IMG/VR virus record: IMGVR_UViG_3300024322_000001
Direction: 5' to 3' (one strand)
From: a virus
Taxonomy: Duplodnaviria; Caudoviricetes
DNA: 64,000 bases
The translations under genes were made by a program, and so were the position numbers. The notes under the pieces are model-generated. The model saw only the letters and a list, made by a program, of their open reading frames with translations. It made no database searches and was not told the origin of the DNA. How positions within the stretch are numbered: the stretch's first letter is position 1; every line of letters begins with the position of its first letter. Below are positions 1 through 64,000 of the stretch, in pieces.

Positions 1-1915
1 CTTGACGTCTAGATTCTTCTCGCCACTCTTTAAGTTGAGGAAAACCATCTAAGTAACCTTTTACAAGACTTTCAGCAGTTTTTTGATCAACACCTAAGGT
101 CATTTTTAATGCATAAGCTTCCATACCGTATGCAATTCCTAACGAATAAGCTTTAGCCTTATTACGTGCTGGTGCATCTAATTTCTTGAGGTAGTTATCT
201 GCTTTTTTATCTGCGGATACTCCATTCGGAAATCTGCTTTTTTGATCCTCTAATTTTTCAGTCTTTATAGCAACAGTGGAATAGAAGTCCCAACCTTTAT
301 TAAAGATTTCTTGCAAAGCAACATCTCCAGTTACAGATGCAAAGCAATGAGGCTCCAAAGATTCGTAATCAGCATCGATTACTTTCCTACCTTTTCCTGC
401 AGTTAAGAAAGCACGTACTATATTTACGTACTTCATAATAACTGGAGCATCTTCTCCATCTTCTAGAGGTTTAGGTAGTTGCTGAGCATCTGAACCGTAT
501 CTGCCTGATACTGTACCGTTCTGCTTAAAGTAGAAGTAGTATCTACCGTCCTCATGACGGTCTCTAAATCTATCTACATAGGTAGATTTAATCTTTAAAA
601 GTTTATTGTAGATACGTAAATTCTCAGCCCAAGGATACTCTTTTGCTAAGGTTTTTACCATATCCATATCAAACTTAGCTCTACCAGATTTAGTATTAGC
701 ACCTGCTACTTTAGGTTCAATTCCCATATAACCGAAGACTATTTCACCCAAGTGTTTCTTAGACTGAATGTTAATATAATCTCCATCATTAGACTCTTTC
801 CACATTGACATAGAAATACGTGCTTTTTCAACATCCTCTAGAAGGGATTCGTCTCCGGTTATCAGGAATTGCTTGACTGCTTCCTCTTTTTCATTAGAAG
901 GTTCATACGCTTCAATGTTCTTTTGAGTAAGGGAGTACTTACCTGTCTTTTCACTTTTCGGTAGTGCAATAGAATATCGCTGGATTAGGTTTTGAGCCCA
1001 GTTACCTTTGTGAGATACTGGATAGTTAGTCATAGCTGTAGCAACTATCCACTCCTTTACTTCAGGAATAGCAATCAGAGATTTCATTACAATCTCTTTA
1101 TTCTTTTTCTGATCTTCTACTATTTCATTATGGATCTTTTCTAGTAGTTCCATATCTAAATCAACTCCGTATGCTTCCATAGGAACTGTTACTTCTCTGT
1201 ATATAGGCATTACCTCTTCTTCAAAAAAGAAATCCCATAATCCTTCATCTTTTAGTTTACCTAAGTATAGATTACATATACGTAAAGTTAAATCGGTATC
1301 TGCAGATGCATACTTAGATAGTATTTCTAAATCTGCTTTATATATCTGAAAGCTATCCTTGGTAACTGATCCTCCGTTACTTTTAATACTCTCTTTAAGT
1401 TCTATTTGCTCTTCGTTAGCTGCTTTTTCTACATCTAAACCTAAAGCTTCTTGATTCATTATAGCAATAGATTTTAATCCAAAAGGATTACCAAACCCAA
1501 ATGCTCCTTCTTCGTATACCGTATGAACTAGTAAACCTGTATCCACCCATACCGAAGGAAGTAAGTCTACATCAAAGTAATTCTTAATAAACTGAACGTC
1601 AAAGGAAGCATTATGAAATACTAATTTCTTTCCTATAAGAAGTTTAAGTAAGTTTTTAGATATAACCTCTGTCGATTGATCGTTAATCTCTTGAAGTACT
1701 AATTCATCTCTTTCGTAATCAAATACTAAAGTAGGTAGGTAGAAACCTATACCTTCATCTCCGGATACAGACCAACCAATTATTTTATCTTTACGAGGAT
1801 TCAATCCAGTAGTTTCAGTATCGACTGCAATTACATCTGAATCTAAGATATGCTGATGGAGTAGCATTAAAGTTTCCTCATCTTGAACCGTATAATACTT
1901 TTTTTCTAATTTCAT
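1..1915 (-). CDS. polA: DNA polymerase family A with 3'-5' exonuclease (C-terminus runs off the window edge)
   Basis: Not in the ORF track; translated by hand from ATG at 1915 (MKLEKKYYTVQDEETL). ExoI DTETTGL, ExoII FHNASFD, ExoIII YASAD, TVSGR, motif A DADYESLE, motif B RNKAKAYSLGIAYG. Confidence 0.95.
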   Translation of the reverse strand, partial: MKLEKKYYTVQDEETLMLLHQHILDSDVIAVDTETTGLNPRKDKIIGWSVSGDEGIGFYLPTLVFDYERDELVLQEINDQSTEVISKNLLKLLIGKKLVFHNASFDVQFIKNYFDVDLLPSVWVDTGLLVHTVYEEGAFGFGNPFGLKSIAIMNQEALGLDVEKAANEEQIELKESIKSNGGSVTKDSFQIYKADLEILSKYASADTDLTLRICNLYLGKLKDEGLWDFFFEEEVMPIYREVTVPMEAYGVDLDMELLEKIHNEIVEDQKKNKEIVMKSLIAIPEVKEWIVATAMTNYPVSHKGNWAQNLIQRYSIALPKSEKTGKYSLTQKNIEAYEPSNEKEEAVKQFLITGDESLLEDVEKARISMSMWKESNDGDYINIQSKKHLGEIVFGYMGIEPKVAGANTKSGRAKFDMDMVKTLAKEYPWAENLRIYNKLLKIKSTYVDRFRDRHEDGRYYFYFKQNGTVSGRYGSDAQQLPKPLEDGEDAPVIMKYVNIVRAFLTAGKGRKVIDADYESLEPHCFASVTGDVALQEIFNKGWDFYSTVAIKTEKLEDQKSRFPNGVSADKKADNYLKKLDAPARNKAKAYSLGIAYGMEAYALKMTLGVDQKTAESLVKGYLDGFPQLKEWREESRRQ

Positions 1916-1918
1916 ATA

Positions 1919-2215
1919 TTACTCAAATTTCATTCTAAATACGTTAATTGACATTCCTGATTCTTCTAGAGCTTCGTTAGTTGCCTTTACCATATTGTCT
2001 CCATATGTGTAAATTCCTTCTTCTCCTCCAGTTAGAACTCCTATGACTTCTCTCTCTTTGAACCCGATAGCACTTATAGTTCTTCCAAACTCTTCTGCAA
2101 TCAATGCTCGAACTGTTTTGATATCTTTAGTTTTTAGTAACGTAAAATACCGTTTAAAATAGAGGCGGCATTCTTCTAACGGCCACTCTTGATAATGATT
2201 TACTGCTTTTGACAT
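1919..2215 (-). CDS. hypothetical protein
   Basis: 98-aa ORF co-oriented with neighbours, preceded by a promoter-like motif at 2233-2263. Confidence 0.7.
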   Translation of the reverse strand: MSKAVNHYQEWPLEECRLYFKRYFTLLKTKDIKTVRALIAEEFGRTISAIGFKEREVIGVLTGGEEGIYTYGDNMVKATNEALEESGMSINVFRMKFE

Positions 2216-2241
2216 AACCTTTGTTTTATATTAATATACGA

Positions 2242-2829
2242 TTAATTTTCTTTTCTACCAAACATAAACGTGTTTATATTCTTTAATTCTGCTTCAATAT
2301 GATTTATTCCTGCTTTTCCACAACCAGATAAAGGGATTACGGTTAAATGTACTCTACCGCTATACCATTTTGAAAGTTTTAAACAAGTATTCTGGGCTTC
2401 AATTCCTAAAGTATTAGTAGATTTATATACATTTCTACCAATCAAATGTTGACCTATTCTCTGCTGTCCGTTACCTAATTTAGAACCAATATACATTACA
2501 TCGGCTACTGAATGGTTAATTCTTAAACCAGGAGTAGTACCAAATCCTTTTTTAATTACAGAATGATTTTCAATATCTTCTCTTGTAAGTTTATCTGCTG
2601 CTTCAAAGATATAAACAATAGGAGTTTTAGTACCTACCTTTTCTTCAAATCTATTATAAAATTTTATAAATTTTTCTGGGTTATCAGCTAGTTCTTTTGG
2701 ACTGATATACCTCCAATGTATGGGGTCGTATTTTAGACTTTCGCTATAAAGTCTAGATGCACGTTTCTTATCTTCATAAGCATTTTTTGCTTGTGCATCT
2801 GCTACTTCAATTGATAATTCTTTAATCAT
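2242..2829 (-). CDS. putative GIY-YIG-like nuclease
   Basis: IVYIF...VMYIGSK...RIGQH...IE spacing resembles the GIY-YIG motifs with the catalytic Arg and Glu. Confidence 0.45.
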   Translation of the reverse strand: MIKELSIEVADAQAKNAYEDKKRASRLYSESLKYDPIHWRYISPKELADNPEKFIKFYNRFEEKVGTKTPIVYIFEAADKLTREDIENHSVIKKGFGTTPGLRINHSVADVMYIGSKLGNGQQRIGQHLIGRNVYKSTNTLGIEAQNTCLKLSKWYSGRVHLTVIPLSGCGKAGINHIEAELKNINTFMFGRKEN

Positions 2830-2874
2830 ATAACCTTTATTTTCCCAATTATTTATATCTAAATATAAGAAATA

Positions 2875-3045
2875 TTATGCAGAAAACCAACTAATTAGTA
2901 TGTTAATTACTATAAAAAGGTTAGTTAAGACTGCTTGAATAACTATAAATGTTCTAAACCAAGCAATCTTATCCGCCTCTTTATTATCTCCTACTTTCTC
3001 TCCTAACGCTTTTGCCCAAAGTCGCCACCATTTAGTATTCGCCAT
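2875..3045 (-). CDS. small membrane protein (56 aa)
   Basis: Hand-translated MANTKWWRLWAKALGEKVGDNKEADKIAWFRTFIVIQAVLTNLFIVINILISWFSA; fills the gap between genes; hydrophobic C-terminus; below the ORF-track cutoff. Confidence 0.7.
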   Translation of the reverse strand: MANTKWWRLWAKALGEKVGDNKEADKIAWFRTFIVIQAVLTNLFIVINILISWFSA

Positions 3046-3304
3046 ATAAATCGAACTTCATGGGTTCTTCAGGTTCTACCTCTATTTCGTGCTTCTTAAC
3101 AGCATATAACTTTCCAGCCAAGGGAGCTAATCTGTATTCTCCTTTAAATTTAGTTTTTCTCATATACATTGTTAATGCCATTACTAAACCTTCTATAGTA
3201 GAGCCTTCATCGATAACTAGTTCCCAATTGTCTCCCGGTGGTACCCTCAAGGCAATGAGTTCGTTTTCTTCTTCTATTAATGTTTCAATTGCTTCTTTTG
3301 CCAT
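3032..3304 (-). CDS. hypothetical protein
   Basis: 90-aa ORF overlapping both neighbours. Confidence 0.65.
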   Translation of the reverse strand: MAKEAIETLIEEENELIALRVPPGDNWELVIDEGSTIEGLVMALTMYMRKTKFKGEYRLAPLAGKLYAVKKHEIEVEPEEPMKFDLYGEY

Positions 3305-3494
3305 TAAAATATTCTTTTAAAAATTCTTCTCTATACAACATTACTTTACCTTTATAAGCTTTATTGCTTACGAACCTAGTATTTACAGGTTCTTTTGCTG
3401 ATTTAGCAGCTTTATAAACTTCTTCTCCAAGCTTTATACCTGCTGCATATCCTAAATGATCGTATAAGGATACTGAAGCTTGTTCTTTTATCAT
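3285..3494 (-). CDS. hypothetical protein
   Basis: 69-aa ORF; its start overlaps the queF stop codon. Confidence 0.65.
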   Translation of the reverse strand: MIKEQASVSLYDHLGYAAGIKLGEEVYKAAKSAKEPVNTRFVSNKAYKGKVMLYREEFLKEYFNGKRSN

Positions 3495-4405
3495 TACTGT
3501 CTAAGAGTTTTAGAAATTCTAAAATCTGTGTCTGTAAAGAAATCTGGTATAAATCTCGAATGGGTAGCTCTAATAGGATTAATATCTAAACCACCTCTTC
3601 TAGTATATAGACAAGCAACCATTAAATCATCAGGTTTATACGCATCCATTAAATGCTTAAATACCATTTCACATATTTCCTCATGAAAATGGCTTACCGT
3701 TCTATGAGATACAATATACTTAGCTAACGAAGCTACATCAGGTACATCTCTACCGTTAATTCTTATAAATACATCTCCCCAATCTGGTTGATTAGTAACC
3801 CTACAGTTAGATCTAAGTAAATTTGATTTTAACTTAACCTCGATAGGATCGTCTGAGTTATCTTCAACTGTTAGTTGATCTGAATCTGATTTAAATGCGG
3901 TAAAGTCTATTTCATCTAAATCTACTATATCACCTAAATCTGTATATCCTTCAAAAGATAATTCTTTGCCATCATCTAAATCAGTGTAAAAACTCACAGT
4001 AGTATTAGTTTCAAGTAACTTATCTAAATCAGCTTTTACCCTTCCCTCAATCTCTAAAATACATTCTACAGCTGTATCTCCTAATCTAGTCATATTAAAA
4101 GAATTTAAATATAGCTTAATAGATTTAGATTCCACGTGATATTCAGAATCTGAAGGGCATACTATTTTTAACATACCTGCTACAGGTAATCCTTTACTAG
4201 TAATAGCCGAAACTTCGTAACAGTTCCAGGTATCTACTCCAACAAAGTCTTTATCTGTCAAACCGTAACCTTCTCTATTTAAGTATCGAGGTACTTTAAC
4301 TAATAATTCTGGAGCGTAGGTATCTTTATACCCGTCTCCTCCTACTTTTCCTAAATGTTTAGACGCTATGTCTACTACTTCTTGATAATTTTTAACTTCT
4401 GCCAT
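3494..4405 (-). CDS. queF: NADPH-dependent preQ0 reductase, bimodular (type II) QueF
   Basis: QueF motif ESKSIKLYLNSF, catalytic region LRSNCRVTNQPDWG, FHEEICE, YTRRGGLDINP. Confidence 0.95.
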   Translation of the reverse strand: MAEVKNYQEVVDIASKHLGKVGGDGYKDTYAPELLVKVPRYLNREGYGLTDKDFVGVDTWNCYEVSAITSKGLPVAGMLKIVCPSDSEYHVESKSIKLYLNSFNMTRLGDTAVECILEIEGRVKADLDKLLETNTTVSFYTDLDDGKELSFEGYTDLGDIVDLDEIDFTAFKSDSDQLTVEDNSDDPIEVKLKSNLLRSNCRVTNQPDWGDVFIRINGRDVPDVASLAKYIVSHRTVSHFHEEICEMVFKHLMDAYKPDDLMVACLYTRRGGLDINPIRATHSRFIPDFFTDTDFRISKTLRQ

Positions 4406-4410
4406 TTTTT

Positions 4411-5016
4411 TTATTCTTTAATATAATCAATCCAATTAGTTCCTTTTGTATCTCTATTAGGAAATACAAATTTTCGTTTAATATCGCCAATAGTAATAGT
4501 CTTAATAAAACTAGAAGGTACCGTAGCACCAGTTCTTAATACTTCTGACTCGTCTGTAAATACTAACTCCACTCTTACATGTATATCAGTATTAAAAAAT
4601 TTAGCTGCATCTCTTTCAAATGCTTCTAATCTACTCCACTGTCCCCTATTTAACCCTTCGTGCTGTAATGCAGAATTAAAGTAAGAAAACGTGCTTCGTA
4701 AGGATTCTTCAGTACAGCTAAAAGAAGCTGCAGGAGCAAGGTGTCCTTTATCCCAAATATTGTTTTTATAGTCCTCATTATCGGATGTATCATAACCTTC
4801 CGGAATCCAAAAATCCATTCCATGTCTAGATTCCTTACCGTTAGGGCAAGTTATAGTATACTCCACCCATAATGGCTGTTGTAGTTTTTGATCGTACTCT
4901 ACTTTAAATGTTTCAGTTTCTACTATCTGTGCATTTAACGTTGATGTTACAAATATTGTTATAAAAAATATTATTGCAAATAATAATAATTTTTCTGAAG
5001 ATTCTAATTTATTCAT
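4411..5016 (-). CDS. DNA/RNA non-specific endonuclease (NucA/EndoG family) with signal peptide
   Basis: WDKGHLAPAA (DRGH-like), NSALQHEGLNRGQWSRLE, VP motif; hydrophobic N-terminus ending LNA|Q. Confidence 0.9.
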   Translation of the reverse strand: MNKLESSEKLLLFAIIFFITIFVTSTLNAQIVETETFKVEYDQKLQQPLWVEYTITCPNGKESRHGMDFWIPEGYDTSDNEDYKNNIWDKGHLAPAASFSCTEESLRSTFSYFNSALQHEGLNRGQWSRLEAFERDAAKFFNTDIHVRVELVFTDESEVLRTGATVPSSFIKTITIGDIKRKFVFPNRDTKGTNWIDYIKE

Positions 5017-5531
5017 TTTATAAATTCCATTATTTGTTCTACTCTTTGCATAGGAGAACCAGTTATAGTGAGATAAGGCTGACGTACACCTTCTAACACT
5101 GCTTGAAACTCATCATCTACTTCTTTTCTCCATTCTTCACTTATACTTCTTACTCCATCATCTACAGAATCAAATTCAATAGGAAAGTAAATATAATGAG
5201 TATATTCATTTTTTACCCTATTCCAAGTATCTTCTATATAGCTGTAAGTATGTGAAGTTACTCCTTTCATAAACTTAGTATAAACTACCACATCCATATA
5301 ACATCTATCTAATACTAAGTTATAAGGTTGAAGTAAAGCTTCTAAATGAAAGCTACTAATAGCTAACTGAGTAGCACAAGTACCTTCTTCGTTGATAGGA
5401 AATCCATAACTACCAACAGTTCTAGTAGATTCGTTTACGAATTCATATTTAGGTAATTTATTTTTAAGTAGTTCATAAACAGTAGTCTTACCTGTACTAC
5501 TTGCTCCTACTAATGCTATTCTTGTTATCAT
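5013..5531 (-). CDS. P-loop nucleotide kinase-like protein (AAA_28/dNMP kinase-like)
   Basis: GASSTGKTT Walker A, LDRC, DDGVR; typical NMP/dNMP-kinase-like layout. Confidence 0.75.
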   Translation of the reverse strand: MITRIALVGASSTGKTTVYELLKNKLPKYEFVNESTRTVGSYGFPINEEGTCATQLAISSFHLEALLQPYNLVLDRCYMDVVVYTKFMKGVTSHTYSYIEDTWNRVKNEYTHYIYFPIEFDSVDDGVRSISEEWRKEVDDEFQAVLEGVRQPYLTITGSPMQRVEQIMEFIK

Positions 5532-5676
5532 AAAACCTATTTAATGTATTATACATACCTGCTATTCCAAAGTCAGCACCATATTTTTTATTTTGATCTA
5601 AAAAAAACATCATTAATCTTTGAAATGAATTACCTTCACTTTTTCTTACTAAATAAAATTCTTTATCTATATTCAT
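5497..5676 (-). CDS. hypothetical protein (59 aa)
   Basis: Hand-translated MNIDKEFYLVRKSEGNSFQRLMMFFLDQNKK...; fills the gap between dpdN and the kinase. Confidence 0.5.
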   Translation of the reverse strand: MNIDKEFYLVRKSEGNSFQRLMMFFLDQNKKYGADFGIAGMYNTLNRFYDNKNSISRSK

Positions 5677-5679
5677 TTT

Positions 5680-6222
5680 CTATAAAATTTGTCTCAAAAA
5701 ATTGCACCACATATACAAGCTTCTATCTCTTAATATACGAAATAAATCATCTAATTCCAACTGAAAAGTATTAAATTTTTCTTCAGCAATAATTCTTCCT
5801 TCATCAACCTCAGCTACTACTTTATGCAATACTGCACCTGCTGTAGGATATTTACCTTCTTTAATACCTTCGAAAGCTCTTACTTGAGGATCTTTACCTT
5901 TCAGTTCTGGATATTCAGTTATGAGCCCTGGATGCCCATTATAGATAAGGTATTTTCTACATATAGAAGGAGGCATAACTCTTAACCACCCGTGTAAAGT
6001 AACTAAAGCATTATCTTCTAACACTACATCATAATCCTCTACTGATGGTTTATTCGGCAGGAAAATAATATCCATATCGAGTAATTCATCATTTATTTTT
6101 CTTAAATGCTCAGGTCTTTGATTAGTAATTATTTTATCAGGCCATCTACCAAATGCCTTTGCTATATCTACTATTTCAGTCCCTGTCTGACTAAAGAATG
6201 CTATCCAAAGTTTGTCTCCCAT
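5680..6222 (-). CDS. dpdN: PurN-like formyltransferase, putative dPreQ1 formyltransferase DpdN
   Basis: FFSQTGTE (PurN SGxGSN equivalent), LHGWLRVM, NGHPGL (catalytic N/H), HKVVAEVDEG (catalytic D); adjacent to the DpdA-like gene. Confidence 0.8.
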   Translation of the reverse strand: MGDKLWIAFFSQTGTEIVDIAKAFGRWPDKIITNQRPEHLRKINDELLDMDIIFLPNKPSVEDYDVVLEDNALVTLHGWLRVMPPSICRKYLIYNGHPGLITEYPELKGKDPQVRAFEGIKEGKYPTAGAVLHKVVAEVDEGRIIAEEKFNTFQLELDDLFRILRDRSLYMWCNFLRQIL

Positions 6223-7018
6223 TTGTAAACCATCTAAATTTTTGTATATTATTTTTAATTGTACCTAATTGCTCTATTGATATATCAGAGTTAATAAGTT
6301 CATGTAATTTTTGTCTCTCTTTAGACCATAATCCGTCTGATCTATATGTTATATTTTTAATACCGTGAACTACAGGATTTGAAGTATCTAAAGAGTATAT
6401 CCAGTCGTAATCAGAGTGCTTATAAAAACTAAATTCTTGAGGAAGCCCACAGCCGAGGAGATGATGAGGTTTAGTTTGATTAATTACTCCATCTCTAAGT
6501 AAGTCTCCTAGTAGCTTAACACGTCCTAGCATCCAACTAACATACTTGTTAGCATGAGGAACTGACTGTGTGTAGTACGAGTAATCAAAAGAAATAGCTA
6601 TCATATCTACATCTGCTGATTTATTCATATAGTTGTAGCAATCTACAATTTCATCATAGGATTTACCTTGTACTACACCTATTTTACCGCTTCCCTTATA
6701 TCCATACCCTTTATTAATCCAATCCTCCATCTGATCGCATGTTTTTTGAGCATCTTCCAAAGCATCTGGAACTATATACCAGGAAGGTTTAAGTTCGTTA
6801 ACCCATCTATTAAATTTATCTGCATCGAAAGCTTCTTCTAATTCAAAAATAGAATTATCTAAAATAACCTCTCTACCTTTACTTACTGCTTTTTTAAATT
6901 GAGCCAAGTATTCTTCATCTTCTTCAAATAAATGTACTAAAGCGTAATCGTAGTCTGTATACTTTTGAACTTCATCAAAAATACTTTTAGGACTTTCGTG
7001 TGCAATTTTTATATTCAT
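6191..7018 (-). CDS. dpdA: TGT-fold 7-deazaguanine transglycosylase, DpdA3-like
   Basis: ILDNSIFE, IVPD, GVVQG, HHLLG and SLDTSNP match the TGT/DpdA barrel motifs; lies within the que cluster. Confidence 0.75.
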   Translation of the reverse strand: MNIKIAHESPKSIFDEVQKYTDYDYALVHLFEEDEEYLAQFKKAVSKGREVILDNSIFELEEAFDADKFNRWVNELKPSWYIVPDALEDAQKTCDQMEDWINKGYGYKGSGKIGVVQGKSYDEIVDCYNYMNKSADVDMIAISFDYSYYTQSVPHANKYVSWMLGRVKLLGDLLRDGVINQTKPHHLLGCGLPQEFSFYKHSDYDWIYSLDTSNPVVHGIKNITYRSDGLWSKERQKLHELINSDISIEQLGTIKNNIQKFRWFTNGRQTLDSIL

Positions 7019-7036
7019 ATAACTTATTTTTGATTT

Positions 7037-7237
7037 TTACTCTTTACCTTCCTTAAACGTATCGTCTAAAATATTTGAAATATATCTTACATAGCCGTCT
7101 AATTTATTCATTTCCGTATTAAGTTTTTTATCATACGTGAATACTTCTTTGACAGCCTGTTGAGCAATTTCTAGCGGCACATATTCTTTTCCGTCTACTG
7201 TTATAATGTAATCCTCTAAATTAGTACCCTTACTCAT
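7037..7237 (-). CDS. hypothetical protein
   Basis: 66-aa ORF within the operon. Confidence 0.6.
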   Translation of the reverse strand: MSKGTNLEDYIITVDGKEYVPLEIAQQAVKEVFTYDKKLNTEMNKLDGYVRYISNILDDTFKEGKE

Positions 7238-7733
7238 TGAAAAACTTTTTTAAATTAGGTCTAAAGTAATTAACTGATTTCATTACTTTTCTATCTCTTG
7301 TTCTGTATACAATATACAAGTCTTCTACTTTTTCATAATGACATTCTTCATTATAAGCTTTAGACCTGACGGCGACAGTTTCTTTTGCTTCTTCTTCAGT
7401 TTTACAAGCTTTAGACATATTAGAAGCCTGTACCTCTTGATATGCTGGCCATATCTTATCCTTAAGGCCGTGTAACATAGTACCGTTCCCAAGGGAAACA
7501 TAAGCAATGTCGCACAAAGCGTCCAAAACTTCAACGATGTCTCCGTTCTCACACGCTTCTCTATATTCTTCAAGCTCTTCGAGTATAAAGTCATATACGA
7601 ACTGCCACTCTTTCTTCTCTGGTATAGTCGGTTCATAGTTATTTGGTTTGCCAAATGTGGCATTAAATTCTTCTACTTCAGAAACAAATGGTACGTAATC
7701 TGTTTCTCGGAATAATGATAGTTGTTTACCCAT
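7230..7733 (-). CDS. MazG-like all-alpha NTP pyrophosphatase (DR2231/PRA-PH type)
   Basis: EELEEY, EVLDALCDIAYV and SNMSK motifs. Confidence 0.85.
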   Translation of the reverse strand: MGKQLSLFRETDYVPFVSEVEEFNATFGKPNNYEPTIPEKKEWQFVYDFILEELEEYREACENGDIVEVLDALCDIAYVSLGNGTMLHGLKDKIWPAYQEVQASNMSKACKTEEEAKETVAVRSKAYNEECHYEKVEDLYIVYRTRDRKVMKSVNYFRPNLKKFFNE

Positions 7734-8169
7734 TTTTACTCATTTTTTTCCACCAATCTGTTTTATTGATGAGTTGTTTTTCTTTTCTGTCTACTAAATC
7801 GTCTAAATGATCGTATATACCACGATCCCAATCGTCTTGATATCTAATGATATCATCTTCTCCGAAATAATCTCCGGTTTGCACTTCTATAAATTGTACT
7901 GGTTTATCAGTTTTATTCCAAGCTCTATGTTTACTGCAGCAAGGTATGGTTATAGATTCACCAGGATTATCTAGAGAGTATTCATCACCATCTCTAATGA
8001 CAGTTAACTCTCCACTTACTAGAGTCCATTGCTCTTGTCTCTTCTCATGAGACTGATAGGATAATCTCTTACCTGGAGCTACGGTGATTAGTTTAACTTT
8101 AGTAAAGTCAGTATCTAATAGTACATCGTAGCAACCCCAAGGTCTTTCATCGTGTTCTAATGATTGCAT
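7726..8169 (-). CDS. cupin, phosphomannose isomerase type II C-terminal-like
   Basis: ERPWGCY, LSYQSHEKRQEQW, IEVQTGDYFGEDDIIRYQDDW. Confidence 0.85.
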   Translation of the reverse strand: MQSLEHDERPWGCYDVLLDTDFTKVKLITVAPGKRLSYQSHEKRQEQWTLVSGELTVIRDGDEYSLDNPGESITIPCCSKHRAWNKTDKPVQFIEVQTGDYFGEDDIIRYQDDWDRGIYDHLDDLVDRKEKQLINKTDWWKKMSKNG

Positions 8170-8870
8170 TTCTCTGCTAATTCTATATTCTTATAAAACT
8201 CAGCTTTAGCTGATGGTTCATCTAAAAAGGCTCCAGTTAGTTTAGCTGTTTGCATTGATGCTCCTCCATGCTTAACTCCTCTACAGGAAACACAAGCGTG
8301 AGTTGCATTAACTTGAACTGCTACTCCTAAATTGCCTTCACATATCTTATCTACTGCATTATGTATAGCTACAGTTAACTGCTCTTGAATAGCTCCTCTT
8401 CTACCGAATTGTTCTACTATTCTATTTAGTTTAGATAGTCCTACTACCTTACCATCTTCTGAAGCTATATAAGCAATACTTACTGTGCCTCTAATAGCTT
8501 GATGATGATGCGAACACATAGACGTTACTGGTATGTTACTCTCTTGTACGATACCGTCATACCCGTCTGAAGGAAAAGCTGTAATCTTATCTAAAGGGCT
8601 ATATCTTCCAGCCCATAAATCGTTAACATATGCTTTAGCTACCCTAAATGGTGTATCTGCAGAGTTAGGATCTGCTGCATAATCACATCCTAAAGCGGTA
8701 AGGAACTCTGCATAAGCCTTTGCTGCTCTTTCTATAATTACTTGTTTTTCATGATCAGTAAGTCTTGCTTCTGGTCCTTCCAGCTTTTGTTTTTCTGCTA
8801 ATTGAGTTGAAATACCGTTAGCGAAACCGGCTTTTACTAATTCTGTTCCTTTTATAAACTTTTTTGGCAT
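8157..8870 (-). CDS. folE: GTP cyclohydrolase I
   Basis: TPFRVAKAY, SMCSHH, GLSKLNR, QEQLT, HACVSCRG. Confidence 0.96.
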   Translation of the reverse strand: MPKKFIKGTELVKAGFANGISTQLAEKQKLEGPEARLTDHEKQVIIERAAKAYAEFLTALGCDYAADPNSADTPFRVAKAYVNDLWAGRYSPLDKITAFPSDGYDGIVQESNIPVTSMCSHHHQAIRGTVSIAYIASEDGKVVGLSKLNRIVEQFGRRGAIQEQLTVAIHNAVDKICEGNLGVAVQVNATHACVSCRGVKHGGASMQTAKLTGAFLDEPSAKAEFYKNIELAEKCNH

Positions 8871-8878
8871 AATATAAT

Positions 8879-8908
8879 TTATGTTTTTATTGAGGTTCTA
8901 CGACTCAT
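8879..8908 (-). ncRNA. putative preQ1-I riboswitch aptamer in the folE leader
   Basis: A-UGAG-UCGUAGAAC-CUCA-AUAAAAACAUA: P1 stem, UCG..AG..AC loop and A-rich tail. Sits between the promoter and the folE AUG. Confidence 0.7.
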
Positions 8909-8919
8909 TACTATAACTT

Positions 8920-8950
8920 AATATAAGAACTTTTATTCATTAATCCAAAT
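8920..8950 (-). promoter_or_regulatory. Bacteroidota sigma-type promoter (TTG-N20-TATATT) upstream of folE
   Basis: ATTTG-N20-TATATT; the same 31-bp spacing recurs at about 11 other gene starts. Confidence 0.7.
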
Positions 8951-9359
8951 AATCTTGAATTGTTTTTGAATCTTTTTTCTCCCATGGGTACACGATCCAA
9001 TCAGTAGTTTCTAACCAATTGCAGTAGAAGTCTGGTTTTGTTACTGTAGTGTTTCTTACGTCTAATGTAGCTGTTGTGTATCCCTGTTTCTTAAAGTGTT
9101 TGAGGGTCTGTCCAGAGTCGGATATATCATCCACTATTAATATTTTTTTCTTATCTATATTAAGGTTAAACTCCTCTAACTTTTCTAGATGGTCTATAGT
9201 TATGTGCTTTATCCCCAGTTTATGAGACATAATGACTGCTACTACTAAACCTCCTCTCGGTATACCTACTACGTAATCTACATTTTTAATTTTATTTGCT
9301 AATTTTTCTACCTGGTGGTCTATATCGTTCCAGGTAACGAATACTTTTTTTGGAGTCAT
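8940..9359 (-). CDS. type I purine phosphoribosyltransferase (Gpt/Hpt-like)
   Basis: VVGIPRGGL, PRPP loop LIVDDISDSGQT, WIVYPWE. Confidence 0.9.
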   Translation of the reverse strand: MTPKKVFVTWNDIDHQVEKLANKIKNVDYVVGIPRGGLVVAVIMSHKLGIKHITIDHLEKLEEFNLNIDKKKILIVDDISDSGQTLKHFKKQGYTTATLDVRNTTVTKPDFYCNWLETTDWIVYPWEKKDSKTIQDYLD

Positions 9360-9362
9360 ATC

Positions 9363-9665
9363 TTACTTTAATATTAACGTTGATAAATGTACTATGTTAT
9401 ACTTAATTGCATAGTCAACAACTTCTTGTCCTGTTTCTTCACTTACGATTCTTATATCTTTGAAGTCAAGACCTTCTTCGTTAACATATTCTACTAATTC
9501 CCTAACAGTACAGCTATGATTTTCCAAGTTCATCAAATCTAAGGTCTGTATGGAGTCCATTGTAATTAATTCTAAGGTATTCCCAGATAGTTTATAATCC
9601 CAAATAGGACTATTTAAAAAGTACACCTTACGGTCTAAATCTTCTAAAATATTACTATAATTCAT
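9363..9665 (-). CDS. hypothetical protein
   Basis: 100-aa ORF within the operon. Confidence 0.6.
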   Translation of the reverse strand: MNYSNILEDLDRKVYFLNSPIWDYKLSGNTLELITMDSIQTLDLMNLENHSCTVRELVEYVNEEGLDFKDIRIVSEETGQEVVDYAIKYNIVHLSTLILK

Positions 9666-9789
9666 TTATAAAAATTTTTAGTTTATCTATTAATACTAGT
9701 ACATCGTCTGGTTCCATAGTAATAGCACAGCATGTATTAATATTTTCTTCTACTTCTTCTAATATCTCTAAAGCTTCGTCTTTAGTCAT
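9655..9789 (-). CDS. hypothetical protein (44 aa)
   Basis: Hand-translated MTKDEALEILEEVEENINTCCAITMEPDDVLVLIDKLKIFINEL; start overlaps the queE stop. Confidence 0.6.
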   Translation of the reverse strand: MTKDEALEILEEVEENINTCCAITMEPDDVLVLIDKLKIFINEL

Positions 9790-10577
9790 TATACTTCACG
9801 TTGATCTTCAAAAGCAATGATATGCGGTCTCCAAGTCATTCTATAACCATTATCTCTAACCCAATCAAATAATACCGGATAAGATTTAAATAATGCTTCC
9901 CTTGAATCTCCTGCAGGCATAAACCATACCTTACTTTTAGGTATTTTTAACCTGTAAATACAGGTCATTATTTCCTCTAAAGCTTTTTCATCTTTACCAT
10001 CCCATACAGGTTTTAAATGATAGTCAGAGTGGTAATTGATACTTTCTTCTATAGCATCATAATTAAGTCTAAACTTATTATGCTGCTTTATCATTCTTTC
10101 GTCAGTAATCCCTCCTTGAGGAGTCTCTACGCCAATGACTGGAACAGAATTAGAAAACTTAGGGCTAATAGATAGCAGATTAATAGGGTAATCTGTGGGT
10201 AGAAAGTGACTACCTTCAGTTTCGATAGTAATAAATATATTATTCTCATTTGCAAAGTGTGTTAATTCGTTTACCAAAGCTGGATGCATTGTAGGAGAAC
10301 CTCCTGTTAGCATCATTTCTTTAATATGGGGGTTATCTTTATACTTTTGTATAATATCGTTAAAATTAAATTGACCTTTTTCTGGATGGATTGAAGTATA
10401 CCAGCTATCACACCAGCCTCCTTCTCCAAAGTAACATCTATGGGTACAGCCAGTAGTTCTAATTACTATAGTTGGGTACCCTGCTCTTGAACCTTCTGAC
10501 TGTACTGCAGTATAAACTTCTACAATCGGTAAGTTCTTTTCGTAATCTTCTATTCTTTTTAATTGTTTATGCGACAT
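9789..10577 (-). CDS. queE: 7-carboxy-7-deazaguanine synthase (radical SAM)
   Basis: EVYTAVQSEG, RTTGC, CTHRC...WCD, TGGSP, ETEG, SISPK, RPH. Confidence 0.93.
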   Translation of the reverse strand: MSHKQLKRIEDYEKNLPIVEVYTAVQSEGSRAGYPTIVIRTTGCTHRCYFGEGGWCDSWYTSIHPEKGQFNFNDIIQKYKDNPHIKEMMLTGGSPTMHPALVNELTHFANENNIFITIETEGSHFLPTDYPINLLSISPKFSNSVPVIGVETPQGGITDERMIKQHNKFRLNYDAIEESINYHSDYHLKPVWDGKDEKALEEIMTCIYRLKIPKSKVWFMPAGDSREALFKSYPVLFDWVRDNGYRMTWRPHIIAFEDQREV

Positions 10578-11031
10578 AATAAGCTGCGTTTTTTCCGTGT
10601 TCCATAAATTTTACTTTCGTCACCTTAACTCTACCTTCTGTTTCTTCTTCTACAAAATCATTTAATTTATTAAAAATATATTCTGCAAATTTTTCTGCTC
10701 CGGTAGCAGGTATAACTCTGATTTGTGCTACTTCTGATAATCCCATATGTAGAAATTTATCTAAATAGGGGTCGTCCTGAGCAACTATGAAGGTATGGTC
10801 GAACATATAATCCATCCATTGCTTAGGAGATAAGCCATCTATTTTAGTCTTAGCTCTTTTCATACCTCCGAAGTCCCATACCCAGTTTCTGTAGTCTAAT
10901 TCTCCTTCAAAATATACTTTAAATGCTACTCCGTAGCCGTGAACAAACCTACAATGTGTATCTTCTGCTTTCCATTGACGGAACACAGTAGAGAACCCGT
11001 CGAATACTTTACTTGATTGAAATTTTCCCAT
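10567..11031 (-). CDS. queD: 6-carboxytetrahydropterin synthase
   Basis: HCRFVHGY, DFG, FDHT, GAEKFA, terminal E. Confidence 0.92.
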   Translation of the reverse strand: MGKFQSSKVFDGFSTVFRQWKAEDTHCRFVHGYGVAFKVYFEGELDYRNWVWDFGGMKRAKTKIDGLSPKQWMDYMFDHTFIVAQDDPYLDKFLHMGLSEVAQIRVIPATGAEKFAEYIFNKLNDFVEEETEGRVKVTKVKFMEHGKNAAYYVA

Positions 11032-11040
11032 ATCTTTAAT

Positions 11041-11274
11041 TTAAACTAATTCTTCCCCTATTCCAACTATTTCTGCTAAAAATAGACCTATAAAGCCTAA
11101 TTCAAACATACCAAAGAAGCCAAAAGCACATGCTCCTAGCCTAATAGCTGATTTTAAAAATGAAATTCTTTGGTGAAGTTTCGGATCAGGTATTTTCTGT
11201 CCGTCGATCTCAATAGAACCTTTTTGTTTTTTAAACTCCGTATCTTTATACAGAGTATTTGCTTTTTTACTCAT
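11041..11274 (-). CDS. small membrane protein, first gene of the queD-queE operon
   Basis: Two short hydrophobic segments (AIRLGACAFGFFG, LGFIGLFLAEIVG). Confidence 0.7.
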   Translation of the reverse strand: MSKKANTLYKDTEFKKQKGSIEIDGQKIPDPKLHQRISFLKSAIRLGACAFGFFGMFELGFIGLFLAEIVGIGEELV

Positions 11275-11276
11275 AT

Positions 11277-11306
11277 TGGTGTTTTTAAAGTGGTGCTACG
11301 ACACTA
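11277..11306 (-). ncRNA. putative preQ1-I riboswitch aptamer in the leader of the queD/queE operon
   Basis: U-AGUG-UCGUAGCAC-CACU-UUAAAAAC: nearly the same loop as the folE copy with a different, compensated stem. Confidence 0.65.
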
Positions 11307-11324
11307 TAGTCTTATATTACTTAT

Positions 11325-11355
11325 AATATAATAAAAAAAGGGATAGTAAGCAACT
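11325..11355 (-). promoter_or_regulatory. sigma-type promoter AGTTG-N20-TATATT
   Basis: Recurring bipartite motif; overlaps the upstream terminator. Confidence 0.65.
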
Positions 11356-11363
11356 ATCCCCTT
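11333..11363 (-). terminator. intrinsic terminator after fibre gene 11383..13131
   Basis: GGGATAGT-TGCTT-ACTATCCC hairpin followed by a T run on the minus strand. Confidence 0.8.
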
Positions 11364-11382
11364 AGTTTTTTTTAAATTATTT

Positions 11383-13131
11383 TTATGCTAGTAATGCTAA
11401 TAAAGAACCTGTAAAGTCATTGTAGTTTGTTGACCCTGTTAATGCAGCTCTTAATTTTGCTTTGCTAACATAATTTAATTCAATAGAAGCTGATGGTACA
11501 AATGTGTAAGCATCCTGCTCTAAATCGTGAATATCGTTATGATTTTCTGTCCACGATTGTGCTATAGAAGCAGACAGCATTGTAAATGAACCTGTAATGT
11601 CAGCTTTTAAAGCGTATGAACTTGTTGCTGCTAATAGTCCTAGTTGCGAACCAGATAATGCAGCTATATCGTCATTGTTGTTACTTACATCGGTTTGTAG
11701 AATTGCTATGTCATCTACATTGGCAGTAGTCACGACTGCAAAAGATGCTGAAACTGCATCTAGCTGTGCATCAGTAGCATACTCACTATCTATAGAGGAA
11801 CTAAAACTTTCTAAGCTTATAATTCTAGCATCTAAAGAAGCTGTAGCTGTATATAATTCATCTTCAGAAGCATATATATTATCAAATGAAGAACTAAAGT
11901 TTAATAGATGTGCTGTTTCTAAAGCAAGTGATGAAGACACACTATCTAGTTGTGCGTCTGTAGCATAATAGTTGTCTAAAGAAGAACTAAAGTGATCTAA
12001 TCTAGCTATAGATTCCGAGACATTGCTATATCCTGCTATCGATAATTGACCAGATTCTGCTTTAATATTTCTAATTGTGACAATGTCATTATCTGCTGAT
12101 ATTTTGCCAGTGGTATTTATATCATCAGAAGCATATATAGTACCGGTTACCGCGATTCCATTAGTAGTAGTTGAGAATTTTTTAGCATTATCATAATAAA
12201 GCTCAATAGGACCATCTTTTGTAAACTTAGCAAAAGTTTCTCCCAATTGTCCTGATTTGATTTCAACTTCATTATCTGAAACTATTAATAGATCTCCAGA
12301 TCCTTTTTCCTGTATATGTGAATTTCCAGCTACATCTGAGAATATATCTAGTTTGCTATCTATTGCAATTTTTCTACCTGCTGTGGCAAGTATTATATCT
12401 CCATTGGATACTGTTACTGTACCTTCTTGATCAAGAGTACCAATTCTAGTATAGTCTCCTTTTTGACCAGTATCTCCATTGTGATCTATATCACCAAGTA
12501 AAAAAGTACTACCTGTAATTGATAAATCTCCTTTAAATTTACTATCTGCATTTACATAGAAAGGATAGTCAGCTTCTTCTTTTAGATTTGCTCCTAATTT
12601 AAATCTACTTGAAGAAGGATGGTTAATCTGTATTCCTGCATATCTGGTAGGAATACCAGATTCTACTTTATAGTAGTCTTCTAATTTAATATGTTCTCCA
12701 TTACCACCAGCTACTCCATCTCTTCCTGCTTCAGAGATACTAAATTTATTATTATAAAAAGTAGTATAGTTTACGTTTGAAGACGTAGTTTCTGCTGCTA
12801 ATTGAAGACCGTGTAAACCTTCTGTATCAGTCGGTAGTACCTCTAACAATCCTCCTCCGTTAACTCCCTTTTGAAGATTTATATCGTCTCCTAGAGTTAT
12901 AGATTTATTAGAATCTAATCCTCCACTAACAAATACTGAACCTGTGAAGTTATGTAGATCATCTGCAGAATCTCCAAACAGAGTAGAACCTGATCTGTAG
13001 ATGATTGATGTTTGTACTTTTTCCGTTATAAATTGTTCTGCAGTTACATCTCCTGTAACTATCAGACTGCCGGATAGACTTACTATCTGTCCGCTTATCG
13101 GTTTAATGCTATTTACTCTAATTCTACTCAT
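11383..13131 (-). CDS. putative virion fibre/structural protein
   Basis: SIIYRSGSTLFGDSADDLHNFTGS motif, VELYYDN-like knob (IELYYDNAKKF), C-terminal YATDAQL coiled-coil repeats; late-type motif upstream. Confidence 0.65.
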   Translation of the reverse strand: MSRIRVNSIKPISGQIVSLSGSLIVTGDVTAEQFITEKVQTSIIYRSGSTLFGDSADDLHNFTGSVFVSGGLDSNKSITLGDDINLQKGVNGGGLLEVLPTDTEGLHGLQLAAETTSSNVNYTTFYNNKFSISEAGRDGVAGGNGEHIKLEDYYKVESGIPTRYAGIQINHPSSSRFKLGANLKEEADYPFYVNADSKFKGDLSITGSTFLLGDIDHNGDTGQKGDYTRIGTLDQEGTVTVSNGDIILATAGRKIAIDSKLDIFSDVAGNSHIQEKGSGDLLIVSDNEVEIKSGQLGETFAKFTKDGPIELYYDNAKKFSTTTNGIAVTGTIYASDDINTTGKISADNDIVTIRNIKAESGQLSIAGYSNVSESIARLDHFSSSLDNYYATDAQLDSVSSSLALETAHLLNFSSSFDNIYASEDELYTATASLDARIISLESFSSSIDSEYATDAQLDAVSASFAVVTTANVDDIAILQTDVSNNNDDIAALSGSQLGLLAATSSYALKADITGSFTMLSASIAQSWTENHNDIHDLEQDAYTFVPSASIELNYVSKAKLRAALTGSTNYNDFTGSLLALLA

Positions 13132-13149
13132 CTTATATAAATATGTCTA

Positions 13150-14589
13150 TTAATCTGTTAATGCGTATTTTACTACGTAAACATCAGAATTTTGTGATAT
13201 AAATAATTCTCCGTTTACTTCTGTATCGTGAAACAATCTCATATTGTAGTTAGGCGGTACTACTGTTGATGGTATAGCTTTAGGAGACATGAAATAATTC
13301 GAATCAACCGAATTAGCTGTTAGTCTATGCTGCACTGTAGAACTTCCGTTAACTACTGTGTTACCATTTGTTGTTAATGAACCAGTAACGTTTAAGCTAC
13401 CTGTTATACTATGTTTGTCATCTAATGTATCTCCGAACTGTGTCGAACCTGATTGGTATATTACTGAAGAAGATACTATTGATGTATTAAACTGGTTTGC
13501 AGTAAGTGTTCCGTCAATAGTAACGTCACCTGTGACGTCTATATTACCTACTTGATTGGTATCTCCTGTCAGGTCATATGTACCAGTTTGGATAAAATTA
13601 CCTTCCTGTACTATACTCCCGGAAATAGCTATATCTGTACTGCCTGTAATATTTACTGCTCCAGTTAATGTAGTATCTCCTAATAAGGTAAAATCTCCTG
13701 CCTGTGAAGTGCTTCCTGTTCGGATTAATACTCCGTTTTGAATTATACTACCTGAAATATGTATGTCTGTACTTCCTGTAATTGCAACTTCTCCTGATAA
13801 TGTTGTTACACCAGTAGAGGTTAAAGAACCTGAGCTTATTAAACTTCCTGTTATGCTCGATTTACCTATTAGTGATGAATCTCCTGAAGTTTCACTATTT
13901 CCTACACGTTTTAAGGTTCCTGTTTGTCTTAGTCCACCCTGTATGTCAAAATCACCTATATTATTGAACCGTCCAGTGTGATCTGTACGTCCTGTTTTTG
14001 CAGTATCTCCTACTTGAGTAAACTTACCTGTTTGTTCGGTATCACCTGTATGTTTATATAATCCTATATGAGAATTAATCCCAGTATGTGTAAAATCACC
14101 TTCAAGATCATAATCTCCTTTTTGATCCGAATCTCCTAGTAGTTCTATACTTCCGGTTTGTTCAATGTTTCCAATTAAACTGTAATTACCTGTTTGATCA
14201 ATATCCCCGCTAAGGTTTATGCTACCAATTTGTGTAGTATCCCCAACTTGAAAGGTACTTCCTGTAATAGTTAAATTTCCTACTAAGTTTTCACTGCCGG
14301 AAATTAAAAGGCTACCTGTAAATGTATGGTTATCATCTTGAGTATCACCGTACTTAGTAGAGCCGGATTCATATATAATAGAAGAAGTAACCTGTGTTGC
14401 TATAAATCTTCTTGCAGTTACAGGTCCATCTACATTTAGGCTTCCTGTAACTTCAAGCACGCCACTGACGGTAAGATCGGCCATTGAGCCTGATAGGATT
14501 CTTCCGTATCCGTCTTGTAGTATTCCTTTATCAACTTGAACTATCCGTTGATAAGTTTTATTAATCTTATTGCTGGTAAAATCTGCCAT
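13150..14589 (-). CDS. putative virion fibre protein (Gly-periodic beta-helix)
   Basis: Gly every ~6 residues over ~300 aa; two copies of S-I/V-IYxSGSTx(Y/F)GDTxDDxH. Confidence 0.65.
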   Translation of the reverse strand: MADFTSNKINKTYQRIVQVDKGILQDGYGRILSGSMADLTVSGVLEVTGSLNVDGPVTARRFIATQVTSSIIYESGSTKYGDTQDDNHTFTGSLLISGSENLVGNLTITGSTFQVGDTTQIGSINLSGDIDQTGNYSLIGNIEQTGSIELLGDSDQKGDYDLEGDFTHTGINSHIGLYKHTGDTEQTGKFTQVGDTAKTGRTDHTGRFNNIGDFDIQGGLRQTGTLKRVGNSETSGDSSLIGKSSITGSLISSGSLTSTGVTTLSGEVAITGSTDIHISGSIIQNGVLIRTGSTSQAGDFTLLGDTTLTGAVNITGSTDIAISGSIVQEGNFIQTGTYDLTGDTNQVGNIDVTGDVTIDGTLTANQFNTSIVSSSVIYQSGSTQFGDTLDDKHSITGSLNVTGSLTTNGNTVVNGSSTVQHRLTANSVDSNYFMSPKAIPSTVVPPNYNMRLFHDTEVNGELFISQNSDVYVVKYALTD

Positions 14590-14660
14590 GTATACACTTA
14601 TATTGTATAAATAGCTGAATAATCTGATTTAGTAGTGATTTATTAATCAGTAAAATTTAG

Positions 14661-14734
14661 TGGAGAATATCGGAGTCGAACCGATGACCTCCTGCGTGCA
14701 AGGCAGGCGCTCTAGCCAGCTGAGCTAATCCCCC
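14661..14734 (-). tRNA. tRNA-Ala(UGC), CCA not encoded
   Basis: GGGGGATTAGCTCAGCTGGCTAGAGCGCCTGCCTTGCACGCAGGAGGTCATCGGTTCGACTCCGATATTCTCCA; cloverleaf, TGC anticodon, G3:U70 Ala identity pair. Confidence 0.96.
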
Positions 14735-14740
14735 TACCTG

Positions 14741-14884
14741 TTAAATAGTTCGGTTTCTTCTTGCACCGTCCCAGTACACTTTTCTTGACTTGCCTAACAT
14801 AGCATATCTACTTACTCTCTGATTAACTTTTGCTCTTTCAGAGTTTAGTTGGGTGTTTCCATTGTTTGAATCTTGTGATTGCAT
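14741..14884 (-). CDS. small basic hypothetical protein (47 aa)
   Basis: Hand-translated MQSQDSNNGNTQLNSERAKVNQRVSRYAMLGKSRKVYWDGARRNRTI. Confidence 0.5.
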   Translation of the reverse strand: MQSQDSNNGNTQLNSERAKVNQRVSRYAMLGKSRKVYWDGARRNRTI

Positions 14885-14910
14885 TACTGACTTATTGGTT
14901 AAACATTAAT

Positions 14911-15699
14911 TTATACATAGTCAGCAAGTACTTTTTCAACATGAGTTTTTGCTACTTCGTAATCAACCACTCCAGTTTCATCCTCATACTGTACAGGATC
15001 TTTTCTCCCCAAAGCAATAAAAGCCTCAATCCTCTCAACACTAGAAGCAGACTTATAATCGGAATTTCCACTAGGATAGGGTTTGTACGATGTATTAGTT
15101 CTCTTATAAACTTCATCAAAATCAATACCTAAAATTTCACATAATTTTTCTCCATCTTGTAGAATACCAAATTTATCAGTATCTAAATAAGGTGTAAAGT
15201 AACCTACTCTATCTGCATCCCAGTTTCCAATTCTAAAAGCTGCATCATCTGCATCTCTAAATTCTTGTCTACAATCAGGATAAACTGCATGATCACCAGC
15301 ATGAATACCTAAAGCAATATCACAAACGTCTTCTGTTCTATTTGCTACAGATAATGCAACTGCTTGAGTAATTGAAGCAAACATTTTGTTTCTATTAGGA
15401 ACAACTGTTTCTTTCATATTATCTTGCTCATAATGTCCTTCTGGTACATCATCCCCACCTGTAACTAAAGCTGAGTCTAATAAATCTACTAGACCATCAA
15501 GTTTAATTTGACGATAATTTATTTTGTGTCCTTTACTTGCAAGGTAATCAATTAATGATTGAGCTCTCTCTAGCTCTACTCTGTGTTTTTGACCGTAATC
15601 AAATGAGATACCAGTTACGGTATCATACTTCTCGATAGCTCTTAACAATAGGGTGCTACTATCCATTCCACCACTTAAACTTACTACACAATGTGCCAT
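14911..15699 (-). CDS. queC: 7-cyano-7-deazaguanine synthase (Zn-binding Cys motif absent)
   Basis: SLSGGMDS PP-loop, FDYGQKH, VPNRN, YPDCR. Confidence 0.95.
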   Translation of the reverse strand: MAHCVVSLSGGMDSSTLLLRAIEKYDTVTGISFDYGQKHRVELERAQSLIDYLASKGHKINYRQIKLDGLVDLLDSALVTGGDDVPEGHYEQDNMKETVVPNRNKMFASITQAVALSVANRTEDVCDIALGIHAGDHAVYPDCRQEFRDADDAAFRIGNWDADRVGYFTPYLDTDKFGILQDGEKLCEILGIDFDEVYKRTNTSYKPYPSGNSDYKSASSVERIEAFIALGRKDPVQYEDETGVVDYEVAKTHVEKVLADYV

Positions 15700-15752
15700 A
15701 ATTTACTTATTTAATTTTTGCCAGGTATTTTGCGTATAGGCTAACGCTTTTA

Positions 15753-16049
15753 TTATTCCATTATTGAAGTTATCTTTGTCTGAATAGTTTTAAACTCCTC
15801 AACATATTCTTTAATAGAGTTATATTCCTTACTTTTGTTTAGCAGTTCTTCTGCTGCTTTTTTTAGAGCATTAGTAAAATTAGACGGGTAACAAATAGTT
15901 TTAATATACTCTGTGTCGTTATCCCCTTTAATTACTCTTTCAAATAAGGTGTATCCGCCTGTGTTAGAACGTGAAATAAAAAAAGGTTCTAGTGCTGGAT
16001 CGGTAATGACCGTATCCGAGCTTGGAATTGAATCTGGTTTTCTTAACAT
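15753..16049 (-). CDS. hypothetical protein
   Basis: 98-aa co-oriented ORF. Confidence 0.65.
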   Translation of the reverse strand: MLRKPDSIPSSDTVITDPALEPFFISRSNTGGYTLFERVIKGDNDTEYIKTICYPSNFTNALKKAAEELLNKSKEYNSIKEYVEEFKTIQTKITSIME

Positions 16050-16053
16050 AACT

Positions 16054-16311
16054 TTAATTTAGTATTAATTCTTTTAATTTATCTTCTTTTACTAGTCCAA
16101 CTTCTTTGAGTACATTATCACCTTTTACTACAACGGTAGTAGGTATTGACTGTATTCTGTATTTAGCTGCTAGTCCTTGGGTATCGTTGTCAATATTTAC
16201 TTCTATAAATTCAACTTCCTTACTTAATTCTTCAGATACCTTATCCCAGGTTTTACCGTATATTTTGCATGGACCGCACCAGGTAGCGTAAAACTTAATA
16301 GCTTTTGTCAT
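16054..16311 (-). CDS. trxA: thioredoxin
   Basis: FYATWCGPCK, IQSIPT. Confidence 0.93.
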   Translation of the reverse strand: MTKAIKFYATWCGPCKIYGKTWDKVSEELSKEVEFIEVNIDNDTQGLAAKYRIQSIPTTVVVKGDNVLKEVGLVKEDKLKELILN

Positions 16312-16442
16312 CTTACTCCTTTAGATTTATAGTGTTTAGCTTTAGAAAATTTGGTTTGTTTCTTACTGTTAGATTTTTGATTCAACGTACCTAACCATTC
16401 CATAATTTGAATATAACGTTGCTTATTAGATGTTTTGGACAT
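16308..16442 (-). CDS. small basic hypothetical protein (44 aa)
   Basis: Hand-translated MSKTSNKQRYIQIMEWLG...; ATGA overlap with trxA; promoter at 16460-16490. Confidence 0.55.
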   Translation of the reverse strand: MSKTSNKQRYIQIMEWLGTLNQKSNSKKQTKFSKAKHYKSKGVR

Positions 16443-16506
16443 ATCTTATTCTTTATTATAATATACGAATAATAAATGTTATTTCCAACTATACACTAAT
16501 TTTTTT

Positions 16507-19500
16507 CTAAGTAGGATCAAAGAATTGTCCTCCTTGTCCGCTTCCGCTTGGATGGTAGAAACCAACTACAGGCTTAACCCATGCTATTGTATCGCTATGA
16601 TGAGCTACAATTTCTCCTCCTACTTCACTTACAGTCCATACTCCTGGATTATTTACAGGGTCAAATTCTAGTCCGTTATACTCTCCTGCAAAACTATAGT
16701 ATATTTGCCATCCATCCGATGGATCCACAGTGTGAGGTGGAGTACCAGTAGATTCGTTCCAAATTGCAACTCCAAATATCATGTCTAAACTAGAGGTTGT
16801 TTCTACAACATAGGATAGAGTAACTGCCAAGTATTCAACTTCATTTGCATCAAAACTATATACACTCGGTGGGTTACTATCTATATCGGTACCGTAATTA
16901 ACTTCGTATGCTAGATCTACTGTGCTTGCTCCTCCTGCTAAATTACCATTAGAACCAATAAGTTTAGAACCTGATAAGCATTGCCAGTTATAGTATCCGT
17001 CAAAATATCCAGAATCCTCATTTTTAATATTATCTGTACCCTGTTGTCTGTTTACCTGTATTGGATCTACTGACCAATTTTCATTTGCACCACTATCTGG
17101 CTCATAAAGACCTGTTCCTGATATTGAATCTTTTGAGACTGAATCATTTGAATCACTTGATATTGCTGCCATATCGAAGTCTAATCTCAAATTATAAAGA
17201 CTATAAGAAAAATCTCTTGTTGCAGGTACTACGTTTACTGTTCTTACAACTTCGGTTGCTGCATTACCTTCTGAGTCAGATACGTTATATTTGACTGTGT
17301 AGGTTCCTGTAGTGGCTGTGTTAACACTGGTCGTTGTAGTTATATTTCCGGTAATATCACCATCGTAGTTATCACTTGCTGTGGCACCTGCATCTGAATA
17401 TGTAGTCCCTTGTGCTACATCTATAGGTGAATTACCTAACATAGTAATAACAGGGGCAGTCGTATCTATAATATACACGTTAGTAGTTTTCTCTACTGCT
17501 GAATTTCCTGATGAGTCGTCAACATTATACCTAACCGTATAGGTACCGATCACTGCTGTATTCACTGGGTTAGTGAGTACTATGTCTGCTGTTATATCGC
17601 CTTCTTCTGTATCTGATGCTGAAACACCTGCTAATGCTTCTACTCTACCAAATGTACCTCCAACTTCTACTGTATAGTCTACTTTATTTCCACTTATGAT
17701 TGGGATGTTATTAGCAACTACGTTTACTGTTCTTGTTACTTCTGTAGCTGAATTACCAGATGCATCATCAACATTATACCTTACTGTGTAAGTACCTAAA
17801 TTAGATGTATTTACTGGATTTGTTGTTATTATATCTGAAGTGATATTTCCTTCATATGCATCTTGTGCTGTTGCACCTGCATCAGTGTAGGTCTGTCCTT
17901 GGTATACTTGAATAGATGAAGTACCTTGTAAAGTTATCACCGGTGGTGATGTATCAACTACGTTTACTGTTCGGGTTGCTTGTGCTGTATTGCCTGCAGA
18001 ATCACTTACATCGTAGACAACTGTGTATGAACCTGATACTTGATCATTAACATTATTTGTAACAGCTATAGAAGTAGTAAGATTCCCATCAACTGTATCA
18101 CTTGCTGTTGCACCTGCATCGGTGTAGGTATATTTAACTTCATGTGTATGTGGATTATTGCCTGTTATCGTAATAGTAGGTGCATCTGCATCTACATTTG
18201 TTATATAAACAGTAGCATTACCGTAGGGCGAACTCCCTTGGAAAAAGTAAGTATTACCAGAGCTATCGTAAGGGCTTGAAAAGGCAGACCCAGTAAATAC
18301 TCCGTACATGTCCCATCCTCCTGCTAAGTTTACTCTAATACTTTCAGTAGGTTCAGCTAATGCATCTGTAAGTATTGAAGCTGATACTGAACCTGTATTG
18401 TTATACATTGTAAATCTATCACTGGACATAGTAAAGTCTGTATTCAAAGAAGCAGTAGTTCCAATAGTGTTGATATCGTACATAACTTCTGTTCCATCTG
18501 CTACATTTTGACTTAATAATGTCCATGTAACAGTGCCTCCTTCATTCACAGTCGTCTTATCAGGTGTTAATGATAGGTATGATCTAGAAGTATCTTCAAT
18601 TCTTAAATTTTTAATGATTGAACCGAATGGGTTCTTAGAAACACTAGTTGCAAGTAGATTACCTGCACTGTCATAGTACGGAAATGCAGTTTGAACTGTT
18701 TCTCCATAATCTGTAAGTTGTAAGTAAACCTGTTCTAGTATTGTTTCGCCTTTTTGGTCTTCGATAGCTGTCACAGTAATTGAACCAGTGTTGTTCATCA
18801 TTACAAACTCTGTATTCGATAGTGTATAATCCTCGTTTATTATTGCATCTTGGTTTGATGACGTATAAAACGATACTTTAGTACCGTCATCTATGTATTC
18901 AGAATATAGTACAAAAGAACCAGTAGCAAATTGACCGGATTCTACTATCGAACCTGAGTAAACAACTTGCGGTGGAAAAAACCCAATTGCTTCAAATTTA
19001 ATATATGAACCAGAATTAGGGTAAGTAACTTCTACATCAACAACTCCTGTACCTACATTGCCGTATTGGTCTGTAAAAGTAATATCCGAAGTATATGTAT
19101 TACCAGAACCGGATGTAGTAGTTGACATGTCTAGTCCTAAAGTTAAATTACCTGAATTGTCTACAACTACTGCTGGATTAGAAGATGTATAGGATTGTAC
19201 AGCCTGACCTCCTATGTTAGGAGAATAAATTACATCTAATGAAGCTGATACTCCTGATCCGAATCCTTTTGTTGCTTCGTATCCTAGGCCTGTTAGTCCT
19301 GTTTCGACTACAAAGACACTATTATTTCTTAGTATACCTGTAGAGGAACCTTGCAAACTAAATGAATGGTCTGCTGTTCCAAAAGCATGATTATCTGCAA
19401 TACTTGCAGTAAACTCATAATCTAATGATGTAAGATTTTGATTAGCTTGAATATAGTAGACTCCTCCGTCTCTTACTGCATTTAATTCTCCTGATGGATC

Positions 19501-21852
19501 GATAAATGTAAAAGAATCGTAATTTATTGGGTCTCCTTCTGTATCACTTATAGAAGCAGTTACTAATGTTGCACCAGAAACAGCTAAGTTACTAAATAGG
19601 TTTACTGTATGGTTGTTATAGGTGATAGTAGGTGGATAATTTTGTGCAAATCCTACATTTATAGTATGTGTTTCTTCATTTTTACTAAACCCATGTTCAT
19701 CTTCAATTCCTATATCAAAAGAATAAGCACTAGCTGATAGAGGGTTTAGTGCGTAAATATAGTAAACATCTCCCGCTTTTACATAATCTAATTGCCCTGA
19801 TGTATCGGTAAATGTAAATGAACCGTGATCTATACTATCTCCTTCTATATCGTTAAATGAAGCTGTAACTAATCTAGCATTTGCTATTGCATAATTCGTA
19901 TCAAAAGATGAAACGTGATTATCAAATATTATATCCGGTGCAGTATTTTCTGTAATCTGCAATGTAAAGTCTAAAGAAGAAGTATTCCCGAACGTATTTG
20001 TTGCAACTACCTTACTAGCTATAGTCTGTGGGTGAGAAAAGCTTGATCCTGAGATATCAGATCCAAGTGTTACATACCCTGAAGAGTCTATTTCTAATTT
20101 AGAAGTCGGTGTAACTGACCATGTAGTAGGTGTTTGATCTGATTCGAATTTTACTCTAGTACCTGAATATCCGTTAGAACTTAGGTATATTGAATCGTTT
20201 TCTACTGCTGATTCAATTACATATGCGAAAGAAGATGTACCCAAACCTGTAATTGTAGCGGGGCTTGTATCTGCTGTTACGTTAATTACTATATTTATAA
20301 CGTGTGTTCGTCCTATCGAACTAGTTCCCGTAACTGTGGCATAAAATTTGTCTCCTGCCACAAATGATCCGTCAATGTCTTGGTTTACTGTTAGGGTTCC
20401 TGAAGAGTCTATTGAAAGAGCGTTGTATGGAGTTGAAGTAACAGACCATGTAACTGGTAAGTTAGCAGTGAATGTTGCTAAGGAACCTGTTACCCCGCTA
20501 GGATCATCATAAACTGAATCTCCTAAGAGTGCTGTTTCAACTACATATACATTATTATCTCCATCTCCTGATACGTATACAGTTTGTCCGTCTTGTACTA
20601 CCGGAATAGTGATTAACGCAGTTGATGTACCCTCGTTATAATCATCATCAGCTGTTACCTGATAAGTATATGAATCTATTATTCTATGATTGAGGTAAGA
20701 TCCAGATTTTTTAGTAATCTGTCCTGTAGAAGATATATTAAATGCATCCGCTGTTGGATCGTTAAACCCTGTTCCTGCAAAAGATCCTGTTGATAAGCTT
20801 TTGCCGCTATAGCTAATAGAGTGTAGTGAAATATTAATAAACGAAATTGCATCAGAGTCTGGGTCTGAGCTTATAATTTGTCCTACTATTGCTCCGTCAG
20901 CACTATTTTCACCAAAATTAGACATTGCTTGGTCGAGTACTGTTGGTTGTAAATTATCTATTACATCTATTCTTACTGGAAGTAGTGTTGTATCGGTTCC
21001 GTCACTAACACTAATAGACATACTATATGCTGTTTTGCTTTCGTAATCTAGTGAGGAAGTAACTTGCTGGAAAGTTATATGGTCAGAATTTTCAGTAAAA
21101 GAAAAGTGATTATCTGGGTCAGGGTTTAGAGATACTGTTAGGTCGTCACCATCTAGATCTGAGAAGTAGAATTTAGCTATTTCTTCCGGACCTCTATTTT
21201 CATTTCTGGCTCTAGTAAATTGAATTACAGTAGAACCGTCAGGTGCTCCTAACTTAAAAAGAGGTTCATTATTAACATACTTAACGAACCAATTAGTTGA
21301 ATATGCCGTTGTACCGTCTATACTTCCAGATGCTACGGTTACTGTAGTATTCGTGGATAGTGCTGGGCCTGTTCTGTTAACATTATCGAACCAGCCTTCA
21401 AACACATAAGGAGGTGTAGGTGTAGCAGTTAATGTAAAAGTATTGTTTATTGCATGGTTATTTGTAAAGTTACTTGAAGTAATGTCATTATCACTTGTAA
21501 CACTTCCTGAAAATTGTCCGTCATAATCTACTTTTCCAAACCTACCAGGCTGTATAGAGTATAAAATATCATTATCTGTAAATTCTCCTGAAATACTCCC
21601 AGAACCAATATTAGTACATACCTTACATTCTGCACCTTCGCAGTCATCTTCGGGTAAATTTACTACTATAAACTGATCTACTGAATCTTGAACTTGAAAT
21701 TCGATTCCTTGGGCCAGATCGGCGCCAGTAAAAATTCCACTTGACGATACCGGTGTTGTTAACAGGTTGCCGTCAACTTTAGTAGTATGGTATATTTTAC
21801 ATATACGAATATCCGAAGATATCGACCGATTTTTTATTCTAACTGTCTTCAT
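16507..21852 (-). CDS. giant cadherin-like/Ig-repeat virion or adhesin protein
   Basis: LDYE/DxD cadherin-like repeats and about four DUF5011-like repeats (APVIT.LG...YTDAGATASD...GTYTV.YNV.D.SGN.A...TRTVNV). Confidence 0.75.
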   Translation of the reverse strand: MKTVRIKNRSISSDIRICKIYHTTKVDGNLLTTPVSSSGIFTGADLAQGIEFQVQDSVDQFIVVNLPEDDCEGAECKVCTNIGSGSISGEFTDNDILYSIQPGRFGKVDYDGQFSGSVTSDNDITSSNFTNNHAINNTFTLTATPTPPYVFEGWFDNVNRTGPALSTNTTVTVASGSIDGTTAYSTNWFVKYVNNEPLFKLGAPDGSTVIQFTRARNENRGPEEIAKFYFSDLDGDDLTVSLNPDPDNHFSFTENSDHITFQQVTSSLDYESKTAYSMSISVSDGTDTTLLPVRIDVIDNLQPTVLDQAMSNFGENSADGAIVGQIISSDPDSDAISFINISLHSISYSGKSLSTGSFAGTGFNDPTADAFNISSTGQITKKSGSYLNHRIIDSYTYQVTADDDYNEGTSTALITIPVVQDGQTVYVSGDGDNNVYVVETALLGDSVYDDPSGVTGSLATFTANLPVTWSVTSTPYNALSIDSSGTLTVNQDIDGSFVAGDKFYATVTGTSSIGRTHVINIVINVTADTSPATITGLGTSSFAYVIESAVENDSIYLSSNGYSGTRVKFESDQTPTTWSVTPTSKLEIDSSGYVTLGSDISGSSFSHPQTIASKVVATNTFGNTSSLDFTLQITENTAPDIIFDNHVSSFDTNYAIANARLVTASFNDIEGDSIDHGSFTFTDTSGQLDYVKAGDVYYIYALNPLSASAYSFDIGIEDEHGFSKNEETHTINVGFAQNYPPTITYNNHTVNLFSNLAVSGATLVTASISDTEGDPINYDSFTFIDPSGELNAVRDGGVYYIQANQNLTSLDYEFTASIADNHAFGTADHSFSLQGSSTGILRNNSVFVVETGLTGLGYEATKGFGSGVSASLDVIYSPNIGGQAVQSYTSSNPAVVVDNSGNLTLGLDMSTTTSGSGNTYTSDITFTDQYGNVGTGVVDVEVTYPNSGSYIKFEAIGFFPPQVVYSGSIVESGQFATGSFVLYSEYIDDGTKVSFYTSSNQDAIINEDYTLSNTEFVMMNNTGSITVTAIEDQKGETILEQVYLQLTDYGETVQTAFPYYDSAGNLLATSVSKNPFGSIIKNLRIEDTSRSYLSLTPDKTTVNEGGTVTWTLLSQNVADGTEVMYDINTIGTTASLNTDFTMSSDRFTMYNNTGSVSASILTDALAEPTESIRVNLAGGWDMYGVFTGSAFSSPYDSSGNTYFFQGSSPYGNATVYITNVDADAPTITITGNNPHTHEVKYTYTDAGATASDTVDGNLTTSIAVTNNVNDQVSGSYTVVYDVSDSAGNTAQATRTVNVVDTSPPVITLQGTSSIQVYQGQTYTDAGATAQDAYEGNITSDIITTNPVNTSNLGTYTVRYNVDDASGNSATEVTRTVNVVANNIPIISGNKVDYTVEVGGTFGRVEALAGVSASDTEEGDITADIVLTNPVNTAVIGTYTVRYNVDDSSGNSAVEKTTNVYIIDTTAPVITMLGNSPIDVAQGTTYSDAGATASDNYDGDITGNITTTTSVNTATTGTYTVKYNVSDSEGNAATEVVRTVNVVPATRDFSYSLYNLRLDFDMAAISSDSNDSVSKDSISGTGLYEPDSGANENWSVDPIQVNRQQGTDNIKNEDSGYFDGYYNWQCLSGSKLIGSNGNLAGGASTVDLAYEVNYGTDIDSNPPSVYSFDANEVEYLAVTLSYVVETTSSLDMIFGVAIWNESTGTPPHTVDPSDGWQIYYSFAGEYNGLEFDPVNNPGVWTVSEVGGEIVAHHSDTIAWVKPVVGFYHPSGSGQGGQFFDPT

Positions 21853-21896
21853 TTAATATAAATAGTTATCTATAACTTTTAACGTTCTACCGGTGT

Positions 21897-23609
21897 TTAG
21901 CCATCACAGGATAAGCAATCCTCAGATGTCCTAGAACCTATATCTCCATTAATTACCGAATCGGTTCGCAAGTAATAGAGTGTTTTTACACCGAATCTCC
22001 ATGCTGCTTGGTGTACTTCATTAATAAACTTTGGGCTATCTGTTGGATCAAATGCTAAATTTAATGACTGTGTTTGGTCAATGTATTTCTGCCTTGCTCC
22101 TGCTTGTTCAACTAAAGCCAATTGATTTATTTCTGCAAATGTAAGGAATATAGGTTTATCTTCTGCAGGCATTATGTCTTCGGGTAAATTTGCTATAGAA
22201 CCTCTATCTCTCATAATCTGGTCCCATACTTCATCAGTATTTGATCCTGTTTCGTCTAAATAACTCTCTAACGCAGGGTTTTTTCTTATAAAAGTTCCTT
22301 TTGCAGAGTTAAATGTATATATGTTAGCCGGTACTGGTTCGATTCCTGCGGATACCCCTCCTGATATCGTACTATTGGATACTGTTGGGGCGATAGCAAG
22401 TAAATGACTGTTTCTCATGCCTGTTCCTTTACACCATAGCGGCTCACCGTATTCATCTGCTAATTTACGTGATGCATTTTCTGCTTTTTGTTTTATATCG
22501 GAGAATATCTGGTGAGTAAATGAGGTTGCAGCAATAGAATTAAAAGGAACTCTTTCGTTCTGTAAAAATGTATGCCATCCTAGTACTCCTAACCCGATTG
22601 CTCTTCCTTTTTTTGCTGATCTATGAGATCTGATTAAAGAATCCCTTCCAGATGTTTTTGCTAAAAACTCTTCTAGTACTCCGTCCAGAAAATAAATGGC
22701 TGTTTCTACTAAATCTGTATTTTTCCATTCATGCCATTTAGTTAAGTTTACAGAAGATAGACAACATATGAAAGAATGTTCTTCATCTGTGTGAAGCGTA
22801 ATTTCTGAGCATATATTAGTCATCGTAACGTCTAAGTTATTCTTTTTATATGCAGGAGGATTAGCATTATTGACAGTATCCTTGAACATAAGGTATGGTT
22901 CTCCTGTTTCAACTCTAGATTTAAGTATTTTCACCCATAGTTCCATAGCCTCAGGGTCTCTATGCTCTAATTTTTGCATAAAGGCATCATCCACTACAAC
23001 ACATTGATGTAAGTTAAGACACTGTCTATTAGGATCTCCTTTAGGTCTTCTTATCTCTAAATATTCCGAAATATCTGGATGATTTATATCTAAATTAACA
23101 GAAGCTGCTCCTCTCCTCACAGCTCCTTGGTTAGTAGCTATAATAGTAGAATCATAAATCTTAGCCCAAGGAACAATACCCTCTGACTGACCTACTTCAT
23201 TACCGATTTTTTCTCCTCTACCTCTAACCTTAGATAGACCAATACCTACACCACCGCCTAAGGATGTCAATCTCATTAATTCAGCATTAGTTAATCCAAT
23301 ACCGCGTATCGAGTCGGGTGTATCGATACCAAAACATGAAATTGGCAATCCTTTGTCAGTGCCGGTATTTGAAAGTACCGGTGAGGCTAAGTTCAACCAT
23401 CCTTTCCACATATACCTAAAGAATTTATTCTCTAGATCTGGACGGTCTAATCTTTTTGCTATAGTAGAAGCTACTCTTCTATATGCAGATTTTACGTTTT
23501 CTCCTTGTCCTAAGTATCCTTTAGATATTGTTGCTATTGATACTTCATTCATCCATTCTGGGTAATCTTTTCCGGCTACCCATTCAGTTGTGTCCACTAT
23601 TAAACTCAT
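21897..23609 (-). CDS. nrdA: ribonucleotide reductase class I alpha subunit (no ATP cone)
   Basis: ISCF, TNICSEI, ICCLSS, APT, KTLYY, C-terminal CLSC. Confidence 0.97.
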   Translation of the reverse strand: MSLIVDTTEWVAGKDYPEWMNEVSIATISKGYLGQGENVKSAYRRVASTIAKRLDRPDLENKFFRYMWKGWLNLASPVLSNTGTDKGLPISCFGIDTPDSIRGIGLTNAELMRLTSLGGGVGIGLSKVRGRGEKIGNEVGQSEGIVPWAKIYDSTIIATNQGAVRRGAASVNLDINHPDISEYLEIRRPKGDPNRQCLNLHQCVVVDDAFMQKLEHRDPEAMELWVKILKSRVETGEPYLMFKDTVNNANPPAYKKNNLDVTMTNICSEITLHTDEEHSFICCLSSVNLTKWHEWKNTDLVETAIYFLDGVLEEFLAKTSGRDSLIRSHRSAKKGRAIGLGVLGWHTFLQNERVPFNSIAATSFTHQIFSDIKQKAENASRKLADEYGEPLWCKGTGMRNSHLLAIAPTVSNSTISGGVSAGIEPVPANIYTFNSAKGTFIRKNPALESYLDETGSNTDEVWDQIMRDRGSIANLPEDIMPAEDKPIFLTFAEINQLALVEQAGARQKYIDQTQSLNLAFDPTDSPKFINEVHQAAWRFGVKTLYYLRTDSVINGDIGSRTSEDCLSCDG

Positions 23610-23620
23610 ATACCTTTATT

Positions 23621-24598
23621 TTAAAATGCTGTTGACCAATCTAAGTGCCCTTTAGCATAATTCGTAACTCTATTAGCGAAAAAGTCTGTTTGCTGTTTTC
23701 CTGCAATTACAGCGTCAAACCATTTCATTGTCTTTAATGCGCCTTTATCGATATCTTCTGCAGGGATTATAGGCTTTAATCCTAAATCGGCCATTTTTGT
23801 GTTTACTCTATGCTTAATGAAGTTTTTTAATTCTTCCTTACTTAAGTTATCTAGATCTCCCATTTCAAAAATCTTATCTATAAAATCAAACTCTAATTTT
23901 ACAGCACCATATGCAGCTTCTTCAATATCTTTTATAAGCTCCGGTGTCTTAAATTCTGGATGTTCTTTCATAAGAGTTCTAAATAACCAGCATCCTGCTT
24001 CTGAATGCAGTGATTCATCTCTTACAGACCATTCTACTATCTGTCCTACACCTTTAAGAAGGTTTCTCATTTTAAAAGACAGTAACACAGCAAAGGAACT
24101 AAACAAGTTAACTCCTTCTGTGAAAGCAGAAAATATAGCGAGAGAGACAGCTCTTTGATGCCAGTTAGGGGTACCGTCGTGATTGTCTCTAACTTCCATT
24201 AACGATTCTATCTTAGCCATCGTAGCTTCATCTTCTAAAAATTCAGCAAAGTTATCTAATCCTAATTGTTCGTTAAGAAGTGAATAAGCTTCAGCATGAA
24301 TAGTTTCTGAAGAGCCTAGTGTAGTACCCATCATAATAACTTCTGGTTTTCTAAACCATTTAGTAACTAATGTTGACCAGTAGTCGTTTACGATCGTTTC
24401 TGTCTGTGCAAATCCTTTTAGAATTCCTCCTACTACATTTTTTTCATGTGGCTTAAGGTTACTAGCCCAATCTGTAACGTCTTGTGCCATTGGTACTTCA
24501 GTATGTAACCAATGTGCTTGTTGTTGCTTTAACCAAAAATCATATGCTTTTGGATATTCAAATGGCTTGTAAACGATGCGTTCTTTTAAAAGGCTCAT
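23621..24598 (-). CDS. nrdB: ribonucleotide reductase class I beta subunit
   Basis: ETIHAEAY, EGVNLFSSF, RDESLH, DFFANRVTNY. Confidence 0.97.
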   Translation of the reverse strand: MSLLKERIVYKPFEYPKAYDFWLKQQQAHWLHTEVPMAQDVTDWASNLKPHEKNVVGGILKGFAQTETIVNDYWSTLVTKWFRKPEVIMMGTTLGSSETIHAEAYSLLNEQLGLDNFAEFLEDEATMAKIESLMEVRDNHDGTPNWHQRAVSLAIFSAFTEGVNLFSSFAVLLSFKMRNLLKGVGQIVEWSVRDESLHSEAGCWLFRTLMKEHPEFKTPELIKDIEEAAYGAVKLEFDFIDKIFEMGDLDNLSKEELKNFIKHRVNTKMADLGLKPIIPAEDIDKGALKTMKWFDAVIAGKQQTDFFANRVTNYAKGHLDWSTAF

Positions 24599-24631
24599 AT
24601 ATCTTTATATATTTTTTTATTAATTAGACAG

Positions 24632-24669
24632 AAAAGTCCTCGAGATTTACTATCTAGTTCCTCGAGGAC
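24632..24669 (-). terminator. terminator-like hairpin between the helicase gene and nrdB
   Basis: GTCCTCGAG...CTCGAGGAC inverted repeat followed by TTTT on the minus strand. Confidence 0.55.
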
Positions 24670-24712
24670 GCTTAGATAAATAGCATATATATTTTGGTTT
24701 TTACCAAACTAT

Positions 24713-26062
24713 TTACAACTTTTTATCAAAAATTTGCGACATAGTTTCGCGTGACAAAGTAAAGTTAGGAGCATCGTTGTCCTTTATAAGATCCTCAGGA
24801 TTTGCCTTTCCTTCAAATTCTATATGACCGTTGTTTGTATCCATTTTTAAATTATATGTCATTCCATCCTGACCGTATCTGTTTTTCATAACATGCCATC
24901 TTCCGGTCCCTAGTACTTTATCTTCTTTCATTCTTGACAATGAAAAACACATATCTGCTACCATCATTTTATCGTAACTACCTGCTGCTTTGTCTCCTTC
25001 AATAACCGAATCTTTAGCACCCATTCTATTAACTTGGGAAGGAGTAATGACTGGAATTTTAAATTCTTTAGCTAATCCTTTAGTCGCTATAAATACATCA
25101 TCTATCTCGTCTTTTCGTTCTGAGAATTTACCTTTAGAGGGTGCTCGTAAGTAATCAACGTAATCTATAACTACTAGGTCTGGTTTATGATCCATATCAA
25201 TACACTTCTGTATATGTGATTTTATAGTATTGACTGTAGCACCTTTAGGAGCATATTCCTTAACAATCAACTTACCTTTTAATCCATCTACATATGATTG
25301 TACATCTTTACGGTGGTTATTTACTTCATCGATAGAGTACCCTGTAAAGTAGCAATCAAATCGCTTACCTACATAGTCCTCTCCTAGTTCCAAAGTATAG
25401 TAGTTAACTTTATAACCCATCTTAACTGCATGTGCTGCCATTGCTACACAAGTCCAACTCTTTCCACCACCAGGGTTACCGAATACGATAGCTAAATCTC
25501 CTGGTCCAAATCCTCCTTGAATACCTTCATTGAGAACAGGCCAAGGAGTTGGTATTGTAGGACGGTAATCAACCCTATATCGACTTTCTATGTCTACATT
25601 ATATTCATGTCCTATATTCTTATCCATACCAGCTCTCATAGCTTTTTCAACCATATTTCTTATTCCGTCAAAATCTCCTTGTTTAAGAAGGTCTGCGGAA
25701 CTTAAAATGGCTTGTTTCATTTCCTGGTTCTTACAAAAAGTTGTAAACTCTTCCTGTACGTAATCTAAATCATCTTGAGATGCTTGATATGAATTTCGTA
25801 ATTCTTCTTTAAGTGCTACTTGGAGTACTTCGTTTTCTAACTTCTGAAGCTCTACTTTAAGAACGTCCATAGTAACGGTAGTGTGGTACTTATCAAAATA
25901 AGATATAATTTCATTTACAATCCATTTATGAGTATCAGCGTCAAAGTAATCTTCACTTAATACATCTCGTACATTTAGTAGAAACTTTTTATCTGTAAGT
26001 AATGAACCTAACACTTTAAGTTGGAACCCCTTCCCGTATTGCTGTAGCGATTTTAATGTCAT
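24713..26062 (-). CDS. replicative SF4 helicase (DnaB/T4 gp41-like)
   Basis: GNPGGGKS, YYTLE, VIDYVDYL, SQVNR, MKNRYG. Confidence 0.93.
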   Translation of the reverse strand: MTLKSLQQYGKGFQLKVLGSLLTDKKFLLNVRDVLSEDYFDADTHKWIVNEIISYFDKYHTTVTMDVLKVELQKLENEVLQVALKEELRNSYQASQDDLDYVQEEFTTFCKNQEMKQAILSSADLLKQGDFDGIRNMVEKAMRAGMDKNIGHEYNVDIESRYRVDYRPTIPTPWPVLNEGIQGGFGPGDLAIVFGNPGGGKSWTCVAMAAHAVKMGYKVNYYTLELGEDYVGKRFDCYFTGYSIDEVNNHRKDVQSYVDGLKGKLIVKEYAPKGATVNTIKSHIQKCIDMDHKPDLVVIDYVDYLRAPSKGKFSERKDEIDDVFIATKGLAKEFKIPVITPSQVNRMGAKDSVIEGDKAAGSYDKMMVADMCFSLSRMKEDKVLGTGRWHVMKNRYGQDGMTYNLKMDTNNGHIEFEGKANPEDLIKDNDAPNFTLSRETMSQIFDKKL

Positions 26063-26131
26063 ATTGTAACCTTTTATTTAATATAGTTAATTATAAGTTA
26101 ATAACCAACTAGATGAATACATTTTTTTTTA

Positions 26132-27163
26132 CTATTTTTTTACTGTTGTAAGCCCTCTAAAGTTTTCTAACCAGCCTTCAGTATTCTTTGTAATGCCCTC
26201 TATTTTATCTAATCCTAACAAATGTAAGAACCCGCCAGTCTGTATACCGGGGATAGGTGCTTTTATAGTTTCATTAACTACTTCTTTTTCTTTATCGTCT
26301 AAATCAGAAATACTTAAATCCATTAGTGTATAATTAGTCTCTACTCTATCCCACTCTGTTAAGATTTTAGGAAATATCTTCTTTACTTTCTTTTCATCTA
26401 GCTTGGAAGCACATGTATCATATACATACTGCAGGTTAGATTTAGGATTAGTTAGAAGTTCAGGGAATTCGGAAACTATTGTTTTTATACCTAAACCTTT
26501 CACCCCCGGTAAATTATCTGAGTTATCTCCTAGTAGTGCTTTTACTACATTATAATTTTCTGGAAGAACTTTTAATTCCTCGAATATATTATCTTGAGTA
26601 AATGTTTTTTTCTTAACTGGAGCATATACCTCTATAGTATCGTCTATTAACTGTAGGAAATCCTTATCTGAAGATATGATAGTACATTTTTTAACCGAAG
26701 ATATAGAAGCTTTTTGAGCTATATATGCTATAATATCATCAGCTTCTAATTTCTCTAACCCTATTTGGTGTACTGGTAAGCATTCAAGATAGTCCTGTAC
26801 TCTGTACAATTGACCGATAAGGGCTTCTGTTTCTTCCTCTTTGGTATCGTATAATCCCCAATGTGTAATTCTTGAGGTCGCACGTTGTGCTTTATAGTTA
26901 GGATCAATATTTTTACGATTTGCAGATCCTCCCTTACCGTCCCATACTACTATAACTCTTGTTGGATCAAAAATTCTAGTCACATACCCTAACGATCTTA
27001 AAAACCCAACCAGGCCACCGATGTGGTGGCCGTCGGGGTTCATCGCTTTGAGTAATGAAAATGATCTAATGAGCATATTCATAGCATCAACAATCAGTAT
27101 GTGATCGTTTAGCGATCGGGGTGGGGTCTGTTTTAAATTATTTAGAATGTCATCGTACGCCAT
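26132..27163 (-). CDS. 5'-3' exonuclease / flap endonuclease (T4 RNase H-like)
   Basis: VDAMN, WDG, YKAQR, EADD, SSDKD, GDNSDNLPGVKGLG. Confidence 0.93.
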   Translation of the reverse strand: MAYDDILNNLKQTPPRSLNDHILIVDAMNMLIRSFSLLKAMNPDGHHIGGLVGFLRSLGYVTRIFDPTRVIVVWDGKGGSANRKNIDPNYKAQRATSRITHWGLYDTKEEETEALIGQLYRVQDYLECLPVHQIGLEKLEADDIIAYIAQKASISSVKKCTIISSDKDFLQLIDDTIEVYAPVKKKTFTQDNIFEELKVLPENYNVVKALLGDNSDNLPGVKGLGIKTIVSEFPELLTNPKSNLQYVYDTCASKLDEKKVKKIFPKILTEWDRVETNYTLMDLSISDLDDKEKEVVNETIKAPIPGIQTGGFLHLLGLDKIEGITKNTEGWLENFRGLTTVKK

Positions 27164-28236
27164 TAATCTAGTAAGTTTGGAGTTATAGGTGTTTCTTCTA
27201 AATCTCCTTCTTCAATAAGATCAAAGTCTATAGAACCGACTAACTTCAGCCAATGTTCTTTATGAGCATCTCTATATTTATCAATTGCTTTCTTATCATC
27301 TTCTATAAAGCCGTGTTGAGTCATTACAATTCTACCTCTAGATTGAACTCCTCCGATATGATTCTTCTCTACTTGAACGTTAGTACGTTTAGCAAATTCA
27401 ACTTGCATACCATTTTTTATAGCCTTAATCTTAGAAGTACCAGGATTAGTGATATTACCAAATGTAATAACTAACGTAGCATCATACCACATAGACATAC
27501 CTCCTTTATTCTGTAATTTCGGTTGTCCCATTGGATGTTCTGGTTTCATAGTCCAGACTTTATTAATAGCAACTAAAGTGTTGGTATAAGCGGCATTCTC
27601 TTTTCTCGATAATAAAATTTTCTGATTAAGGTTATTACCGAACTGAGTAGACATAGCACCTGCATTCCATTCGTTATTGTTCTTGTTAGAACGTACTGAA
27701 AGGTCGCATGGTACTGAGCCTATACTATCCCAGAAGAAACACATATCGTAAGGTAGATTACCTTTTGCTTGTTCATCCATTAGGTCTGCAATATAAACTG
27801 CTACATCTTCAATAGTATTGAGTTGACCTCTATCGGCATATAAGAAATGTCCTTCGTAATCGGTAACATTACCCTTGTCATCAGTAGTTTCTTCAAATTG
27901 AAGACCCATTTCCTTGGCATGATCCCATGACCATTTCATCTCAGTAATAATAAAGACAGGTAGTATGCCCATTTTTTGAGCATTAACTGCTGCTTCTATT
28001 AGAGCTGTTGTTTTACCGGTATCACTATGTCCTCGTAATAACGTAATATGACCAGTGGGGATGCCAGGTAGTGAGGTAATGTCCTGGAAAGCTTTAGATA
28101 AAGGAATCCATCCTTGTTCTTTAAACTTTACCGAAGCATTAGAAAAACCTTTCTTCTTTTTAAAATTCCCTAAATTAAACGACTTCTGAACTGCAGCAGT
28201 CGCTCTTGCTTGTACTTCTTCTTTTTTCTTTGCCAT
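27163..28236 (-). CDS. RecA/UvsX-like recombinase
   Basis: GHSDTGKTT, WDSIGS, KGG, VEKNH. Confidence 0.88.
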   Translation of the reverse strand: MAKKKEEVQARATAAVQKSFNLGNFKKKKGFSNASVKFKEQGWIPLSKAFQDITSLPGIPTGHITLLRGHSDTGKTTALIEAAVNAQKMGILPVFIITEMKWSWDHAKEMGLQFEETTDDKGNVTDYEGHFLYADRGQLNTIEDVAVYIADLMDEQAKGNLPYDMCFFWDSIGSVPCDLSVRSNKNNNEWNAGAMSTQFGNNLNQKILLSRKENAAYTNTLVAINKVWTMKPEHPMGQPKLQNKGGMSMWYDATLVITFGNITNPGTSKIKAIKNGMQVEFAKRTNVQVEKNHIGGVQSRGRIVMTQHGFIEDDKKAIDKYRDAHKEHWLKLVGSIDFDLIEEGDLEETPITPNLLD

Positions 28237-29036
28237 TATTCATTAAATAAGTCATCAAATTTACTAACTGTGTCTTTGTTGCCAGCCGTAGCTGTTTCCA
28301 AAGTAAAGTCTGTTTTTTGTTGACCTAAGCTTTCTGGCAGTTTATCATCTGTTTTAGTCGCAGGAGTACTTTCTTCTGCTGAACCTGGGTTAAGATAATT
28401 TTGAAGTTGTTTTTTAATAAACTCATAATCATACTGAGTATGTACTTCTGTAGGATTAGGTTGAGTTTTTAACCAAGTATCTACTTGATCATTATTATCC
28501 GATAGTGGAGTTTGTTTAGGTTTAATTCTAACCGAAGTTTCGGGGTAAGGGTTACCCTGTACTTGTTCTACAACTAAATCCCATCCGTTTATTACATCTG
28601 TAATGTCTCCTATATCTTCATCGGCAATTAGAGCAAGGAGTGCTCTATAAATCGTTACTCCGAATCCCCAAATACGTACACCTTTTTCTTCTTCTCCTCT
28701 TACTACAACAGGAGCAAAGATTCGTGTTTTAGGGTTAATTTTACCTGCTAGAGACCAATTGTCTTTATCAGATGTTTTTTTAAGCTCTTTTACAAATTCT
28801 TCAATAGGGTCTTGCTTACCAAAATTAGATAAAGCTACCATAGGGTACTTTCCAATACCGTAGTGGAACTTTAACTCTTTGAAAGGCATAGCAGGGTCGA
28901 AAGCAGATGGTACTAACCGTACTGTCTGTTTTCCTAATTCAGGTTTCCAAAAGATTTTTGAGTAGTCTGTTTTTTCTCTCTCCTGACCATTAGAGTTTAA
29001 GGCGTCTAGTTTAGCCTTGATAGCGTTAATATCCAT
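28236..29036 (-). CDS. single-stranded DNA-binding protein (gp32-like)
   Basis: FWKP, VR..P, DPI, WGFG, DITD..NG.D, acidic tail FDDLFNE. Confidence 0.8.
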   Translation of the reverse strand: MDINAIKAKLDALNSNGQEREKTDYSKIFWKPELGKQTVRLVPSAFDPAMPFKELKFHYGIGKYPMVALSNFGKQDPIEEFVKELKKTSDKDNWSLAGKINPKTRIFAPVVVRGEEEKGVRIWGFGVTIYRALLALIADEDIGDITDVINGWDLVVEQVQGNPYPETSVRIKPKQTPLSDNNDQVDTWLKTQPNPTEVHTQYDYEFIKKQLQNYLNPGSAEESTPATKTDDKLPESLGQQKTDFTLETATAGNKDTVSKFDDLFNE

Positions 29037-29092
29037 ATTGTAACATTTTTAATTTAAAACATTTATTATTAATACAATATACGAACTATAAT

Positions 29093-29548
29093 TTAGTTTT
29101 CCAACTCTATTATACGAAAAAGTTTTGTATTAATTCTTTTTAATTCTGATCCTTTAGTAAGTAGTACGCAGTTGCGGTAATCTGACCAGTTGATTCTGTA
29201 TGAAGTGTCTAATCTTCCGCCATTCAATTCTTTTATAAGAGTATTCAGTGCGTTGATTGTATACAGAGTATTGGATTCTTTCTTTCTATGAACTAAAATT
29301 GTATTATCTATAAAGTTAGATATATTTGCAAAATCTACATTATATGTACATATGTATTCATCTTGGCTTTTTGAATAAAGCACAAAAATCTTATTGTACA
29401 TAATCGAGTACTTCTCTTTTATAACCTGTAATGTAGGTTCTAAAGTTTCTTCAGTGGTAAAAGTGCAAAATAATTTATTGCTCATATCTTCGTTAATCCA
29501 TAATGGTTCGATATCATAATCAAACCGACTTTCTATAACATTTGTCAT
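29093..29548 (-). CDS. hypothetical phage protein
   Basis: 151-aa ORF in the replication module. Confidence 0.7.
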   Translation of the reverse strand: MTNVIESRFDYDIEPLWINEDMSNKLFCTFTTEETLEPTLQVIKEKYSIMYNKIFVLYSKSQDEYICTYNVDFANISNFIDNTILVHRKKESNTLYTINALNTLIKELNGGRLDTSYRINWSDYRNCVLLTKGSELKRINTKLFRIIELEN

Positions 29549-29570
29549 TTTATATAAATATAAGTTATTA

Positions 29571-30896
29571 TCATAAACTTAAATCTTTACTGTACTTAAA
29601 AGATACTGGGTATTTGCCACCTTCTTCCATTATAGATTTAATGTTTTCTAGTGTATCCTTACCGTCCTCTTTGTCAAAATCCATAATAATAGAATCGTAC
29701 GTGTATAGACTTATAGTTGTTTTTTTAGTCTGTAAATATTTTAGTAATTTTTTTAATACTACTATGTTTCTAGAAGTTTCTAATGATTGCATTACATAAT
29801 TCATTAACTTCTGTGGGTTCATTGCTTTTAAAGATGCTGTGAAAGGTTTTCCACTAATTGGTGCCAGGACTTCTCCGTCATCTTTGTATCGTTTCCATAA
29901 CTCTTTGATATAATCATCAATTCTTGTAAAGATTTCAAGGAAAGAGTACTTTTCTGGGATTTTTCCATAAATTGCGTGAAAGTTAATTTGTTTTGCTTCT
30001 TTGTATTCGTCATCTGTAATTTCTTTTTTGTTAAAGTATAATCTTGCTAGCTGTTTATGAGCCGAGTCTGATGTTAGTGCATATTCTATTTGCTCTGCTA
30101 GTAACCTTAAGTGGTATCCGTCAAAGTCAAATTCTACAAAATAATCGTTAGCTGGGGTAAAACATTTTCTATGTTCTTCCGTGTGAGGTATAGCTGCAAA
30201 GTTAACACTATTAAATGAATTAGTCGGTCTTGAGGTTGTATTGTATAAATTATATTGAGTTAAAACTTTATTGTCTAATGTATTATATAGCGTATTTTTT
30301 GGTTTAAATATAGAATTAAAAGCATCGTATTTAATACCTACCCCTGATTGTTCTAATAAAAAGAATACGTTAGTAGCAGTTTTATTATAAAAATCAAATC
30401 CATTTGGTATCTCATAATCTATTACTTCTTTTATTGAGCTGTAGATATTCTCTGATACTTCGTATAGTTTACTTAGAGGTATTATTTGATTTATATTTGC
30501 AATATCGTTATACCTACTGTAAAAAGGGTTAATTAATTTATTCAATCTACTATATTCTAATTTGTCATATTTACTCATTGAATATAGAAGTGAAAGGTCT
30601 ATTGCACCCTGTAGATTAAAGTGGTATAGAAGTTCTTTTTTATTTAATGTATACAGTTTCTCTGTAGAAGATAATATACTGTAGACACGTTCTTTATCAA
30701 CATTGATACCTTCATCATGGTTAATTGGAATTATATAGCCTTTATCTGAATGTAGTAATTTTATGTATACTGCTACAGTTGAAGTAAGTTTTGGGTGGTA
30801 GTTGAAATTAGTGGGTATTATATCTACATAGCATCCTAACCTAATTAACTTCTCTATAGCATCTAAGCTATTATTTTTTTCTATTATATAAAACAC
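29571..30896 (-). CDS. second, short and divergent family A DNA polymerase-like protein
   Basis: TSRP, NFAAIP, motif A EFDFDGYHLR, motif B KEAKQINFHAIYG, NYVMQ, motif C YTYDS; GTG start. Confidence 0.8.
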   Translation of the reverse strand: MFYIIEKNNSLDAIEKLIRLGCYVDIIPTNFNYHPKLTSTVAVYIKLLHSDKGYIIPINHDEGINVDKERVYSILSSTEKLYTLNKKELLYHFNLQGAIDLSLLYSMSKYDKLEYSRLNKLINPFYSRYNDIANINQIIPLSKLYEVSENIYSSIKEVIDYEIPNGFDFYNKTATNVFFLLEQSGVGIKYDAFNSIFKPKNTLYNTLDNKVLTQYNLYNTTSRPTNSFNSVNFAAIPHTEEHRKCFTPANDYFVEFDFDGYHLRLLAEQIEYALTSDSAHKQLARLYFNKKEITDDEYKEAKQINFHAIYGKIPEKYSFLEIFTRIDDYIKELWKRYKDDGEVLAPISGKPFTASLKAMNPQKLMNYVMQSLETSRNIVVLKKLLKYLQTKKTTISLYTYDSIIMDFDKEDGKDTLENIKSIMEEGGKYPVSFKYSKDLSL

Positions 30897-30939
30897 TTAA
30901 CTGTAACCTTTTAGTTAAATATAATATAAGAAAAATATT

Positions 30940-31473
30940 TTAAACTACAAACTCATCTAAAGCAAATAAGTATTCTTCTATTCCTTTGAATGCTTTTTTA
31001 TGTTTATTTATAGTTTCTCTGTTTCTAGTAGCGGCTCCTTTATACAGATAGTTGTTATAGAGTGTATCTTCAACAGGACCTTCTATCCACCATTCCAATT
31101 CCAACCCCATATACGAAGGGTACTTTTTTAAATTGTTAAATTCTTTACGGTTTAGCTCTATAATCTTACCAGAGCGTTTATCTCTTGAGAAATACCTTTT
31201 AAATTTTTTACTTTCGTAATCTTTTTCAGTAGGTATTACTAAACTAGGTTGTGGTTTTAATTCTCTACTACTTTCTTTTTCTTTCTTCAGTAGTACACTT
31301 TCAAAAATTAATTGACGTCCTGCTTCTTTAGGGAACCTTCCTTCATATAATTCATCCTTATATGTAACAAAGTACTTTCCTTTATAAATTTCTTTAGTAT
31401 CAAGCACAAGCACTTTTTTCGCTCCATCGGCGGCTGTAAAAGGTCCTTTATATTTTGATTTAGGTAAATACAT
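30940..31473 (-). CDS. hypothetical protein (end of baseplate operon)
   Basis: 177-aa basic ORF. Confidence 0.65.
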   Translation of the reverse strand: MYLPKSKYKGPFTAADGAKKVLVLDTKEIYKGKYFVTYKDELYEGRFPKEAGRQLIFESVLLKKEKESSRELKPQPSLVIPTEKDYESKKFKRYFSRDKRSGKIIELNRKEFNNLKKYPSYMGLELEWWIEGPVEDTLYNNYLYKGAATRNRETINKHKKAFKGIEEYLFALDEFVV

Positions 31474-31476
31474 TTT

Positions 31477-33705
31477 TTATTCTTGTGATAGTATTATTGC
31501 GTTAGCTTCTATAGTCGTGTACCACACGTTATTTGATATTTGGTGGGAAACATTGCTTATTTGAAATCCAACTTTTATTTTATCGGAGTAAGCAGAAGGT
31601 AATATTTGATCAGGTAATGTAAAATACTGAAGAGATTTCAAACCTCCAATTCCTATCATAGTCAAAGATACTTTAGCACCGATATGGCCCCTTTTAGGTT
31701 TAGTCTCCTTTAAGGTATCGTTTAACGCTTTCCTAATAATTGAAGTACCGTTTGCGTATGCTTCTGTAACCTTGGTTTCATCATATTTAAACTTAGAATA
31801 TAACTCCTTAAACGCACCTTCCACTGTTGCTTTTGTCTCAGCTTCTGCTTTCGCTCTTTTTTGAGCATACTCAGTTATTTCTTCTCCTTTCTCATCTTCA
31901 AATCTAGATGATACTCCTTTATTAAATGCAGCTAAACCTGTTGAAGCCATCTTTCCTGCAGATGCCCCTGATATGATTGCTTGGCTTGTTATTAAGTTAA
32001 TCATCGAATTGGAAAGTTCACTTTTAAAAGAGAAATCTGTTACAAATGAGGCTTTACCTCTTGGTGTTATCATTTTATATGTTTCTGGTTGTCCTTCAGG
32101 TCTTGGCAGTACTTGTAAATCTATTACCCTACTAGGTCCTAATTCTTTTTTTAGGTAAAAATCATTATAGAGTACAAATTCATTTATTCCTCCTAAACTT
32201 GCAGTTACCTTATCTAAAATGATATTCAAATATTCTCCAATACTTTTTTGTGATTCATTATTTTTTCCAGATGGCTCTACTACTTTTTTATAGTCTTGAT
32301 ATAAGAAATCAGTACATAACTGTATATCTAATATATCAGCAGCTGTCTTTTTATCTTTACTGAAACCTTTAATGGTAGTGGTTTTTAATCCAAAATCACC
32401 CGTCTGTTGGGGAAGTAAGCAGATATATGGATCTATGCTAAAATGATTATCGTAGGTTAAGTAGAAATCCTGTTCAGGTGTTGTATTAAACTTACCTTCG
32501 GGTACTATAGTTCCTGAGGAGGGACGGGGTAGGAAGAAGTAGTTTATCATCCCTAAGAAGAATCTCATACTAATGTAATTGAAATTTTTATTACCTGCTT
32601 CTTTATTTACATCAGCAAAACCTGCTCTATAGACTTTGAATTCAAAACTATCTCCTTCTGTGGATAATAGTTCAGTTATTCCATCCATTTGAGTTTTATA
32701 TTTTTCAAGTCCAGAGTTGATAGGTCCCATATCGCATTCTTCTACGATATTATTTTCATCTGTGTTTTCTTGTTTACCTTTAGTATCAGCTTGTGATATC
32801 CTCTTTAAGATCCCACCGAAAGAACTCTCAGGGGTACTTTCAAATTCTACACCTGGGTCAAGTTTAGTACCGTCTTCGTGTTCTGTACCTCCATAAACTT
32901 TCTTGATAAATGTAGATACAGCCCCTTTACCTAAAAGTTGTATATCAACTGTATACCCATCTTTTTCGGCACTCCAATTATAATTCTTTATCATGCCAAG
33001 CATATAATCATAATTGTTCTGTGATGACTTTATAAGCTCACTGCCTTTTTCTTTTATTTTTTCTTCTTTTAAATCATCACCAGACGGTACTTCATCTGAA
33101 AATATAGTTTCTGGGTTGTATACTTTTTTGTCATCTAGTTTTGATTTATTACCTGTACCGTAAATAACATGACCCCATTCTACTAAACATTTGAAACCGG
33201 GTCTTAAGTATAATTTTTCGAGTATAGAAAGTTGTTCTAAACTAAAGCATTTTACTTTTATAGAAACGTTACGTGTAAAGCCACTATTACCTGTGTTCTT
33301 AACACTAAAGTCTACTATACCGGGCATTGGGACGTACCCTTCTGCAGGTTTATCTTTTACTTCTCCTGATACTCCATGGGCAAAGTTATACGCTCCTGAA
33401 TTGTTCTCGCTTATGAATGGGTTATCGTTCAATCCTGCTCTCTTACTCTTACCTTTATATAAAACCCCTCCTAAAAGTATATTGTTATGAGCAGCATTAG
33501 GAACATCTTTTACTTCTATACCTGATGTTAATTTTACAAAGGAATTATTTGCATTCAAATACTGTGTCAGGAAATCTCCGTCTCCTGTATATGTTAAGTC
33601 TTTTGCGTAAAGTTTTTCTCTTACTTCTAATTGCTCTCTAACACTTACGTCTAAAGTAGATAATGACGGTAGAGGTCTTTCAAAAAATACTCCTTCTTTT
33701 GCCAT
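31477..33705 (-). CDS. putative baseplate hub protein
   Basis: PMPGI, YLRPG...VEWGH, VSHQIS...WYTTIEA; lies downstream of the LysM/gp53-like gene. Confidence 0.55.
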   Translation of the reverse strand: MAKEGVFFERPLPSLSTLDVSVREQLEVREKLYAKDLTYTGDGDFLTQYLNANNSFVKLTSGIEVKDVPNAAHNNILLGGVLYKGKSKRAGLNDNPFISENNSGAYNFAHGVSGEVKDKPAEGYVPMPGIVDFSVKNTGNSGFTRNVSIKVKCFSLEQLSILEKLYLRPGFKCLVEWGHVIYGTGNKSKLDDKKVYNPETIFSDEVPSGDDLKEEKIKEKGSELIKSSQNNYDYMLGMIKNYNWSAEKDGYTVDIQLLGKGAVSTFIKKVYGGTEHEDGTKLDPGVEFESTPESSFGGILKRISQADTKGKQENTDENNIVEECDMGPINSGLEKYKTQMDGITELLSTEGDSFEFKVYRAGFADVNKEAGNKNFNYISMRFFLGMINYFFLPRPSSGTIVPEGKFNTTPEQDFYLTYDNHFSIDPYICLLPQQTGDFGLKTTTIKGFSKDKKTAADILDIQLCTDFLYQDYKKVVEPSGKNNESQKSIGEYLNIILDKVTASLGGINEFVLYNDFYLKKELGPSRVIDLQVLPRPEGQPETYKMITPRGKASFVTDFSFKSELSNSMINLITSQAIISGASAGKMASTGLAAFNKGVSSRFEDEKGEEITEYAQKRAKAEAETKATVEGAFKELYSKFKYDETKVTEAYANGTSIIRKALNDTLKETKPKRGHIGAKVSLTMIGIGGLKSLQYFTLPDQILPSAYSDKIKVGFQISNVSHQISNNVWYTTIEANAIILSQE

Positions 33706-33707
33706 AA

Positions 33708-34013
33708 CTATCTAATTTCATTTAACTTATTGTATCTATCTATTACAGTTTGAGGGTTAGCTGGTATTCTTAATTGAAGTCCAGGTTTAGCAGATAAGGA
33801 ATCTGTGTTAGTGCCTGGGTTTGCTGTAGAGATGATCCACCATAGTGATTTATCTCCGTAAAACTGTTGTGCTAGGGTATCGTACCTATCTCCTCCTGTG
33901 GCGATTACATATGTGTCATCAGCAGTAGCAGGAATATCGGGATATACAGCGTTAAATACATACCTTCTACCTGTTTCTGTATTAGAGGTTTTTATTTTGT
34001 TATACCTGTTCAT
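33708..34013 (-). CDS. LysM/gp53-like baseplate wedge protein
   Basis: GDRYDTLAQQFYGDKSLWWIISTAN, GLQLRIP. Confidence 0.85.
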   Translation of the reverse strand: MNRYNKIKTSNTETGRRYVFNAVYPDIPATADDTYVIATGGDRYDTLAQQFYGDKSLWWIISTANPGTNTDSLSAKPGLQLRIPANPQTVIDRYNKLNEIR

Positions 34014-34016
34014 ATA

Positions 34017-35243
34017 TTACGAATCCTTCCACGGGTTATTAATTCGATCCGGGTTTAATGCCGGTGCCTTTTGAAATAAAGAATCTGGACCTGGTGCTTT
34101 TTTCTCTTCATCCCAATCGTGATATCCTATAAACGGTGTATCGCCTGTTGTTGGTACAAAATTATGAATAGCGCCTAATGTCATACTTACATCTAATACG
34201 TGAGGGAGTATTTGAACATCACCTTCTTTATCGCCTCGCAATTTTACTTCCCATGGGTACTCTATAGCCCATGAAAAAGCTACACTTTCTACGTTACATG
34301 TTTGATTATGCAAGTAATCCCCAACTCTAACTTTAACTAGAGTTCCTCTCATAAAGACACCTGAATTGTCAAAAGTTGGTGCTGTCGTTGAGGCTAATCT
34401 ATTAAGTTTTCTATATAGAGGAAGTAAATCCTTTCTAGTTTCAGCTGCGATTTTAAAACCTAAATTTATATTTCTTTCGAATCCGTTATAACTTTTAAAA
34501 TTTTCAGGCCTGCCTAACATTTGTGTTTTATTCCATTGACCTGAATAGGAATCACTAAGTGATGAAAGATAAGCTCTAAATTGCATACTATCACCACCTA
34601 TAATTCGAAATCCAAATGGTATAATATCACTTGATTCGTCTATTTCTCCTTCGTTATAATTAACTTTATCGTATGCATTTGAGTTATTTGGTTTTTCTAG
34701 GTAGTCTATTTTGCCGAATTTTTTTGCTTCTTCATCTCCTACTTTTAGCTTTTTTGACTTCTTTACTCCTTGAGATATTTGAGTTGAGTGAGATGGGCTT
34801 CTCATTTTCTTTTTTACAACTTCATCAATAGAAGTTAAATACTGACGATCATCTCCATCTGTCTCCAGTAATCCTTTAAATGTATGTATACCTAAGCCGT
34901 TAACTGCTGTTTGTGCTGTATTAGTAACTGCGGTGGCAAGAATATCTTTTGCGTTTCTTAGAACATCTTTTTCTGCGTTATCATATAACTTACCTGTTTC
35001 GGCTGCAGAAATAGTAGTATGTAGTGCCTGTTTAGCAGCATGTGCTAAGCCAGGTTTAGCCACAACGAGTTTTGCCATTCGGACAACATCATCTAATCTC
35101 TTAGCTGCTTGTATACCGATAACATCAAAAGCGTTATTTCGTCCGCCTCGTTGATCTACATCTTTAACGACAAAAGGCTTCCTATTCAGCCCGCTCTCAA
35201 ATTTTAAAGACTTTAGATCTGTTTTTAGATCTACTAAAGCCAT
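34017..35243 (-). CDS. putative tail tube initiator/baseplate protein
   Basis: FRAYLSSLSDSY..W....GR...Y...R.I.L.F tube-like C-terminal domain; follows the tape measure gene. Confidence 0.6.
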   Translation of the reverse strand: MALVDLKTDLKSLKFESGLNRKPFVVKDVDQRGGRNNAFDVIGIQAAKRLDDVVRMAKLVVAKPGLAHAAKQALHTTISAAETGKLYDNAEKDVLRNAKDILATAVTNTAQTAVNGLGIHTFKGLLETDGDDRQYLTSIDEVVKKKMRSPSHSTQISQGVKKSKKLKVGDEEAKKFGKIDYLEKPNNSNAYDKVNYNEGEIDESSDIIPFGFRIIGGDSMQFRAYLSSLSDSYSGQWNKTQMLGRPENFKSYNGFERNINLGFKIAAETRKDLLPLYRKLNRLASTTAPTFDNSGVFMRGTLVKVRVGDYLHNQTCNVESVAFSWAIEYPWEVKLRGDKEGDVQILPHVLDVSMTLGAIHNFVPTTGDTPFIGYHDWDEEKKAPGPDSLFQKAPALNPDRINNPWKDS

Positions 35244-35244
35244 A

Positions 35245-35433
35245 TTACTGTGGAGGGTTATCCATGTATTTAGTTGGTACTGCTCCGTCTAAATCCAATA
35301 CAGAATGATCTGCTGTTTGAGTTTCACCGTTTACATGTACTTTAGAAGTATCTGCTGATGCTCCTTCTCTATTAGGTGGGGTTTCGCCGTTTAATCCTAA
35401 GTTTGTTGAGTTTAATGAATCAATAAGTGCCAT
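35245..35433 (-). CDS. small putative structural protein
   Basis: 62-aa ORF with a late-type motif upstream. Confidence 0.6.
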   Translation of the reverse strand: MALIDSLNSTNLGLNGETPPNREGASADTSKVHVNGETQTADHSVLDLDGAVPTKYMDNPPQ

Positions 35434-35478
35434 AATTGTTAATTTAATTGTTTAATATAATTATAAATATCTAGTTAT

Positions 35479-38400
35479 TTAGTATCGGGACCCTAAAGCT
35501 TTACCTACTTGGAATCCATCCATCTGTATTACAGTGTCTTTTCTATCTCCTAAAGCTTCGGCAAGTAAGAATGTTTGTCTTCTTAATTCTTTCATTTCTT
35601 TCCTATGTTCTTTAGATTGTTCTTGATTTATTTTTTTAAGCTCTTCTAATTCTCTGTTTGATGAGCTATCTATCGTAGATGTTAATCCTTCTAGCTCTTC
35701 ACTAAATATTGTTTTAGCTGCTATATCTACCTTTATTACCCCTTTACCTACTGTTTTAGCAAATGATCCAAGATCCTCTAATATACTCTTTGCATTAGAT
35801 AAATCTATAGAAGTAGCATCTTTTATTGCCAGCATTGATGTTCTTAAAGATTCAATTTTATTAGTATCTATATCTTCAAGTTTATTAAAAGCATCTATAC
35901 CGTTCCCTAAATCTTCAATACCGTCGTAGAACTTATCAGTATCATTATCAAAAGTACCTAAAGAAGTCATTGCCGTACCAAATGCTTGTAATGCTTCAGC
36001 GTTAGAAATTATTTTTTTTGTTTCTAGTTTAGCATTAGCAAATGCATTCATTTCTTCGTAAGGAATACCGCTAGTACCTCCTAAGGCATCCGTTATGCCG
36101 TCAACTAGTTCACTACCCATCTTACCTAACGACTTGAAGAACCCGCTAGGCACATCTTGAAGTGATGCCATTGCTAAAGCATAAGCTGTTAAAGCCTTTG
36201 CGTTATTACCTATTTTTTCAGCATCTAAATCAGCATTTTCTAATTCTTTTAATTTATCGTAAGGAATACCTCCTAAACCGATAGATTCAGCTAATCCAGT
36301 AACTAATTGACCAGCTGCTTTTCCTAATGAAGCTAAAAATCCACCTGCTTCTGATGATGCTAATTTAGCCATCGCTATGGCATACTCACTTATAGCTTCA
36401 GAATTATTTTTTATTTTATCTTTCTTAAAATCATATCCTTGGAAAATTTTAACTTTATCTAATGGAAGAGGCCCTCCAAGCCCAGCCATTAATCCATCTG
36501 CAAGGTTACCTGCTATGGATGATAAAGATGCTACAGATGATGCAGCTGAACCTCCTGCTAATTTAGCCATACCGATTGCATAACTAGCTATTGCAGAGGC
36601 ATTATTTTTAACTTTCTTAGGGTCGAAGTTATACTTTTGAAATTTATCTACTTTATCTAATGGAAGAGGGCCTCCTACTCCTGCTACAATTCCGTCTACT
36701 ACTGAACCACTTAAAGCTGCTAGCGATGCTACGGATGATGCTGCTGCTCCTCCTGCTAAAGCAGCCATACCTAATGCATAACTTGCTAATGCTGATGCAT
36801 TATTTTTAACTTTATCAGCATCGAAATTATATGTTTGGAATTTAGAAACTTTATCTAATGGAAGAGGGCCTCCTATTCCTGCTACTATTCCATCTACTAG
36901 TGAGCCACCCAGGCCAGCTAAAGAAGATAATGAAGATGCTGCTGATCCTCCTGCTAATGCAGCCATGCCTCTTGCATAACCTGCTATTGCACGAGCGTTA
37001 TTTTCAACTTTATCAGCATCTAAGTTATACTTACCGAATTGCTGTACTTTATCCATTGGAAGATCACCTCCTAGTGTAGATGTAAGTCCGTCTAAGAGTG
37101 CACCGCCTAGGTTAGCTAAACTGGCAATTCCACCGCCTGCTGCTCCGCCAGCTAAAGCTGCCATACCTACTGCGTATCCAGCTACTGCCCGGGCATTGTT
37201 CTCTATCTTATCAGCGTCTAAATTCCACTTACCGAATGCTTGTACTTTATCCATAGGTAGACCTCCTCCTAGCGATGCTGTAAGTCCGTCTAAGAGTGTG
37301 CTACCTAGATTTGCTAATCCTGCTACGGCGCCAGCACCTGCTCCAACTGCTAGTGCTCCCATTGCAAGAGCATATGCTACTACTCCTTTGGCATTATTTT
37401 CTATTTTACCGGCATCAAAGTCATAATTTTTTCCAAACTTCTCTACCTTTTTAAGCATTTCATCAATACCGTCACCACCGAAAAATGATCCAATAGCTCC
37501 CATTAGTCCACCTACTGCTTGAGCTGCTGTACCTGCTGCCATAGCGGTAAGTCCAAGTCCAACTGCTGCCATTCCAGCTCCTGCTTTTATAAGTGCAGAA
37601 CCGTCTAATTCTGCAATTGATTCCATTCCTTTGGCCAATGTTGGTAACGATTTACCCATTAACCAAGAAGCTCCTGCAATACCGGCGCCAATTAATGTAA
37701 TAGCAGCTCCTAGTACTGCTGCACCAGCAAGAACCTGGCCAGAACCAAATGCTTTTATACCAAAAGCTAAACCTTCAAGGATACCTTTTATACCTTTTCC
37801 TATTCCTTTAGCAAAATCGCCTATTCCTTTTCCTATACCCTTTAGCATTCCACCAACACCTCCTGCGGCGCCTCCACCTGCTGCGGACTTACCTGGTGCC
37901 TTTGCAAATCTACCCATTTTGTCTCTAAACCCGGAAGGAGAAGATGCAGATTTTACTAAATCTCCAGAACCTCTCTTCTTAAATACTGATGTTAGCTTGC
38001 TTAATATTCCTCCTCCACCTGCAGCAGCAGCACCTCCTTTTTTGTTTTTAAACATTGAAGTGAATTTGCTGAGTATTCCGGCGGTCTTATCACCTATGTT
38101 TTTTACAAACATTGGCATCATAGGAGTACCTCTCATTTTCTTAAAAATACCACCTATTGCAGAAAGACCTTTAAATCCTATGGTTAAAGCTCCACCTGTC
38201 ATTGTGGCAGCTCCTAATAGCATACCTAACATACTTCCTTTGCCTAACGTATTTTTAAATACTGTATCACCTCCGGTAAATGCATCTTTAAATGTCTTTA
38301 TTACTAGGTCTTTTATTCTGCCTAGTGAACCCATTATATCTTTAGGATCAAATGCATCTCTAATAAGATTGAAAAATTTAAATGCTCCTAATGATAAATC

Positions 38401-40332
38401 TTCAGTAAATTTATTTAATTTATCTGATAAGGAGTTTAGTGTTTTAAATGTATTTAATTGCAGTTGACCTAATTCTTCAGCAGATTTCTTTTTATTCTCA
38501 GCATTTGCTTGGGCAGCAGCAGCATCATTGTTGGCCATCTTAACATTATCTTCAGTAGCGTTTAAGATACCATTCAGTTCTTCTTTACTCATTCCTAAAG
38601 ATGCTGCTAACATCTCTTGAGCTTTTACGTTACCTTTTACAGCATCTGCGTTTTCCATTATGATACGCTTCTGCTCTTCTTGAATTGCAACTTGGTCTCC
38701 TGTTGCTGCTGCAGCTCTTAATTTATCTAAATTTAATTCCTTACCGAGAATTAATTCAGCCTCCATTTCTTTTTGCATAGAATTCTCAAAATCTAATGTA
38801 GATTCTGCTGCATCAGCTATTCTATTCATTTCCATACCCATGGCTCTGGCGCCAGCTGCTGCTTTTATTAAAGCATCTGGGTTGTCTTTCATATTACGGA
38901 GGATCGTACTAGACGCATTGCCCATCTCTTCAAATACAGCTTGAGGGGCGATGGCTGTACCGTTCATAGCGTTAAGCTTAGTTGTTATACCACCAACCTT
39001 TTTTGCCATGTCTTCAAAAGATATTCCAGTTTTAGTAGCAATCTTAAATATCTTAGTTGCGGCACCACTAGATACACCCATATTTCTAGTAAGTCTACCG
39101 AAAGTTGCTACTTGTTCGCTAGTGAAACCTAATGATGTACCTAATGCAGAGTTCATCTGACCTATATAGCCAGATGCTTCTGCTAGAGGAATTCCCATTT
39201 TAGCAGCTGCTCCGCTTGCTGCTTGCATTGCAATTTTAGCATCAATAAGACCTCCTCCTATTCCTTGCTTAACTATTTTAAATGCTTCGGAAGATGTTTT
39301 TGCACCATCAAATGCCATTTTTGCAAAAGAAGTTGCTGCTGCTATAGTAAGTGCTTTAATAGTCCCGGTTAGTGCCTTATACCTCGCTCCTGCTTTACTA
39401 GTACCCTGTGCTACAGCATCTTCAAACATTTTTTGAGCATCAGCTAATTCACCAAATACGGTTTGAAATAATTGACCAAACACAGGTATCATACCTCCTA
39501 TTTTTTGACCAAATTCTGAGAAAGACTTAAGTACGCTACCTCCTGCTTTTTCTATTTTTTGCATTTCGCCATGAAGTTCCTTTGCTTTACCTATTTGCTT
39601 TTCTTGGGCGGCATTGATTTCTTCAGCGCTTCTTTTTTGACCTTCTAGAGCAGATGTTTCTGCTTGTGATTCTTTTACTAAATCTTGTTTTTTATTTATT
39701 AGCTTTTGTGCTGCTGTTTCTTTGGTTTTGGCGTCTGCAGTTAATTTTTTTGCTAAATCATAGTTTTCTTTAGATTTAGCCATCATACTACTATGTGCTT
39801 TTTCTGCGTTTGCTATTTCATCTTTTTTACCAGATGCTATAGCTTTTTGAAGCATTTTATCAGCATCAATCTCTAGCTGGGTTGCTTTGGCTTTATGCTT
39901 GGAAATTCTCTCTTCAAATTCTAGTTGTTCATCTCTAGATTTTTTCCTAAGGATATCGGCTACTTTTTCTAATGCTAAATCTTCTTTTTTTCTTTCTTTT
40001 ATTTCCTTACTAAGGTTTTCAATAACCGTTGCAGTTCCTGCTTGTTCTTTTTCTGCTGCTAGAAGTTGAGTAGCGAATTTTTTTCTTTCTTTAGAAGACT
40101 TTAAAGTAGAGACTGTTATCTCAGACATAGATTTAGTAAGTACCTTCACCTTACTGGTATCTACTCCGATATTCTTATTAGCACCTGCTAGATTAGAAAG
40201 TTCTTTGAATTCCTTAGATAACGCATTTATTTCCTGCCCTGCTTTTTCTGCAGCAGTTCTTATATCATCTAGTTGTTTTTTACGTGCGTCACCACCGGAT
40301 AGATCTCCCTGTATGTTTATTTCATCAGCCAT
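35479..40332 (-). CDS. tail tape measure protein
   Basis: 1617 aa, Ala/Gly-rich and helical, internal repeats, canonical position after tube and chaperone. Confidence 0.88.
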   Translation of the reverse strand: MADEINIQGDLSGGDARKKQLDDIRTAAEKAGQEINALSKEFKELSNLAGANKNIGVDTSKVKVLTKSMSEITVSTLKSSKERKKFATQLLAAEKEQAGTATVIENLSKEIKERKKEDLALEKVADILRKKSRDEQLEFEERISKHKAKATQLEIDADKMLQKAIASGKKDEIANAEKAHSSMMAKSKENYDLAKKLTADAKTKETAAQKLINKKQDLVKESQAETSALEGQKRSAEEINAAQEKQIGKAKELHGEMQKIEKAGGSVLKSFSEFGQKIGGMIPVFGQLFQTVFGELADAQKMFEDAVAQGTSKAGARYKALTGTIKALTIAAATSFAKMAFDGAKTSSEAFKIVKQGIGGGLIDAKIAMQAASGAAAKMGIPLAEASGYIGQMNSALGTSLGFTSEQVATFGRLTRNMGVSSGAATKIFKIATKTGISFEDMAKKVGGITTKLNAMNGTAIAPQAVFEEMGNASSTILRNMKDNPDALIKAAAGARAMGMEMNRIADAAESTLDFENSMQKEMEAELILGKELNLDKLRAAAATGDQVAIQEEQKRIIMENADAVKGNVKAQEMLAASLGMSKEELNGILNATEDNVKMANNDAAAAQANAENKKKSAEELGQLQLNTFKTLNSLSDKLNKFTEDLSLGAFKFFNLIRDAFDPKDIMGSLGRIKDLVIKTFKDAFTGGDTVFKNTLGKGSMLGMLLGAATMTGGALTIGFKGLSAIGGIFKKMRGTPMMPMFVKNIGDKTAGILSKFTSMFKNKKGGAAAAGGGGILSKLTSVFKKRGSGDLVKSASSPSGFRDKMGRFAKAPGKSAAGGGAAGGVGGMLKGIGKGIGDFAKGIGKGIKGILEGLAFGIKAFGSGQVLAGAAVLGAAITLIGAGIAGASWLMGKSLPTLAKGMESIAELDGSALIKAGAGMAAVGLGLTAMAAGTAAQAVGGLMGAIGSFFGGDGIDEMLKKVEKFGKNYDFDAGKIENNAKGVVAYALAMGALAVGAGAGAVAGLANLGSTLLDGLTASLGGGLPMDKVQAFGKWNLDADKIENNARAVAGYAVGMAALAGGAAGGGIASLANLGGALLDGLTSTLGGDLPMDKVQQFGKYNLDADKVENNARAIAGYARGMAALAGGSAASSLSSLAGLGGSLVDGIVAGIGGPLPLDKVSKFQTYNFDADKVKNNASALASYALGMAALAGGAAASSVASLAALSGSVVDGIVAGVGGPLPLDKVDKFQKYNFDPKKVKNNASAIASYAIGMAKLAGGSAASSVASLSSIAGNLADGLMAGLGGPLPLDKVKIFQGYDFKKDKIKNNSEAISEYAIAMAKLASSEAGGFLASLGKAAGQLVTGLAESIGLGGIPYDKLKELENADLDAEKIGNNAKALTAYALAMASLQDVPSGFFKSLGKMGSELVDGITDALGGTSGIPYEEMNAFANAKLETKKIISNAEALQAFGTAMTSLGTFDNDTDKFYDGIEDLGNGIDAFNKLEDIDTNKIESLRTSMLAIKDATSIDLSNAKSILEDLGSFAKTVGKGVIKVDIAAKTIFSEELEGLTSTIDSSSNRELEELKKINQEQSKEHRKEMKELRRQTFLLAEALGDRKDTVIQMDGFQVGKALGSRY
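36050..37450 (-). repeat. about 7 tandem 198-bp (66-aa) repeats in the tape measure gene
   Basis: ACTTTATCTAATGGAAGAGG at 36452, 36650 and 36848; protein unit LP(M/L)DKV..F..YN.D..K..NNA.A...YA..MA.L. Confidence 0.85.
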
Positions 40333-40369
40333 TTGCTGTATTCTTTTTTATAAATAGTAAAGGCCTCTA

Positions 40370-40637
40370 TTATTTAGAAGCCTTTGTACTATACGATGGA
40401 GAAATATTTGGACCTTTAGGAATATCGTTACTAGAGGTCTGTCCTGTGTTATTTACTTCGTTTTGTTCTTTGTGAAATTCATTAATTGCACCAAAGGTAA
40501 ACTTACGTAACCATATCGGCATATTATACACGGTGCCCCAATCATAGCCGCCTTTACCATGAAACACTATTTCGTGTATTTGCCGGAATAAACCGCTTCT
40601 ATACTCAGCAGCTTGTTTAAGCGTCAGGCCAAAAAAA
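40370..40637 (-). CDS. C-terminal extension of the tail assembly chaperone, probably reached by frameshift
   Basis: Frame open from the T7 run at 40631-40637 (FGLTLKQAAEYRSGLFRQIHEIVFHGKGGYDW...); no ATG near its 5' end. Confidence 0.6.
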
Positions 40638-41357
40638 GTTGATAGTTACCGGAACGTCGATGTCCTCCCCAACACCTTGATCGTTCACATGGTATACACT
40701 AAATTCAACATCTGGCTGTACTCTTGAATATTCCTCTCTTAATGCTCTTGCATCAGCCGCTAATAATCCCTGGTCTACAAATTGTCTGATAGTTGATTGC
40801 TCTCTATCTCCGTTAATTGAGGTGATAAGGTGTTTCATTCTTGTAGTAACCCCTGTCTCATTGTCTCTGCTAATCTTTTTAAGACCTTCTATCTCTCTAT
40901 CTATTTTCTTGTCATCTCCGTGGTTGAGAAGCTTAAATGTCACTTCATTACCGCTTTTAGGGAGACTAAAAACAAACTCTCCTGCTTCATTAGGTTTAAC
41001 GCTAGCGTCAAATTCTTTTTCTTTAATTTCAGATAAATCGACAGTAATCTGCTCTCCTTTATACTCAATATCGTAATCTTTACCGTAAGATAAGATACGT
41101 GCTGCAACCATAATTGCATTCTTATCCCCGATTAATAAATCGTTATAAGGAAAATCAGTAACAATAAGAGATTGAAGTAATTTGTCAATTACTATTCCTT
41201 TAGTTATATAATTCTGGTTAGTTAGGATATCTTCTTCTTTGGCAGTCATATATTTCATTTCGACTTTGCCTTCTTTAAGTGGATGTCCTTCAGGGTAATA
41301 GTGCCCTTTCGATGGTAGGTCTACCGTTTCGGTAGGAATTTTAAATTTTGGTTCCAT
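40617..41357 (-). CDS. tail assembly chaperone / T4 gp26-like hub assembly protein
   Basis: LPSKG..Y, MTAKEEDIL, LLIGD...I..AARI.SYG, ends FFWPDA; lies between tube and tape measure. Confidence 0.8.
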   Translation of the reverse strand: MEPKFKIPTETVDLPSKGHYYPEGHPLKEGKVEMKYMTAKEEDILTNQNYITKGIVIDKLLQSLIVTDFPYNDLLIGDKNAIMVAARILSYGKDYDIEYKGEQITVDLSEIKEKEFDASVKPNEAGEFVFSLPKSGNEVTFKLLNHGDDKKIDREIEGLKKISRDNETGVTTRMKHLITSINGDREQSTIRQFVDQGLLAADARALREEYSRVQPDVEFSVYHVNDQGVGEDIDVPVTINFFWPDA

Positions 41358-41428
41358 AAATTTTATTAATTGTAAACTAGTTTATATATAAATATACGAA
41401 GAAATACTTTTGGAACCAACTTCTAAAC

Positions 41429-41454
41429 AAAAAAAAAGCCTGCTAATGCAGGCT
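41429..41454 (-). terminator. intrinsic terminator after the tail tube gene
   Basis: AGCCTGC-ATTA-GCAGGCT hairpin followed by a long T run. Confidence 0.85.
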
Positions 41455-41479
41455 CTTCTATAAATAAATGTATTGTATC

Positions 41480-41965
41480 CTAGTAATTTAAGATGCAGTA
41501 ATCCATGTTGATTGAGATTGCTAAATCAACAACTGCGTCTGATGACCAATCATACTGGCCGAAGTCTCCGTTTGTTACGAATGCTCCTTTGATTATCCAC
41601 TCTCCGATTACGTCACCTACTGGTCCTAATACGTTAAGTGTTAAATCTTTCTTATAGAAGTCAGAATATCCTGCTCTACCGGTTACTGATTCGTACCCTA
41701 GTCTTGCCCATTCCATAACAGCTTGTGCTCCACTTGGAGTGATCGGATCGTAAAGTGTCATAGACATCTCTGCCCATTCTCTTTTACCTCTAATTTTTCT
41801 GTATGAATTGATATGGTCAAGCTTTACTACATTATCTGTAAAAGTAGGAGCTTTGACGTTTTTTATCATGAATGATGGGATCGCATCAATATACATGATA
41901 AATCTGTTTTGTACTTTCGGTTCGAAAGCTCTGAACATTATTTCGTTAGGATCTAATACTGCCAT
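41480..41965 (-). CDS. tail tube protein (T4 gp19-like)
   Basis: FEPK..NRF, W.....T.YD, EW, YKKD, W...GAF. Confidence 0.9.
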   Translation of the reverse strand: MAVLDPNEIMFRAFEPKVQNRFIMYIDAIPSFMIKNVKAPTFTDNVVKLDHINSYRKIRGKREWAEMSMTLYDPITPSGAQAVMEWARLGYESVTGRAGYSDFYKKDLTLNVLGPVGDVIGEWIIKGAFVTNGDFGQYDWSSDAVVDLAISINMDYCILNY

Positions 41966-42003
41966 TTTATTTGTTGTTTAAATATAAATATCTTATTTTA
42001 AAA

Positions 42004-43746
42004 TTATTCTCCCAATGTAGCTCCAGTTGGTTGGATTACGAAGTCTAAAGTAATGAATTCTGCTGTTTTAGCTGGTTGGATAAAGATTTGACCTACTAAT
42101 TGGTTTCTATCAATAACGTCTGCTGTGTTGTTAGAATCATCCATTATTACTCGGAATGCATAAAGACCTTGTCTTTCAACTACTGATTGTAAATATGGGT
42201 TAACGTTTGCTAAGAAAGTGTTTCTAGTTGCAATAGTATTTTGTTCGAATACTAATGACTTAGCTTGATCTCCTAAGAACTTCTTAAGTGCGATCAATAA
42301 TCTTCTTACGTTTACACGATCAAGAGCTGATTTCTTCTTCTGTAATGTCTTCTGACCGAATACTGAAATACCAGATCCTGGGAATGTAGCTATTGGGTTA
42401 ACGTTTGCAGCATAAAGAGTATCTCTATGAGCTCTAGTTAATTTTCTTTCTGCTTGGATAACGTTAGGAATACCTCCTCTAGTTAAACCTGCTGGTGCAA
42501 ACCATGGTGCTGCTGCGCTATCTGTGAAGGCATATACACCTGGTATTACTACTGATGCTGGAGCGAATTCTAATTTACCTGTTGAACTACCAACTTGTAC
42601 CCAAGGCCAGTAAGATGCTGCATAAGAGTTATTTACTACTGCTGCATGTCCTGCTGCTTGTGCTACTGTTGTTCCATATGGTGATAAATCTACTACTGCG
42701 ATAGCATCTCCTCTGTCTTGTGCTAGAGAAATCATAGAATCTAATTGAGTCTTGTGCTCACCGTAGCTGTAGATAAGACCTGGTGCAGATATAATATTGA
42801 ATAAGTATTCGTCTTGGTTAGTTAGTAAGCTGAATGCAGATTCATAATTTTCAGCTACTAAACCTTGTGTGTTTGTTGCTGAAATATCTTCGAAATGTAA
42901 ATTTACTTCATCATGCTGATAGTTAGTACCTGTTGCGCCGTGGAATGAACCAGAACTAGCAGCTGGTAAAGAACCTGTGTAAGATGCTTCTCTAATATTG
43001 ATACCGTCGTTTGCTAAGTAATTAATAGTTCTTCTATCAACACTTGCTACTCTTACGTAACGTGATCTGTTAACGTAACGACCGTTAGTACTTAAGAATG
43101 CGCCATCTCCGTCGTCTCCAATACTCTTGTACTGATCACCAATAACGCTAGCAATATACCCTTCACTGTTAGGGTCTAAACTTAAATCGTTAAAAGATTC
43201 TAATATAGTTTTTGATTTTGTGCTGTCATCACCTCTTCTGATAATTAAAGAGAATGTTCCTGTTGCTTGGTCAACATTTTGGATTTCCCATCTAATGTTA
43301 TCATCGGAACCTAACTTTAATGAACCATCGCTATTTTCTGCTCCTGGGTCACCAGCTCCAGTAGAAGTATTAAAGAGCTCTCCTTTACCTAAAGTCTGTA
43401 GAGTGAAAGGTTTATCTCCTCCATCTGCTGCGCCAATTGTAGTGCTCGTAGCTCCTGTAAAAGAACCAGAAACAACTCTTGTAATAAGAGCTGTGTTTCC
43501 TCCTTGCTCGAAGTAGGATTTAACTGCAATCGAAGTTAAAAATTCGTATGTTTCAGAACCTGATGAAAAAGTTGTTCCAAATGTTCTTTGGTAGTCTCCG
43601 TAAGAAGTAACAACTGTAGGTTCGAATGTTGGTCCCATTACTGTTGGGCCAACGAAAGCTGCACCTGCTTCTAGTGGGGCTGGTGCAATAAAAGATCTAT
43701 CCTGCTCGCGTGATAGTACCCCTGGTGAGATTAATGATTCTGCCAT
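42004..43746 (-). CDS. tail sheath protein
   Basis: SPGV..RE.D, YWPW, PWFAPAG..RG, NPI, GQKTL, RVNVRRL, FEQN. Confidence 0.95.
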   Translation of the reverse strand: MAESLISPGVLSREQDRSFIAPAPLEAGAAFVGPTVMGPTFEPTVVTSYGDYQRTFGTTFSSGSETYEFLTSIAVKSYFEQGGNTALITRVVSGSFTGATSTTIGAADGGDKPFTLQTLGKGELFNTSTGAGDPGAENSDGSLKLGSDDNIRWEIQNVDQATGTFSLIIRRGDDSTKSKTILESFNDLSLDPNSEGYIASVIGDQYKSIGDDGDGAFLSTNGRYVNRSRYVRVASVDRRTINYLANDGINIREASYTGSLPAASSGSFHGATGTNYQHDEVNLHFEDISATNTQGLVAENYESAFSLLTNQDEYLFNIISAPGLIYSYGEHKTQLDSMISLAQDRGDAIAVVDLSPYGTTVAQAAGHAAVVNNSYAASYWPWVQVGSSTGKLEFAPASVVIPGVYAFTDSAAAPWFAPAGLTRGGIPNVIQAERKLTRAHRDTLYAANVNPIATFPGSGISVFGQKTLQKKKSALDRVNVRRLLIALKKFLGDQAKSLVFEQNTIATRNTFLANVNPYLQSVVERQGLYAFRVIMDDSNNTADVIDRNQLVGQIFIQPAKTAEFITLDFVIQPTGATLGE

Positions 43747-43875
43747 CGTATCTTATATTAGATTATTCGTTCTATAATAAATATCGTTAATAATTCGAAA
43801 CCTTATTTTTAATTAAGTGTTCCTCTTAACGATAATAAATAGGAATAAAAGACCGAAAACAGTCTACTGAGAATA

Positions 43876-44130
43876 TTAAGATGCTGTTGAGTTAAATTCA
43901 CCTGTTGAAAGGTTTACAGTACCTTTGCCGTACTTGTCTTCTAACATCTTTGCAATATCAACTTCTGTGGTTCTTACATTAGTTAGGAATGTTTCTGCTC
44001 GTTCCTCTCTACTTTTCAAATTAAGCTTAGCAAGATGTATTGACCCAAACTCTTTAACTATAGATTCGTTATGTGATTTGAGTTTCTGTAAAGTTTCAAC
44101 TTCCTCTGAGGTAAGTTTAATTATCTTCAT
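43876..44130 (-). CDS. small coiled-coil protein (paralog of 44117..44431)
   Basis: KLT.EE...DKYG.GTV.L.TGE shared with the neighbour. Confidence 0.7.
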   Translation of the reverse strand: MKIIKLTSEEVETLQKLKSHNESIVKEFGSIHLAKLNLKSREERAETFLTNVRTTEVDIAKMLEDKYGKGTVNLSTGEFNSTAS

Positions 44131-44431
44131 CAGTATCTTCGATTGGTTGAGTTTTAACTACTGTATCTTCTGCAGGCTGTTCGTCCTGTGTTGTTATTTC
44201 ACCTGTCTGGAGGTCAACAGTCCCAGCTCCGTATTTATCTGTTAGAGCTTTATTTAATTCAGCTTCTCTTTCGCGAATGTTAGCTAAGAATGCTTTTAAG
44301 TTTGTCTCCCTAGATTCGAGTTCGATTTTGTCTAAACCTAGTTTCCCTAGTTCCTGTCTCAGTACCTGGTTATCCTTACTAATGTTAGCAATATTATCTA
44401 TTTCTTCTTGGGTTAATTTAGTTGTAGCCAT
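44117..44431 (-). CDS. small coiled-coil protein (paralog of 43876..44130)
   Basis: KLTQEE...DKYGAGTVDLQTGE. Confidence 0.7.
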   Translation of the reverse strand: MATTKLTQEEIDNIANISKDNQVLRQELGKLGLDKIELESRETNLKAFLANIREREAELNKALTDKYGAGTVDLQTGEITTQDEQPAEDTVVKTQPIEDTDEDN

Positions 44432-44497
44432 TTTTATTTTTATTTATTAATATAATATAAGAATTTAATTTTATTTAAGCAACTATTAATTTAATTA

Positions 44498-45373
44498 TTA
44501 CTGATTATTAATAGACTTAACTATTTTATTGATGTCGAAAATTTCTTCTAGTCCATTATAAGGTATACTTGATATATCTTCTGATAGTCCAAAAGGCTGA
44601 TATATAGCGTTTTTAATATTAGGTTCTTTAGTAAAGGGGTTTGCCTGTATGTTATCATGAAGTTTATACCCAAATACTTTTGGTTTTGTAGTTACCCAGC
44701 ATACAGTAGACTTTTTGTTCATTGCTGCTGCAAGGTGTTGCCCAAATGAGTCCATAAGTACACGTTTCTTAGATAACCCTATTAATATAGCTATACTTCT
44801 ATAACCATCCATAGCTGCTAATGTATCAGGATATTCATACTGATCCTTTCTTTTTATATGAACAATTGAATAATCATTCTTATAATGCTGTACTAGGCTG
44901 TTTACTGTTATTTGTGGAATATCTCTAGTCCAGGCGTATTTATATCCTTGTTGTTGTGGACCACCATTTGGCTGAATAACCATTACTGGTTTATCTGTTT
45001 TATAGAATGGAGAATAATATTCCTTTTCAGGTTCTGTTAAGTAGATTTGAGGCTGTTCGAAATTATAAGTAAGTCCGTAGATCCTACACCACGTCTTTAA
45101 GAGGTGTTCTTTTTCAGTTAAAAATGAAGTATTACGGTACGGGTCTTCTACAAAAAGCTTACAGTCTTGATCTTTTACATACTTTAAGTACGCACCATTC
45201 ATCTGCTCTATTCTGTAACATTCATTAATAAGTGGATTATTAAGAAAGACATCAGGGTAAGCAGATACTACTACTATATGTGCGTTTTTATAGCGTTTTC
45301 TTATCACTTTAACTACTGCCGTAGCCATAATGCTTTTGCCTAGACCGCCGTCTATTTGAAATATGATATTCAT
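44498..45373 (-). CDS. glycosyltransferase, GT9 (heptosyltransferase)-like
   Basis: GGLGKSIMATAV...Y....I.V, VF.NNP, DSFGQHLAAA. Confidence 0.75.
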   Translation of the reverse strand: MNIIFQIDGGLGKSIMATAVVKVIRKRYKNAHIVVVSAYPDVFLNNPLINECYRIEQMNGAYLKYVKDQDCKLFVEDPYRNTSFLTEKEHLLKTWCRIYGLTYNFEQPQIYLTEPEKEYYSPFYKTDKPVMVIQPNGGPQQQGYKYAWTRDIPQITVNSLVQHYKNDYSIVHIKRKDQYEYPDTLAAMDGYRSIAILIGLSKKRVLMDSFGQHLAAAMNKKSTVCWVTTKPKVFGYKLHDNIQANPFTKEPNIKNAIYQPFGLSEDISSIPYNGLEEIFDINKIVKSINNQ

Positions 45374-45409
45374 AAAACTTATTTAATTATAACTAATTTT
45401 AACTCTTTA

Positions 45410-45718
45410 CTACCAAGGTGTACCGGTTGCTGTAGTTTCAGCTGCTATAAGTAGCTTATTGTTGTTGATAGATTCTACCAATTCAGCTTCAATTGCTGCT
45501 TTATCAACATTTGAGTCTACCCAACCTAGTACATTACCCTCTGATAAGTCATCATAAGCAATAAATCCATCGTCAGATGCTGCACCTGTTAGTGTAAATT
45601 CTCCTATTTTTCTAGCAGAGAAATCACCGTCGTTTGATTCGCATCCGTAAGTTACTTTAGTAACTACTCCATCTGCTTTGAGTCTTTCAAGATCGTATAT
45701 TTTCCAAGTGTGTGTCAT
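45410..45718 (-). CDS. small tail-associated protein (paralog of 51262..51558)
   Basis: W.I..L.R...DG.V..V.Y, FIAYDDL.E..VLGW, PW C-terminus. Confidence 0.7.
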   Translation of the reverse strand: MTHTWKIYDLERLKADGVVTKVTYGCESNDGDFSARKIGEFTLTGAASDDGFIAYDDLSEGNVLGWVDSNVDKAAIEAELVESINNNKLLIAAETTATGTPW

Positions 45719-45749
45719 TGTAAGTGTGTTTTAATTTATTATAAATATG

Positions 45750-45950
45750 CTATTTTTTTAATTTAGTTGATTTTACCCATAGTCTTTCAAATGAAAAGTA
45801 GCCTACTGTTTTTATGACAGTATCTATGCTCCCAATAGCTAACCCGAATTTCCAATTACCGCTTACTATCCAGCCAGTAAGTATAGTTATCGATGTAGCT
45901 ATAACTCTCCAAATTAAAGTCTTAACTATTGTTTCTTTATAACTTGCCAT
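45750..45950 (-). CDS. DUF2061-family small membrane protein
   Basis: KTLIWRVIAT...K...YF.FERLW pattern. Confidence 0.8.
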   Translation of the reverse strand: MASYKETIVKTLIWRVIATSITILTGWIVSGNWKFGLAIGSIDTVIKTVGYFSFERLWVKSTKLKK

Positions 45951-46335
45951 CTTTTTTCATTTGTTCTCTAATCTTAGTAGCAGATATATTTTTTACTTCT
46001 TCAGGTGGGCAATGTTCTATAACGTCATATCCTACTCCTCTTCCTATATTGATTGATTCAATATCCGGTACGATAGTACATTTTACTCTACCTTGCTCTA
46101 TCAAATCTTTTAATTCACGTTCTAAGTTAGTTAATACCTCCTCAGCAGTCCAAGGGTTTTTTTCGTCTGGTGGTATCTCTCTAATGGCTATCCATACGTT
46201 CTTACCTTCTTCTAATCTTTGATCAATAAGCCATCTATGACCTGCATGCCAAGGTTGCCATCTTCCAATATACATTGAGTATTTATTCTCATTGAATGAG
46301 GACTGGAATGCTGCTTGTGCTAAATACTTTTTCAT
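45937..46335 (-). CDS. HxGH nucleotidyltransferase (cytidylyltransferase-like)
   Basis: IGRWQPWHAGH, NP, GRGVGY, ISATKIR. Confidence 0.85.
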   Translation of the reverse strand: MKKYLAQAAFQSSFNENKYSMYIGRWQPWHAGHRWLIDQRLEEGKNVWIAIREIPPDEKNPWTAEEVLTNLERELKDLIEQGRVKCTIVPDIESINIGRGVGYDVIEHCPPEEVKNISATKIREQMKKDGKL

Positions 46336-46670
46336 ATACCTTTATCTCTTTCTAAATTTATTGCAATAGCCCGTTCTCCAGGTTTCTTTGGATCCATATC
46401 ATTGATTAAATAACGAGGGCCCCTTTCAATACCCATAATTAACCTATGGTACGGTACTTCATTTTCATATAATTCTATTTCAGTATGCATCCTAAGGTAT
46501 TCAGGACGAGCTGTAGTTAAAATTATCATATGACCTTCAACTGAAGCTTTGTCTAAATATTCTATAGTAGATTTTATTCCTTCAGCTTTTGTTGTCTCAT
46601 ATGTTTCAAATTTACGGTATTTGAATATAGTACCATCTATATCACAAAAGTATGTATTTTTTTTCTCCAT
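46332..46670 (-). CDS. minimal HAD-family phosphatase
   Basis: CDIDGT motif I, TTAR motif II, IND motif IV. Confidence 0.8.
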   Translation of the reverse strand: MEKKNTYFCDIDGTIFKYRKFETYETTKAEGIKSTIEYLDKASVEGHMIILTTARPEYLRMHTEIELYENEVPYHRLIMGIERGPRYLINDMDPKKPGERAIAINLERDKGI

Positions 46671-46671
46671 A

Positions 46672-47169
46672 TTAGTTATCTAATTGATAATCTGAAGGTG
46701 GTAATTCATTTAGTAAAGACCCTTCAGGGTATTTTTTAGGTAAATTATTGATTATCTTTTGTAAAGATTCTTCAGGTGTATCGTCTGTAGTATCTATATC
46801 AATAAAATTACCTTGAGGGGCAATATACGCAATTGCTTTCCAATGGTCACGTTCTCTTGCTTCTGTTGTGTGAACATATATTTCTTTAATATTATCACCT
46901 AAAAGGGTTTTGAAATCTTCTCTTTGATCCAAATAAGGTGCTACTAAAGAAACTATAACATCATTTCCTTGATTGTGTAGATAGTGAGCAATACGTTGAG
47001 CTGTACCTACATTTTCAACTCTACCTTTAATAGAGTAGTCTTTATTAGAGAATAATTCTCTCATATCATCTCCATCTATTCTAAAGGCATTAGGTGTGTA
47101 ACGCTCTTGCAATAAATCTCCTAAAATTGTTTTGCCAGCACATGGTTGGCCAGTTAACCAGTATATCAT
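46672..47169 (-). CDS. cysC: adenylyl-sulfate (APS) kinase
   Basis: WLTGQPCAGKT, IDGDDMR, DYS..GR.EN, VSLVAPY...RE, EIYV. Confidence 0.85.
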   Translation of the reverse strand: MIYWLTGQPCAGKTILGDLLQERYTPNAFRIDGDDMRELFSNKDYSIKGRVENVGTAQRIAHYLHNQGNDVIVSLVAPYLDQREDFKTLLGDNIKEIYVHTTEARERDHWKAIAYIAPQGNFIDIDTTDDTPEESLQKIINNLPKKYPEGSLLNELPPSDYQLDN

Positions 47170-47196
47170 ATTATCAATATAAGAATTATTTTTGAA

Positions 47197-48522
47197 TTAT
47201 ACAACTATATCTCCTACCTTAATTAACCAGCTCCCATCACAAAAAGTTTTGGTTGGTACTATATTAGTAGGACCATATCCTCCTATAAAGCCTTCTTTAT
47301 TCATTGCAGGGAGAATTGATTCAATTAATTTTTTAACATCTTGTCTTTTTCTATTATTAATATAGGTAAAGAATATATCTGAGAAGCTATCTATAATTTC
47401 TTCCGGAAGATTTGTAAGGTGGTTGACATTATTAAAACTACTTGTATTGTTGCTATAGGCAATTTTAATATCTTCCCAACTTAAATTATTCTTAATATTA
47501 AACTCGTCTTCACCTACATACGAATCGACAGTGTATATGTTTTTAAACAGACCGCTACATCCGAAGAAAAAAGTTGACTCTCCGGTATGACTGTTTATTT
47601 CAATCATTTTAGAATTTTCATCTGTAAAATTACCTATATGCTTTAGTAGATCTGATAGACCGAAGAAGCTATCTCTGTTAAATTTTTGTCGTCCGAAATT
47701 ATACTTCTCTAATACTATTTCAACATGCTGATCAATAATATCTTTTGGGTGTTTAATGTACTGAGCTATGCTCTTATTTATTACATTTCCTTCACTATCA
47801 AAAGAAATACCTATCTTACCGCCGCTTTCTCTATAATCGTTATAGTATGTATCAGAATCTGCATTTGCAGCATCTGCAATATCTGATTTTTGTCTTACTA
47901 GACTGTTAGAAAGGTTAATTATATTATGAGTATTGTAGAAAGTTTCTATATATACATCTGCAGCATACTTAACCGGTATACAGTTATCAGAAAGAGTCTT
48001 AATCATTTGCTTTGTAACTCCGTAGCAATGTGCACCGTTAAAATTAGTCCTGTATCTAGGAATTACAAAATTTTTAGATAGTATTATTCCATGTGATTGT
48101 TCAGTTTTTTTCCCGTACTGTACTATATCCCAGTCGATATCGTTCTGTTCTTTTAGTATTTCCTTGTATATAGGTGTTAGCTTGCTATTCTCTATAAAGG
48201 GAGTTACAAAGAAAATATCGTCTTCTAGAAAAAGTGCATTTTCAACTCCATCCTTTAATGCTTGATCCCAAGCTTTTTTATGTGATAATGCGCAAGCGAA
48301 GATACCTGTAGTCAGCATACCAGTTGGATCAAAAAACGAACTCCCTACTAGACCTTGTTTTTGTAATTCTACTGTTGTTATTTCCTTACCGTCTACAGCT
48401 TCAATAAAAGTAAAATCAATTTCAGGATTTTCCTTAATTAATATATCTCTTCTATCTTTTCTACGTTTTAAATTTATAACGTATATTTTATCAAATCCTA
48501 AAGTACTATTTTTTAAACTCAT
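47197..48522 (-). CDS. GT25 glycosyltransferase fused to a degenerate SAM-methyltransferase-like domain
   Basis: YVINLKRRKDRR, FIEAVDG, CALSH, LEDD; C-terminal MIEI..HTGEST..F, YTVD, GFIGG. Confidence 0.8.
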   Translation of the reverse strand: MSLKNSTLGFDKIYVINLKRRKDRRDILIKENPEIDFTFIEAVDGKEITTVELQKQGLVGSSFFDPTGMLTTGIFACALSHKKAWDQALKDGVENALFLEDDIFFVTPFIENSKLTPIYKEILKEQNDIDWDIVQYGKKTEQSHGIILSKNFVIPRYRTNFNGAHCYGVTKQMIKTLSDNCIPVKYAADVYIETFYNTHNIINLSNSLVRQKSDIADAANADSDTYYNDYRESGGKIGISFDSEGNVINKSIAQYIKHPKDIIDQHVEIVLEKYNFGRQKFNRDSFFGLSDLLKHIGNFTDENSKMIEINSHTGESTFFFGCSGLFKNIYTVDSYVGEDEFNIKNNLSWEDIKIAYSNNTSSFNNVNHLTNLPEEIIDSFSDIFFTYINNRKRQDVKKLIESILPAMNKEGFIGGYGPTNIVPTKTFCDGSWLIKVGDIVV

Positions 48523-48523
48523 A

Positions 48524-49615
48524 TTATAACTCTCTAATTAGATTCTCATACTTAGAGTATATATTTTCATTACTTAACTCCTTTAAGTTACTTTCTTGGT
48601 CTGTAAGTAGTCTTTTCAGTATATCTAGTTTTGTTTTATGAAAAATATCTAAGGTATATTCTATTTGTTCAGGTTGATTAGAGATAACATATGGATAATT
48701 CTTTAAATACTCTAATGCAGCGGAGTCTCTTCCTATTATAGGTACTAATCCGTTTAATAGACTCTTAAATGTATAGTAATCGAAGGTATCGTATACTGGG
48801 GTATATAGATATGCAGAATATTTCTTGAAATACTTATTTTCTGAACGTAGTCTTGCTTTAAAAGTAAATTTTGGTATAGTCTGTGTAACGTTGTTAATAA
48901 GAAATTGATTAAGAAAATCCGTTCTTCCGTGAATACCGTAATAGTCTAAACTTAAATTTTCATTCTTCCATATTGTATTTGCAGATATATGAATTCCATT
49001 AGCATATGACGGTACTCCATTGAAAGTAAAATTTGTACCTTTAGTAACGTTGTCTAAATTTACTTTTAAACTTTTCTCACTACCTAGAGGCGGTGGTATA
49101 ACTACTTTTTTAATTCCATCGGGAACTTTATAATAATCTTCAAATAGTTCCTTATCTCTCTTACTAAAGAATACAAATGCATCAGAATGTTTATAGTATA
49201 GGGTATTCTGCTTATCATTAGATAGAGCTACAAATCCTTCCGAAAAAGAAGGTGCAAATTTCTCTAGACATTCAAGATTTAATTTTCTATGAACTTCTGG
49301 TATTGTGTCTATAATAAATATTTTAGGAATCGTGACTTCCCTTAGAAACTCATGATACAGCCCTACACTACTAACTTTGTAATCAAAGCTAATAATTAAA
49401 TGCGAGTAATTCTTATTAATAGTATACTGAGCATTTACGTCCCTAAAGCTAAACGTATCTGCTTCAGTTATACCTATAGCTTTATAGATACTAGTAAAAA
49501 TATTAGTTTCGTTTATTAACCCTTTATTTTCATAATTTGTGACTACACATAACTTCATCTTACTTGCTGTATTAAATTCCATCCCAGTTTTCATTTTCAG
49601 GTGATAGATGCACAC
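48524..49615 (-). CDS. putative GT-B-fold glycosyltransferase
   Basis: YDTFDY...SL..GL.PI resembles the GT4 E-x7-E region; cluster context. Confidence 0.5.
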   Translation of the reverse strand: MCIYHLKMKTGMEFNTASKMKLCVVTNYENKGLINETNIFTSIYKAIGITEADTFSFRDVNAQYTINKNYSHLIISFDYKVSSVGLYHEFLREVTIPKIFIIDTIPEVHRKLNLECLEKFAPSFSEGFVALSNDKQNTLYYKHSDAFVFFSKRDKELFEDYYKVPDGIKKVVIPPPLGSEKSLKVNLDNVTKGTNFTFNGVPSYANGIHISANTIWKNENLSLDYYGIHGRTDFLNQFLINNVTQTIPKFTFKARLRSENKYFKKYSAYLYTPVYDTFDYYTFKSLLNGLVPIIGRDSAALEYLKNYPYVISNQPEQIEYTLDIFHKTKLDILKRLLTDQESNLKELSNENIYSKYENLIREL

Positions 49616-50315
49616 AGTAGCTATCTAAACATATAACCTGGTAGAATATTTTAGAAAATATCCAATCATCGTGGCCTGCATTTTTAGACATAGAAGGGTA
49701 TAGGTGGTGTAAATCGGGGTATACATTTAATAGAGATGGCAAATGAAATAGTTGAAAATAACCATACCCTTTAAACTTCTGTACGATTTCGTCTGTTTTA
49801 CTAAAATATTGCTGTGGTATGAATGGGTCAAAATCCTCTTCTTCGTTGACGTTGACTCTTCCCATCGTGTATAGGTTTAATGCTGAGAAGGGTTCGTCTA
49901 AATACTCTTCATATAAACGGTAATAACCTGTTCTTTCCATGTGTTCTGTTTCAACACATTTCAATTTTCTTAACCCTCTAATTTTTATTCTATTAGTCTC
50001 TTCATCAACAGGGAAAGCATCACTAAAGTTATCCGGTAGTAGTACGTCTGCGTCAATATGCAGATACCAATCGTTAGTGTACCCTAATAAATCAAATGCT
50101 TCGTTAATGGCTTCACCTTTTGAAAATTGACGGTTATAAAGCTTTTCAGAAAATATATACTCTAGGTTATTATCTTCACACAGTTTTATAGTTTCAGTAT
50201 CTTGCTCGGTAGTAACTATAACCCAACGTTTAAAAAAACGATTATTTGCTATACAATACTTAAATAAATGTGCGTAGTTTACACACACAGTAACTGCGTA
50301 TATATCTATATTCAT
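49572..50315 (-). CDS. GT-A-fold (GT2-like) glycosyltransferase
   Basis: VTVCVNY, FSKGEAIN, LHIDADVLLP (DxD), GYFQLF, HL. Confidence 0.75.
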   Translation of the reverse strand: MNIDIYAVTVCVNYAHLFKYCIANNRFFKRWVIVTTEQDTETIKLCEDNNLEYIFSEKLYNRQFSKGEAINEAFDLLGYTNDWYLHIDADVLLPDNFSDAFPVDEETNRIKIRGLRKLKCVETEHMERTGYYRLYEEYLDEPFSALNLYTMGRVNVNEEEDFDPFIPQQYFSKTDEIVQKFKGYGYFQLFHLPSLLNVYPDLHHLYPSMSKNAGHDDWIFSKIFYQVICLDSYCVHLSPENENWDGI

Positions 50316-50350
50316 AACTAATTTTTCAATAAACTTTTTTTACTGTACTA

Positions 50351-51178
50351 CTAGTACGTATTCCACTTAGAGTAGTCTAGATCAGGATAAAGTGCTTTGA
50401 GTTCATTAACACTATCTTTAAAATAAGCCTTTAAAAATTGTTCAGAAGCTGTATCGATAGTTGTGTCGTAAGATGCAGAATGTATATCTCTATATTCTTT
50501 ATCAAGTGCTAACTCATCTACTCCTAAAAAGCTAAACATTTTATTATATTCAACTGCAGGATTAGCTTTGATTTCTTCCTGTATAGCTACATATACGTTT
50601 TCCGATCCAAAAGTTGCTCTATATTTCTTTAAGTTTTCTACGTATTTACTTCTAAGTAGAATAGAGTTTTTAGCTTTATCGTTAGAAACCTGTTCTGTAC
50701 TTTCGTTGAAGGACTTTCCTTTAAATCTCAATGCAAAATTCGAATTTGGTCTTTGTATATGATTCCAATGGCTAAAACTTCTAGTGATAGGATCTCTAAG
50801 TATAACTATAATCTTAGGTGTTCCTAAAGTTAATGCCATGTTTTTAGCTGTGCTTTCTTGACCTTTTTCATGTAGGTAGAAATAATTTGGTGATGCTTCT
50901 CCTATTGCTTTGGTTGGTCTTGGAAAATAAGACTCGTATAAATCTCTACCTAAATTAAAATTATGTTCTTTATTAAAAAAGTCCATTTCTTTATTAGTCT
51001 CTTCACTTAAGCCTCCTACAAAGTCAGAAGGTTTATAATTATAATGTGCGTTTACTTTTTCCTTCCAGTAAGGCGTTACACAGAATACATCTTCGTGTAA
51101 ATTTAAATTTATAGCAGCAGCAGAGGTGCTACCTTTCATTGCTCCTACTATTATAAAGTTTGGTGTGTTCTTTTTCAT
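50351..51178 (-). CDS. PAPS-dependent sulfotransferase (heparan-sulfate sulfotransferase-like)
   Basis: 5'-PSB PNFIIVGAMKGSTS, KEMDFF, GEASPNY, 3'-PB ILRDPITRSFSHW, FLGV. Confidence 0.9.
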   Translation of the reverse strand: MKKNTPNFIIVGAMKGSTSAAAINLNLHEDVFCVTPYWKEKVNAHYNYKPSDFVGGLSEETNKEMDFFNKEHNFNLGRDLYESYFPRPTKAIGEASPNYFYLHEKGQESTAKNMALTLGTPKIIVILRDPITRSFSHWNHIQRPNSNFALRFKGKSFNESTEQVSNDKAKNSILLRSKYVENLKKYRATFGSENVYVAIQEEIKANPAVEYNKMFSFLGVDELALDKEYRDIHSASYDTTIDTASEQFLKAYFKDSVNELKALYPDLDYSKWNTY

Positions 51179-51261
51179 AATTATAATATAATACTTTTCT
51201 TTTTAATAAACAACTTTTAGAGTAATTTTTTTCTATATAATATAAATAGATAAAAATAACA

Positions 51262-51558
51262 TTAAAAAGGAGTTTCTTGAATTGATTGACTTGTTATTAA
51301 TTTATTAATAGAAGATGATAATTCTGTTTGGATAGAAGGAATATCAAAACTCCCTGTTATCCACCCTAAAACTATATCTTGAGTTAAATCTTCGAAAGGT
51401 ATAAACCCGTCTTCAGATGCGGTCCCTGATATTTCTATGATGCCCCATTTTCGAGCTACAGATCCACTAACGATAGTATCATATGTGTATTCTACATCGT
51501 ATACTAATCCGTCAGATGCGTTTCTAGTTAAGTTATTTATGTGCCAGTTAAATTCCAT
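51262..51558 (-). CDS. small tail-associated protein (paralog of 45410..45718)
   Basis: WHI.NL.R...DGLV..VEY, FIPFEDLTQDIVLGW. Confidence 0.7.
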   Translation of the reverse strand: MEFNWHINNLTRNASDGLVYDVEYTYDTIVSGSVARKWGIIEISGTASEDGFIPFEDLTQDIVLGWITGSFDIPSIQTELSSSINKLITSQSIQETPF

Positions 51559-51570
51559 ATTTTATAAATA

Positions 51571-52278
51571 TTATGATGTTACGTCGAGGTATACTTTAAA
51601 TGTTCCTACGTTACTACCGTAAGAAACAAAACTAAATTCTAAAGTATCAACTAATGCTGTGATTGGGCTTCGTAACCAGAAGTTATAGCCCAACATACTT
51701 CCTCCACTAGTTTCTGCATATACATGATAACCAGTTGATTCAACTGTTGTATCTACTGATGTACCTGTTCCTGAAGATGGAGGAATACTATTAGTTACAT
51801 TCCACCTACCCCCACTTGTACCTGTTCCTAACGAAGTCCAGCTTGCTCCACTATATGTACTGGTATTTGTTGTTGTTGTCTGCCATCCTGTTCTACTTTG
51901 AGATAAATCATAAGTAGTATTACCTAAATATATTGTTGCACCGATTTGAAAATCTCCTCGGTAAGAAGTACTCGCTGTACCGTTAGTATACTGTATTACT
52001 AATCTACCGTTTTTACCATCGTAATCACTCAACGTAGAAATTTCACCATCACCTTGGAATATATCCCAAGAGGTAGTTGATGATAAATTTTGTGTATATA
52101 AAGCTGAGGATAATCCTAAAGGGATACTTGAGTACCCGTAAAATTCGGATACAGCATCTGGTGTTGATTTCCCAGCTGTACTGCTCATACTACGTAAAGA
52201 TACGTTTGTACTCGCGGCACTTAGTTCTGTTCTAATTTGGCTAAAACTAAGCGGATTTCCTGCAGAGGGTAGAGCCAT
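51571..52278 (-). CDS. putative tail fibre tip adhesin
   Basis: MALPSAG.PLSFSQI..E, SL, P...SEFYG N-terminus, typical of adhesins that follow S74-chaperoned fibres. Confidence 0.65.
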   Translation of the reverse strand: MALPSAGNPLSFSQIRTELSAASTNVSLRSMSSTAGKSTPDAVSEFYGYSSIPLGLSSALYTQNLSSTTSWDIFQGDGEISTLSDYDGKNGRLVIQYTNGTASTSYRGDFQIGATIYLGNTTYDLSQSRTGWQTTTTNTSTYSGASWTSLGTGTSGGRWNVTNSIPPSSGTGTSVDTTVESTGYHVYAETSGGSMLGYNFWLRSPITALVDTLEFSFVSYGSNVGTFKVYLDVTS

Positions 52279-55200
52279 TATACTTTAGATTTAAGTTCGT
52301 CGATTTGTTTTTGCTGTTCTTTAATTGCTTCAATTAATAAAGGAACAATTTTTTCATAGTTAACAGCTTTATATCCATTATCTCTTGTAGTAACAGCTTC
52401 TGGTAATATTGATTCTATTTCTTGGGCTATAACACCTACATCTCTACCTGTATTACCATGTATTGTTTGTATTTCTTCTTTTGATAAAGATTTCCAGTCA
52501 AATGTATTACCTGATACTCCTATTACTTTACATAAAGCATTTTCAATAGGTTGAATATTTTCTTTTAATCTTCTATCGGAAGTAGCAAATGCTACAACAT
52601 CGTTTGTCGCATCAATTCTACCGGTTGTTGTATTAAGTGTTGTAGTACCCCCTACTTGTAAATGACATGCTACTGTGGCATTGTTCATGTAAGTAGTTTT
52701 TGTTGTAGTAGAAGCTAAACAACACCCTATAGCGTGAGAATAGTCGTGTTTAACACAGTTGCCTCGCCCGACTGTTGAAGCATAATCTGAGTGACATATA
52801 TTGTTCATACAGCCTCCTAGAATAGAGGAATAATTAGAATTAAGGCAAACATTGTTGTACTCACCTCCTATTATGGAAGAAGCATATCCGGTGGCACGAT
52901 TACAAAATCCTCCACCGACAAAAGCAAGTGCTTGATCTTTAATTAAATTACATTTTCCGCCACCTATAGTACTAGCCAAGGCATTGCATATTCTGTTACA
53001 ACATCCACCTGCAATTGTAGCGCCACTGCAATTGCTTCCGCATATACAGTTTTGGATACCACCTCCTATTGTGTTCTGGGAACCATAGCTACAAGTATTT
53101 ATAACGTTAGTAGATCCTCCTGCTATTGTATTGCTAATATATCCGCATATTACATTACTATTTCCACCACCTATGGTATGGTAATTTCCAGCAGTAGAAT
53201 TTTTAATTTGGTTAGCATTACCTCCCAGGATTGAACTCAAGTTTTGACATAATATACTATTACTACATCCTCCTGCTATGGTACCGGAATTAGACACTAA
53301 GATACAGTTAGATCCACCTGAGCCTATAAATGCGAAGCAGGCTCCATCTATTTGATTTCGACAACCTGCTCCTATTATTGCATAGGCAGATCTTGACTCA
53401 CTTTTAGGGTAATTGCAAGCTGTATCTAATATCTTGTTTTCATATCCTCCTACAATTGTTTGAATAGTTCCGAATTCCATTTTATTGTAACAACCTCCTC
53501 CTATAAAGTTTGCACTACACATAGAACCGTTTCCTTTCACGCAGTTTAAAGTACCTCCTACAATTGTATTGTAGTAACCACCACCGGTGGAGATGCAGTT
53601 ACAATTACCAGATGCGACTATACTTTGGTTACCGTTTATATAGTTTAAATTACCTCCGACTATGTTACATGAACCGAATGTTGAATTACCAGATGTTTTG
53701 TTAAGGAATACATTTTTATAATTAGCTACCACACAAATAGCAGAATCAAATGGTTCTGTACCTCCATATTCAAAGGTACATGAAGCAACTTTAACAGCTA
53801 TTGTTTCATCATCATCAGTCATTATCCCTAACTCCCCGCCGAAGTTATCATCACTGATATCGATTTTCCCTAAACCAGCATTATTGCATCCAAATTGACT
53901 ACGATCTGCGAGAAAGTAGTTTCCTAGTGAATCTACACAGAAAGACTGACCGTCGTAAGTTAATCCTGATTCTCCTATAATACTAGTTGTCCCACCAGCA
54001 GTTAGTATCCTATTATTAACTCCACCGGACATTGTAACTGTACCAGTACAAGTAGTAAACGCCGTTGAATTAAATGCATTTGAACCTAATTCTCTAGTTC
54101 CAACATCTCCACTACTGTTAATCATTAATGAAGTTGCTTCTGAATTTTGTGCGGGTTGTAAGGCTATATTCAGCGCAGCAGTCACCAATTTCGTACCATC
54201 CCAAATTAATTTGTTGGTATTACCAAATGATGTAGTTCCGTTATAGAATGGAATATATGTAGATGTACCGTTACCAGTTAATGTACCGGTACAAGTAGTA
54301 AATCCGTAAGTGTTATCCCAATTGGTATTACCATCTGTTATATACCCACATCCGTTAGCTATTTGATTGTTATTATTTGGTATATCAGAACTTATAGCAA
54401 TTGTACCAGTTTGATCAGGTAAAGTATATGTTCTATCTCCAGTTAATAGTCCTGCTAATAAAGTACCTTCGTATGCATCTGCGGCATTTCCTTCGAATAC
54501 AACACCATTTGATGTCGATACAGTTTCTACATTATTAGTTGTTGTTGTTCCTGTTACAACTAAATCACCAGGTATAGTTACTGTATCGGTTGAATCACCA
54601 ATTTGAACTGCGTTTGATCCAAAACCACCTGCTAAACGTATTTTTAAATTAGTAATAGAAACATCATCCACTTTCGTGTTACCTGCCAATGCTGTAGTAG
54701 ATGTTGTACCTAATGTTAAGTTAGAAGTACCAGTACATGTAGTAAACGCTGTTGAATTAAATGCATTTGAACCTAATTCTCTAGTTCCAACTACATTTGA
54801 ACCATTTATCATTACAGCAGTTGATGCTGATGCTTGATTGGCTAGACCTGTAAGAGATAGAGTAGAGCTAATTGTATTAGTTTCTACATCTAAATTATTT
54901 ACAAAAGTATAGTTAGATTTATCTGCTGTTATATCAGAACCTAAAATATGTACATTGGATTTGTCTGCACTAGAGTTATTAAAACCACCTGCTATACTAC
55001 TAGAAGGGAGTATTAAACAGTTATTTTTACCTCCACCTATAAAGTTGTGGAGAGAACTTATATAGTTATCTTCACCTGTTACAATACCACTAAAACATGA
55101 GCTTAGGGTTATATTATTACTACAACCACCTCCTATAAAACTACATGCTCCTGAGCCTGTGTTTAGCATACCGCCTACTATAGTAGCAAAATTACCGTTA

Positions 55201-56249
55201 GCACAGTTTTTACACCCTCCTACAACAATTGTATGTCCACCATCGGTACCGCCGTTATAAGAAATATTGCAAGAACCTCCAGCTATAACATGCCCCTGAT
55301 TAGTTGAAGAAACTATACAGTTATTATACCCTCCTCCTATAACTGTATATCCTCCTGAGCCATGTATACTGTTATACCTACCGCCTCCAATAAAAGCATT
55401 AGTACTTGAGCATATTTCGCTATCACGGCCTCCTGCTATTGAAGAAAAATCATCATATTGGATATTATGTCCTGAACCTATTTGTATATTTGTACTACCT
55501 GATATACCACCAGTTACTGTTAAGCCTATACCTGGTGTGGTCATTGAATTAAATGAAGGGGGTAGAACATACAAACCGTGGGGAGAAAAGTTTGCAGTAT
55601 CTATAAATACGTTATTACATTCTTGTTTAAATGAAATATTACCTTTAGTTTGTCCTGAAGTAGCACAAGCTATTCTACCGTAAATAGCAGCATATAGTTT
55701 ATTTGCAGCTGTACTTTTGCCCCAAAATTGAGCTGTTCCTAAAGTATCATTATCCGCTGGGGAAGCTGAATTTCTACAGAAAGTTAAATCTGGTGCAGAA
55801 GAAGCACCTGCGTCTGTAGAAGTTAATCTTAATAGATCGCCTGTACCTGTGTATGTTAAATCTAGGGTAGTACCATCATATGTAAAATTAGATGAACCAT
55901 CTAAACTAGTAGTACCGTTCCAAGTAGTTACTTGATTATTTACACCTGTGCCAGTTACAGTACCAGTACAAGTAGTAAACGCCGTTGAATTAAATGCGTT
56001 TGAACCTAAAGAATGACGCTCTATCTGACCAGAAGTACTATTTCTTGTTAAAAAGTCTATGCTTGTATTAGCAGTCGAGTCTAGTGATGGTTCTGTACCT
56101 AAGGTAACTAGTCTCTCTAAATAGGTATCTCTTCCTAATTTTGATTCTCTTGAGTATATATCCTGAGCAGAATATATTCCTCCTGAAGATGTTATTTCGT
56201 TTAGTACCGCAGTACTCCCTGAGGTAATTACTTTTTTCCAGTTTGGCAT
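52278..56249 (-). CDS. tail fibre with Cys-rich GGxxN repeats and C-terminal intramolecular chaperone (peptidase S74)
   Basis: SDRRLKENI, GVIAQE, VNYEKIVPLLIEAIKEQ; many I(V)GGxxN repeats. Confidence 0.88.
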   Translation of the reverse strand: MPNWKKVITSGSTAVLNEITSSGGIYSAQDIYSRESKLGRDTYLERLVTLGTEPSLDSTANTSIDFLTRNSTSGQIERHSLGSNAFNSTAFTTCTGTVTGTGVNNQVTTWNGTTSLDGSSNFTYDGTTLDLTYTGTGDLLRLTSTDAGASSAPDLTFCRNSASPADNDTLGTAQFWGKSTAANKLYAAIYGRIACATSGQTKGNISFKQECNNVFIDTANFSPHGLYVLPPSFNSMTTPGIGLTVTGGISGSTNIQIGSGHNIQYDDFSSIAGGRDSEICSSTNAFIGGGRYNSIHGSGGYTVIGGGYNNCIVSSTNQGHVIAGGSCNISYNGGTDGGHTIVVGGCKNCANGNFATIVGGMLNTGSGACSFIGGGCSNNITLSSCFSGIVTGEDNYISSLHNFIGGGKNNCLILPSSSIAGGFNNSSADKSNVHILGSDITADKSNYTFVNNLDVETNTISSTLSLTGLANQASASTAVMINGSNVVGTRELGSNAFNSTAFTTCTGTSNLTLGTTSTTALAGNTKVDDVSITNLKIRLAGGFGSNAVQIGDSTDTVTIPGDLVVTGTTTTNNVETVSTSNGVVFEGNAADAYEGTLLAGLLTGDRTYTLPDQTGTIAISSDIPNNNNQIANGCGYITDGNTNWDNTYGFTTCTGTLTGNGTSTYIPFYNGTTSFGNTNKLIWDGTKLVTAALNIALQPAQNSEATSLMINSSGDVGTRELGSNAFNSTAFTTCTGTVTMSGGVNNRILTAGGTTSIIGESGLTYDGQSFCVDSLGNYFLADRSQFGCNNAGLGKIDISDDNFGGELGIMTDDDETIAVKVASCTFEYGGTEPFDSAICVVANYKNVFLNKTSGNSTFGSCNIVGGNLNYINGNQSIVASGNCNCISTGGGYYNTIVGGTLNCVKGNGSMCSANFIGGGCYNKMEFGTIQTIVGGYENKILDTACNYPKSESRSAYAIIGAGCRNQIDGACFAFIGSGGSNCILVSNSGTIAGGCSNSILCQNLSSILGGNANQIKNSTAGNYHTIGGGNSNVICGYISNTIAGGSTNVINTCSYGSQNTIGGGIQNCICGSNCSGATIAGGCCNRICNALASTIGGGKCNLIKDQALAFVGGGFCNRATGYASSIIGGEYNNVCLNSNYSSILGGCMNNICHSDYASTVGRGNCVKHDYSHAIGCCLASTTTKTTYMNNATVACHLQVGGTTTLNTTTGRIDATNDVVAFATSDRRLKENIQPIENALCKVIGVSGNTFDWKSLSKEEIQTIHGNTGRDVGVIAQEIESILPEAVTTRDNGYKAVNYEKIVPLLIEAIKEQQKQIDELKSKV
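54040..56009. repeat. three near-identical 50-65 bp direct repeats within the fibre gene
   Basis: 54040-54104 and 54727-54791 (63/65 identical) and 55960-56009; encode LGSNAFNSTAFTTCTGT. Confidence 0.9.
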
Positions 56250-56266
56250 ATCTTGTCTATTTACGG

Positions 56267-56306
56267 TTGGCTACTGACTATTCAGTCCACTTCCCTTACG
56301 GGCCAA
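56267..56306 (-). ncRNA. putative three-way-junction RNA in the fibre gene leader
   Basis: UUGGC/GCCAA, CC-GUAA-GG (GNRA loop), ACUGA-AUAG-UCAGU; GC-rich island in an AT-rich spacer. Confidence 0.45.
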
Positions 56307-56349
56307 TAATTAGTTTAATATAAATAGGTAGTATAAGAGGAAAGTATTA

Positions 56350-56535
56350 TTACTTTTTTAACTGTTTAGACAGTTTTGTGAAGATAGAGTAAAACTGTTC
56401 AAATTCAGCTCCTGTAAATTGAGCTGTTTTCATTTTATCTAAAAGAAACTGGATTTCTTTCTTGGTTAGTTCATTATTAACGTTAGAAATAGTAGTTGTC
56501 TTTTTATGAATTAATTTGTTGCTCTTGATTGGCAT
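56350..56535 (-). CDS. hypothetical protein
   Basis: 61-aa co-oriented ORF. Confidence 0.55.
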   Translation of the reverse strand: MPIKSNKLIHKKTTTISNVNNELTKKEIQFLLDKMKTAQFTGAEFEQFYSIFTKLSKQLKK

Positions 56536-56559
56536 AACTTATTCTCTAAGTTTAAGCAA

Positions 56560-56582
56560 GAAAAGGGGGCGTTAGCCCCCCG
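56560..56582 (-). terminator. intrinsic terminator after 56627..58195
   Basis: GGGGGC-TAAC-GCCCCC hairpin followed by TTTTCTT. Confidence 0.8.
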
Positions 56583-56626
56583 TTCCTGAATAAAAAATTA
56601 TTTACTAGCAAAAAAACTTGATAGTA

Positions 56627-58195
56627 TTACTCTGTGTAGATGTAAATCTCTCCACCATCTACTCTAATGTTACCATTCTTTCTATAAGCTGCAAGATCTG
56701 AAGTAACTACTGCTGAAGCATAAGCATCTGCTGTAATTGCTGTCTGTCCTTCAGTTGCTCCTGCTGCATCAAATGCCCATCTTTCTTCTGAGTTATCCCA
56801 TCCGAAAGATACACCAGCTCCTTCTACAACTATACCACCATCGGCAGCAGAACCACCATCGTTCAAGTTGATGAATTGATCTGTTACATTTAAGTTAGTT
56901 ACGTCAACAGTAGTAGTATCACCGCTTACTGTTAAATTACCAGTTACTACTAAATCGTTTCCGATAGTAATAGTATCGTTTGAATCTCCAATAGTTAGAG
57001 TACCTAAGTTAGCATTAAGAGCGGCTTTTACGTTAGTAGTATCAGTAACGTCTGCATTATCTTCTACACCTGTTGCAGTTGAGTATGTACTGTTATCTAC
57101 AGTATAAGTACCTGCACCAGTTCTTTTCATAAATCCGTTGGATGTAAAATCTCCATCCATAATAGCACCTGCTGCTGCTACATTAGTTGCATCTGTTATA
57201 TCTGCTAAGGCTTCAATATTAGATAATTTGGATCTTTCTGTTGATGTGATAATTGCTCCTGAACCTACAGAACTAACATCTGATAAATCAGTTACACTCT
57301 CACCAGAAATATCTTGTAAAGCAGTATCTGCTCTACCACCTTGTGCTGCTGTTGCAAAAGTTGATTTATCTTCTATTGCTGCTGTTCCTAAACCTAAAGT
57401 AGCTCTAGCTGTTCCAGCATCTACATCATCAACTAAAGTTGCACCGAAAGTACTTACTTTAGATCCAGGAAAAGCATTATCTGCTTTAATTCCTTGTGCT
57501 GCAGTTGCATAGTCTGAAGAATCAAAAGATTTAACCTGTGCAAGGTTAGTTACTTCTGAATCCATTAATGCACCTGAAATATCTAAAGCTAAAGCTCCGG
57601 AAACTGCTGATAATTCTGCATCTGTTGCAAAGTTAGCATCTAATGAACCAGTGAAAGTATTTAATGCTCCAATCGAACCTCTTTCTGCTGCTGTGATTAT
57701 TTGTCCTGAACCTGCAGAACTTACATCTGTTAAATCAGTTACACTCTCACCAGAAATATCCTGTAAAGCATTATCTGCTGTATTACCTTGTGCTGCTGTT
57801 GCAAAAGCTGATTTATCTTCTAATGCTGCTGATCCTAAACCTAAAGTAGTTTGAGCTGCAGTAGCATTTGCATCATCAACTAAGCTAGCACCAAACGTCG
57901 ATATTGTTGTGTTAGCTGGTAGAGATAATGTTTTAATATCTGCATCAACTTCTGTGTCCATTAATGCTCCAGCTGCTTGTACATTTGTAAAATCAGTTAC
58001 GTCTGCGTTATTTTCAACACCTGTTGCTGTACTATAAGTACCGAAATCACTAATCTGTGATTCAGTAATAGTAATGTCACCTTCATGTGCGGTTACATCT
58101 CCTGATGTGACCGTATAATCGGTTAAGTAATTTGCATCGTTAGCAAGCTGTGCAACGCCACTGCCTGAAACGATAATTTTTTTCCATTCTGCCAT
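56627..58195 (-). CDS. virion fibre-like protein with internal duplication
   Basis: N-terminus MAEWKKIIVSGS resembles the fibre's MPNWKKVITSGS; a ~75-aa unit is repeated 447 bp apart. Confidence 0.7.
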   Translation of the reverse strand: MAEWKKIIVSGSGVAQLANDANYLTDYTVTSGDVTAHEGDITITESQISDFGTYSTATGVENNADVTDFTNVQAAGALMDTEVDADIKTLSLPANTTISTFGASLVDDANATAAQTTLGLGSAALEDKSAFATAAQGNTADNALQDISGESVTDLTDVSSAGSGQIITAAERGSIGALNTFTGSLDANFATDAELSAVSGALALDISGALMDSEVTNLAQVKSFDSSDYATAAQGIKADNAFPGSKVSTFGATLVDDVDAGTARATLGLGTAAIEDKSTFATAAQGGRADTALQDISGESVTDLSDVSSVGSGAIITSTERSKLSNIEALADITDATNVAAAGAIMDGDFTSNGFMKRTGAGTYTVDNSTYSTATGVEDNADVTDTTNVKAALNANLGTLTIGDSNDTITIGNDLVVTGNLTVSGDTTTVDVTNLNVTDQFINLNDGGSAADGGIVVEGAGVSFGWDNSEERWAFDAAGATEGQTAITADAYASAVVTSDLAAYRKNGNIRVDGGEIYIYTE

Positions 58196-58252
58196 GTTAA
58201 ATAATTTTAAATTTTAATTGTTTTTTGTTACTATAATAAATATGTTATACTT

Positions 58253-58894
58253 CTAAATACCGAAATAAAAATTACCGTCAATATCTCTATACATCCCGCC
58301 ATCTACCGGTGGTGGAGTTACTGATTGAGAAGTAAACACTAATACTCCATTTCCTTGAATTGAAAACATTTGTTTAGAACCTGAATTGATAGTTATCGGA
58401 TCAGATGAACCGTTATATTGGAATTCAATTGAACCGGTAACTTGTAAGTCGTTAGTTGTTGAATATGCTGAACCTGTTGCAGTAAATATACCGCTTGTAG
58501 CTAATCCATTAATTGCATTGATAAAGTGACTAGAGCCTGTGTCTAATGATAGAGTAGCAGCACCTGAATTTGCTCCTCCTGATAATCCGTCACCTGCAGT
58601 AACAGCAGTTATATCTCCTGATCCGTCGCCACCTCCTCCAGGCCATGCGAAACTTTCAAATGTATACGTACTAAATGGAAATGAACCGGCAATTACTAAT
58701 TGGTATAATTCTTCTGTTCCATTAATATAGAAAATTTGACCATTCGTCAGCTTTCCTTTTAATGTAGCACTACCTGTATAAGCATTCATATCAGCTACAG
58801 TATCAACTGTCTGCCATCCACCTTGTATTGCGGTAATGTCTGTTAACTTACCGCCTGTGGTTATCGCTATATCTGTACTAATGTTTATTGGCAT
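58253..58894 (-). CDS. putative structural protein
   Basis: GGGGDGSGDITAVTAGDGLSGG fibre-junction motif. Confidence 0.6.
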   Translation of the reverse strand: MPINISTDIAITTGGKLTDITAIQGGWQTVDTVADMNAYTGSATLKGKLTNGQIFYINGTEELYQLVIAGSFPFSTYTFESFAWPGGGGDGSGDITAVTAGDGLSGGANSGAATLSLDTGSSHFINAINGLATSGIFTATGSAYSTTNDLQVTGSIEFQYNGSSDPITINSGSKQMFSIQGNGVLVFTSQSVTPPPVDGGMYRDIDGNFYFGI

Positions 58895-58906
58895 ATTCTA
58901 TAGGTA

Positions 58907-61900
58907 TTATTGTGTTGATGATGGAGCCGAACCACTCGACGCCATTAGAAAATAAGTTATATCAGATGTTGCATCTCCTTGTGTAAATAATACTCCAAAT
59001 CGATCAATAGAAGTGTTAGGGTAAGTATTACCGCTGTCAAAGTCAAAATATCTTACATAAGCAGATTGTGGTGCATCATTAATTCCTGTTCCAACCCTAT
59101 CTGCAAATAGAACATATTCTCCTGCTGTTGCTCCTCCTACACTATTTGCCATTGTTTTAGGTAGAGTAAAGTCTGAACCAGAAGGGAATACAATTACTAA
59201 ACTTGAATTTCCTTGTGAACCTGTAGCTTGATTTAAATCACTAAGTAGAGCAGTTGTTCTATCTCCGCTTAATCCTAATCCGCTTCCAACTTCTATTGTC
59301 TTAGTAATACCTAGCCCACTATGTATTGTATGAGTTATGGTACCTTGACCTATATTACCTCCTGCAAAAGCAGCAAATGTACTGTTAGCATCTGTTGTTC
59401 CGTCATCGTTTGCATCTCCTAACATTGTCAAAGCATTAGCTTCAGATGTAGCATAAACTCCACCTTCATACATATAAGCATACCAGCTCACTGCTGGTGC
59501 TGCAACTGTTATACTATCACTATCTGTTCCAACTTTATCAAATGAATCAGTTGCATTTGCAGTAAACGAATAAGTGCCAGCTGTTAACGAACTATTTGCT
59601 GTAATATTCCAAAGAGTACCGTTTTCGTTTGCCGATGTTACAGTAAAGTCTGAAGCATCTGTTCCTGATAAAGTTAATGTTATAGGGTAGTCTGATTCAG
59701 TATCTCCAACTGAGATAGTACCTACATTGGTTCCGTTGCTTATTTCTCCTTCTTTTAATCCGCTAGATAATGATATAGATACTGATGGGGCTAAATTAGC
59801 AAATACATTAGCTGTTACAGTACCAGAGCCTATATTACCAAATTGATCTTGATATGTTATAGTACTTACTATTGTATCACCCGAGCTTGTTGCAGAACCG
59901 CTTATATCAACTCCTAAACTTAAATTACCATTACTATTAATTACTATGGCTGCGTTAGAAGAAGTAAATGCTTGGACTGAAGGTGAACCGTATGACGTTG
60001 AATAGCTTACTCCTACGTCTGCTGCATTACCGTTATTATATCCAGTTGCATCTCTAAATACGTCTCCTGATTCAGCTGACTCTATTACGTATATTGTTGT
60101 GTCACCATTTAAGGTACCGTTGTCTGCTTGTGCTACTGTAAATGAATCTGATTCTGTACTAGTAGCAAATCCATGTTCATCTGTTATAGAGACAGAGTAT
60201 GTATAAGTAGCTGCTGGTAAATTAGTATTAGGCTGTATAAGGTAACTATTTCCACTTTTTACTGCATTAAGTTTACCTGAAGCATCTGTTAATATAAATG
60301 AACCATAATCAATTCCGTCTCCTTCATTATCTGAGAATGAAACCGTAGTTAAAGTATTGCCTGGTCTTGCTAAGTTCGTATTATGATTGCCAGCAGTATC
60401 ACTAAAGTATATAGTTGGTGCTGCATTATCAGTTATATTAACTGTAATTGATCCGCTTCCTATATTACCGTATTGATCTTGGAAATTAATAGTTGATGAT
60501 ATAGTACTACCTCCTACATTTCCACTGCCGCTAATATCGTTTCCAACAGTTAAGTTACCATTAGAATTAACAGCAATTAGTGCGTTAGATGAAGTAAATG
60601 CTTGCACTGCTTGACTACCATATGATGGTGAGTATGCTACGCTTAAATCTCCTTGGGTACCGCTTCTACCGCTTGTACCTAATACTATACTGTCTCCACT
60701 TTCTGCTGATTCAATTACGTATAAAGTTCCGTTTACACTTAATGAACCAACTACTGCTTGTGCAATAGTAAAGTTGTGAGTAGATGTTCTAGTAGCAAAT
60801 CCTTGTTGATCTGATATACTTGCTGTAATTTGGTAATTACCTGCTGCAAGCGTATCTGTAGCTCTAATTAAGTAGCTATCTCCTGATTTTACTGCGGTAA
60901 GATTAGCGCCTGCAAAAGTAGCAGAGAATGAGTCATGGTCTAAAGCATTTCCTTCTGGGTCAGAAAATGTAATAGTAACTAAGTTATTACTATTTGCTCT
61001 AGCTTTGTTTGTATTTAAATTAGCACTAGTATTACTAAACGTAATATTAGGTGCTTGATTATCTGTTACGTTAACAGAAAATGCTTGAGTAGAAAATGAA
61101 CCAAATGAATTAGTTGCTGTTACTACTCCATCTATTTGGGATCCTCCTGCTGTGGCAGAACCTGAAATATCTCTACCTGCAAATAAGTAACCAGAAGAAT
61201 CTATAGTAAAGTCGTTAGATGAGCTGACTGACCATGTTACTGATTGGTTAGATGAGAATATCGAGACAGTACCCGAGTATCCATTACTATTATCGTAAAT
61301 ATTATCTCCATTGACTGCAGACTCTATTACATATAATGTTGTGTCTCCACTTATTGAAGGAGTGGTATCATCAGCAATCGGTATACTTATCAGACCTTTA
61401 TCTGTACCTGTATTATATGCGTCAGTTACCCTTACTTCATATATGTACTTATTAATTATATCAGAGTTTAATAGAACTCCAGCTTTCCTTGTTACTACTC
61501 CATTAGTAGATATAGAAAAGGCATCTTCATGTGGATCTGTTGCTGCTGAAGTACCAGAGTAGGAACCAGTTGCTACTGGGTTTCCATCTAGTTCTAAACT
61601 ATGTAATCTAGCGTTTGCAAAAGTAATAGTATTTCCTTCTGGATCTGTTGCGGTGATGCTTCCTGCTGTTGTTCCATCGATACTACTTTCATTAACACCA
61701 GTAAGTGTTTGGTTATTAACAGTTGGCTGTGCATTATCTACTACTGTGATACTTATAGGTAGCATTGTTACTGCATCAGCATCGTCTCCTGCAACTGCAT
61801 GTTCATCAGAAGCAGTTATTGACATGTTGTACGATGTTATACTTTCATAATCTAAAGATGAAGTGACCTGTCTCAATTCTACGTAAGTAGCGTACTTAGT

Positions 61901-63400
61901 AAGACTAAAATGTCCTGATGCATCTGAGGCTGATGTGATAGTAATAGAATCGCTTTCTGAATCCGTAAAATATATTCTACTTACTAGCCCAGATACTGCA
62001 CTTTCATTTCTAGATGTGCTAAATGAACTAATTTGATTACCCGATATAGAAGTTTCTCTAAATATAGGGGCAGTGTTAGCAGTAACATTTAAATATATTG
62101 TTTTAGTACTAAATCCTCCAATTGTGTCTGTTGCTCTAATTACGACCGGGTGTGCTAGTGTTCCATCACCTCTATTGTCTGTATTAAAGTTTTCTGCTAT
62201 CGGTAAAACATTTAGTTTTAACACTCCATTCTCTATAGTAGCAAAATTCTCTGTATAAGTAGGGTCTATTGTAAAAGTAATAGCTTGAGATTCAGCATCT
62301 GAACCTGCTAAAGTTACTATTGAACTTCCAGAAGGAGTAAATTCTGCAATTGTTTGATTACCTGTTGTGATAGATGGTGCAGAGTTTGGATAAAACATTG
62401 CATCCAAGAAATCTGTTACTGTTCCTTCACTTCCAGGATTAAATGTATTGAATAAAGGATGAGCTGTGTTAGAAATTATTCTATTACCGTCATATGCAAC
62501 ATCTGAAGATGTTATAAACCCAAATTCTTCAATTTGTGCTGATGAGGATACTGTTCCTGAGGGTATACTTGCTCCACTTCCAGCATTTGCTAATTCAACC
62601 CACTCTCCGTTATGAGCAAAGTATGCTTTACCTGTTGCATGTACATGAGCAAACATTCCGTGATATGTAGATGCATTAGGTAAATCTGCTAATTGAGAAT
62701 ATACATTTCCAAATAGGACTTTGTTACCCCCCATATCTAAATCACCAGAAGTTACTGCTGATAGTATCTGAGTTGAAGATGATACTGTGCCTTCGGGAGT
62801 GCTGTCTCCACCTGCACCAAATCCTAAAGCAGATATTTGTGCTGAAGATGAAATAATACTTGAAGGTATACCTACTAAGTCATCATATGTACTTCCTGTT
62901 ATAAATCCTAATTCACTTATCTGTAAAGAAGATGATACTGTCCCACTTGGTACTTCTGCATCTACATCAAATCCTAAAGCAGTTATTTGTTCAGAAGATG
63001 ATATAATAAGTGCTGGTAACTCATTTAAAAATCCTAATCCTGATATTTGAGCAGAAGAGGATATTACATTACTTAAATCAGAGTCAACTAAATAAGAAGA
63101 AGTTGCTGCATTAAGTCCAGATATAGAGTTATTTAAAGAAGAAGAAAGAACATCTACTTCGTTTGATATAGAACCTGTAAAGTTATTTAAAGGAAGTAAG
63201 GAAGTGGTACTGCCACCGCCTGATTCTAATGCTTCAATACGATTTATTACATCAGTACCGTTGAAAGTTAATTTAGAACCCGTTATATTTAGAGAACCAG
63301 TTAAATGTAGGGATTCTATACCAGGGATAAGCTGGATAGGAGTTGAGCCGCTTCTTTCGAATGCTAACGAGCCTGATAATTTGCCGGTGAACTTAGTCAT
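58907..63400 (-). CDS. giant cadherin-like repeat virion protein (paralog of 16507..21852)
   Basis: SSLDYES, DN..P, YVIESA repeats; SSSAQI repeats near the N-terminus. Confidence 0.75.
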   Translation of the reverse strand: MTKFTGKLSGSLAFERSGSTPIQLIPGIESLHLTGSLNITGSKLTFNGTDVINRIEALESGGGSTTSLLPLNNFTGSISNEVDVLSSSLNNSISGLNAATSSYLVDSDLSNVISSSAQISGLGFLNELPALIISSSEQITALGFDVDAEVPSGTVSSSLQISELGFITGSTYDDLVGIPSSIISSSAQISALGFGAGGDSTPEGTVSSSTQILSAVTSGDLDMGGNKVLFGNVYSQLADLPNASTYHGMFAHVHATGKAYFAHNGEWVELANAGSGASIPSGTVSSSAQIEEFGFITSSDVAYDGNRIISNTAHPLFNTFNPGSEGTVTDFLDAMFYPNSAPSITTGNQTIAEFTPSGSSIVTLAGSDAESQAITFTIDPTYTENFATIENGVLKLNVLPIAENFNTDNRGDGTLAHPVVIRATDTIGGFSTKTIYLNVTANTAPIFRETSISGNQISSFSTSRNESAVSGLVSRIYFTDSESDSITITSASDASGHFSLTKYATYVELRQVTSSLDYESITSYNMSITASDEHAVAGDDADAVTMLPISITVVDNAQPTVNNQTLTGVNESSIDGTTAGSITATDPEGNTITFANARLHSLELDGNPVATGSYSGTSAATDPHEDAFSISTNGVVTRKAGVLLNSDIINKYIYEVRVTDAYNTGTDKGLISIPIADDTTPSISGDTTLYVIESAVNGDNIYDNSNGYSGTVSIFSSNQSVTWSVSSSNDFTIDSSGYLFAGRDISGSATAGGSQIDGVVTATNSFGSFSTQAFSVNVTDNQAPNITFSNTSANLNTNKARANSNNLVTITFSDPEGNALDHDSFSATFAGANLTAVKSGDSYLIRATDTLAAGNYQITASISDQQGFATRTSTHNFTIAQAVVGSLSVNGTLYVIESAESGDSIVLGTSGRSGTQGDLSVAYSPSYGSQAVQAFTSSNALIAVNSNGNLTVGNDISGSGNVGGSTISSTINFQDQYGNIGSGSITVNITDNAAPTIYFSDTAGNHNTNLARPGNTLTTVSFSDNEGDGIDYGSFILTDASGKLNAVKSGNSYLIQPNTNLPAATYTYSVSITDEHGFATSTESDSFTVAQADNGTLNGDTTIYVIESAESGDVFRDATGYNNGNAADVGVSYSTSYGSPSVQAFTSSNAAIVINSNGNLSLGVDISGSATSSGDTIVSTITYQDQFGNIGSGTVTANVFANLAPSVSISLSSGLKEGEISNGTNVGTISVGDTESDYPITLTLSGTDASDFTVTSANENGTLWNITANSSLTAGTYSFTANATDSFDKVGTDSDSITVAAPAVSWYAYMYEGGVYATSEANALTMLGDANDDGTTDANSTFAAFAGGNIGQGTITHTIHSGLGITKTIEVGSGLGLSGDRTTALLSDLNQATGSQGNSSLVIVFPSGSDFTLPKTMANSVGGATAGEYVLFADRVGTGINDAPQSAYVRYFDFDSGNTYPNTSIDRFGVLFTQGDATSDITYFLMASSGSAPSSTQ

Positions 63401-63454
63401 CTACTTTTATTAATTTTATCTATAGGTATAACCGACGGAATTTCACCCTTTACA

Positions 63455-63461
63455 ATAAATA
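63455..63461 (-). promoter_or_regulatory. putative late promoter motif TATTTAT (one of about 16 copies)
   Basis: The same heptamer lies upstream of nearly all structural transcription units; see findings. Confidence 0.6.
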
Positions 63462-63471
63462 GGACCTTTCT

Positions 63472-64000
63472 TTAAAGATCAGTCTCTGTTTCTGCACCAA
63501 ATTTTAACTCAGATTTAGTATAGAATTTTCTATTATTATGCGGGTGTGCGTTAATTGCGTCAGTTATTATATGTCCTAATAGGTTTATTTGAAATTCTGT
63601 TTTTATTATTCTATCATTACCTTGTACTATCTCTGCTGATGTAGTATAGTTGTTAATTTGTGCTCTAAATCTAAATTTACTTGGATCTCCCCAGTAGGAA
63701 TCAGAAGCAAAGTTAATACCTTCTATTATTTTGTTGTTTTGTTCAACATAATCGGTAAATATAATACAAGAATATACAATGTTTACATAATCAGGAATAG
63801 CAACTGCGTAATATTCCTCTACAGGCTTTCTACTATTAAGTACACCGAATCTATCGTAAATATTCTTCTTTGAAAATTCTTTTTTGAAGATGCCGAAGTT
63901 ATTTGGATTATTACCATCCATCTTATTACCTAACTGCCTGTTTTTTTCTAAACTATCCCTTCTAAACACAATTAACGGTGCTTGCATTTTACCGTTTTTA
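63472..64000 (-). CDS. tail terminator/sheath stabiliser (T4 gp15-like), N-terminus outside the window
   Basis: Frame open to the edge (KNGKMQAPLIVFRR); P.YVNI.Y...I.T.Y.EQ.NKIIE pattern. Confidence 0.6.
   Translation of the reverse strand, partial: KNGKMQAPLIVFRRDSLEKNRQLGNKMDGNNPNNFGIFKKEFSKKNIYDRFGVLNSRKPVEEYYAVAIPDYVNIVYSCIIFTDYVEQNNKIIEGINFASDSYWGDPSKFRFRAQINNYTTSAEIVQGNDRIIKTEFQINLLGHIITDAINAHPHNNRKFYTKSELKFGAETETDL

Follow-up and report, generated by a model that had tools for sequence, protein, structure and literature searches.

Phosphoribosyltransferase, kinase and MazG-like genes as putative accessory parts of a DpdA3-type guanine-replacement system in a relative of Flavobacterium phage immuto

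Introduction

In the hydroxymethylcytosine pathway of phage T4, the gp56 dCTPase/dUTPase, the gp42 dCMP hydroxymethylase and the gp1 dNMP kinase act with the gp43 polymerase. The 2-aminoadenine (Z-genome) module likewise achieves complete replacement, using PurZ, MazZ, DatZ and DpoZ (PMC8342488, PMC8065100). Deazaguanine chemistry also occurs in the tubercidin/toyocamycin clusters, which encode the type I phosphoribosyltransferase (PRTase) TubE/ToyH together with FolE, QueD and QueE, have no nucleic-acid insertion enzyme and yield free nucleosides (PMC6112128). In the bacterial Dpd system, DpdA is partnered by DpdB, a ParB-like ATPase acting with DNA, and all characterised members of the TGT/DpdA family act on a polymer (PMC10164549).

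In Flavobacterium phage immuto, G is fully replaced by formyl-preQ1. Phages with DpdA3 reach 100% replacement, base-exchange DpdAs shown to be active on DNA stay at or below about 30%, and attempts to make DpdA3 work on DNA in E. coli failed; neither a phosphoribosyltransferase nor a kinase is named in the main text of that study (PMC10516641).

Results

The window, a 64,000-nucleotide stretch of viral DNA, comes from a relative of immuto that probably swaps every guanine of its DNA for a modified 7-deazaguanine. Its PRTase (PRT), kinase (Kin) and MazG-like genes are all intact and lie within a minus-strand run of que, dpdA3 and dpdN genes (Table 1). A first-pass annotation made from the sequence alone had placed all three reading frames correctly and had named dpdA, dpdN and que genes as neighbours; we found QueC, QueD, QueE, FolE, DpdA3, the PurN-like DpdN and QueF. 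It had also called the run co-transcribed. The genes lie on one strand, their reading frames overlap or directly follow one another, and between 11330 and 3494 we found no strong terminator, so that co-transcription appears plausible from the gene layout. The number of transcription units suggested by the intergenic gaps (8871-8939 and 9666-9788) is two or three. The unusual polymerase motifs reported earlier were confirmed (DYESLE, KAYSLGIAYG and HDQ at motifs A, B and C), and the full PolA gene, which encodes 803 aa (L176:110-2521), extends beyond the window. For ribonucleotide reductase, G000 44585-45955 corresponds to window positions 21969-23339.

Table 1. Features of the window relevant to the deazaguanine locus
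Feature	Coordinates	Strand	Basis or remark
Family-A DNA polymerase, N-terminal 638 aa	2..1915	-	continues past window start
QueF (preQ0 to preQ1)	3494..4405	-	family match
Endonuclease_NS, non-specific DNA/RNA endonuclease	4411..5016	-	4.3e-27; overlaps kinase stop by 4 nt
Kin, RNK/deoxynucleoside-kinase-like P-loop kinase	5013..5531	-	profiles, AF2, Foldseek, synteny
59-aa ORF between DpdN and kinase	5497..5676	-	ORF list
DpdN, PurN-like formyltransferase	5680..6222	-	profiles; Hutinet 2023, PMC10516641
DpdA3, minimal TGT-fold transglycosylase	6191..7018	-	homology, AF2 fold, motifs
o66, conserved 66-aa protein between MazG-like and DpdA3	7037..7237	-	
MazG-like all-alpha NTP pyrophosphatase (PRA-PH/MazG-like)	7230..7733	-	profiles, invariant motifs
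Cupin / ManC C-terminal-like protein	7726..8169	-	PF01050, 2.7e-27
FolE, GTP cyclohydrolase I, step one of 7-deazaguanine synthesis	8157..8870	-	PF01227, 1.2e-41
PRT, loop-less Gpt-like phosphoribosyltransferase	8940..9359	-	ends queD-queE unit; directly upstream of folE
o100, 100-aa protein between QueE and PRT	9363..9665	-	
QueE	9789..10577	-	83% identical to immuto QueE
QueD	10567..11031	-	family match and immuto comparison
o77, conserved 77-aa protein	11041..11274	-	clusters of several gene orders
QueC	14911..15699	-	family match
Ribonucleotide reductase large subunit	21897..23609	-	nucleotide-supply context

The gene order QueD-QueE-PRT-FolE-MazG-like-o66-DpdA3-DpdN-kinase is the same as in immuto (PMC10516641). 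The MazG-like protein, FolE and DpdA3 are 80%, 78% and 75% identical to their immuto counterparts, and the PRT merely 43%; relative to immuto, the window has an extra cupin gene, and its QueD and QueC are separated by two tail-fibre-like genes and a tRNA. The cupin is an optional cluster member present in only a few loci, and Endonuclease_NS occupies the equivalent position in several related loci. Among the 46 well-flanked DpdA3 loci, o66 occurs in 28 and o100, which part of the clade conserves, in 11; family searches assigned neither. The 59-aa ORF had no matches among related loci, where conservation was not found. DpdA3 itself is 42% identical to the protein of Campylobacter phage CP220, matches bacterial DpdA 7ui4, is modelled with a TGT fold (AF2, pLDDT 95), keeps invariant DN, PD, VQG, HLLG and DTSNP motifs and commonly adjoins a DNA polymerase gene.

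As in T4, where one base is also completely replaced, the base-altering enzyme of the window is accompanied by a phage polymerase, a dNTP pyrophosphatase and a dedicated kinase. Unlike in T4, the base-altering enzyme is a TGT-fold transglycosylase, a family for which we know of no mononucleotide activity, and the kinase is RNK/dNK-like and not gp1-like, although phages phiST and MaInes use a gp1-like DNMK; T4 has neither a PRTase nor a recycling arm. In the Z-genome module, too, the base-replacement enzyme is accompanied by a polymerase and an all-alpha NTP pyrophosphatase, but the pyrophosphatase slot here can hold a dUTPase-fold protein, and we found no HD-type dNTPase in the 116-kb record. 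The TubE/ToyH clusters resemble the window in encoding a type I PRTase with FolE, QueD and QueE; here, in contrast, a loop-less, Gpt-like PRT always comes with DpdA3. The bacterial Dpd system likewise pairs a DpdA-family transglycosylase with an NTP-using partner, but bacterial DpdA carries a large Ins8 insertion that DpdA3 lacks, and Kin, unlike DpdB, folds as a nucleoside/nucleotide kinase and bears a substrate-type DR motif.

As the first-pass annotation had suggested, we surveyed gene co-occurrence in 50,697 phage records. The PRT family is present in all four cultured DpdA3 lineages (immuto, 4 records; phiST-like, 5; Brevundimonas MaInes/StAshley, 2; Firehammervirus, all 15 records found), versus 0 of 233 records with a DpdA1/2 (9g-type) enzyme, and is absent from Fletchervirus in this survey. 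Thus, the PRTase tracks dpdA3 near-perfectly (Fisher p about 1e-12 or lower). IMG/VR loci contributed 93 distinct PRTs, 76 of which have FolE in the same locus; the two genes are separated by less than 400 nt in 68 of these 76 loci (median 4 nt), in both gene orders (41 vs 35) and across at least four cluster arrangements.

The first-pass annotation described the PRTase as Gpt-like, and this description stands with one correction. The 139-aa protein matches Pfam Pribosyltran (5.6e-11), and its top PDB matches are the archaeal purine PRTase 1vdm (1.2e-14), Sulfolobus GpT-1/2 and E. coli XGPRT; the best NCBIfam model, the xanthine PRTase equivalog NF006613, scores 52 bits, below its 138-bit cut-off. 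It has in common with E. coli Gpt (XGPRT) and the archaeal PRTases (1vdm, 4trb, 4z1o, 1a95) the fold, the PRPP motif, the RGG loop and a C-terminal W-I/V-x-x-P-W hood. Unlike these enzymes, it is only 139 aa long, belongs to a viral family, is tied to folE and has lost the flexible catalytic loop, which is absent from the whole viral family in both structure matches and family alignment. That alignment (A8) shows conservation of RGG, DDxxD, T and the W...PWE hood. The pocket keeps the PRPP motif, an Asp two residues later, a basic residue and the hood in QueF, QueC-alone and phiST-type clusters alike, a constancy that fits one common substrate. Of the two roles suggested earlier, direct activation of preQ1 to a nucleotide and salvage of guanine to GTP for FolE, the recycling loop is favored because the PRT is welded to folE and tracks dpdA3.

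Kin is a P-loop kinase as first annotated, but one of NadR-RNK/deoxynucleoside-kinase-like type and not a T4-type dNMP kinase. The 172-aa protein matches AAA_28 (1.5e-17) and phrog_2107 'thymidylate kinase' (1e-24), and its profile matches include NadR RNK domains and deoxynucleoside kinases. Foldseek searches with its AF2 model (pLDDT 91) returned NadR RNK domains (TM 0.73-0.79), dGK (0.76) and also TMPK. The P-loop and the DR motif are conserved in the family. Kin occurs in 43 of the 46 well-flanked DpdA3 loci, in a conserved DpdA3-(DpdN)-Kin-QueF block, and recurs in MAG-binned contigs. In CP220 a homologue with 27% identity over its full length adjoins DpdA3, and the 14 Campylobacter records with such homologues all belong to the DpdA3-bearing CP220 (Firehammervirus) group. 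Kin is thus locked beside DpdA3, DpdN and QueF; however, about 90 Streptomyces BE phages without FolE or DpdA also carry the family. All five near-complete genomes of other cluster types have Kin elsewhere in the genome, and its neighbours in cluster types 2-4 are unrelated genes. MaInes has a T4-gp1-type DNMK kinase, non-orthologous to Kin, next to FolE-PRT, and phiST has one next to PRT, with a match that falls short of the Pfam cut-off. The synteny of Kin and its small-molecule kinase class support a nucleotide-level step; a generic scavenging role is possible because of the adjacent nuclease gene.

The 167-aa MazG-like protein matches PRA-PH/all-alpha NTP pyrophosphatases (1.3e-11) and phrog_671 (8e-30), and the EExxE...DAxxD motif is invariant in its family. 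Among solved chains, no sequence relationship was detectable beyond a generic MazG-related protein (E 0.22). A gene of NTP-PPase type is present in 41 of the 46 well-flanked DpdA3 loci. In these loci the MazG-like gene and a dUTPase-fold gene are never found together, and either one often fills the same slot. CP220 and MaInes have a trimeric dUTPase and no MazG-like gene, and the trimeric dUTPase is absent from immuto and phiST. Phage PTm1 has a 32%-identical homologue, yet no FolE. Given this mutual exclusion and the PTm1 homologue, an ordinary dUTPase role is plausible, and the original caveat that the MazG-like protein may be only a dUTPase holds. The 9g DpdA1 cluster contains none of the PRT, Kin and MazG-like genes.

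Discussion

We read PRT, Kin and the MazG-like protein as conserved accessory parts of a DpdA3-type complete-replacement system and not as passengers. Our leading explanation, a tentative one with a probability of roughly 0.45, is that the PRTase returns DpdA3-expelled guanine to GTP for FolE and that the kinase reflects a step at the mononucleotide or nucleoside level ahead of polymerisation. The three genes would form a purine-nucleotide side branch, in which the loop-less PRT would capture the guanine expelled at each DpdA3 exchange and recycle it, through GMP and then GTP, into the FolE reaction, so that each expelled G would feed the next deazaguanine. DpdA3 would act, at least partly, on a mononucleotide or nucleoside from the dGTP/dGMP pool, and its modified product, re-phosphorylated by Kin, would be incorporated by the phage polymerase. 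The NTP-pyrophosphatase slot would yield dNMP and remove a competing dNTP, dGTP or merely dUTP; a modified dNTP may be polymerised while dGTP is destroyed. By analogy, the proposed kinase step would parallel the T4 gp56 dCTPase/gp42/gp1 kinase route.

The side branch is suggested by the distribution, FolE adjacency and pocket conservation of PRT, by the fold and synteny of Kin and the non-orthologous kinases of phiST and MaInes, by the 41/46 pyrophosphatase slot and the 9g cluster without the three genes, and by complete replacement in DpdA3 phages and the failure to make DpdA3 work on DNA in E. coli (PMC10516641). Against it we count the action of characterised TGT/DpdA enzymes on polymers, the presence of Kin in Streptomyces BE phages and its scattering in cluster types 2-4, the MazG-like/dUTPase-fold interchange and PTm1 homologue, and the missing flexible loop, which type I PRTases normally use in catalysis. 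The recurrence of the three enzymes with DpdA3 systems offers a starting point, open to experiment, for explaining complete replacement.

The main contender, although we consider it somewhat doubtful, is that DpdA3 replaces G in DNA post- or co-replicatively and that the three genes encode high-flux supply or housekeeping enzymes: PRT salvaging expelled guanine to GMP/GTP for FolE, the MazG-like protein serving as the phage dUTPase, and Kin acting as a general (d)NMP/nucleoside kinase fed by nuclease-degraded host DNA. The polymer-acting precedents, the overlap of Kin with Endonuclease_NS, the complementary distribution of MazG-like and dUTPase-fold genes across genomes and the Kin and MazG-like families of pathway-free phages all speak for it; the PRT-FolE weld is equally expected, and the frequent position of DpdA3 beside a DNA polymerase would suit action at the replication fork. 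It leaves unexplained, however, why Kin is locked between DpdA3/DpdN and QueF and adjoins DpdA3 even in CP220, at 42% DpdA3 identity; moreover, DpdA1/2 clusters such as that of 9g have no such kinase, and the base-exchange DpdAs active on DNA fall far short of complete replacement (PMC10516641). In an alternative, ToyH/TubE-like route that strikes us as unlikely, the PRTase joins PRPP to a finished 7-deazaguanine base (CDG, preQ0 or preQ1), the resulting ribonucleotide is turned into a dNTP by kinases and the phage ribonucleotide reductase and then polymerised, and DpdA3 only polishes residual G. PRTases are fast enzymes, PRT is universal in DpdA3 phages, and in phiST and MaInes its gene has a ribonucleotide reductase gene and a kinase gene nearby. 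A precedent is TubE, whose CDG:PRPP phosphoribosyltransferase activity is proven and whose gene belongs to a FolE/QueD/QueE cluster (PMC6112128). Yet PRT is welded to the first enzyme, FolE, and not to the final-base makers QueC, QueF and DpdL, its base-pocket residues are the same in clusters expected to make different C7 substituents, and the universal DpdA3 would be left largely redundant. TubE (194 aa) is also probably closer to Hpt-type purine PRTases, whereas the phage PRT is Gpt-like. The Asp that contacts N7 in 6-oxopurine PRTases is invariant in the PRT family. That the three genes merely sit inside a replication/nucleotide-metabolism module, with no functional tie, is already disfavored and seems highly improbable: polymerase, nuclease and other replication genes do adjoin the cluster, and MazG-like and Kin homologues occur in pathway-free phages, but in the 50,697 surveyed records the PRT family occurs essentially nowhere outside DpdA3 phages, its adjacency to FolE is kept through repeated rearrangements, and both Bacteroidota-type and Campylobacter phages retain DpdA3 and Kin as a pair.

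DpdA3 and its gene cluster

All G residues of immuto DNA are replaced by formyl-preQ1. In CP220, phiST and immuto, complete replacement has been tied to the DpdA3 subgroup, replacement by other DpdA enzymes reaching only 0.1-30%; attempts to get DpdA3 working in E. coli failed (PMC10516641). The question addressed here is how DpdA3 phages achieve 100% guanine replacement.

Every gene in the first 24 kb of the window lies on the minus strand, and at the protein level the window is collinear with immuto through QueD, QueE, a Gpt-like phosphoribosyltransferase (PRT), FolE, a MazG-like NTP pyrophosphatase, a small ORF, DpdA3, the PurN-like formyltransferase DpdN and a P-loop kinase (Kin). The window belongs to a 116-kb IMG/VR contig with an estimated completeness of 70%. 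The three ORFs that the first-pass annotation had read as a PRTase, a pyrophosphatase and a kinase are real, and matches in Pfam, PDB and NCBIfam all mark the PRTase as Gpt-like. The interval between the queD unit and queC, interrupted in the window by the insertions listed in the table, holds ~10 kb of other genes in immuto. An Rfam scan of positions 1-16500 at E ≤ 1 gave no match to a preQ1 riboswitch model and found the tRNA alone, and a sigma-70 promoter scan returned fewer sites than in shuffled sequence, this consensus being uninformative for a Bacteroidota-type phage.

DpdA3 is 75% identical to the immuto protein and 42% identical to the CP220 protein, and its profile reaches bacterial DpdA (7ui4). 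The AF2 model has a TGT fold (pLDDT 95), and the catalytic Asp positions D54, D85 and D211 are invariant. The protein is a minimal barrel that ends ~64 residues past the nucleophile, and the DpdA3 alignments contain no invariant Cys; DpdA3 therefore lacks the greater part of the large Ins8 insertion seen in bacterial DpdA. Net charge (family median -10, pI 5.3) was rejected as a sign that DpdA3 does not bind DNA, since the DNA-acting 9g DpdA is likewise at -8. The N-terminal loop of DpdN has an invariant GSE where PurN has GSN, which suggests a changed phosphate site and is compatible with a free-base, a nucleotide or a DNA substrate. Directly upstream of DpdA3 in CP220, gp055 combines an HD phosphohydrolase and an AAA_33 kinase in one protein, which may be an enzyme of dNTP handling; it was set aside as evidence for a dGTPase because it could equally well be an HD-Pnk end-healing enzyme.

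Locations of the features discussed in the text; positions without a locus name are those of the window
Feature	Location	Strand	Remark
Family-A polymerase	2-1915, continuing as L176:110-2521	-	803 aa
Endonuclease_NS	4411-5016	-	overlaps the Kin stop by 4 nt
Kin	5013-5531	-	172 aa
DpdN	5680-6222	-	
DpdA3	6191-7018	-	
o66	7037-7237	-	no family assignment
MazG-like protein	7230-7733	-	167 aa
Cupin	7726-8169	-	between FolE and the MazG-like gene
PRT	8940-9359	-	139 aa
o77	11041-11274	-	no family assignment
Tail-fibre-like gene	11383-13131	-	inserted between queD unit and queC
Tail-fibre-like gene	13150-14589	-	inserted between queD unit and queC
tRNA	14661-14734		with the tail-fibre-like genes, inserted between queD unit and queC
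CP220 gp055	L084:10862-11893		
CP220 PRT	CP220 163869-164282		
PRT member of MT835497	L192:5884-6522		human faecal phage
PRT and following genes	L038:1450-4050		
PRT and following gene	L044:1444-4201		
Karimac Kin homologue and neighbours	L088:7607-9621		
2OG-Fe(II) oxygenase	L048:6558-7262		
NAD-dependent epimerase/dehydratase	L045:7176-8051		
UDP-glucose dehydrogenase-like gene with TylF-type methyltransferase	L122:6327-7597		

A Gpt-like phosphoribosyltransferase accompanies DpdA3 and is coupled to FolE

PRT matches PF00156 at 5.6e-11 and has the type I PRT fold. Its motifs VDDISDSGQT (the PRPP-binding acidic motif) and RGG (the PPi loop) align to 1vdm, 4trb and XGPRT, and both are invariant in an alignment of 38 family members. 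The C-terminal hood, DWIVYPWE, aligns to KWIVFPWE of 1vdm, with W121 and P125 invariant across the family, and the basic position of the pocket is Arg in the clade of the window and Lys in most other members. In XGPRT and HGPRT, the hood supplies an aromatic stacking residue and the basic residue reads O6. Pocket residues are identical across QueF clusters, QueC-only clusters and the phiST type. The flexible catalytic loop is missing, which leaves a gap of ~13-17 residues relative to 1vdm, 4trb and 4z1o; the loop is absent from most viral members and retained in phiST and MaInes. Against the xanthine-type equivalog NF006613, PRT scores 52 bits, below the cut-off of 138 bits. By fold, PRPP motif and hood, PRT is a putative 6-oxopurine PRTase of the Gpt/XGPRT type, without the loop and under the equivalog cut-off.

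We surveyed 50,697 phage records by tblastn, querying with the PRTs of the window, MaInes and CP220. Matches to the PRT family came from immuto (4 records), phiST-like Cellulophaga phages (5), the Brevundimonas phages MaInes and StAshley (2) and Firehammervirus (15). The remaining matches were two records of uncultured faecal phages and two tiny fragments, the latter probably of host gpt. PRT was present in 0 of 233 records with a 9g-type DpdA, and it was not found in Fletchervirus, a group of Campylobacter phages in which deoxyinosine is used and DpdA is absent. An empty PF00156 scan had made CP220 appear to lack PRT, which is wrong, as tblastn and the family HMM both locate the gene. In MaInes, the DpdA3-like gene adjoins the polymerase and is followed by RNR, a DNMK kinase, FolE and PRT. 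At least 503 IMG/VR contigs carry a PRT relative. For 76 of the 93 distinct IMG/VR PRTs the fetched locus contains FolE. FolE precedes PRT in 41 of these 76 loci and follows it in 35, at least four cluster arrangements being represented, and in 68 of the 76 fewer than 400 nt separate the two genes (median 4 nt). These surveys show that PRT accompanies DpdA3 almost exclusively and that it is coupled to FolE.

Three loci show the PRT family in other surroundings. The human faecal phage MT835497 encodes a member (HMM E 2e-28), and neither que nor dpdA genes were detected in its fetched 18.5 kb. At L038, the genes after PRT encode a glycosyltransferase-like protein and then a 412-aa TGT-family protein (PF01702); at L044, a glycosyltransferase-like gene likewise comes after PRT, and the ORFs match those of L038 by size. 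In L038 and L044 the PRT family seems to sit in a DpdA-type context of another kind.

A nucleoside or nucleotide kinase travels with DpdA3

Kin matches AAA_28 and not DNMK (PF21448), and its residues G9, G14, K15, T17, D75-R76 and R128 (P-loop, DR(x) substrate motif and lid) are conserved. The family profile finds NadR ribosylnicotinamide-kinase domains first, then deoxynucleoside kinases and then thymidylate kinases, with matches to 9x6f at 6e-7 and to 1lw7, 8puu and 2jas. The structural model (pLDDT 91) superposes best on the NadR RNK domain, with Foldseek TM scores of 0.73-0.79, and on dGK at 0.76. By profile and superposition, Kin is therefore a small-molecule nucleoside/nucleotide kinase and not a dNMP kinase of the T4 gp1 type, so that the earlier description as dNMP-kinase-like does not hold in the gp1 sense, Kin falling instead in the NadR-RNK/deoxynucleoside-kinase/TMPK fold group. 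Complex prediction for DpdA3 with Kin gave a median of 0.40, with one control at 0.60.

When IMG/VR was scanned with DpdA3 as the seed, the core block was DpdA3-DpdN-Kin-QueF, and Kin was present in 43 of the 46 DpdA3 loci flanked by 6 kb or more on each side. The block recurs in MAG-binned contigs labelled Spirochaetia, Bacilli and Rhodobacteraceae, and at L154 and L157 it consists of DpdA3, Kin and QueF without DpdN. Kin (gp057) directly follows DpdA3 (gp056) in CP220, and the Campylobacter Kin homologues come from the same 14 records that carry DpdA3. Among the other cluster types, Kin is encoded elsewhere in 5/5 near-complete genomes, among unrelated genes (DUF6884, terminase and metallopeptidase-like neighbours in types 2-4). 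phiST and MaInes have gp1-like DNMK kinases instead, next to PRT in phiST and next to FolE-PRT in MaInes. DpdA3 is thus accompanied by a nucleoside/nucleotide kinase even in phages that are evolutionarily far apart. The pairing is not exclusive, as ~90 Streptomyces BE phages carry a Kin homologue adjoining an FkbM-type methyltransferase and have no FolE or DpdA.

In one of these phages, Karimac, which has no FolE in its genome, the Kin homologue is translationally coupled to the methyltransferase and preceded by a weak SLOG/YpsA-like protein. The Streptomyces Kin-FkbM pair may be a different nucleotide-level modification module.

The pyrophosphatase slot

The MazG-like protein scores 45.2 bits against PF01503 (cut-off 21.3 bits), which places it among the all-alpha NTP pyrophosphatases of the MazG/HisE/PRA-PH clan. 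Its EExxE...DxxD metal ligands are intact (E52, E53, E56, D71 and D75 invariant), and identity within the family is 61-82% where PRT and DpdA3 drop to ~35%. In a check for kinship to MazZ, the (d)GTP-specific pyrophosphatase of Z-genome phages, comparison with solved chains yielded nothing better than E 0.1, with a generic MazG-related protein at E 0.22. Profile searches of the PDB, and the ESM Atlas, led no further than a generic annotation as viral PRA-PH.

The MazG-like gene is found in 73 of 163 loci and a dUTPase-fold (DCD-like) protein, whose best NCBIfam match is an archaeal-type dUTPase, in 33 of the 163; the two never occur together and often occupy the same position. Trimeric dUTPase (PF00692) has no match in immuto, phiST or the 70%-complete record of the window, and it is present in CP220 and MaInes, where the MazG-like/PRA-PH protein is absent. 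PTm1 has a MazG-like homologue at 32% identity and no FolE, and at L154 a small canonical MazG and a dUTPase lie side by side between FolE and DpdA3. Altogether, 41 of 46 well-flanked DpdA3 loci have some NTP-pyrophosphatase-type gene. Given the mutual exclusivity and the complementarity among genomes, the ordinary dUTPase role that the first-pass annotation had allowed for appears as likely as a dGTP-directed one.

Possible routes to complete guanine replacement

We favor, at a probability of roughly 45%, a combined reading in which PRT recycles guanine for FolE and the kinase marks a mononucleotide or nucleoside stage. In the simplest role for a guanine-type PRTase so linked to FolE, guanine released at every DpdA3 exchange would be recycled toward the GTP-consuming first enzyme; a recycling flux that matters only at complete replacement would explain why DpdA1/2 phages lack PRT. 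A role for PRT like that of TubE, a 7-deazaguanine PRTase, is improbable: TubE/ToyH clusters have no nucleic-acid insertion enzyme and yield a free nucleoside, whereas the PRT cluster carries DpdA3. A conservative explanation, post-replicative exchange with the accessory proteins acting as supply enzymes, has an appreciable chance of being correct, although one we place well short of even. Exchange on finished DNA needs no dedicated small-molecule kinase, so the presence of Kin together with a pyrophosphatase and a polymerase suggests the mononucleotide or nucleoside stage of the combined reading. It is very improbable that the three genes have no functional link to the modification; the kinase homologues of the Streptomyces phages lie on the side of this view, and the near-exclusive pairing of PRT with DpdA3 stands against it.

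The kinase, pyrophosphatase and polymerase of DpdA3 systems mirror the gp56/gp42/gp1 logic of T4. Tentatively, and with the odds against it, DpdA3 may exchange the base of dGMP or deoxyguanosine, whether instead of or in addition to acting as a DNA transglycosylase; it would then define the first route by which 7-deazaguanine genomes arise pre-replicatively. In such a route, dGTP would be cut to dGMP or dG, DpdA3 would put the deazaguanine in place of G, the RNK/dNK-like kinase would re-phosphorylate the product and the phage polymerase would incorporate the modified nucleotide; the expelled guanine would return to GTP via the folE-linked, loop-less PRTase and enter the next deazaguanine, closing the cycle. 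Of a pre-replicative pathway of the T4 hmC or Z-genome type, in which a modified dNTP is produced and polymerised and its canonical counterpart removed, DpdA3 systems show only the parts list (pyrophosphatase, kinase, polymerase).

The DpdA3, DpdN and fdPreQ1 system is already published, and the words "phosphoribosyl" and "kinase" are absent from the main text of that paper (PMC10516641). Our literature search returned no paper linking a phosphoribosyltransferase to DpdA. New here are the conserved accessory set of PRT, kinase and pyrophosphatase and the proposed recycling/pre-replicative logic, which are undiscussed in PMC10516641. These companions reduce the question of complete replacement to a few enzyme assays. 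A nucleotide-level route, if true, would add an activity new to the TGT superfamily and would give enzymatic access to 7-deaza-dGTP analogues; the recycling loop alone would still be an unreported feature of DpdA3 clusters.

Other members of the clusters

Loci of type 1 have PolA and those of types 2-4 have PolB, often split, and never are both found in one locus (39 versus 49 loci). In the family-A polymerase of the window, motif C is HDQ where HDE is usual, and motif B is SLGIAYG where NFGxxYG is usual. The Endonuclease_NS gene recurs next to Kin or beside PRT in related loci. Two small ORFs are conserved cluster members, o77 across several gene orders (35 of 83 PRT-seeded loci) and o66 always between the MazG-like gene and DpdA3. 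The cupin strongly matches the C-terminal domain of mannose-1-phosphate guanylyltransferase/isomerase, and only a minority of related clusters carry one. Further clusters contain the oxygenase, epimerase/dehydratase or dehydrogenase-methyltransferase genes listed in the table, a hint of further, undescribed elaboration of the deazaguanine.

Follow-up and report, generated by a model that had tools for sequence, protein, structure and literature searches.

A candidate preQ1-I-like riboswitch in the leaders of phage deazaguanine DNA-modification operons

Our analysis revealed two copies of a small RNA element on the 116-kb genome of a Flavobacterium-type phage, each of them heading an operon of genes for the modified guanine that goes into the phage DNA. 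Both copies lie within the window (the whole stretch of DNA that was analysed, 64 kb in length). Each is probably a minimal, phage-specific riboswitch, similar to type II of the preQ1-I class, that senses preQ1 or preQ0 and blocks translation without making use of a Shine-Dalgarno sequence. The element is conserved in related phages, its stem covaries, it is associated with genes of the preQ1 pathway, and its invariant positions match those of the known ligand pocket. A preliminary description of the sequence had proposed a preQ1-I-like aptamer in the folE leader only; this riboswitch interpretation is partly supported by the results presented here.

Two copies of the element and the operons they precede

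The minus strand reads, from 8908 to 8879, A-UGAG-UCGUAGAAC-CUCA-AUAAAAAC-AUAA, and the AUG of folE follows at 8870-8868. On re-reading the sequence, the letters and coordinates given previously for 8879-8908 were found to be exact. The parts of this copy and the operon behind it are as follows.

8920..8948, minus strand: promoter-like element of folE (TTG 8948-8946, 20-nt spacer, TATATT 8925-8920)
8883..8907, minus strand: candidate folE-leader aptamer core, 25 bases, matched by model R1 and by the descriptor (see below)
8907-8904, minus strand: 5′ arm of stem P1, UGAG
8903-8895, minus strand: loop, UCGUAGAAC
8894-8891, minus strand: 3′ arm of P1, CUCA
8890-8884, minus strand: A-rich L3, AUAAAAA
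8883, minus strand: invariant tail C
8871..8882, minus strand: spacer AUAAAUUAUAUU, 12 nt from the aptamer C to the folE AUG, starting with an invariant A (8882)
8157..8870, minus strand: folE (GTP cyclohydrolase I), first gene after the aptamer (Pfam PF01227, E 1.2e-41)
3494..8169, minus strand: rest of the folE operon, mostly tightly packed ORFs (from the ORF list and Pfam)
7726-8169, minus strand: cupin
7230-7733, minus strand: MazG-like protein
between the MazG-like protein and the DpdA homologue in the list, minus strand: 66-aa ORF
6191-7018, minus strand: DpdA homologue, 75% identical to the DpdA of immuto_2-6A
5680-6222, minus strand: DpdN-like formyltransferase, by homology to the immuto_2-6A gene
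5013-5531, minus strand: P-loop kinase-like protein
4411-5016, minus strand: non-specific nuclease
3494-4405, minus strand: bimodular QueF

The second copy, which had been overlooked, stands ahead of the queD operon and is the strongest single support for the idea put forward in the preliminary description. It reads AGUG-UCGUAGCAC-CACU-UUAAAAAC-A and lies six bases ahead of the AUG of a 77-aa ORF. Loop and tail are near-identical between the two copies; in the stem, two pairs out of four have changed on both sides.

11325..11361, minus strand: terminator-like hairpin together with a promoter-like element (GGGAUAG 11360-11354, CUAUCCC 11346-11340, T-run 11339-11333)
11281..11305, minus strand: second candidate aptamer copy, leader of the queD operon (model R1, 52.5 bits)
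11305-11302, minus strand: 5′ arm of P1, AGUG
11301-11293, minus strand: loop, UCGUAGCAC
11292-11289, minus strand: 3′ arm of P1, CACU
11288-11282, minus strand: L3, UUAAAAA
11281, minus strand: tail C
11274-11272, minus strand: AUG of the 77-aa ORF
8940..11274, minus strand: queD operon following the second aptamer
11041-11274, minus strand: 77-aa ORF
10567-11031, minus strand: QueD (Pfam PTPS, 1.5e-14)
9789-10577, minus strand: QueE (Pfam Radical_SAM, 1.1e-6)
between QueE and the phosphoribosyltransferase in the list, minus strand: two small ORFs
8940-9359, minus strand: phosphoribosyltransferase (Pfam Pribosyltran, 5.6e-11)

The operon content claimed earlier, namely FolE, a DpdA homologue, a DpdN-like formyltransferase and a bimodular QueF, was confirmed by Pfam and homology searches, with the DpdA and DpdN assignments resting on homology to annotated genes of immuto_2-6A and on the literature (PMC10516641). 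From folE through the DpdN-like gene most ORFs overlap or leave almost no gap, and the same holds for the queD operon.

The presence of the element in the folE leader is far beyond chance expectation. We used a loose type II preQ1-I descriptor that demands a four-pair Watson-Crick stem closed by G-C, a loop of the form U...AC and, one to three nucleotides after the 3′ arm, at least four A followed by C. On both strands of the 64-kb window it matched exactly twice, at the folE site and at 11305, and the mean on 200 dinucleotide shuffles was 0.055, one shuffle yielding two matches; a strict version of the descriptor matched none of the 200 shuffles. A covariance model made from the element itself (model R1) was run over the whole 116-kb genome and retrieved the queD copy with 52.5 bits (E 3.3e-10) and the folE copy with 45.5 bits (E 1.6e-8), both inside the deazaguanine cluster, with the next-best score at 13 bits. 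A third occurrence of TCGTAGNAC, at 35924, lies antisense within a 1617-aa ORF and was regarded as chance.

Folding energies are modest. The hairpin of the folE copy, with its four pairs, amounts to -1.0 kcal/mol, P1 alone is of marginal stability (-0.7 to -2.6 kcal/mol), and the folE leader does not fold better than its shuffles (z 0.54). Since the hairpin is weak and the leader folds at shuffle level, our case is built on comparative data and not on thermodynamics. For the queD copy, ViennaRNA favours a register-shifted GUGU/GCAC hairpin (-2.4 versus -0.7 kcal/mol), leaving P1 a probability of 0.08. If this predicted competitor forms, it could, speculatively, raise the ligand requirement of the queD copy, and the two copies may for this reason differ in threshold.

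Promoter-like sequences were found close to both copies. A clear promoter had been claimed at 8920-8950, and the TTG and TATATT elements are present there; a sigma-70 scan did not have the folE TTG/TATATT site among its predictions. The TATATT box ends 12 nt ahead of P1 in the folE leader, and a TATATT-like box (permissive match) was located 6-21 nt ahead of P1 in 173 of 180 distinct leaders, 129 of these 173 having a TTG about 15-26 nt further upstream. Given this box, each copy appears to own a promoter that would place the aptamer at the 5′ end of the mRNA. Ahead of the queD copy, the promoter-like element has its TTG (11353-11351) inside the loop of the terminator-like hairpin and its TATATT at 11330-11325; the same layout of terminator, TTG and TATATT occurs in two related leaders (L161 and L162).

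The position directly after a conserved promoter-like box would also suit a 5′-end feature that senses nothing, be it a stabilising hairpin, an initially transcribed sequence shared by one kind of phage promoter, or a mini-ORF running from 8908 (AUG) to 8879 (UAA), all the more as the 30 bases of the preliminary description form an open frame of nine codons in the window. We consider such a feature highly improbable. A genome of 116 kb must have many promoters, and the element occurs in only two copies, both in the deazaguanine cluster, which counts out a general promoter-proximal role. A plain stabilising hairpin has no need of an invariant loop and tail. The stem variants AGUG and GGAG, which make up most leaders, lack the AUG, so that the nine-codon leader peptide (8908-8879) is not conserved; it was dismissed as a candidate.

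Conservation, covariation and gene association

In all, we count about 180 distinct leaders with the element on contigs of viral or metagenomic origin. Scanning IMG/VR with a pattern returned 44 instances with a fully paired stem, and all of those with readable downstream sequence precede FolE, the 77-aa ORF with QueD-QueE, QueD, or QueE. The folE leader of one relative, GGAG-UCGUAGAAC-CUCC-AUAAAAAC-A, represents a third version of the stem. As a set that avoids choice by motif, 80 loci were collected via protein similarity of FolE (68-97% identical). Model R1 gave 91 matches on them, every one on the gene strand and located either directly ahead of folE, as in 52 of 80 loci, or 2.2-3.6 kb upstream, where the queD operon begins. 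No element was found ahead of folE in the other 28 of 80 loci, some of which encode QueF and DpdN. Metagenomes contributed 127 instances, 122 with a fully paired stem; FolE, QueD, QueE or the 77-aa ORF was encoded within 400 nt in 111 of these 122, eight were too short to judge and three were without such a match. The five instances with an imperfect stem were followed by FolE in two cases and by nothing recognised in three. Location in the 5′ leader of preQ1-pathway genes was therefore found in the viral-contig and FolE-anchored sets, and mostly so in the metagenome set.

A single imperfect-stem instance, the sole one annotated, has FolE2 downstream (PF02649, E 1.8e-70), a GTP cyclohydrolase that is not homologous to FolE. 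The RNA was thus kept though the enzyme family was swapped, which ties it to the function and not to one gene lineage, and its retention there also speaks against a feature without a sensing role.

The element appears to be restricted to phage-like DNA. A scan with a strict pattern that covered 185,579 prokaryotic species, each represented by a single genome, gave as its only hit a phage-like contig of 5.9 kb with two copies. This contig is filed under a Verrucomicrobiales MAG and yet shows a phage gene arrangement. The loci that bear the motif share synteny of QueF/DpdN (preQ1-type). No element was found in phiST-like clusters, for which 7-deazaguanine itself has been described as the product (PMC10516641), and the Cellulophaga phages phiST and phi13:1 have no copy. 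Immuto-type phages carry the folE copy only, and the 77-aa ORF is absent from several loci. Among cultured phages, blastn found no match to the queD leader. Matches to the pattern that had a gap of 4 nt proved to be a conserved coding sequence and were dismissed.

In the alignment of the FolE-anchored set (A3), which comprises 41 distinct sequences, 99.4% of the stem cells are paired. Three of the four P1 pairs vary on both sides (AU 20, UA 11, GC 9; UA 26, AU 15; GC 40, AU 1). The observed covariation score was not attained in any of 500 shuffles, and controls slid along the alignment were paired at 31-62%. P1 is thereby supported by covariation as expected of a preQ1-I stem, with four base pairs in place of the usual five. 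The check on folE leaders of relatives that had been suggested earlier thus came out in favour of P1, with three of four pairs covarying, and gave no such support for P2.

Loop variants in the FolE-anchored set are UCACAG, UCGGAG, UCGAAG and UUGAAG. What stays constant across them is the tail AAAC-A (divergent in L166 alone), the G-C pair at the top of the stem and, within the loop, its first U, its AG and its last C. Among the 41 distinct rows the loop U, the loop AG and the top G-C pair are invariant, the second loop base is C in 40, and the tail C is followed by A in 40 (not in L166), an A that is also invariant in the seed alignment (A2). The AC ahead of the 3′ arm of P1 that marks type II was found in these 41 distinct sequences, its C being invariant and preceded by A except in one CC variant. 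At the level of sequence the pocket residues are accordingly present in the 41 distinct rows, and the contacts between them are predicted. Part of the apparent invariance is a product of the search patterns used for collecting; in the set of 180 leaders the pocket positions were fixed by the search expression, and these leaders add no weight on that point.

The A-rich L3 is 5-9 nt long and has 7 nt in 163 of 180 leaders, consistent with the fixed length of L3 in preQ1-I aptamers, while the distance from the tail C to the AUG ranges from 5 to 13 nt. The tail AAAC-A consequently keeps its distance to the hairpin and not to the AUG, and being in register with the hairpin it is part of the RNA element.

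This bears on a quite improbable alternative, in which the element is a translational operator for an RNA-binding protein of phage or host and its A-rich tail is the usual initiation region of Bacteroidota. A conserved loop on a covarying stem is a signature of protein-binding hairpins as well, P1 alone would be too weak to stand without a partner, and no covariation backs helix P2. The first gene after the queD-type copy is, moreover, usually a small conserved ORF of unassigned function. The register of the tail argues against an operator, as does the coincidence of all invariant bases with pocket or tail positions of preQ1-I; the element is also the best match of the Rfam PreQ1 model in three records. 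Nor is there a candidate protein that is a constant companion of the element, given the immuto-type phages with their folE copy alone and the several loci missing the 77-aa ORF.

Conservation of P2 differs from that of P1. The preliminary description had proposed compensatory pairs in P2, and in the folE copy U8881 and A8880 are indeed able to pair with A8899 and U8900 of the loop. These pairs are present in the leader of the window but not conserved, A10-U32 being possible in three and U9-A33 in 15 of 24 distinct leaders. The loop pyrimidine and the third base after the tail C can pair in 78 of 113 distinct cores; where this pyrimidine is C it pairs with the third tail base in nine of nine cases, which mirrors C9-G33 of the Thermoanaerobacter tengcongensis (Tte) aptamer, though the nine probably represent one clade. 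The G-C pair of P2, formed by loop G and tail C, never varies. As it is the one constant pair, and constancy by itself is no proof of pairing, the P2 helix is without covariation support.

Relation to known riboswitch classes

The Tte aptamer reads CUGGG-UCGCAGUAAC-CCCAG-UUAACAAAA-CAAG (PMC10639078), and the phage consensus is NGNG-UC(G/A)(U/C)AG-NA-C-CNCN-NUAAAAA-CA. A preQ1-I aptamer belongs to type II if AC precedes the 3′ arm of its P1; the Tte pocket has a floor of G5-C16 and a ceiling of C7-G11-C30 (PMC11625349). The floor corresponds to the invariant top G-C pair of the phage stem; the ceiling is retained as loop C, loop G and tail C, and the A that follows the phage tail C corresponds to A31 of Tte. 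One metagenome variant has the loop UCGCAGUAC, which is the Tte loop less one A.

With type II aptamers, known from Tte and from queC leaders of B. subtilis (RF00522), the phage element shares a loop that starts with UC and ends with AC, the specificity C, and a loop AG whose G can pair with the C closing an A-rich 3′ tail. It also shares the association with genes of preQ0/preQ1 synthesis and, as in Tte, an adjoining start codon. The type II anatomy proposed at the outset was recovered, with the closing G-C, the UC start, the AG, the AC with the specificity C, and an A-tract leading to C all in place. There are also differences. A position-by-position alignment shows that P1, L2 and L3 are shorter than in Tte and B. 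subtilis (P1 four instead of five base pairs, L2 two instead of 3-5 nt, L3 seven instead of 8-9 nt), the UAAGG or Shine-Dalgarno tail is missing, and P2 is unsupported past its G-C pair. Unlike type II members, the element is confined to phage-like DNA and comes in two copies per cluster.

A search with the Rfam PreQ1 model (RF00522), as had been suggested for the folE leader, gave no match at E<=10 on either copy of the window (folE leader of 48 to 401 bases), and over the whole 116-kb record the folE-leader element was not reported. The window copies score under about 10 bits, below the gathering score of 39 bits, and the only match of a scan of the whole window at Rfam gathering thresholds was a tRNA. 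In three related records, by comparison, the best match of the PreQ1 model is exactly the folE leader, with 14.6, 17.9 and 14.0 bits; these are variants with a longer A-tract and an L3 of 8-9 nt. For one leader (L209) PreQ1 is the top family among 4227, aligned stem on stem and tail on tail. The tail consensus of the Rfam model is AUAAAAAACUAAGG, and the typical phage form is missed by it. The element thus fails Rfam membership, and yet its sequence shows a significant sub-threshold likeness to PreQ1. Of two further PreQ1 matches, one at 11356-11391 (17.3 bits), which rests on AAAAAAAACUAAGG beside the terminator and has no stem, was put down to chance; the other, in the phage genome outside the window (16.0 bits), is probably due to chance as well.

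Other classes show less resemblance. With types I and III of preQ1-I (C. antarcticum, E. coli) the element would share a small H-type pseudoknot and translational control, the latter inferred for the phage. In type I the 3′ arm is preceded by UC and two ligands are bound, and in type III a complete AAGG Shine-Dalgarno sequence is buried (PMC11625349); the phage element, by contrast, has AC and no Shine-Dalgarno sequence. The classes preQ1-II (RF01054) and preQ1-III (RF02680) were absent from a cmscan of both leaders against all families at E<=10. The DUF805 RNA motif of Bacteroidota (RF03081) has in its consensus a GUG...CAC hairpin followed by UUAAAAAAC, as is found in the queD leader, and its model scored 12-17 bits on that leader without matching the folE copy. 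Membership in DUF805 was rejected, as equal or better scores occurred in coding DNA of related contigs and the resemblance in shape is at chance level.

The same fold and regulatory role might serve another ligand (preQ0, formyl-preQ1, CDG or guanine), or the element might act as an ON switch, which we regard as unlikely. Type II aptamers bind in the order preQ1 > preQ0 > guanine, and Tte discriminates between preQ1 and preQ0 only 17-fold (PMC11625349). The end product in the DNA is formyl-preQ1, and the substrate of DpdN may be either the free base or DNA (PMC10516641). The shortened L2 and the altered P2 of the phage element would also be compatible with a different ligand. In the folE leader of the window, finally, the tail C and the bases next to it are paired with UUAUG in a weak hairpin, as would suit an ON switch; this hairpin, which hides the AUG, is not conserved among relatives. 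Against another ligand, the specificity C and all pocket positions are the same as in preQ1 binders, and the motif follows clusters with QueF and is absent from phiST-type clusters, which end at CDG or 7-deazaguanine.

Proposed mechanism and significance

A preQ1/preQ0-sensing OFF switch would work as follows. Transcription would start a few bases past the TTG-N20-TATATT element, so that the 5′ UTR would be little more than the aptamer. With ligand bound, the four-pair P1 hairpin, the loop and the A-rich tail would fold as an H-type pseudoknot in which the last loop C reads the ligand, the top G-C pair of P1 serves as the floor of the pocket and the pair between loop G and tail C as its ceiling, and the A-tract sits in the groove of P1. 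In this scheme the binding of ligand, the fold, the start of transcription and the choice of OFF over ON are inferred. With only 5-13 nt separating the tail C and the AUG, there is no room for a terminator, so that control should act on translation. The leader contains no Shine-Dalgarno sequence that could be sequestered. Bacteroidota ribosomes disregard Shine-Dalgarno sequences and rely on an unstructured leader; given this need and the closeness of the tail C to the AUG, the knot should hinder the 30S subunit. The mRNAs of Flavobacterium have no Shine-Dalgarno sequence, and translation in Flavobacterium johnsoniae is adjusted instead through the structure of the mRNA and the bases upstream (PMC6847099).

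With the knot folded, 30S subunits would be kept from loading at folE and at the gene that leads the queD-queE operon, and the overlapping ORFs would carry the effect to the genes downstream. In the related phage immuto_2-6A all G is replaced by formyl-preQ1, at 345,000 per million nucleotides (PMC10516641), and full replacement implies a heavy draw on GTP. The pair of OFF switches would meter FolE and QueD-QueE against the pool of free preQ1/preQ0, and the outcome would be feedback on the GTP-consuming pathway that supplies preQ1 for the full replacement of G by formyl-preQ1.

Judged by its sequence, the element is most likely a pared-down preQ1-I architecture that lives on phage-like DNA only, does without a Shine-Dalgarno sequence and precedes genes for deazaguanine DNA modification. 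We further suggest, tentatively, that it may represent a lineage of riboswitches owned by phages, with the smallest natural preQ1-type aptamer (about 25 nt), which senses a hypermodification precursor (perhaps preQ0 or formyl-preQ1 rather than preQ1) and, by folding the A-rich initiation region itself, controls translation in hosts whose ribosomes disregard Shine-Dalgarno sequences.

Riboswitches are regarded as rare in phages; a survey from 2017 listed only two c-di-GMP-I aptamers of prophages and two glutamine aptamers of cyanophages, and concluded that phages seldom make use of riboswitches (PMC5473149). The c-di-GMP-I RNAs of C. difficile prophages and the cyanophage glutamine aptamers are metabolite-sensing RNAs carried by phages, as is proposed for the present element. 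The known cases, however, are few and are typical representatives of bacterial classes, whereas the element described here is phage-specific, occurs in about 180 distinct leaders and precedes genes of a DNA-hypermodification pathway. Streptococcus phage Dp-1 was considered as a precedent for a preQ1 riboswitch and discarded, having no Rfam riboswitch match ahead of its que operon. The earlier statement that no riboswitch-regulated DNA-modification pathway had been described from phages agrees with our literature search, which found no report linking riboswitches with phage 7-deazaguanine modification; the papers on the phage pathway make no mention of them. A review of preQ1 riboswitches from 2024 does not mention phages (PMC11625349), and the words riboswitch, regulat- and promoter are absent from the paper on formyl-preQ1 and DpdN (PMC10516641).

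As a regulator of phage 7-deazaguanine DNA modification, the element would be the first to be proposed, and how a phage meters a pathway that draws on GTP and replaces all G is a real question. It shows how far the preQ1-I fold can shrink with the pocket kept, and it offers a test case for riboswitches that act on translation in the absence of a Shine-Dalgarno sequence. A cultured system exists. If the tentative reading of a phage-owned lineage is true, it would provide the first worked example of how riboswitches gate translation in Bacteroidota.

Distribution of the two putative aptamer copies

Among the related loci, some (L161, L163-L165 and L167-L169) retain the TATATT box before folE, while the putative aptamer is gone from this site, approximately 100 nt before the gene. 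The copy in the queD leader is retained in all of them despite the missing folE copy, and because relatives without the folE-leader aptamer still keep the queD-leader copy, comparison of the leaders indicates that the putative aptamer copy before folE is dispensable. Both copies were also found on L218 (NYWG01000135.1, 5.9 kb), a contig from a Verrucomicrobiales MAG, 2.3 kb apart, an arrangement like that in the phage. L218 is probably a phage contig that was assigned to the wrong bin.

Surroundings and predicted folding of the queD-type copy

Two features flank the queD-type copy:

11340-11361, minus strand: terminator-like hairpin at the end of the gene for a 582-aa protein
11041-11274, minus strand: conserved 77-aa ORF, the usual first gene 3′ of the queD-type aptamer

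Terminator and promoter overlap at 11340-11361, since the TTG belonging to the following promoter-like element sits in the hairpin loop, and the related leaders in L161 and L162 are arranged in the same way. The 77-aa ORF directly follows the queD-type aptamer in 74 of 127 metagenome instances, and its sole Pfam signal is a weak match to the SRA-domain (E 0.007). Within the queD-type copy itself a CAC-CAC repeat (11293-11304, minus strand) permits a register-shifted hairpin, GUGU/GCAC, whose predicted stability exceeds that of the 4-bp stem P1 and which would compete with the putative aptamer fold.

The queC leader and further genes of the modification cluster

14661-14734, minus strand: tRNA gene (Rfam, 66.8 bits), between queC and the gene for a 479-aa protein
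14911-15699, minus strand: queC, encoding QueC (Pfam E 3e-37)
15718-15748, minus strand: queC leader, containing a 4-bp hairpin of its own (GCGU/ACGC) as well as an A-rich stretch
8940-9359, minus strand: phosphoribosyltransferase
7230-7733, minus strand: MazG-like pyrophosphohydrolase
5013-5531, minus strand: P-loop kinase-like protein

The hairpin of the queC leader differs from that of the aptamer, and a search with R1, the covariance model built from the element, gave no match on this leader. In some metagenome relatives (L227:668-2750) FolE2 replaces FolE 3′ of the putative aptamer, followed by a cupin (mannose-6-phosphate-isomerase-like), a phosphomannomutase-like gene and then a DpdA-like gene; the cupin and phosphomannomutase-like genes represent sugar-metabolism genes within a base-modification cluster. 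The phosphoribosyltransferase, MazG-like and P-loop kinase-like genes lie in conserved synteny with que, dpdA and dpdN, which hints that the modified base may travel a nucleotide-level route.

Follow-up and report, generated by a model that had tools for sequence, protein, structure and literature searches.

A hairpin followed by an A-rich tail, about 25-30 nt in all and placed just 5' of the start codon of a small ORF-queD-queE-phosphoribosyltransferase operon, is probably (we put it at roughly 0.7) a compact variant of the preQ1-I aptamer acting as a translational off-switch, a reading in which we infer the ligand, the pseudoknot and the direction of control. A more specific form of this reading, to which slightly better than even odds may be given, is that the element is a preQ1-I aptamer peculiar to phages and reduced to a core of about 25-29 nt, below the size of the Tte and Bsu aptamers, that its loop L3 is at the same time the ribosome-recruiting tract, and that two paralogues limit the flow of GTP into a guanine-replacing DNA base. 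The window, by which we mean the whole stretch of 64,000 nucleotides analysed, belongs to a 116-kb IMG/VR virus record and represents a Flavobacteriia-type phage with folE, queD, queE, queC, queF and dpdA3.

Read on the minus strand, positions 11305-11272 give AGUG-UCGUAGCAC-CACU-UUAAAAAC-ACCAAU-AUG, exactly the string reported in the initial annotation. The 5' strand of the stem P1 (AGUG, 11302-11305) pairs with CACU (11289-11292), and its closing pair, G4-C14, is G-C in every copy of the element. The loop UCGUAGCAC (11293-11301) can be divided into L1 (U, C), the 5' strand of P2 (G, U, A, G) and L2 (C, A), followed by a putative specificity cytosine, C13, at 11293. Downstream of P1 the tail UUAAAAA (the candidate L3, 11282-11288) covers -14 to -8 relative to the AUG, its adenines falling at -12 to -8, where the A-run had been placed beforehand; directly 3' of it stand C25 (11281), the hexamer ACCAAU (11275-11280) and the AUG (11274-11272), all of these on the minus strand. 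The 3' strand of P2 would be CACC (11278-11281), in which C25 would pair with the loop base G10 and the base three positions further on (+3) with the loop base N8. At the latter position the small-ORF copy of the window has a U-C mismatch (U8-C28), leaving a single canonical P2 pair, in line with the earlier caution that tail pairing beyond the G-C pair is weaker here than in the folE copy.

Flavobacterium ribosomes ignore Shine-Dalgarno (SD) sequences and need an open leader with adenines at -14 to -11, -6 and -3 (Baez et al. 2019, PMC6847099). In the small-ORF leader of the window adenines are present at -12 to -8, -6 and -3, and no SD-like sequence was found; the anticipated A-rich leader devoid of an SD is thus present, and its A-tract overlaps the -14 to -11 enhancer zone (PMC6847099).

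The AUG does not directly precede queD, as had been assumed in the initial annotation: it opens a 77-aa ORF (11041-11274, minus strand), queD starting at 11031. This first cistron encodes a small membrane protein with a conserved C-terminus and has 261 homologous clusters, where the only name given, if any, is hypothetical; it falls in no Pfam family and its look-alikes in the ESM Atlas are viral clusters, no function being obtained from either source. The homologues are 55-107 aa long; their N-terminus varies, their hydrophobic C-terminus (IPDPKLHQ..SF.KS.IR..G ... EIVGI.EELV) is conserved, and they nearly always adjoin queD on its 5' side. The small ORF is followed on the same strand by queD (PTPS family, 10567-11031), a queE-like radical SAM gene (9789-10577), a 100-aa ORF and a phosphoribosyltransferase gene (8940-9359), the last gene before the sister copy of the element. 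The queE-like gene scores 29.3 bits with Radical_SAM, the Pfam cut-off being 29.5, and was named after homologues annotated as QueE in the phages immuto and phiST. Thereafter folE (GTP cyclohydrolase I, 8157-8870, minus strand) heads a folE-cupin-MazG...dpdA3 series, in which the product of the gene after the cupin and MazG-like genes shares 75% identity with DpdA of Flavobacterium phage immuto. Two further genes of the pathway, encoding QueC (14911-15699) and a QueF-domain protein (3494-4405), are located elsewhere in the window and carry no copy of the element. The queC leader (15700-15750, minus strand) has a different small GC-containing hairpin (GCGU...ACGC) and then an A-rich run before the AUG, and is not matched by the covariance model R1 described below. 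Between queC and the queD operon lie two large repeat-rich tail-fibre-like ORFs (11383-14589, minus strand) and a tRNA gene (14661-14734, minus strand), which split the 7-deazaguanine genes into separate transcription units.

The tail-fibre-like gene immediately upstream of the element (11383-13131, minus strand) is ended by an intrinsic terminator-like hairpin with an 11-pair stem and a T-run (11337-11363, minus strand), so that a new transcription unit must begin downstream of it. A promoter-like TATATT box (11325-11330, minus strand) is found there, about 20 nt upstream of the hairpin. A box of this kind, (C/T)(G/T)TATATT, precedes nearly every copy of the element by a variable 13-22 nt, and the TATATT motif also occurs in the window before other genes that lack the hairpin. 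As it is likewise kept before folE in some phages without the hairpin, the element is not part of the promoter. Across the window the extended motif YKTATATTR has 25 sites, 19 of them on the gene (minus) strand (e.g. 2232-2240, 5731-5739, 8919-8927, 16459-16467 and 30922-30930, all minus); it may be a promoter element of the phage, its total being not above that of shuffled sequences (25 vs 18 +/- 5). Contigs from four seawater metatranscriptome runs of 2018 match the window between 6000 and 13500 without differences, which indicates that this phage or a near-identical strain is present in those samples, with carry-over of DNA being possible. Among the metatranscriptome pieces listed, none bridges 11305-11364 and one ends at 11304, the latter being at most a weak hint of a transcription start, as contigs cannot show transcript ends. 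The stretch from the element to the AUG contains no terminator, and the AUG follows C25 by 5-13 nt in 71 copies with a single exception; control by the element must therefore act on translation or on mRNA stability.

The sister copy, UGAG UCGUAGAAC CUCA AUAAAAAC A (8882-8907, minus strand), is situated 12 nt upstream of the folE AUG. Its loop is identical to that of the small-ORF copy at 8 of 9 bases, while the stems differ and are each complementary, so the two sequences bear out what had been noticed of them. It had also been claimed that both copies sit only at the heads of que operons, just past a promoter. The copies are restricted to the two 7-deazaguanine operon heads, and the element at the small ORF follows closely on a terminator and a promoter-like box. 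No terminator precedes the folE copy, and metatranscriptome contigs bridge it. A translational switch would consequently act on folE whatever promoter is used. The folE copy is also carried by a cultured phage, vB_FspM_immuto_2-6A, which grows on Flavobacterium sp. LMO8. In five related loci (L173, L175, L179, L198 and L205) the TATATT promoter-like box is kept before folE while the hairpin is absent, and several of these have a copy elsewhere in the record, which makes the folE copy appear optional.

IMG/VR was scanned with a loop-plus-tail pattern, which was found in at least 113 stretches, with 121 exact matches listed. Four complementary flanking pairs are present in 101 of the 121 matches listed, as opposed to roughly 2% expected, which places the element above chance. 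Of these 101 stem-forming matches, 58 are followed first by the small ORF, 36 by folE, three by queD and three by queE, the remaining locus being incomplete. The possibility raised at the outset that the motif also stands before genes unrelated to preQ metabolism was thereby checked, and no such case was encountered: the association with preQ1/queuosine-precursor genes holds for 100 of the 101 stem-forming copies listed. Two pattern-free searches, of the regions upstream of small-ORF homologues and of folE homologues, recovered the element together with loop variants (UCACAG, UCGGAG, UCGAAG and UUGAAG), stems AGUG, GGUG, UGUG, GGAG, UGAG and UAAG, and A-tails of 6-10 nt.

An alignment (A1) and a covariance model (R1) were built from 71 distinct phage copies, including both copies of the window. 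In the 64 kb window R1 finds two sites, the small-ORF copy at 51.3 bits and the folE copy at 48.5 bits, scores that are inflated because both copies sit in the model; the next best site reaches 14.7 bits. A third TCGTAGAAC in the window (35924) lacks a flanking stem and was rejected as a chance occurrence. The 116-kb record has two matches, and R1 gives 0-2 copies on each of the whole phage records searched, which extend up to 191 kb and of which four are rated complete; paired copies are 2-6 kb apart and on one strand. Throughout 98 related loci every match shares the strand of the genes and either adjoins folE on its 5' side or stands at the operon head, about 2.3 kb further upstream, and the downstream synteny is small ORF > queD > queE > PRT > folE > MazG > dpdA3. 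Of the 32 whole records compared, 27 encode QueF, and 25 of these carry the element; the five without QueF, phage phiST among them, all lack it. This association is consistent with preQ1 being the signal, but relatedness among the phages could yield the same pattern. An exact-pattern scan of prokaryotes, with one genome for each of 185,579 species, recovered the true element on one contig only. This contig, NYWG01000135.1 (L231, 5.9 kb), assigned to a Verrucomicrobiales MAG, contains both elements, the small ORF and folE, and looks like a mis-binned phage fragment. Matches in Ruminococcus and Terriglobales in the same scan lack stems or que genes and were discarded as chance.

The conservation pattern is that of a covarying stem around a nearly fixed loop. 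P1 is paired in 99.3% of cells among the 71 distinct copies, and in three of the four pairs both partners change (AU/UA/GC, UA/AU and GC/AU), which substantiates the covariation initially deduced from the two copies of one genome. The pairing is destroyed when the partner columns are slid, and RNAalifold independently predicts the identical hairpin. Across the 71 copies no variation is seen at U5, A9, G10, A12, C13 and A26, in the G4-C14 pair or in the core of the A-run; by alignment column, T8, A12, G13, A15 and C16 are invariant, C9 and G10 are at least 90% conserved, and columns 7/17, the closing pair of P1, are G-C in all 68 distinct rows. The retrieval patterns imposed the A-run and C25, but not the A after C25, and this base is A in 71 of 71 copies. 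The tail measures 6-10 nt across copies. As G10 and C25 never vary (C25 having been imposed by retrieval), covariation of the G10-C25 pair is uninformative either way. The base N8 and the base three after C25 form a canonical pair in 54 of the 71 copies, for which a shuffle test gives about 0.03. Broken down by base, U pairs with A/G in 48 copies, C with G in 4 of 4 and G with C/U in 2 of 2, while A meets U in 0 of 3. A C at loop position 8 is seen in L133, L140, L160 and L164 (loop UCACAG) and a G in L065 and L193 (loop UCGGAG), the +3 base varying along. This N8/+3 co-variation is a weak signal, and nothing else in the alignment hints at covariation in the pseudoknot helix P2. P1 alone amounts to -2.7 to -3.9 kcal/mol, no better than shuffles, and in the small-ORF copy of the window it is not the minimum-energy fold. 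Such marginal stability suits a ligand-stabilised fold and argues against a protective 5' hairpin.

The sequences of the Tte and Bsu preQ1-I aptamers are available from PMC10639078, and a hand alignment by structure was made to the former. Set against each other, Tte reads CUGGG UC GCAG UAA C CCCAG UUAACAAAA C AAGG and the window copy AGUG UC GUAG CA C CACU UUAAAAA C ACCA, with 16 of 18 non-stem positions identical; the alignment columns T8, C9, G10, A12, G13, A15 and C16 map onto Tte U6, C7, G8, A10, G11, A14 and C15. The division of preQ1-I into types reportedly originates from McCown et al. 2014. In type II, AC precedes the 3' strand of P1 and its cytosine pairs with preQ1 (PMC11625349, a 2024 review). 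In the phage copies the marks of this type are present, namely an invariant AC before the P1 3' strand, an invariant U opening L1, and a G-C closing pair. In the known pocket the L1 uridine (U6) reads the edge of preQ1, the closing G of P1 makes contact with its aminomethyl group, and a C7-G11-C30 layer forms the cap (PMC11625349); each pocket base listed in the same review is matched in the phage element by a base that is invariant or nearly so. Only two of the four steps of Tte P2 are canonical pairs (PMC11625349), and by analogy the phage P2 would also have two canonical steps, G10-C25 and N8/+3, the latter being the equivalent of Tte C9-G33.

The initial designation as preQ1-I-like is upheld by the invariant bases, which agree with the type II pocket position for position, but not by the Rfam PreQ1 model. 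This model (RF00522, gathering threshold 39 bits) gives no match on any of three copies at E<=10, 71-nt searches included. Conversely, the phage model applied to seven Rfam-positive Bacillota preQ1-I sites scores 8.4 bits at best at one of them and gives nothing within E<=10 at the others, and in most of these sites UC stands directly 5' of the second P1 strand and the tail is of the CUA type. As neither model recognises the members of the other, membership of preQ1-I rests on the hand alignment to one solved aptamer together with the genomic context. The element is absent from Rfam 15. The only PreQ1 match in the vicinity, at 11356-11391 with 17.3 bits, falls on the terminator region and was put down to chance similarity of A-rich sequence. 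DUF805 RNA (RF03081) was likewise dismissed: it scores 17.4 bits against a threshold of 51.1 on the small-ORF copy only, with no match on the folE copy or the immuto copy, and its setting fails as well, the 77-aa ORF having no DUF805 domain.

If the element works as a preQ1 sensor, the following course of events can be envisaged. The element would be located at or near the 5' end of the small ORF-queD-queE-PRTase mRNA, and the FolE-QueD-QueE-QueC-QueF pathway of the phage would supply its ligand, free preQ1 or the precursor preQ0. The ligand would bind between the 4-bp P1 and the short helix P2, pairing with C13 (11293) and being contacted by U5 and the last tail adenine, with the G4-C14 pair as the floor of the pocket, the G10-C25 pair as its ceiling and the A-tract lodged in the minor groove of P1. 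The resulting H-type pseudoknot would span -31 to about -4 relative to the AUG and bury the A-rich leader that the SD-blind Flavobacteriia ribosomes need, so that 30S loading would be blocked and initiation would fall. On this model, an SD-independent expression platform formed by a pseudoknot over an A-rich leader, as already proposed, is plausible. The sister copy would act likewise on folE. The two copies head the genes of pathway steps 1-3, where feedback usually acts, and together they would exert feedback on FolE, QueD and QueE, the enzymes diverting GTP to the DNA base that is placed via DpdA3.

One alternative is that the hairpin is an operator for an RNA-binding protein of the phage or the host, a translational repressor or activator reading the loop and the A-tail without sensing any small molecule. 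RNA operators bound by proteins also typically combine a conserved loop with a variable stem, and both the lack of strong covariation in P2 and the failure of either covariance model to recognise the other family would be in keeping with this. However, the base-for-base match of the invariant positions to the Tte pocket would then be a coincidence, and so would the confinement of the element to the first three preQ1-pathway enzymes and to phages encoding QueF, and no candidate protein is known; we regard a protein operator as unlikely. Rated a little lower still is the idea that the aptamer fold is the same and its specificity has shifted, towards preQ0 only, 7-deazaguanine, the formylated base or guanine. 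L2 and P1 of the pocket are indeed shorter, the final base differs among related phages (fdPreQ1, dDG and mdPreQ1; PMC10516641), and variants with altered ligands are known in other riboswitch classes (PMC11625349). Against such a shift, the specificity cytosine, the L1 uridine and the closing G that reads the aminomethyl group in known structures are all kept, and the element tracks QueF, the enzyme which makes preQ1.

A function independent of any ligand, either as a hairpin at the 5' end with a role in mRNA stability or processing, or as a palindromic DNA operator or promoter part, appears the most improbable of these explanations. It would agree with the position of the element near the likely transcription start, for which the contig end at 11304 gives its weak hint, and a 4-bp inverted repeat could be a DNA site: P1 has no G-U pairs in any copy, and its pairing pattern alone cannot distinguish an RNA stem from a DNA palindrome. 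Yet a hairpin of such marginal stability would protect a 5' end poorly. An RNA element rather than a DNA site is also indicated by the conserved and asymmetric spacer between variable arms, the reverse of what a dimeric DNA operator would display, and by a fixed strand and distance to the AUG combined with a varying distance to the TATATT box. The same box moreover occurs without the element, before folE in some phages included, and there are only one or two occurrences of the element per genome of 160-190 kb.

The preQ1-sensing reading, which we prefer, would connect the element to the modification of phage DNA. In the DNA of immuto formyl-preQ1 takes the place of all guanine, and in that of phiST this place is taken by 7-deazaguanine, which is not a preQ1 derivative (PMC10516641). 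Regulation of the pathway and promoters are not mentioned in that paper on phage 7-deazaguanines (PMC10516641), and riboswitches are rarely found in phages according to a survey of their distribution (PMC5473149). Our literature search retrieved no paper combining DpdA, phage, preQ1 and riboswitch, and no riboswitch governing DNA hypermodification. Should the RNA bind preQ1, these phages would meter a costly base-replacement pathway by means of an RNA sensor, and the element would be a natural riboswitch expression platform without an SD. It would at the same time constitute an aptamer smaller than those of Tte and Bsu, of use in structural work and as a genetic tool in Bacteroidota.

Compared with known systems, the element resembles type II preQ1-I (T. 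tengcongensis, B. subtilis; RF00522) in having P1, an A-rich tail and a C able to pair back into the loop. The likeness to Tte extends to the tail UUAA..AAAAC-A, to the placement on the translation initiation region and to the preQ1/queuosine-precursor genes downstream. The phage form is more compact, with a P1 of 4 bp as against 5 in Tte and Bsu, an L2 of 3 nt (2 nt plus C) as against 4-6, an L3 of 7 nt as against 8-9, and a core of about 25-29 nt as against 33-34; the shorter L3 fits the shorter stem that it has to span. Unlike type II it has no SD in P2, and it is tied to the synthesis of a DNA base and not to tRNA queuosine. The idea of an H-type pseudoknot and the specificity cytosine are common to types I and III as well. 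In type I, UC precedes the second strand of P1 and two ligands are bound, while type III is marked by a pyrimidine-rich loop and by the pairing of an AAGG SD (PMC11625349). The phage motif, with its AC and no SD, differs from both.

Metabolite-sensing leaders encoded by phages are likewise represented by c-di-GMP-I in C. difficile prophages and glutamine aptamers in cyanophages (PMC5473149). Those belong to ordinary bacterial classes and occur in a handful of phages, while the preQ1-like form is seen on more than 100 viral contigs and, within the exact-pattern scan of 185,579 species genomes, only on the one phage-like MAG contig. With the SD-independent leaders of Flavobacteriia the element shares an A-rich tract around -14 to -11 and adenines at -3 and -6, in leaders that are sensitive to structure (PMC6847099). 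Unlike in ordinary Flavobacteriia leaders, the A-tract of the phage would double as the aptamer loop L3, and would in this way itself constitute the expression platform.
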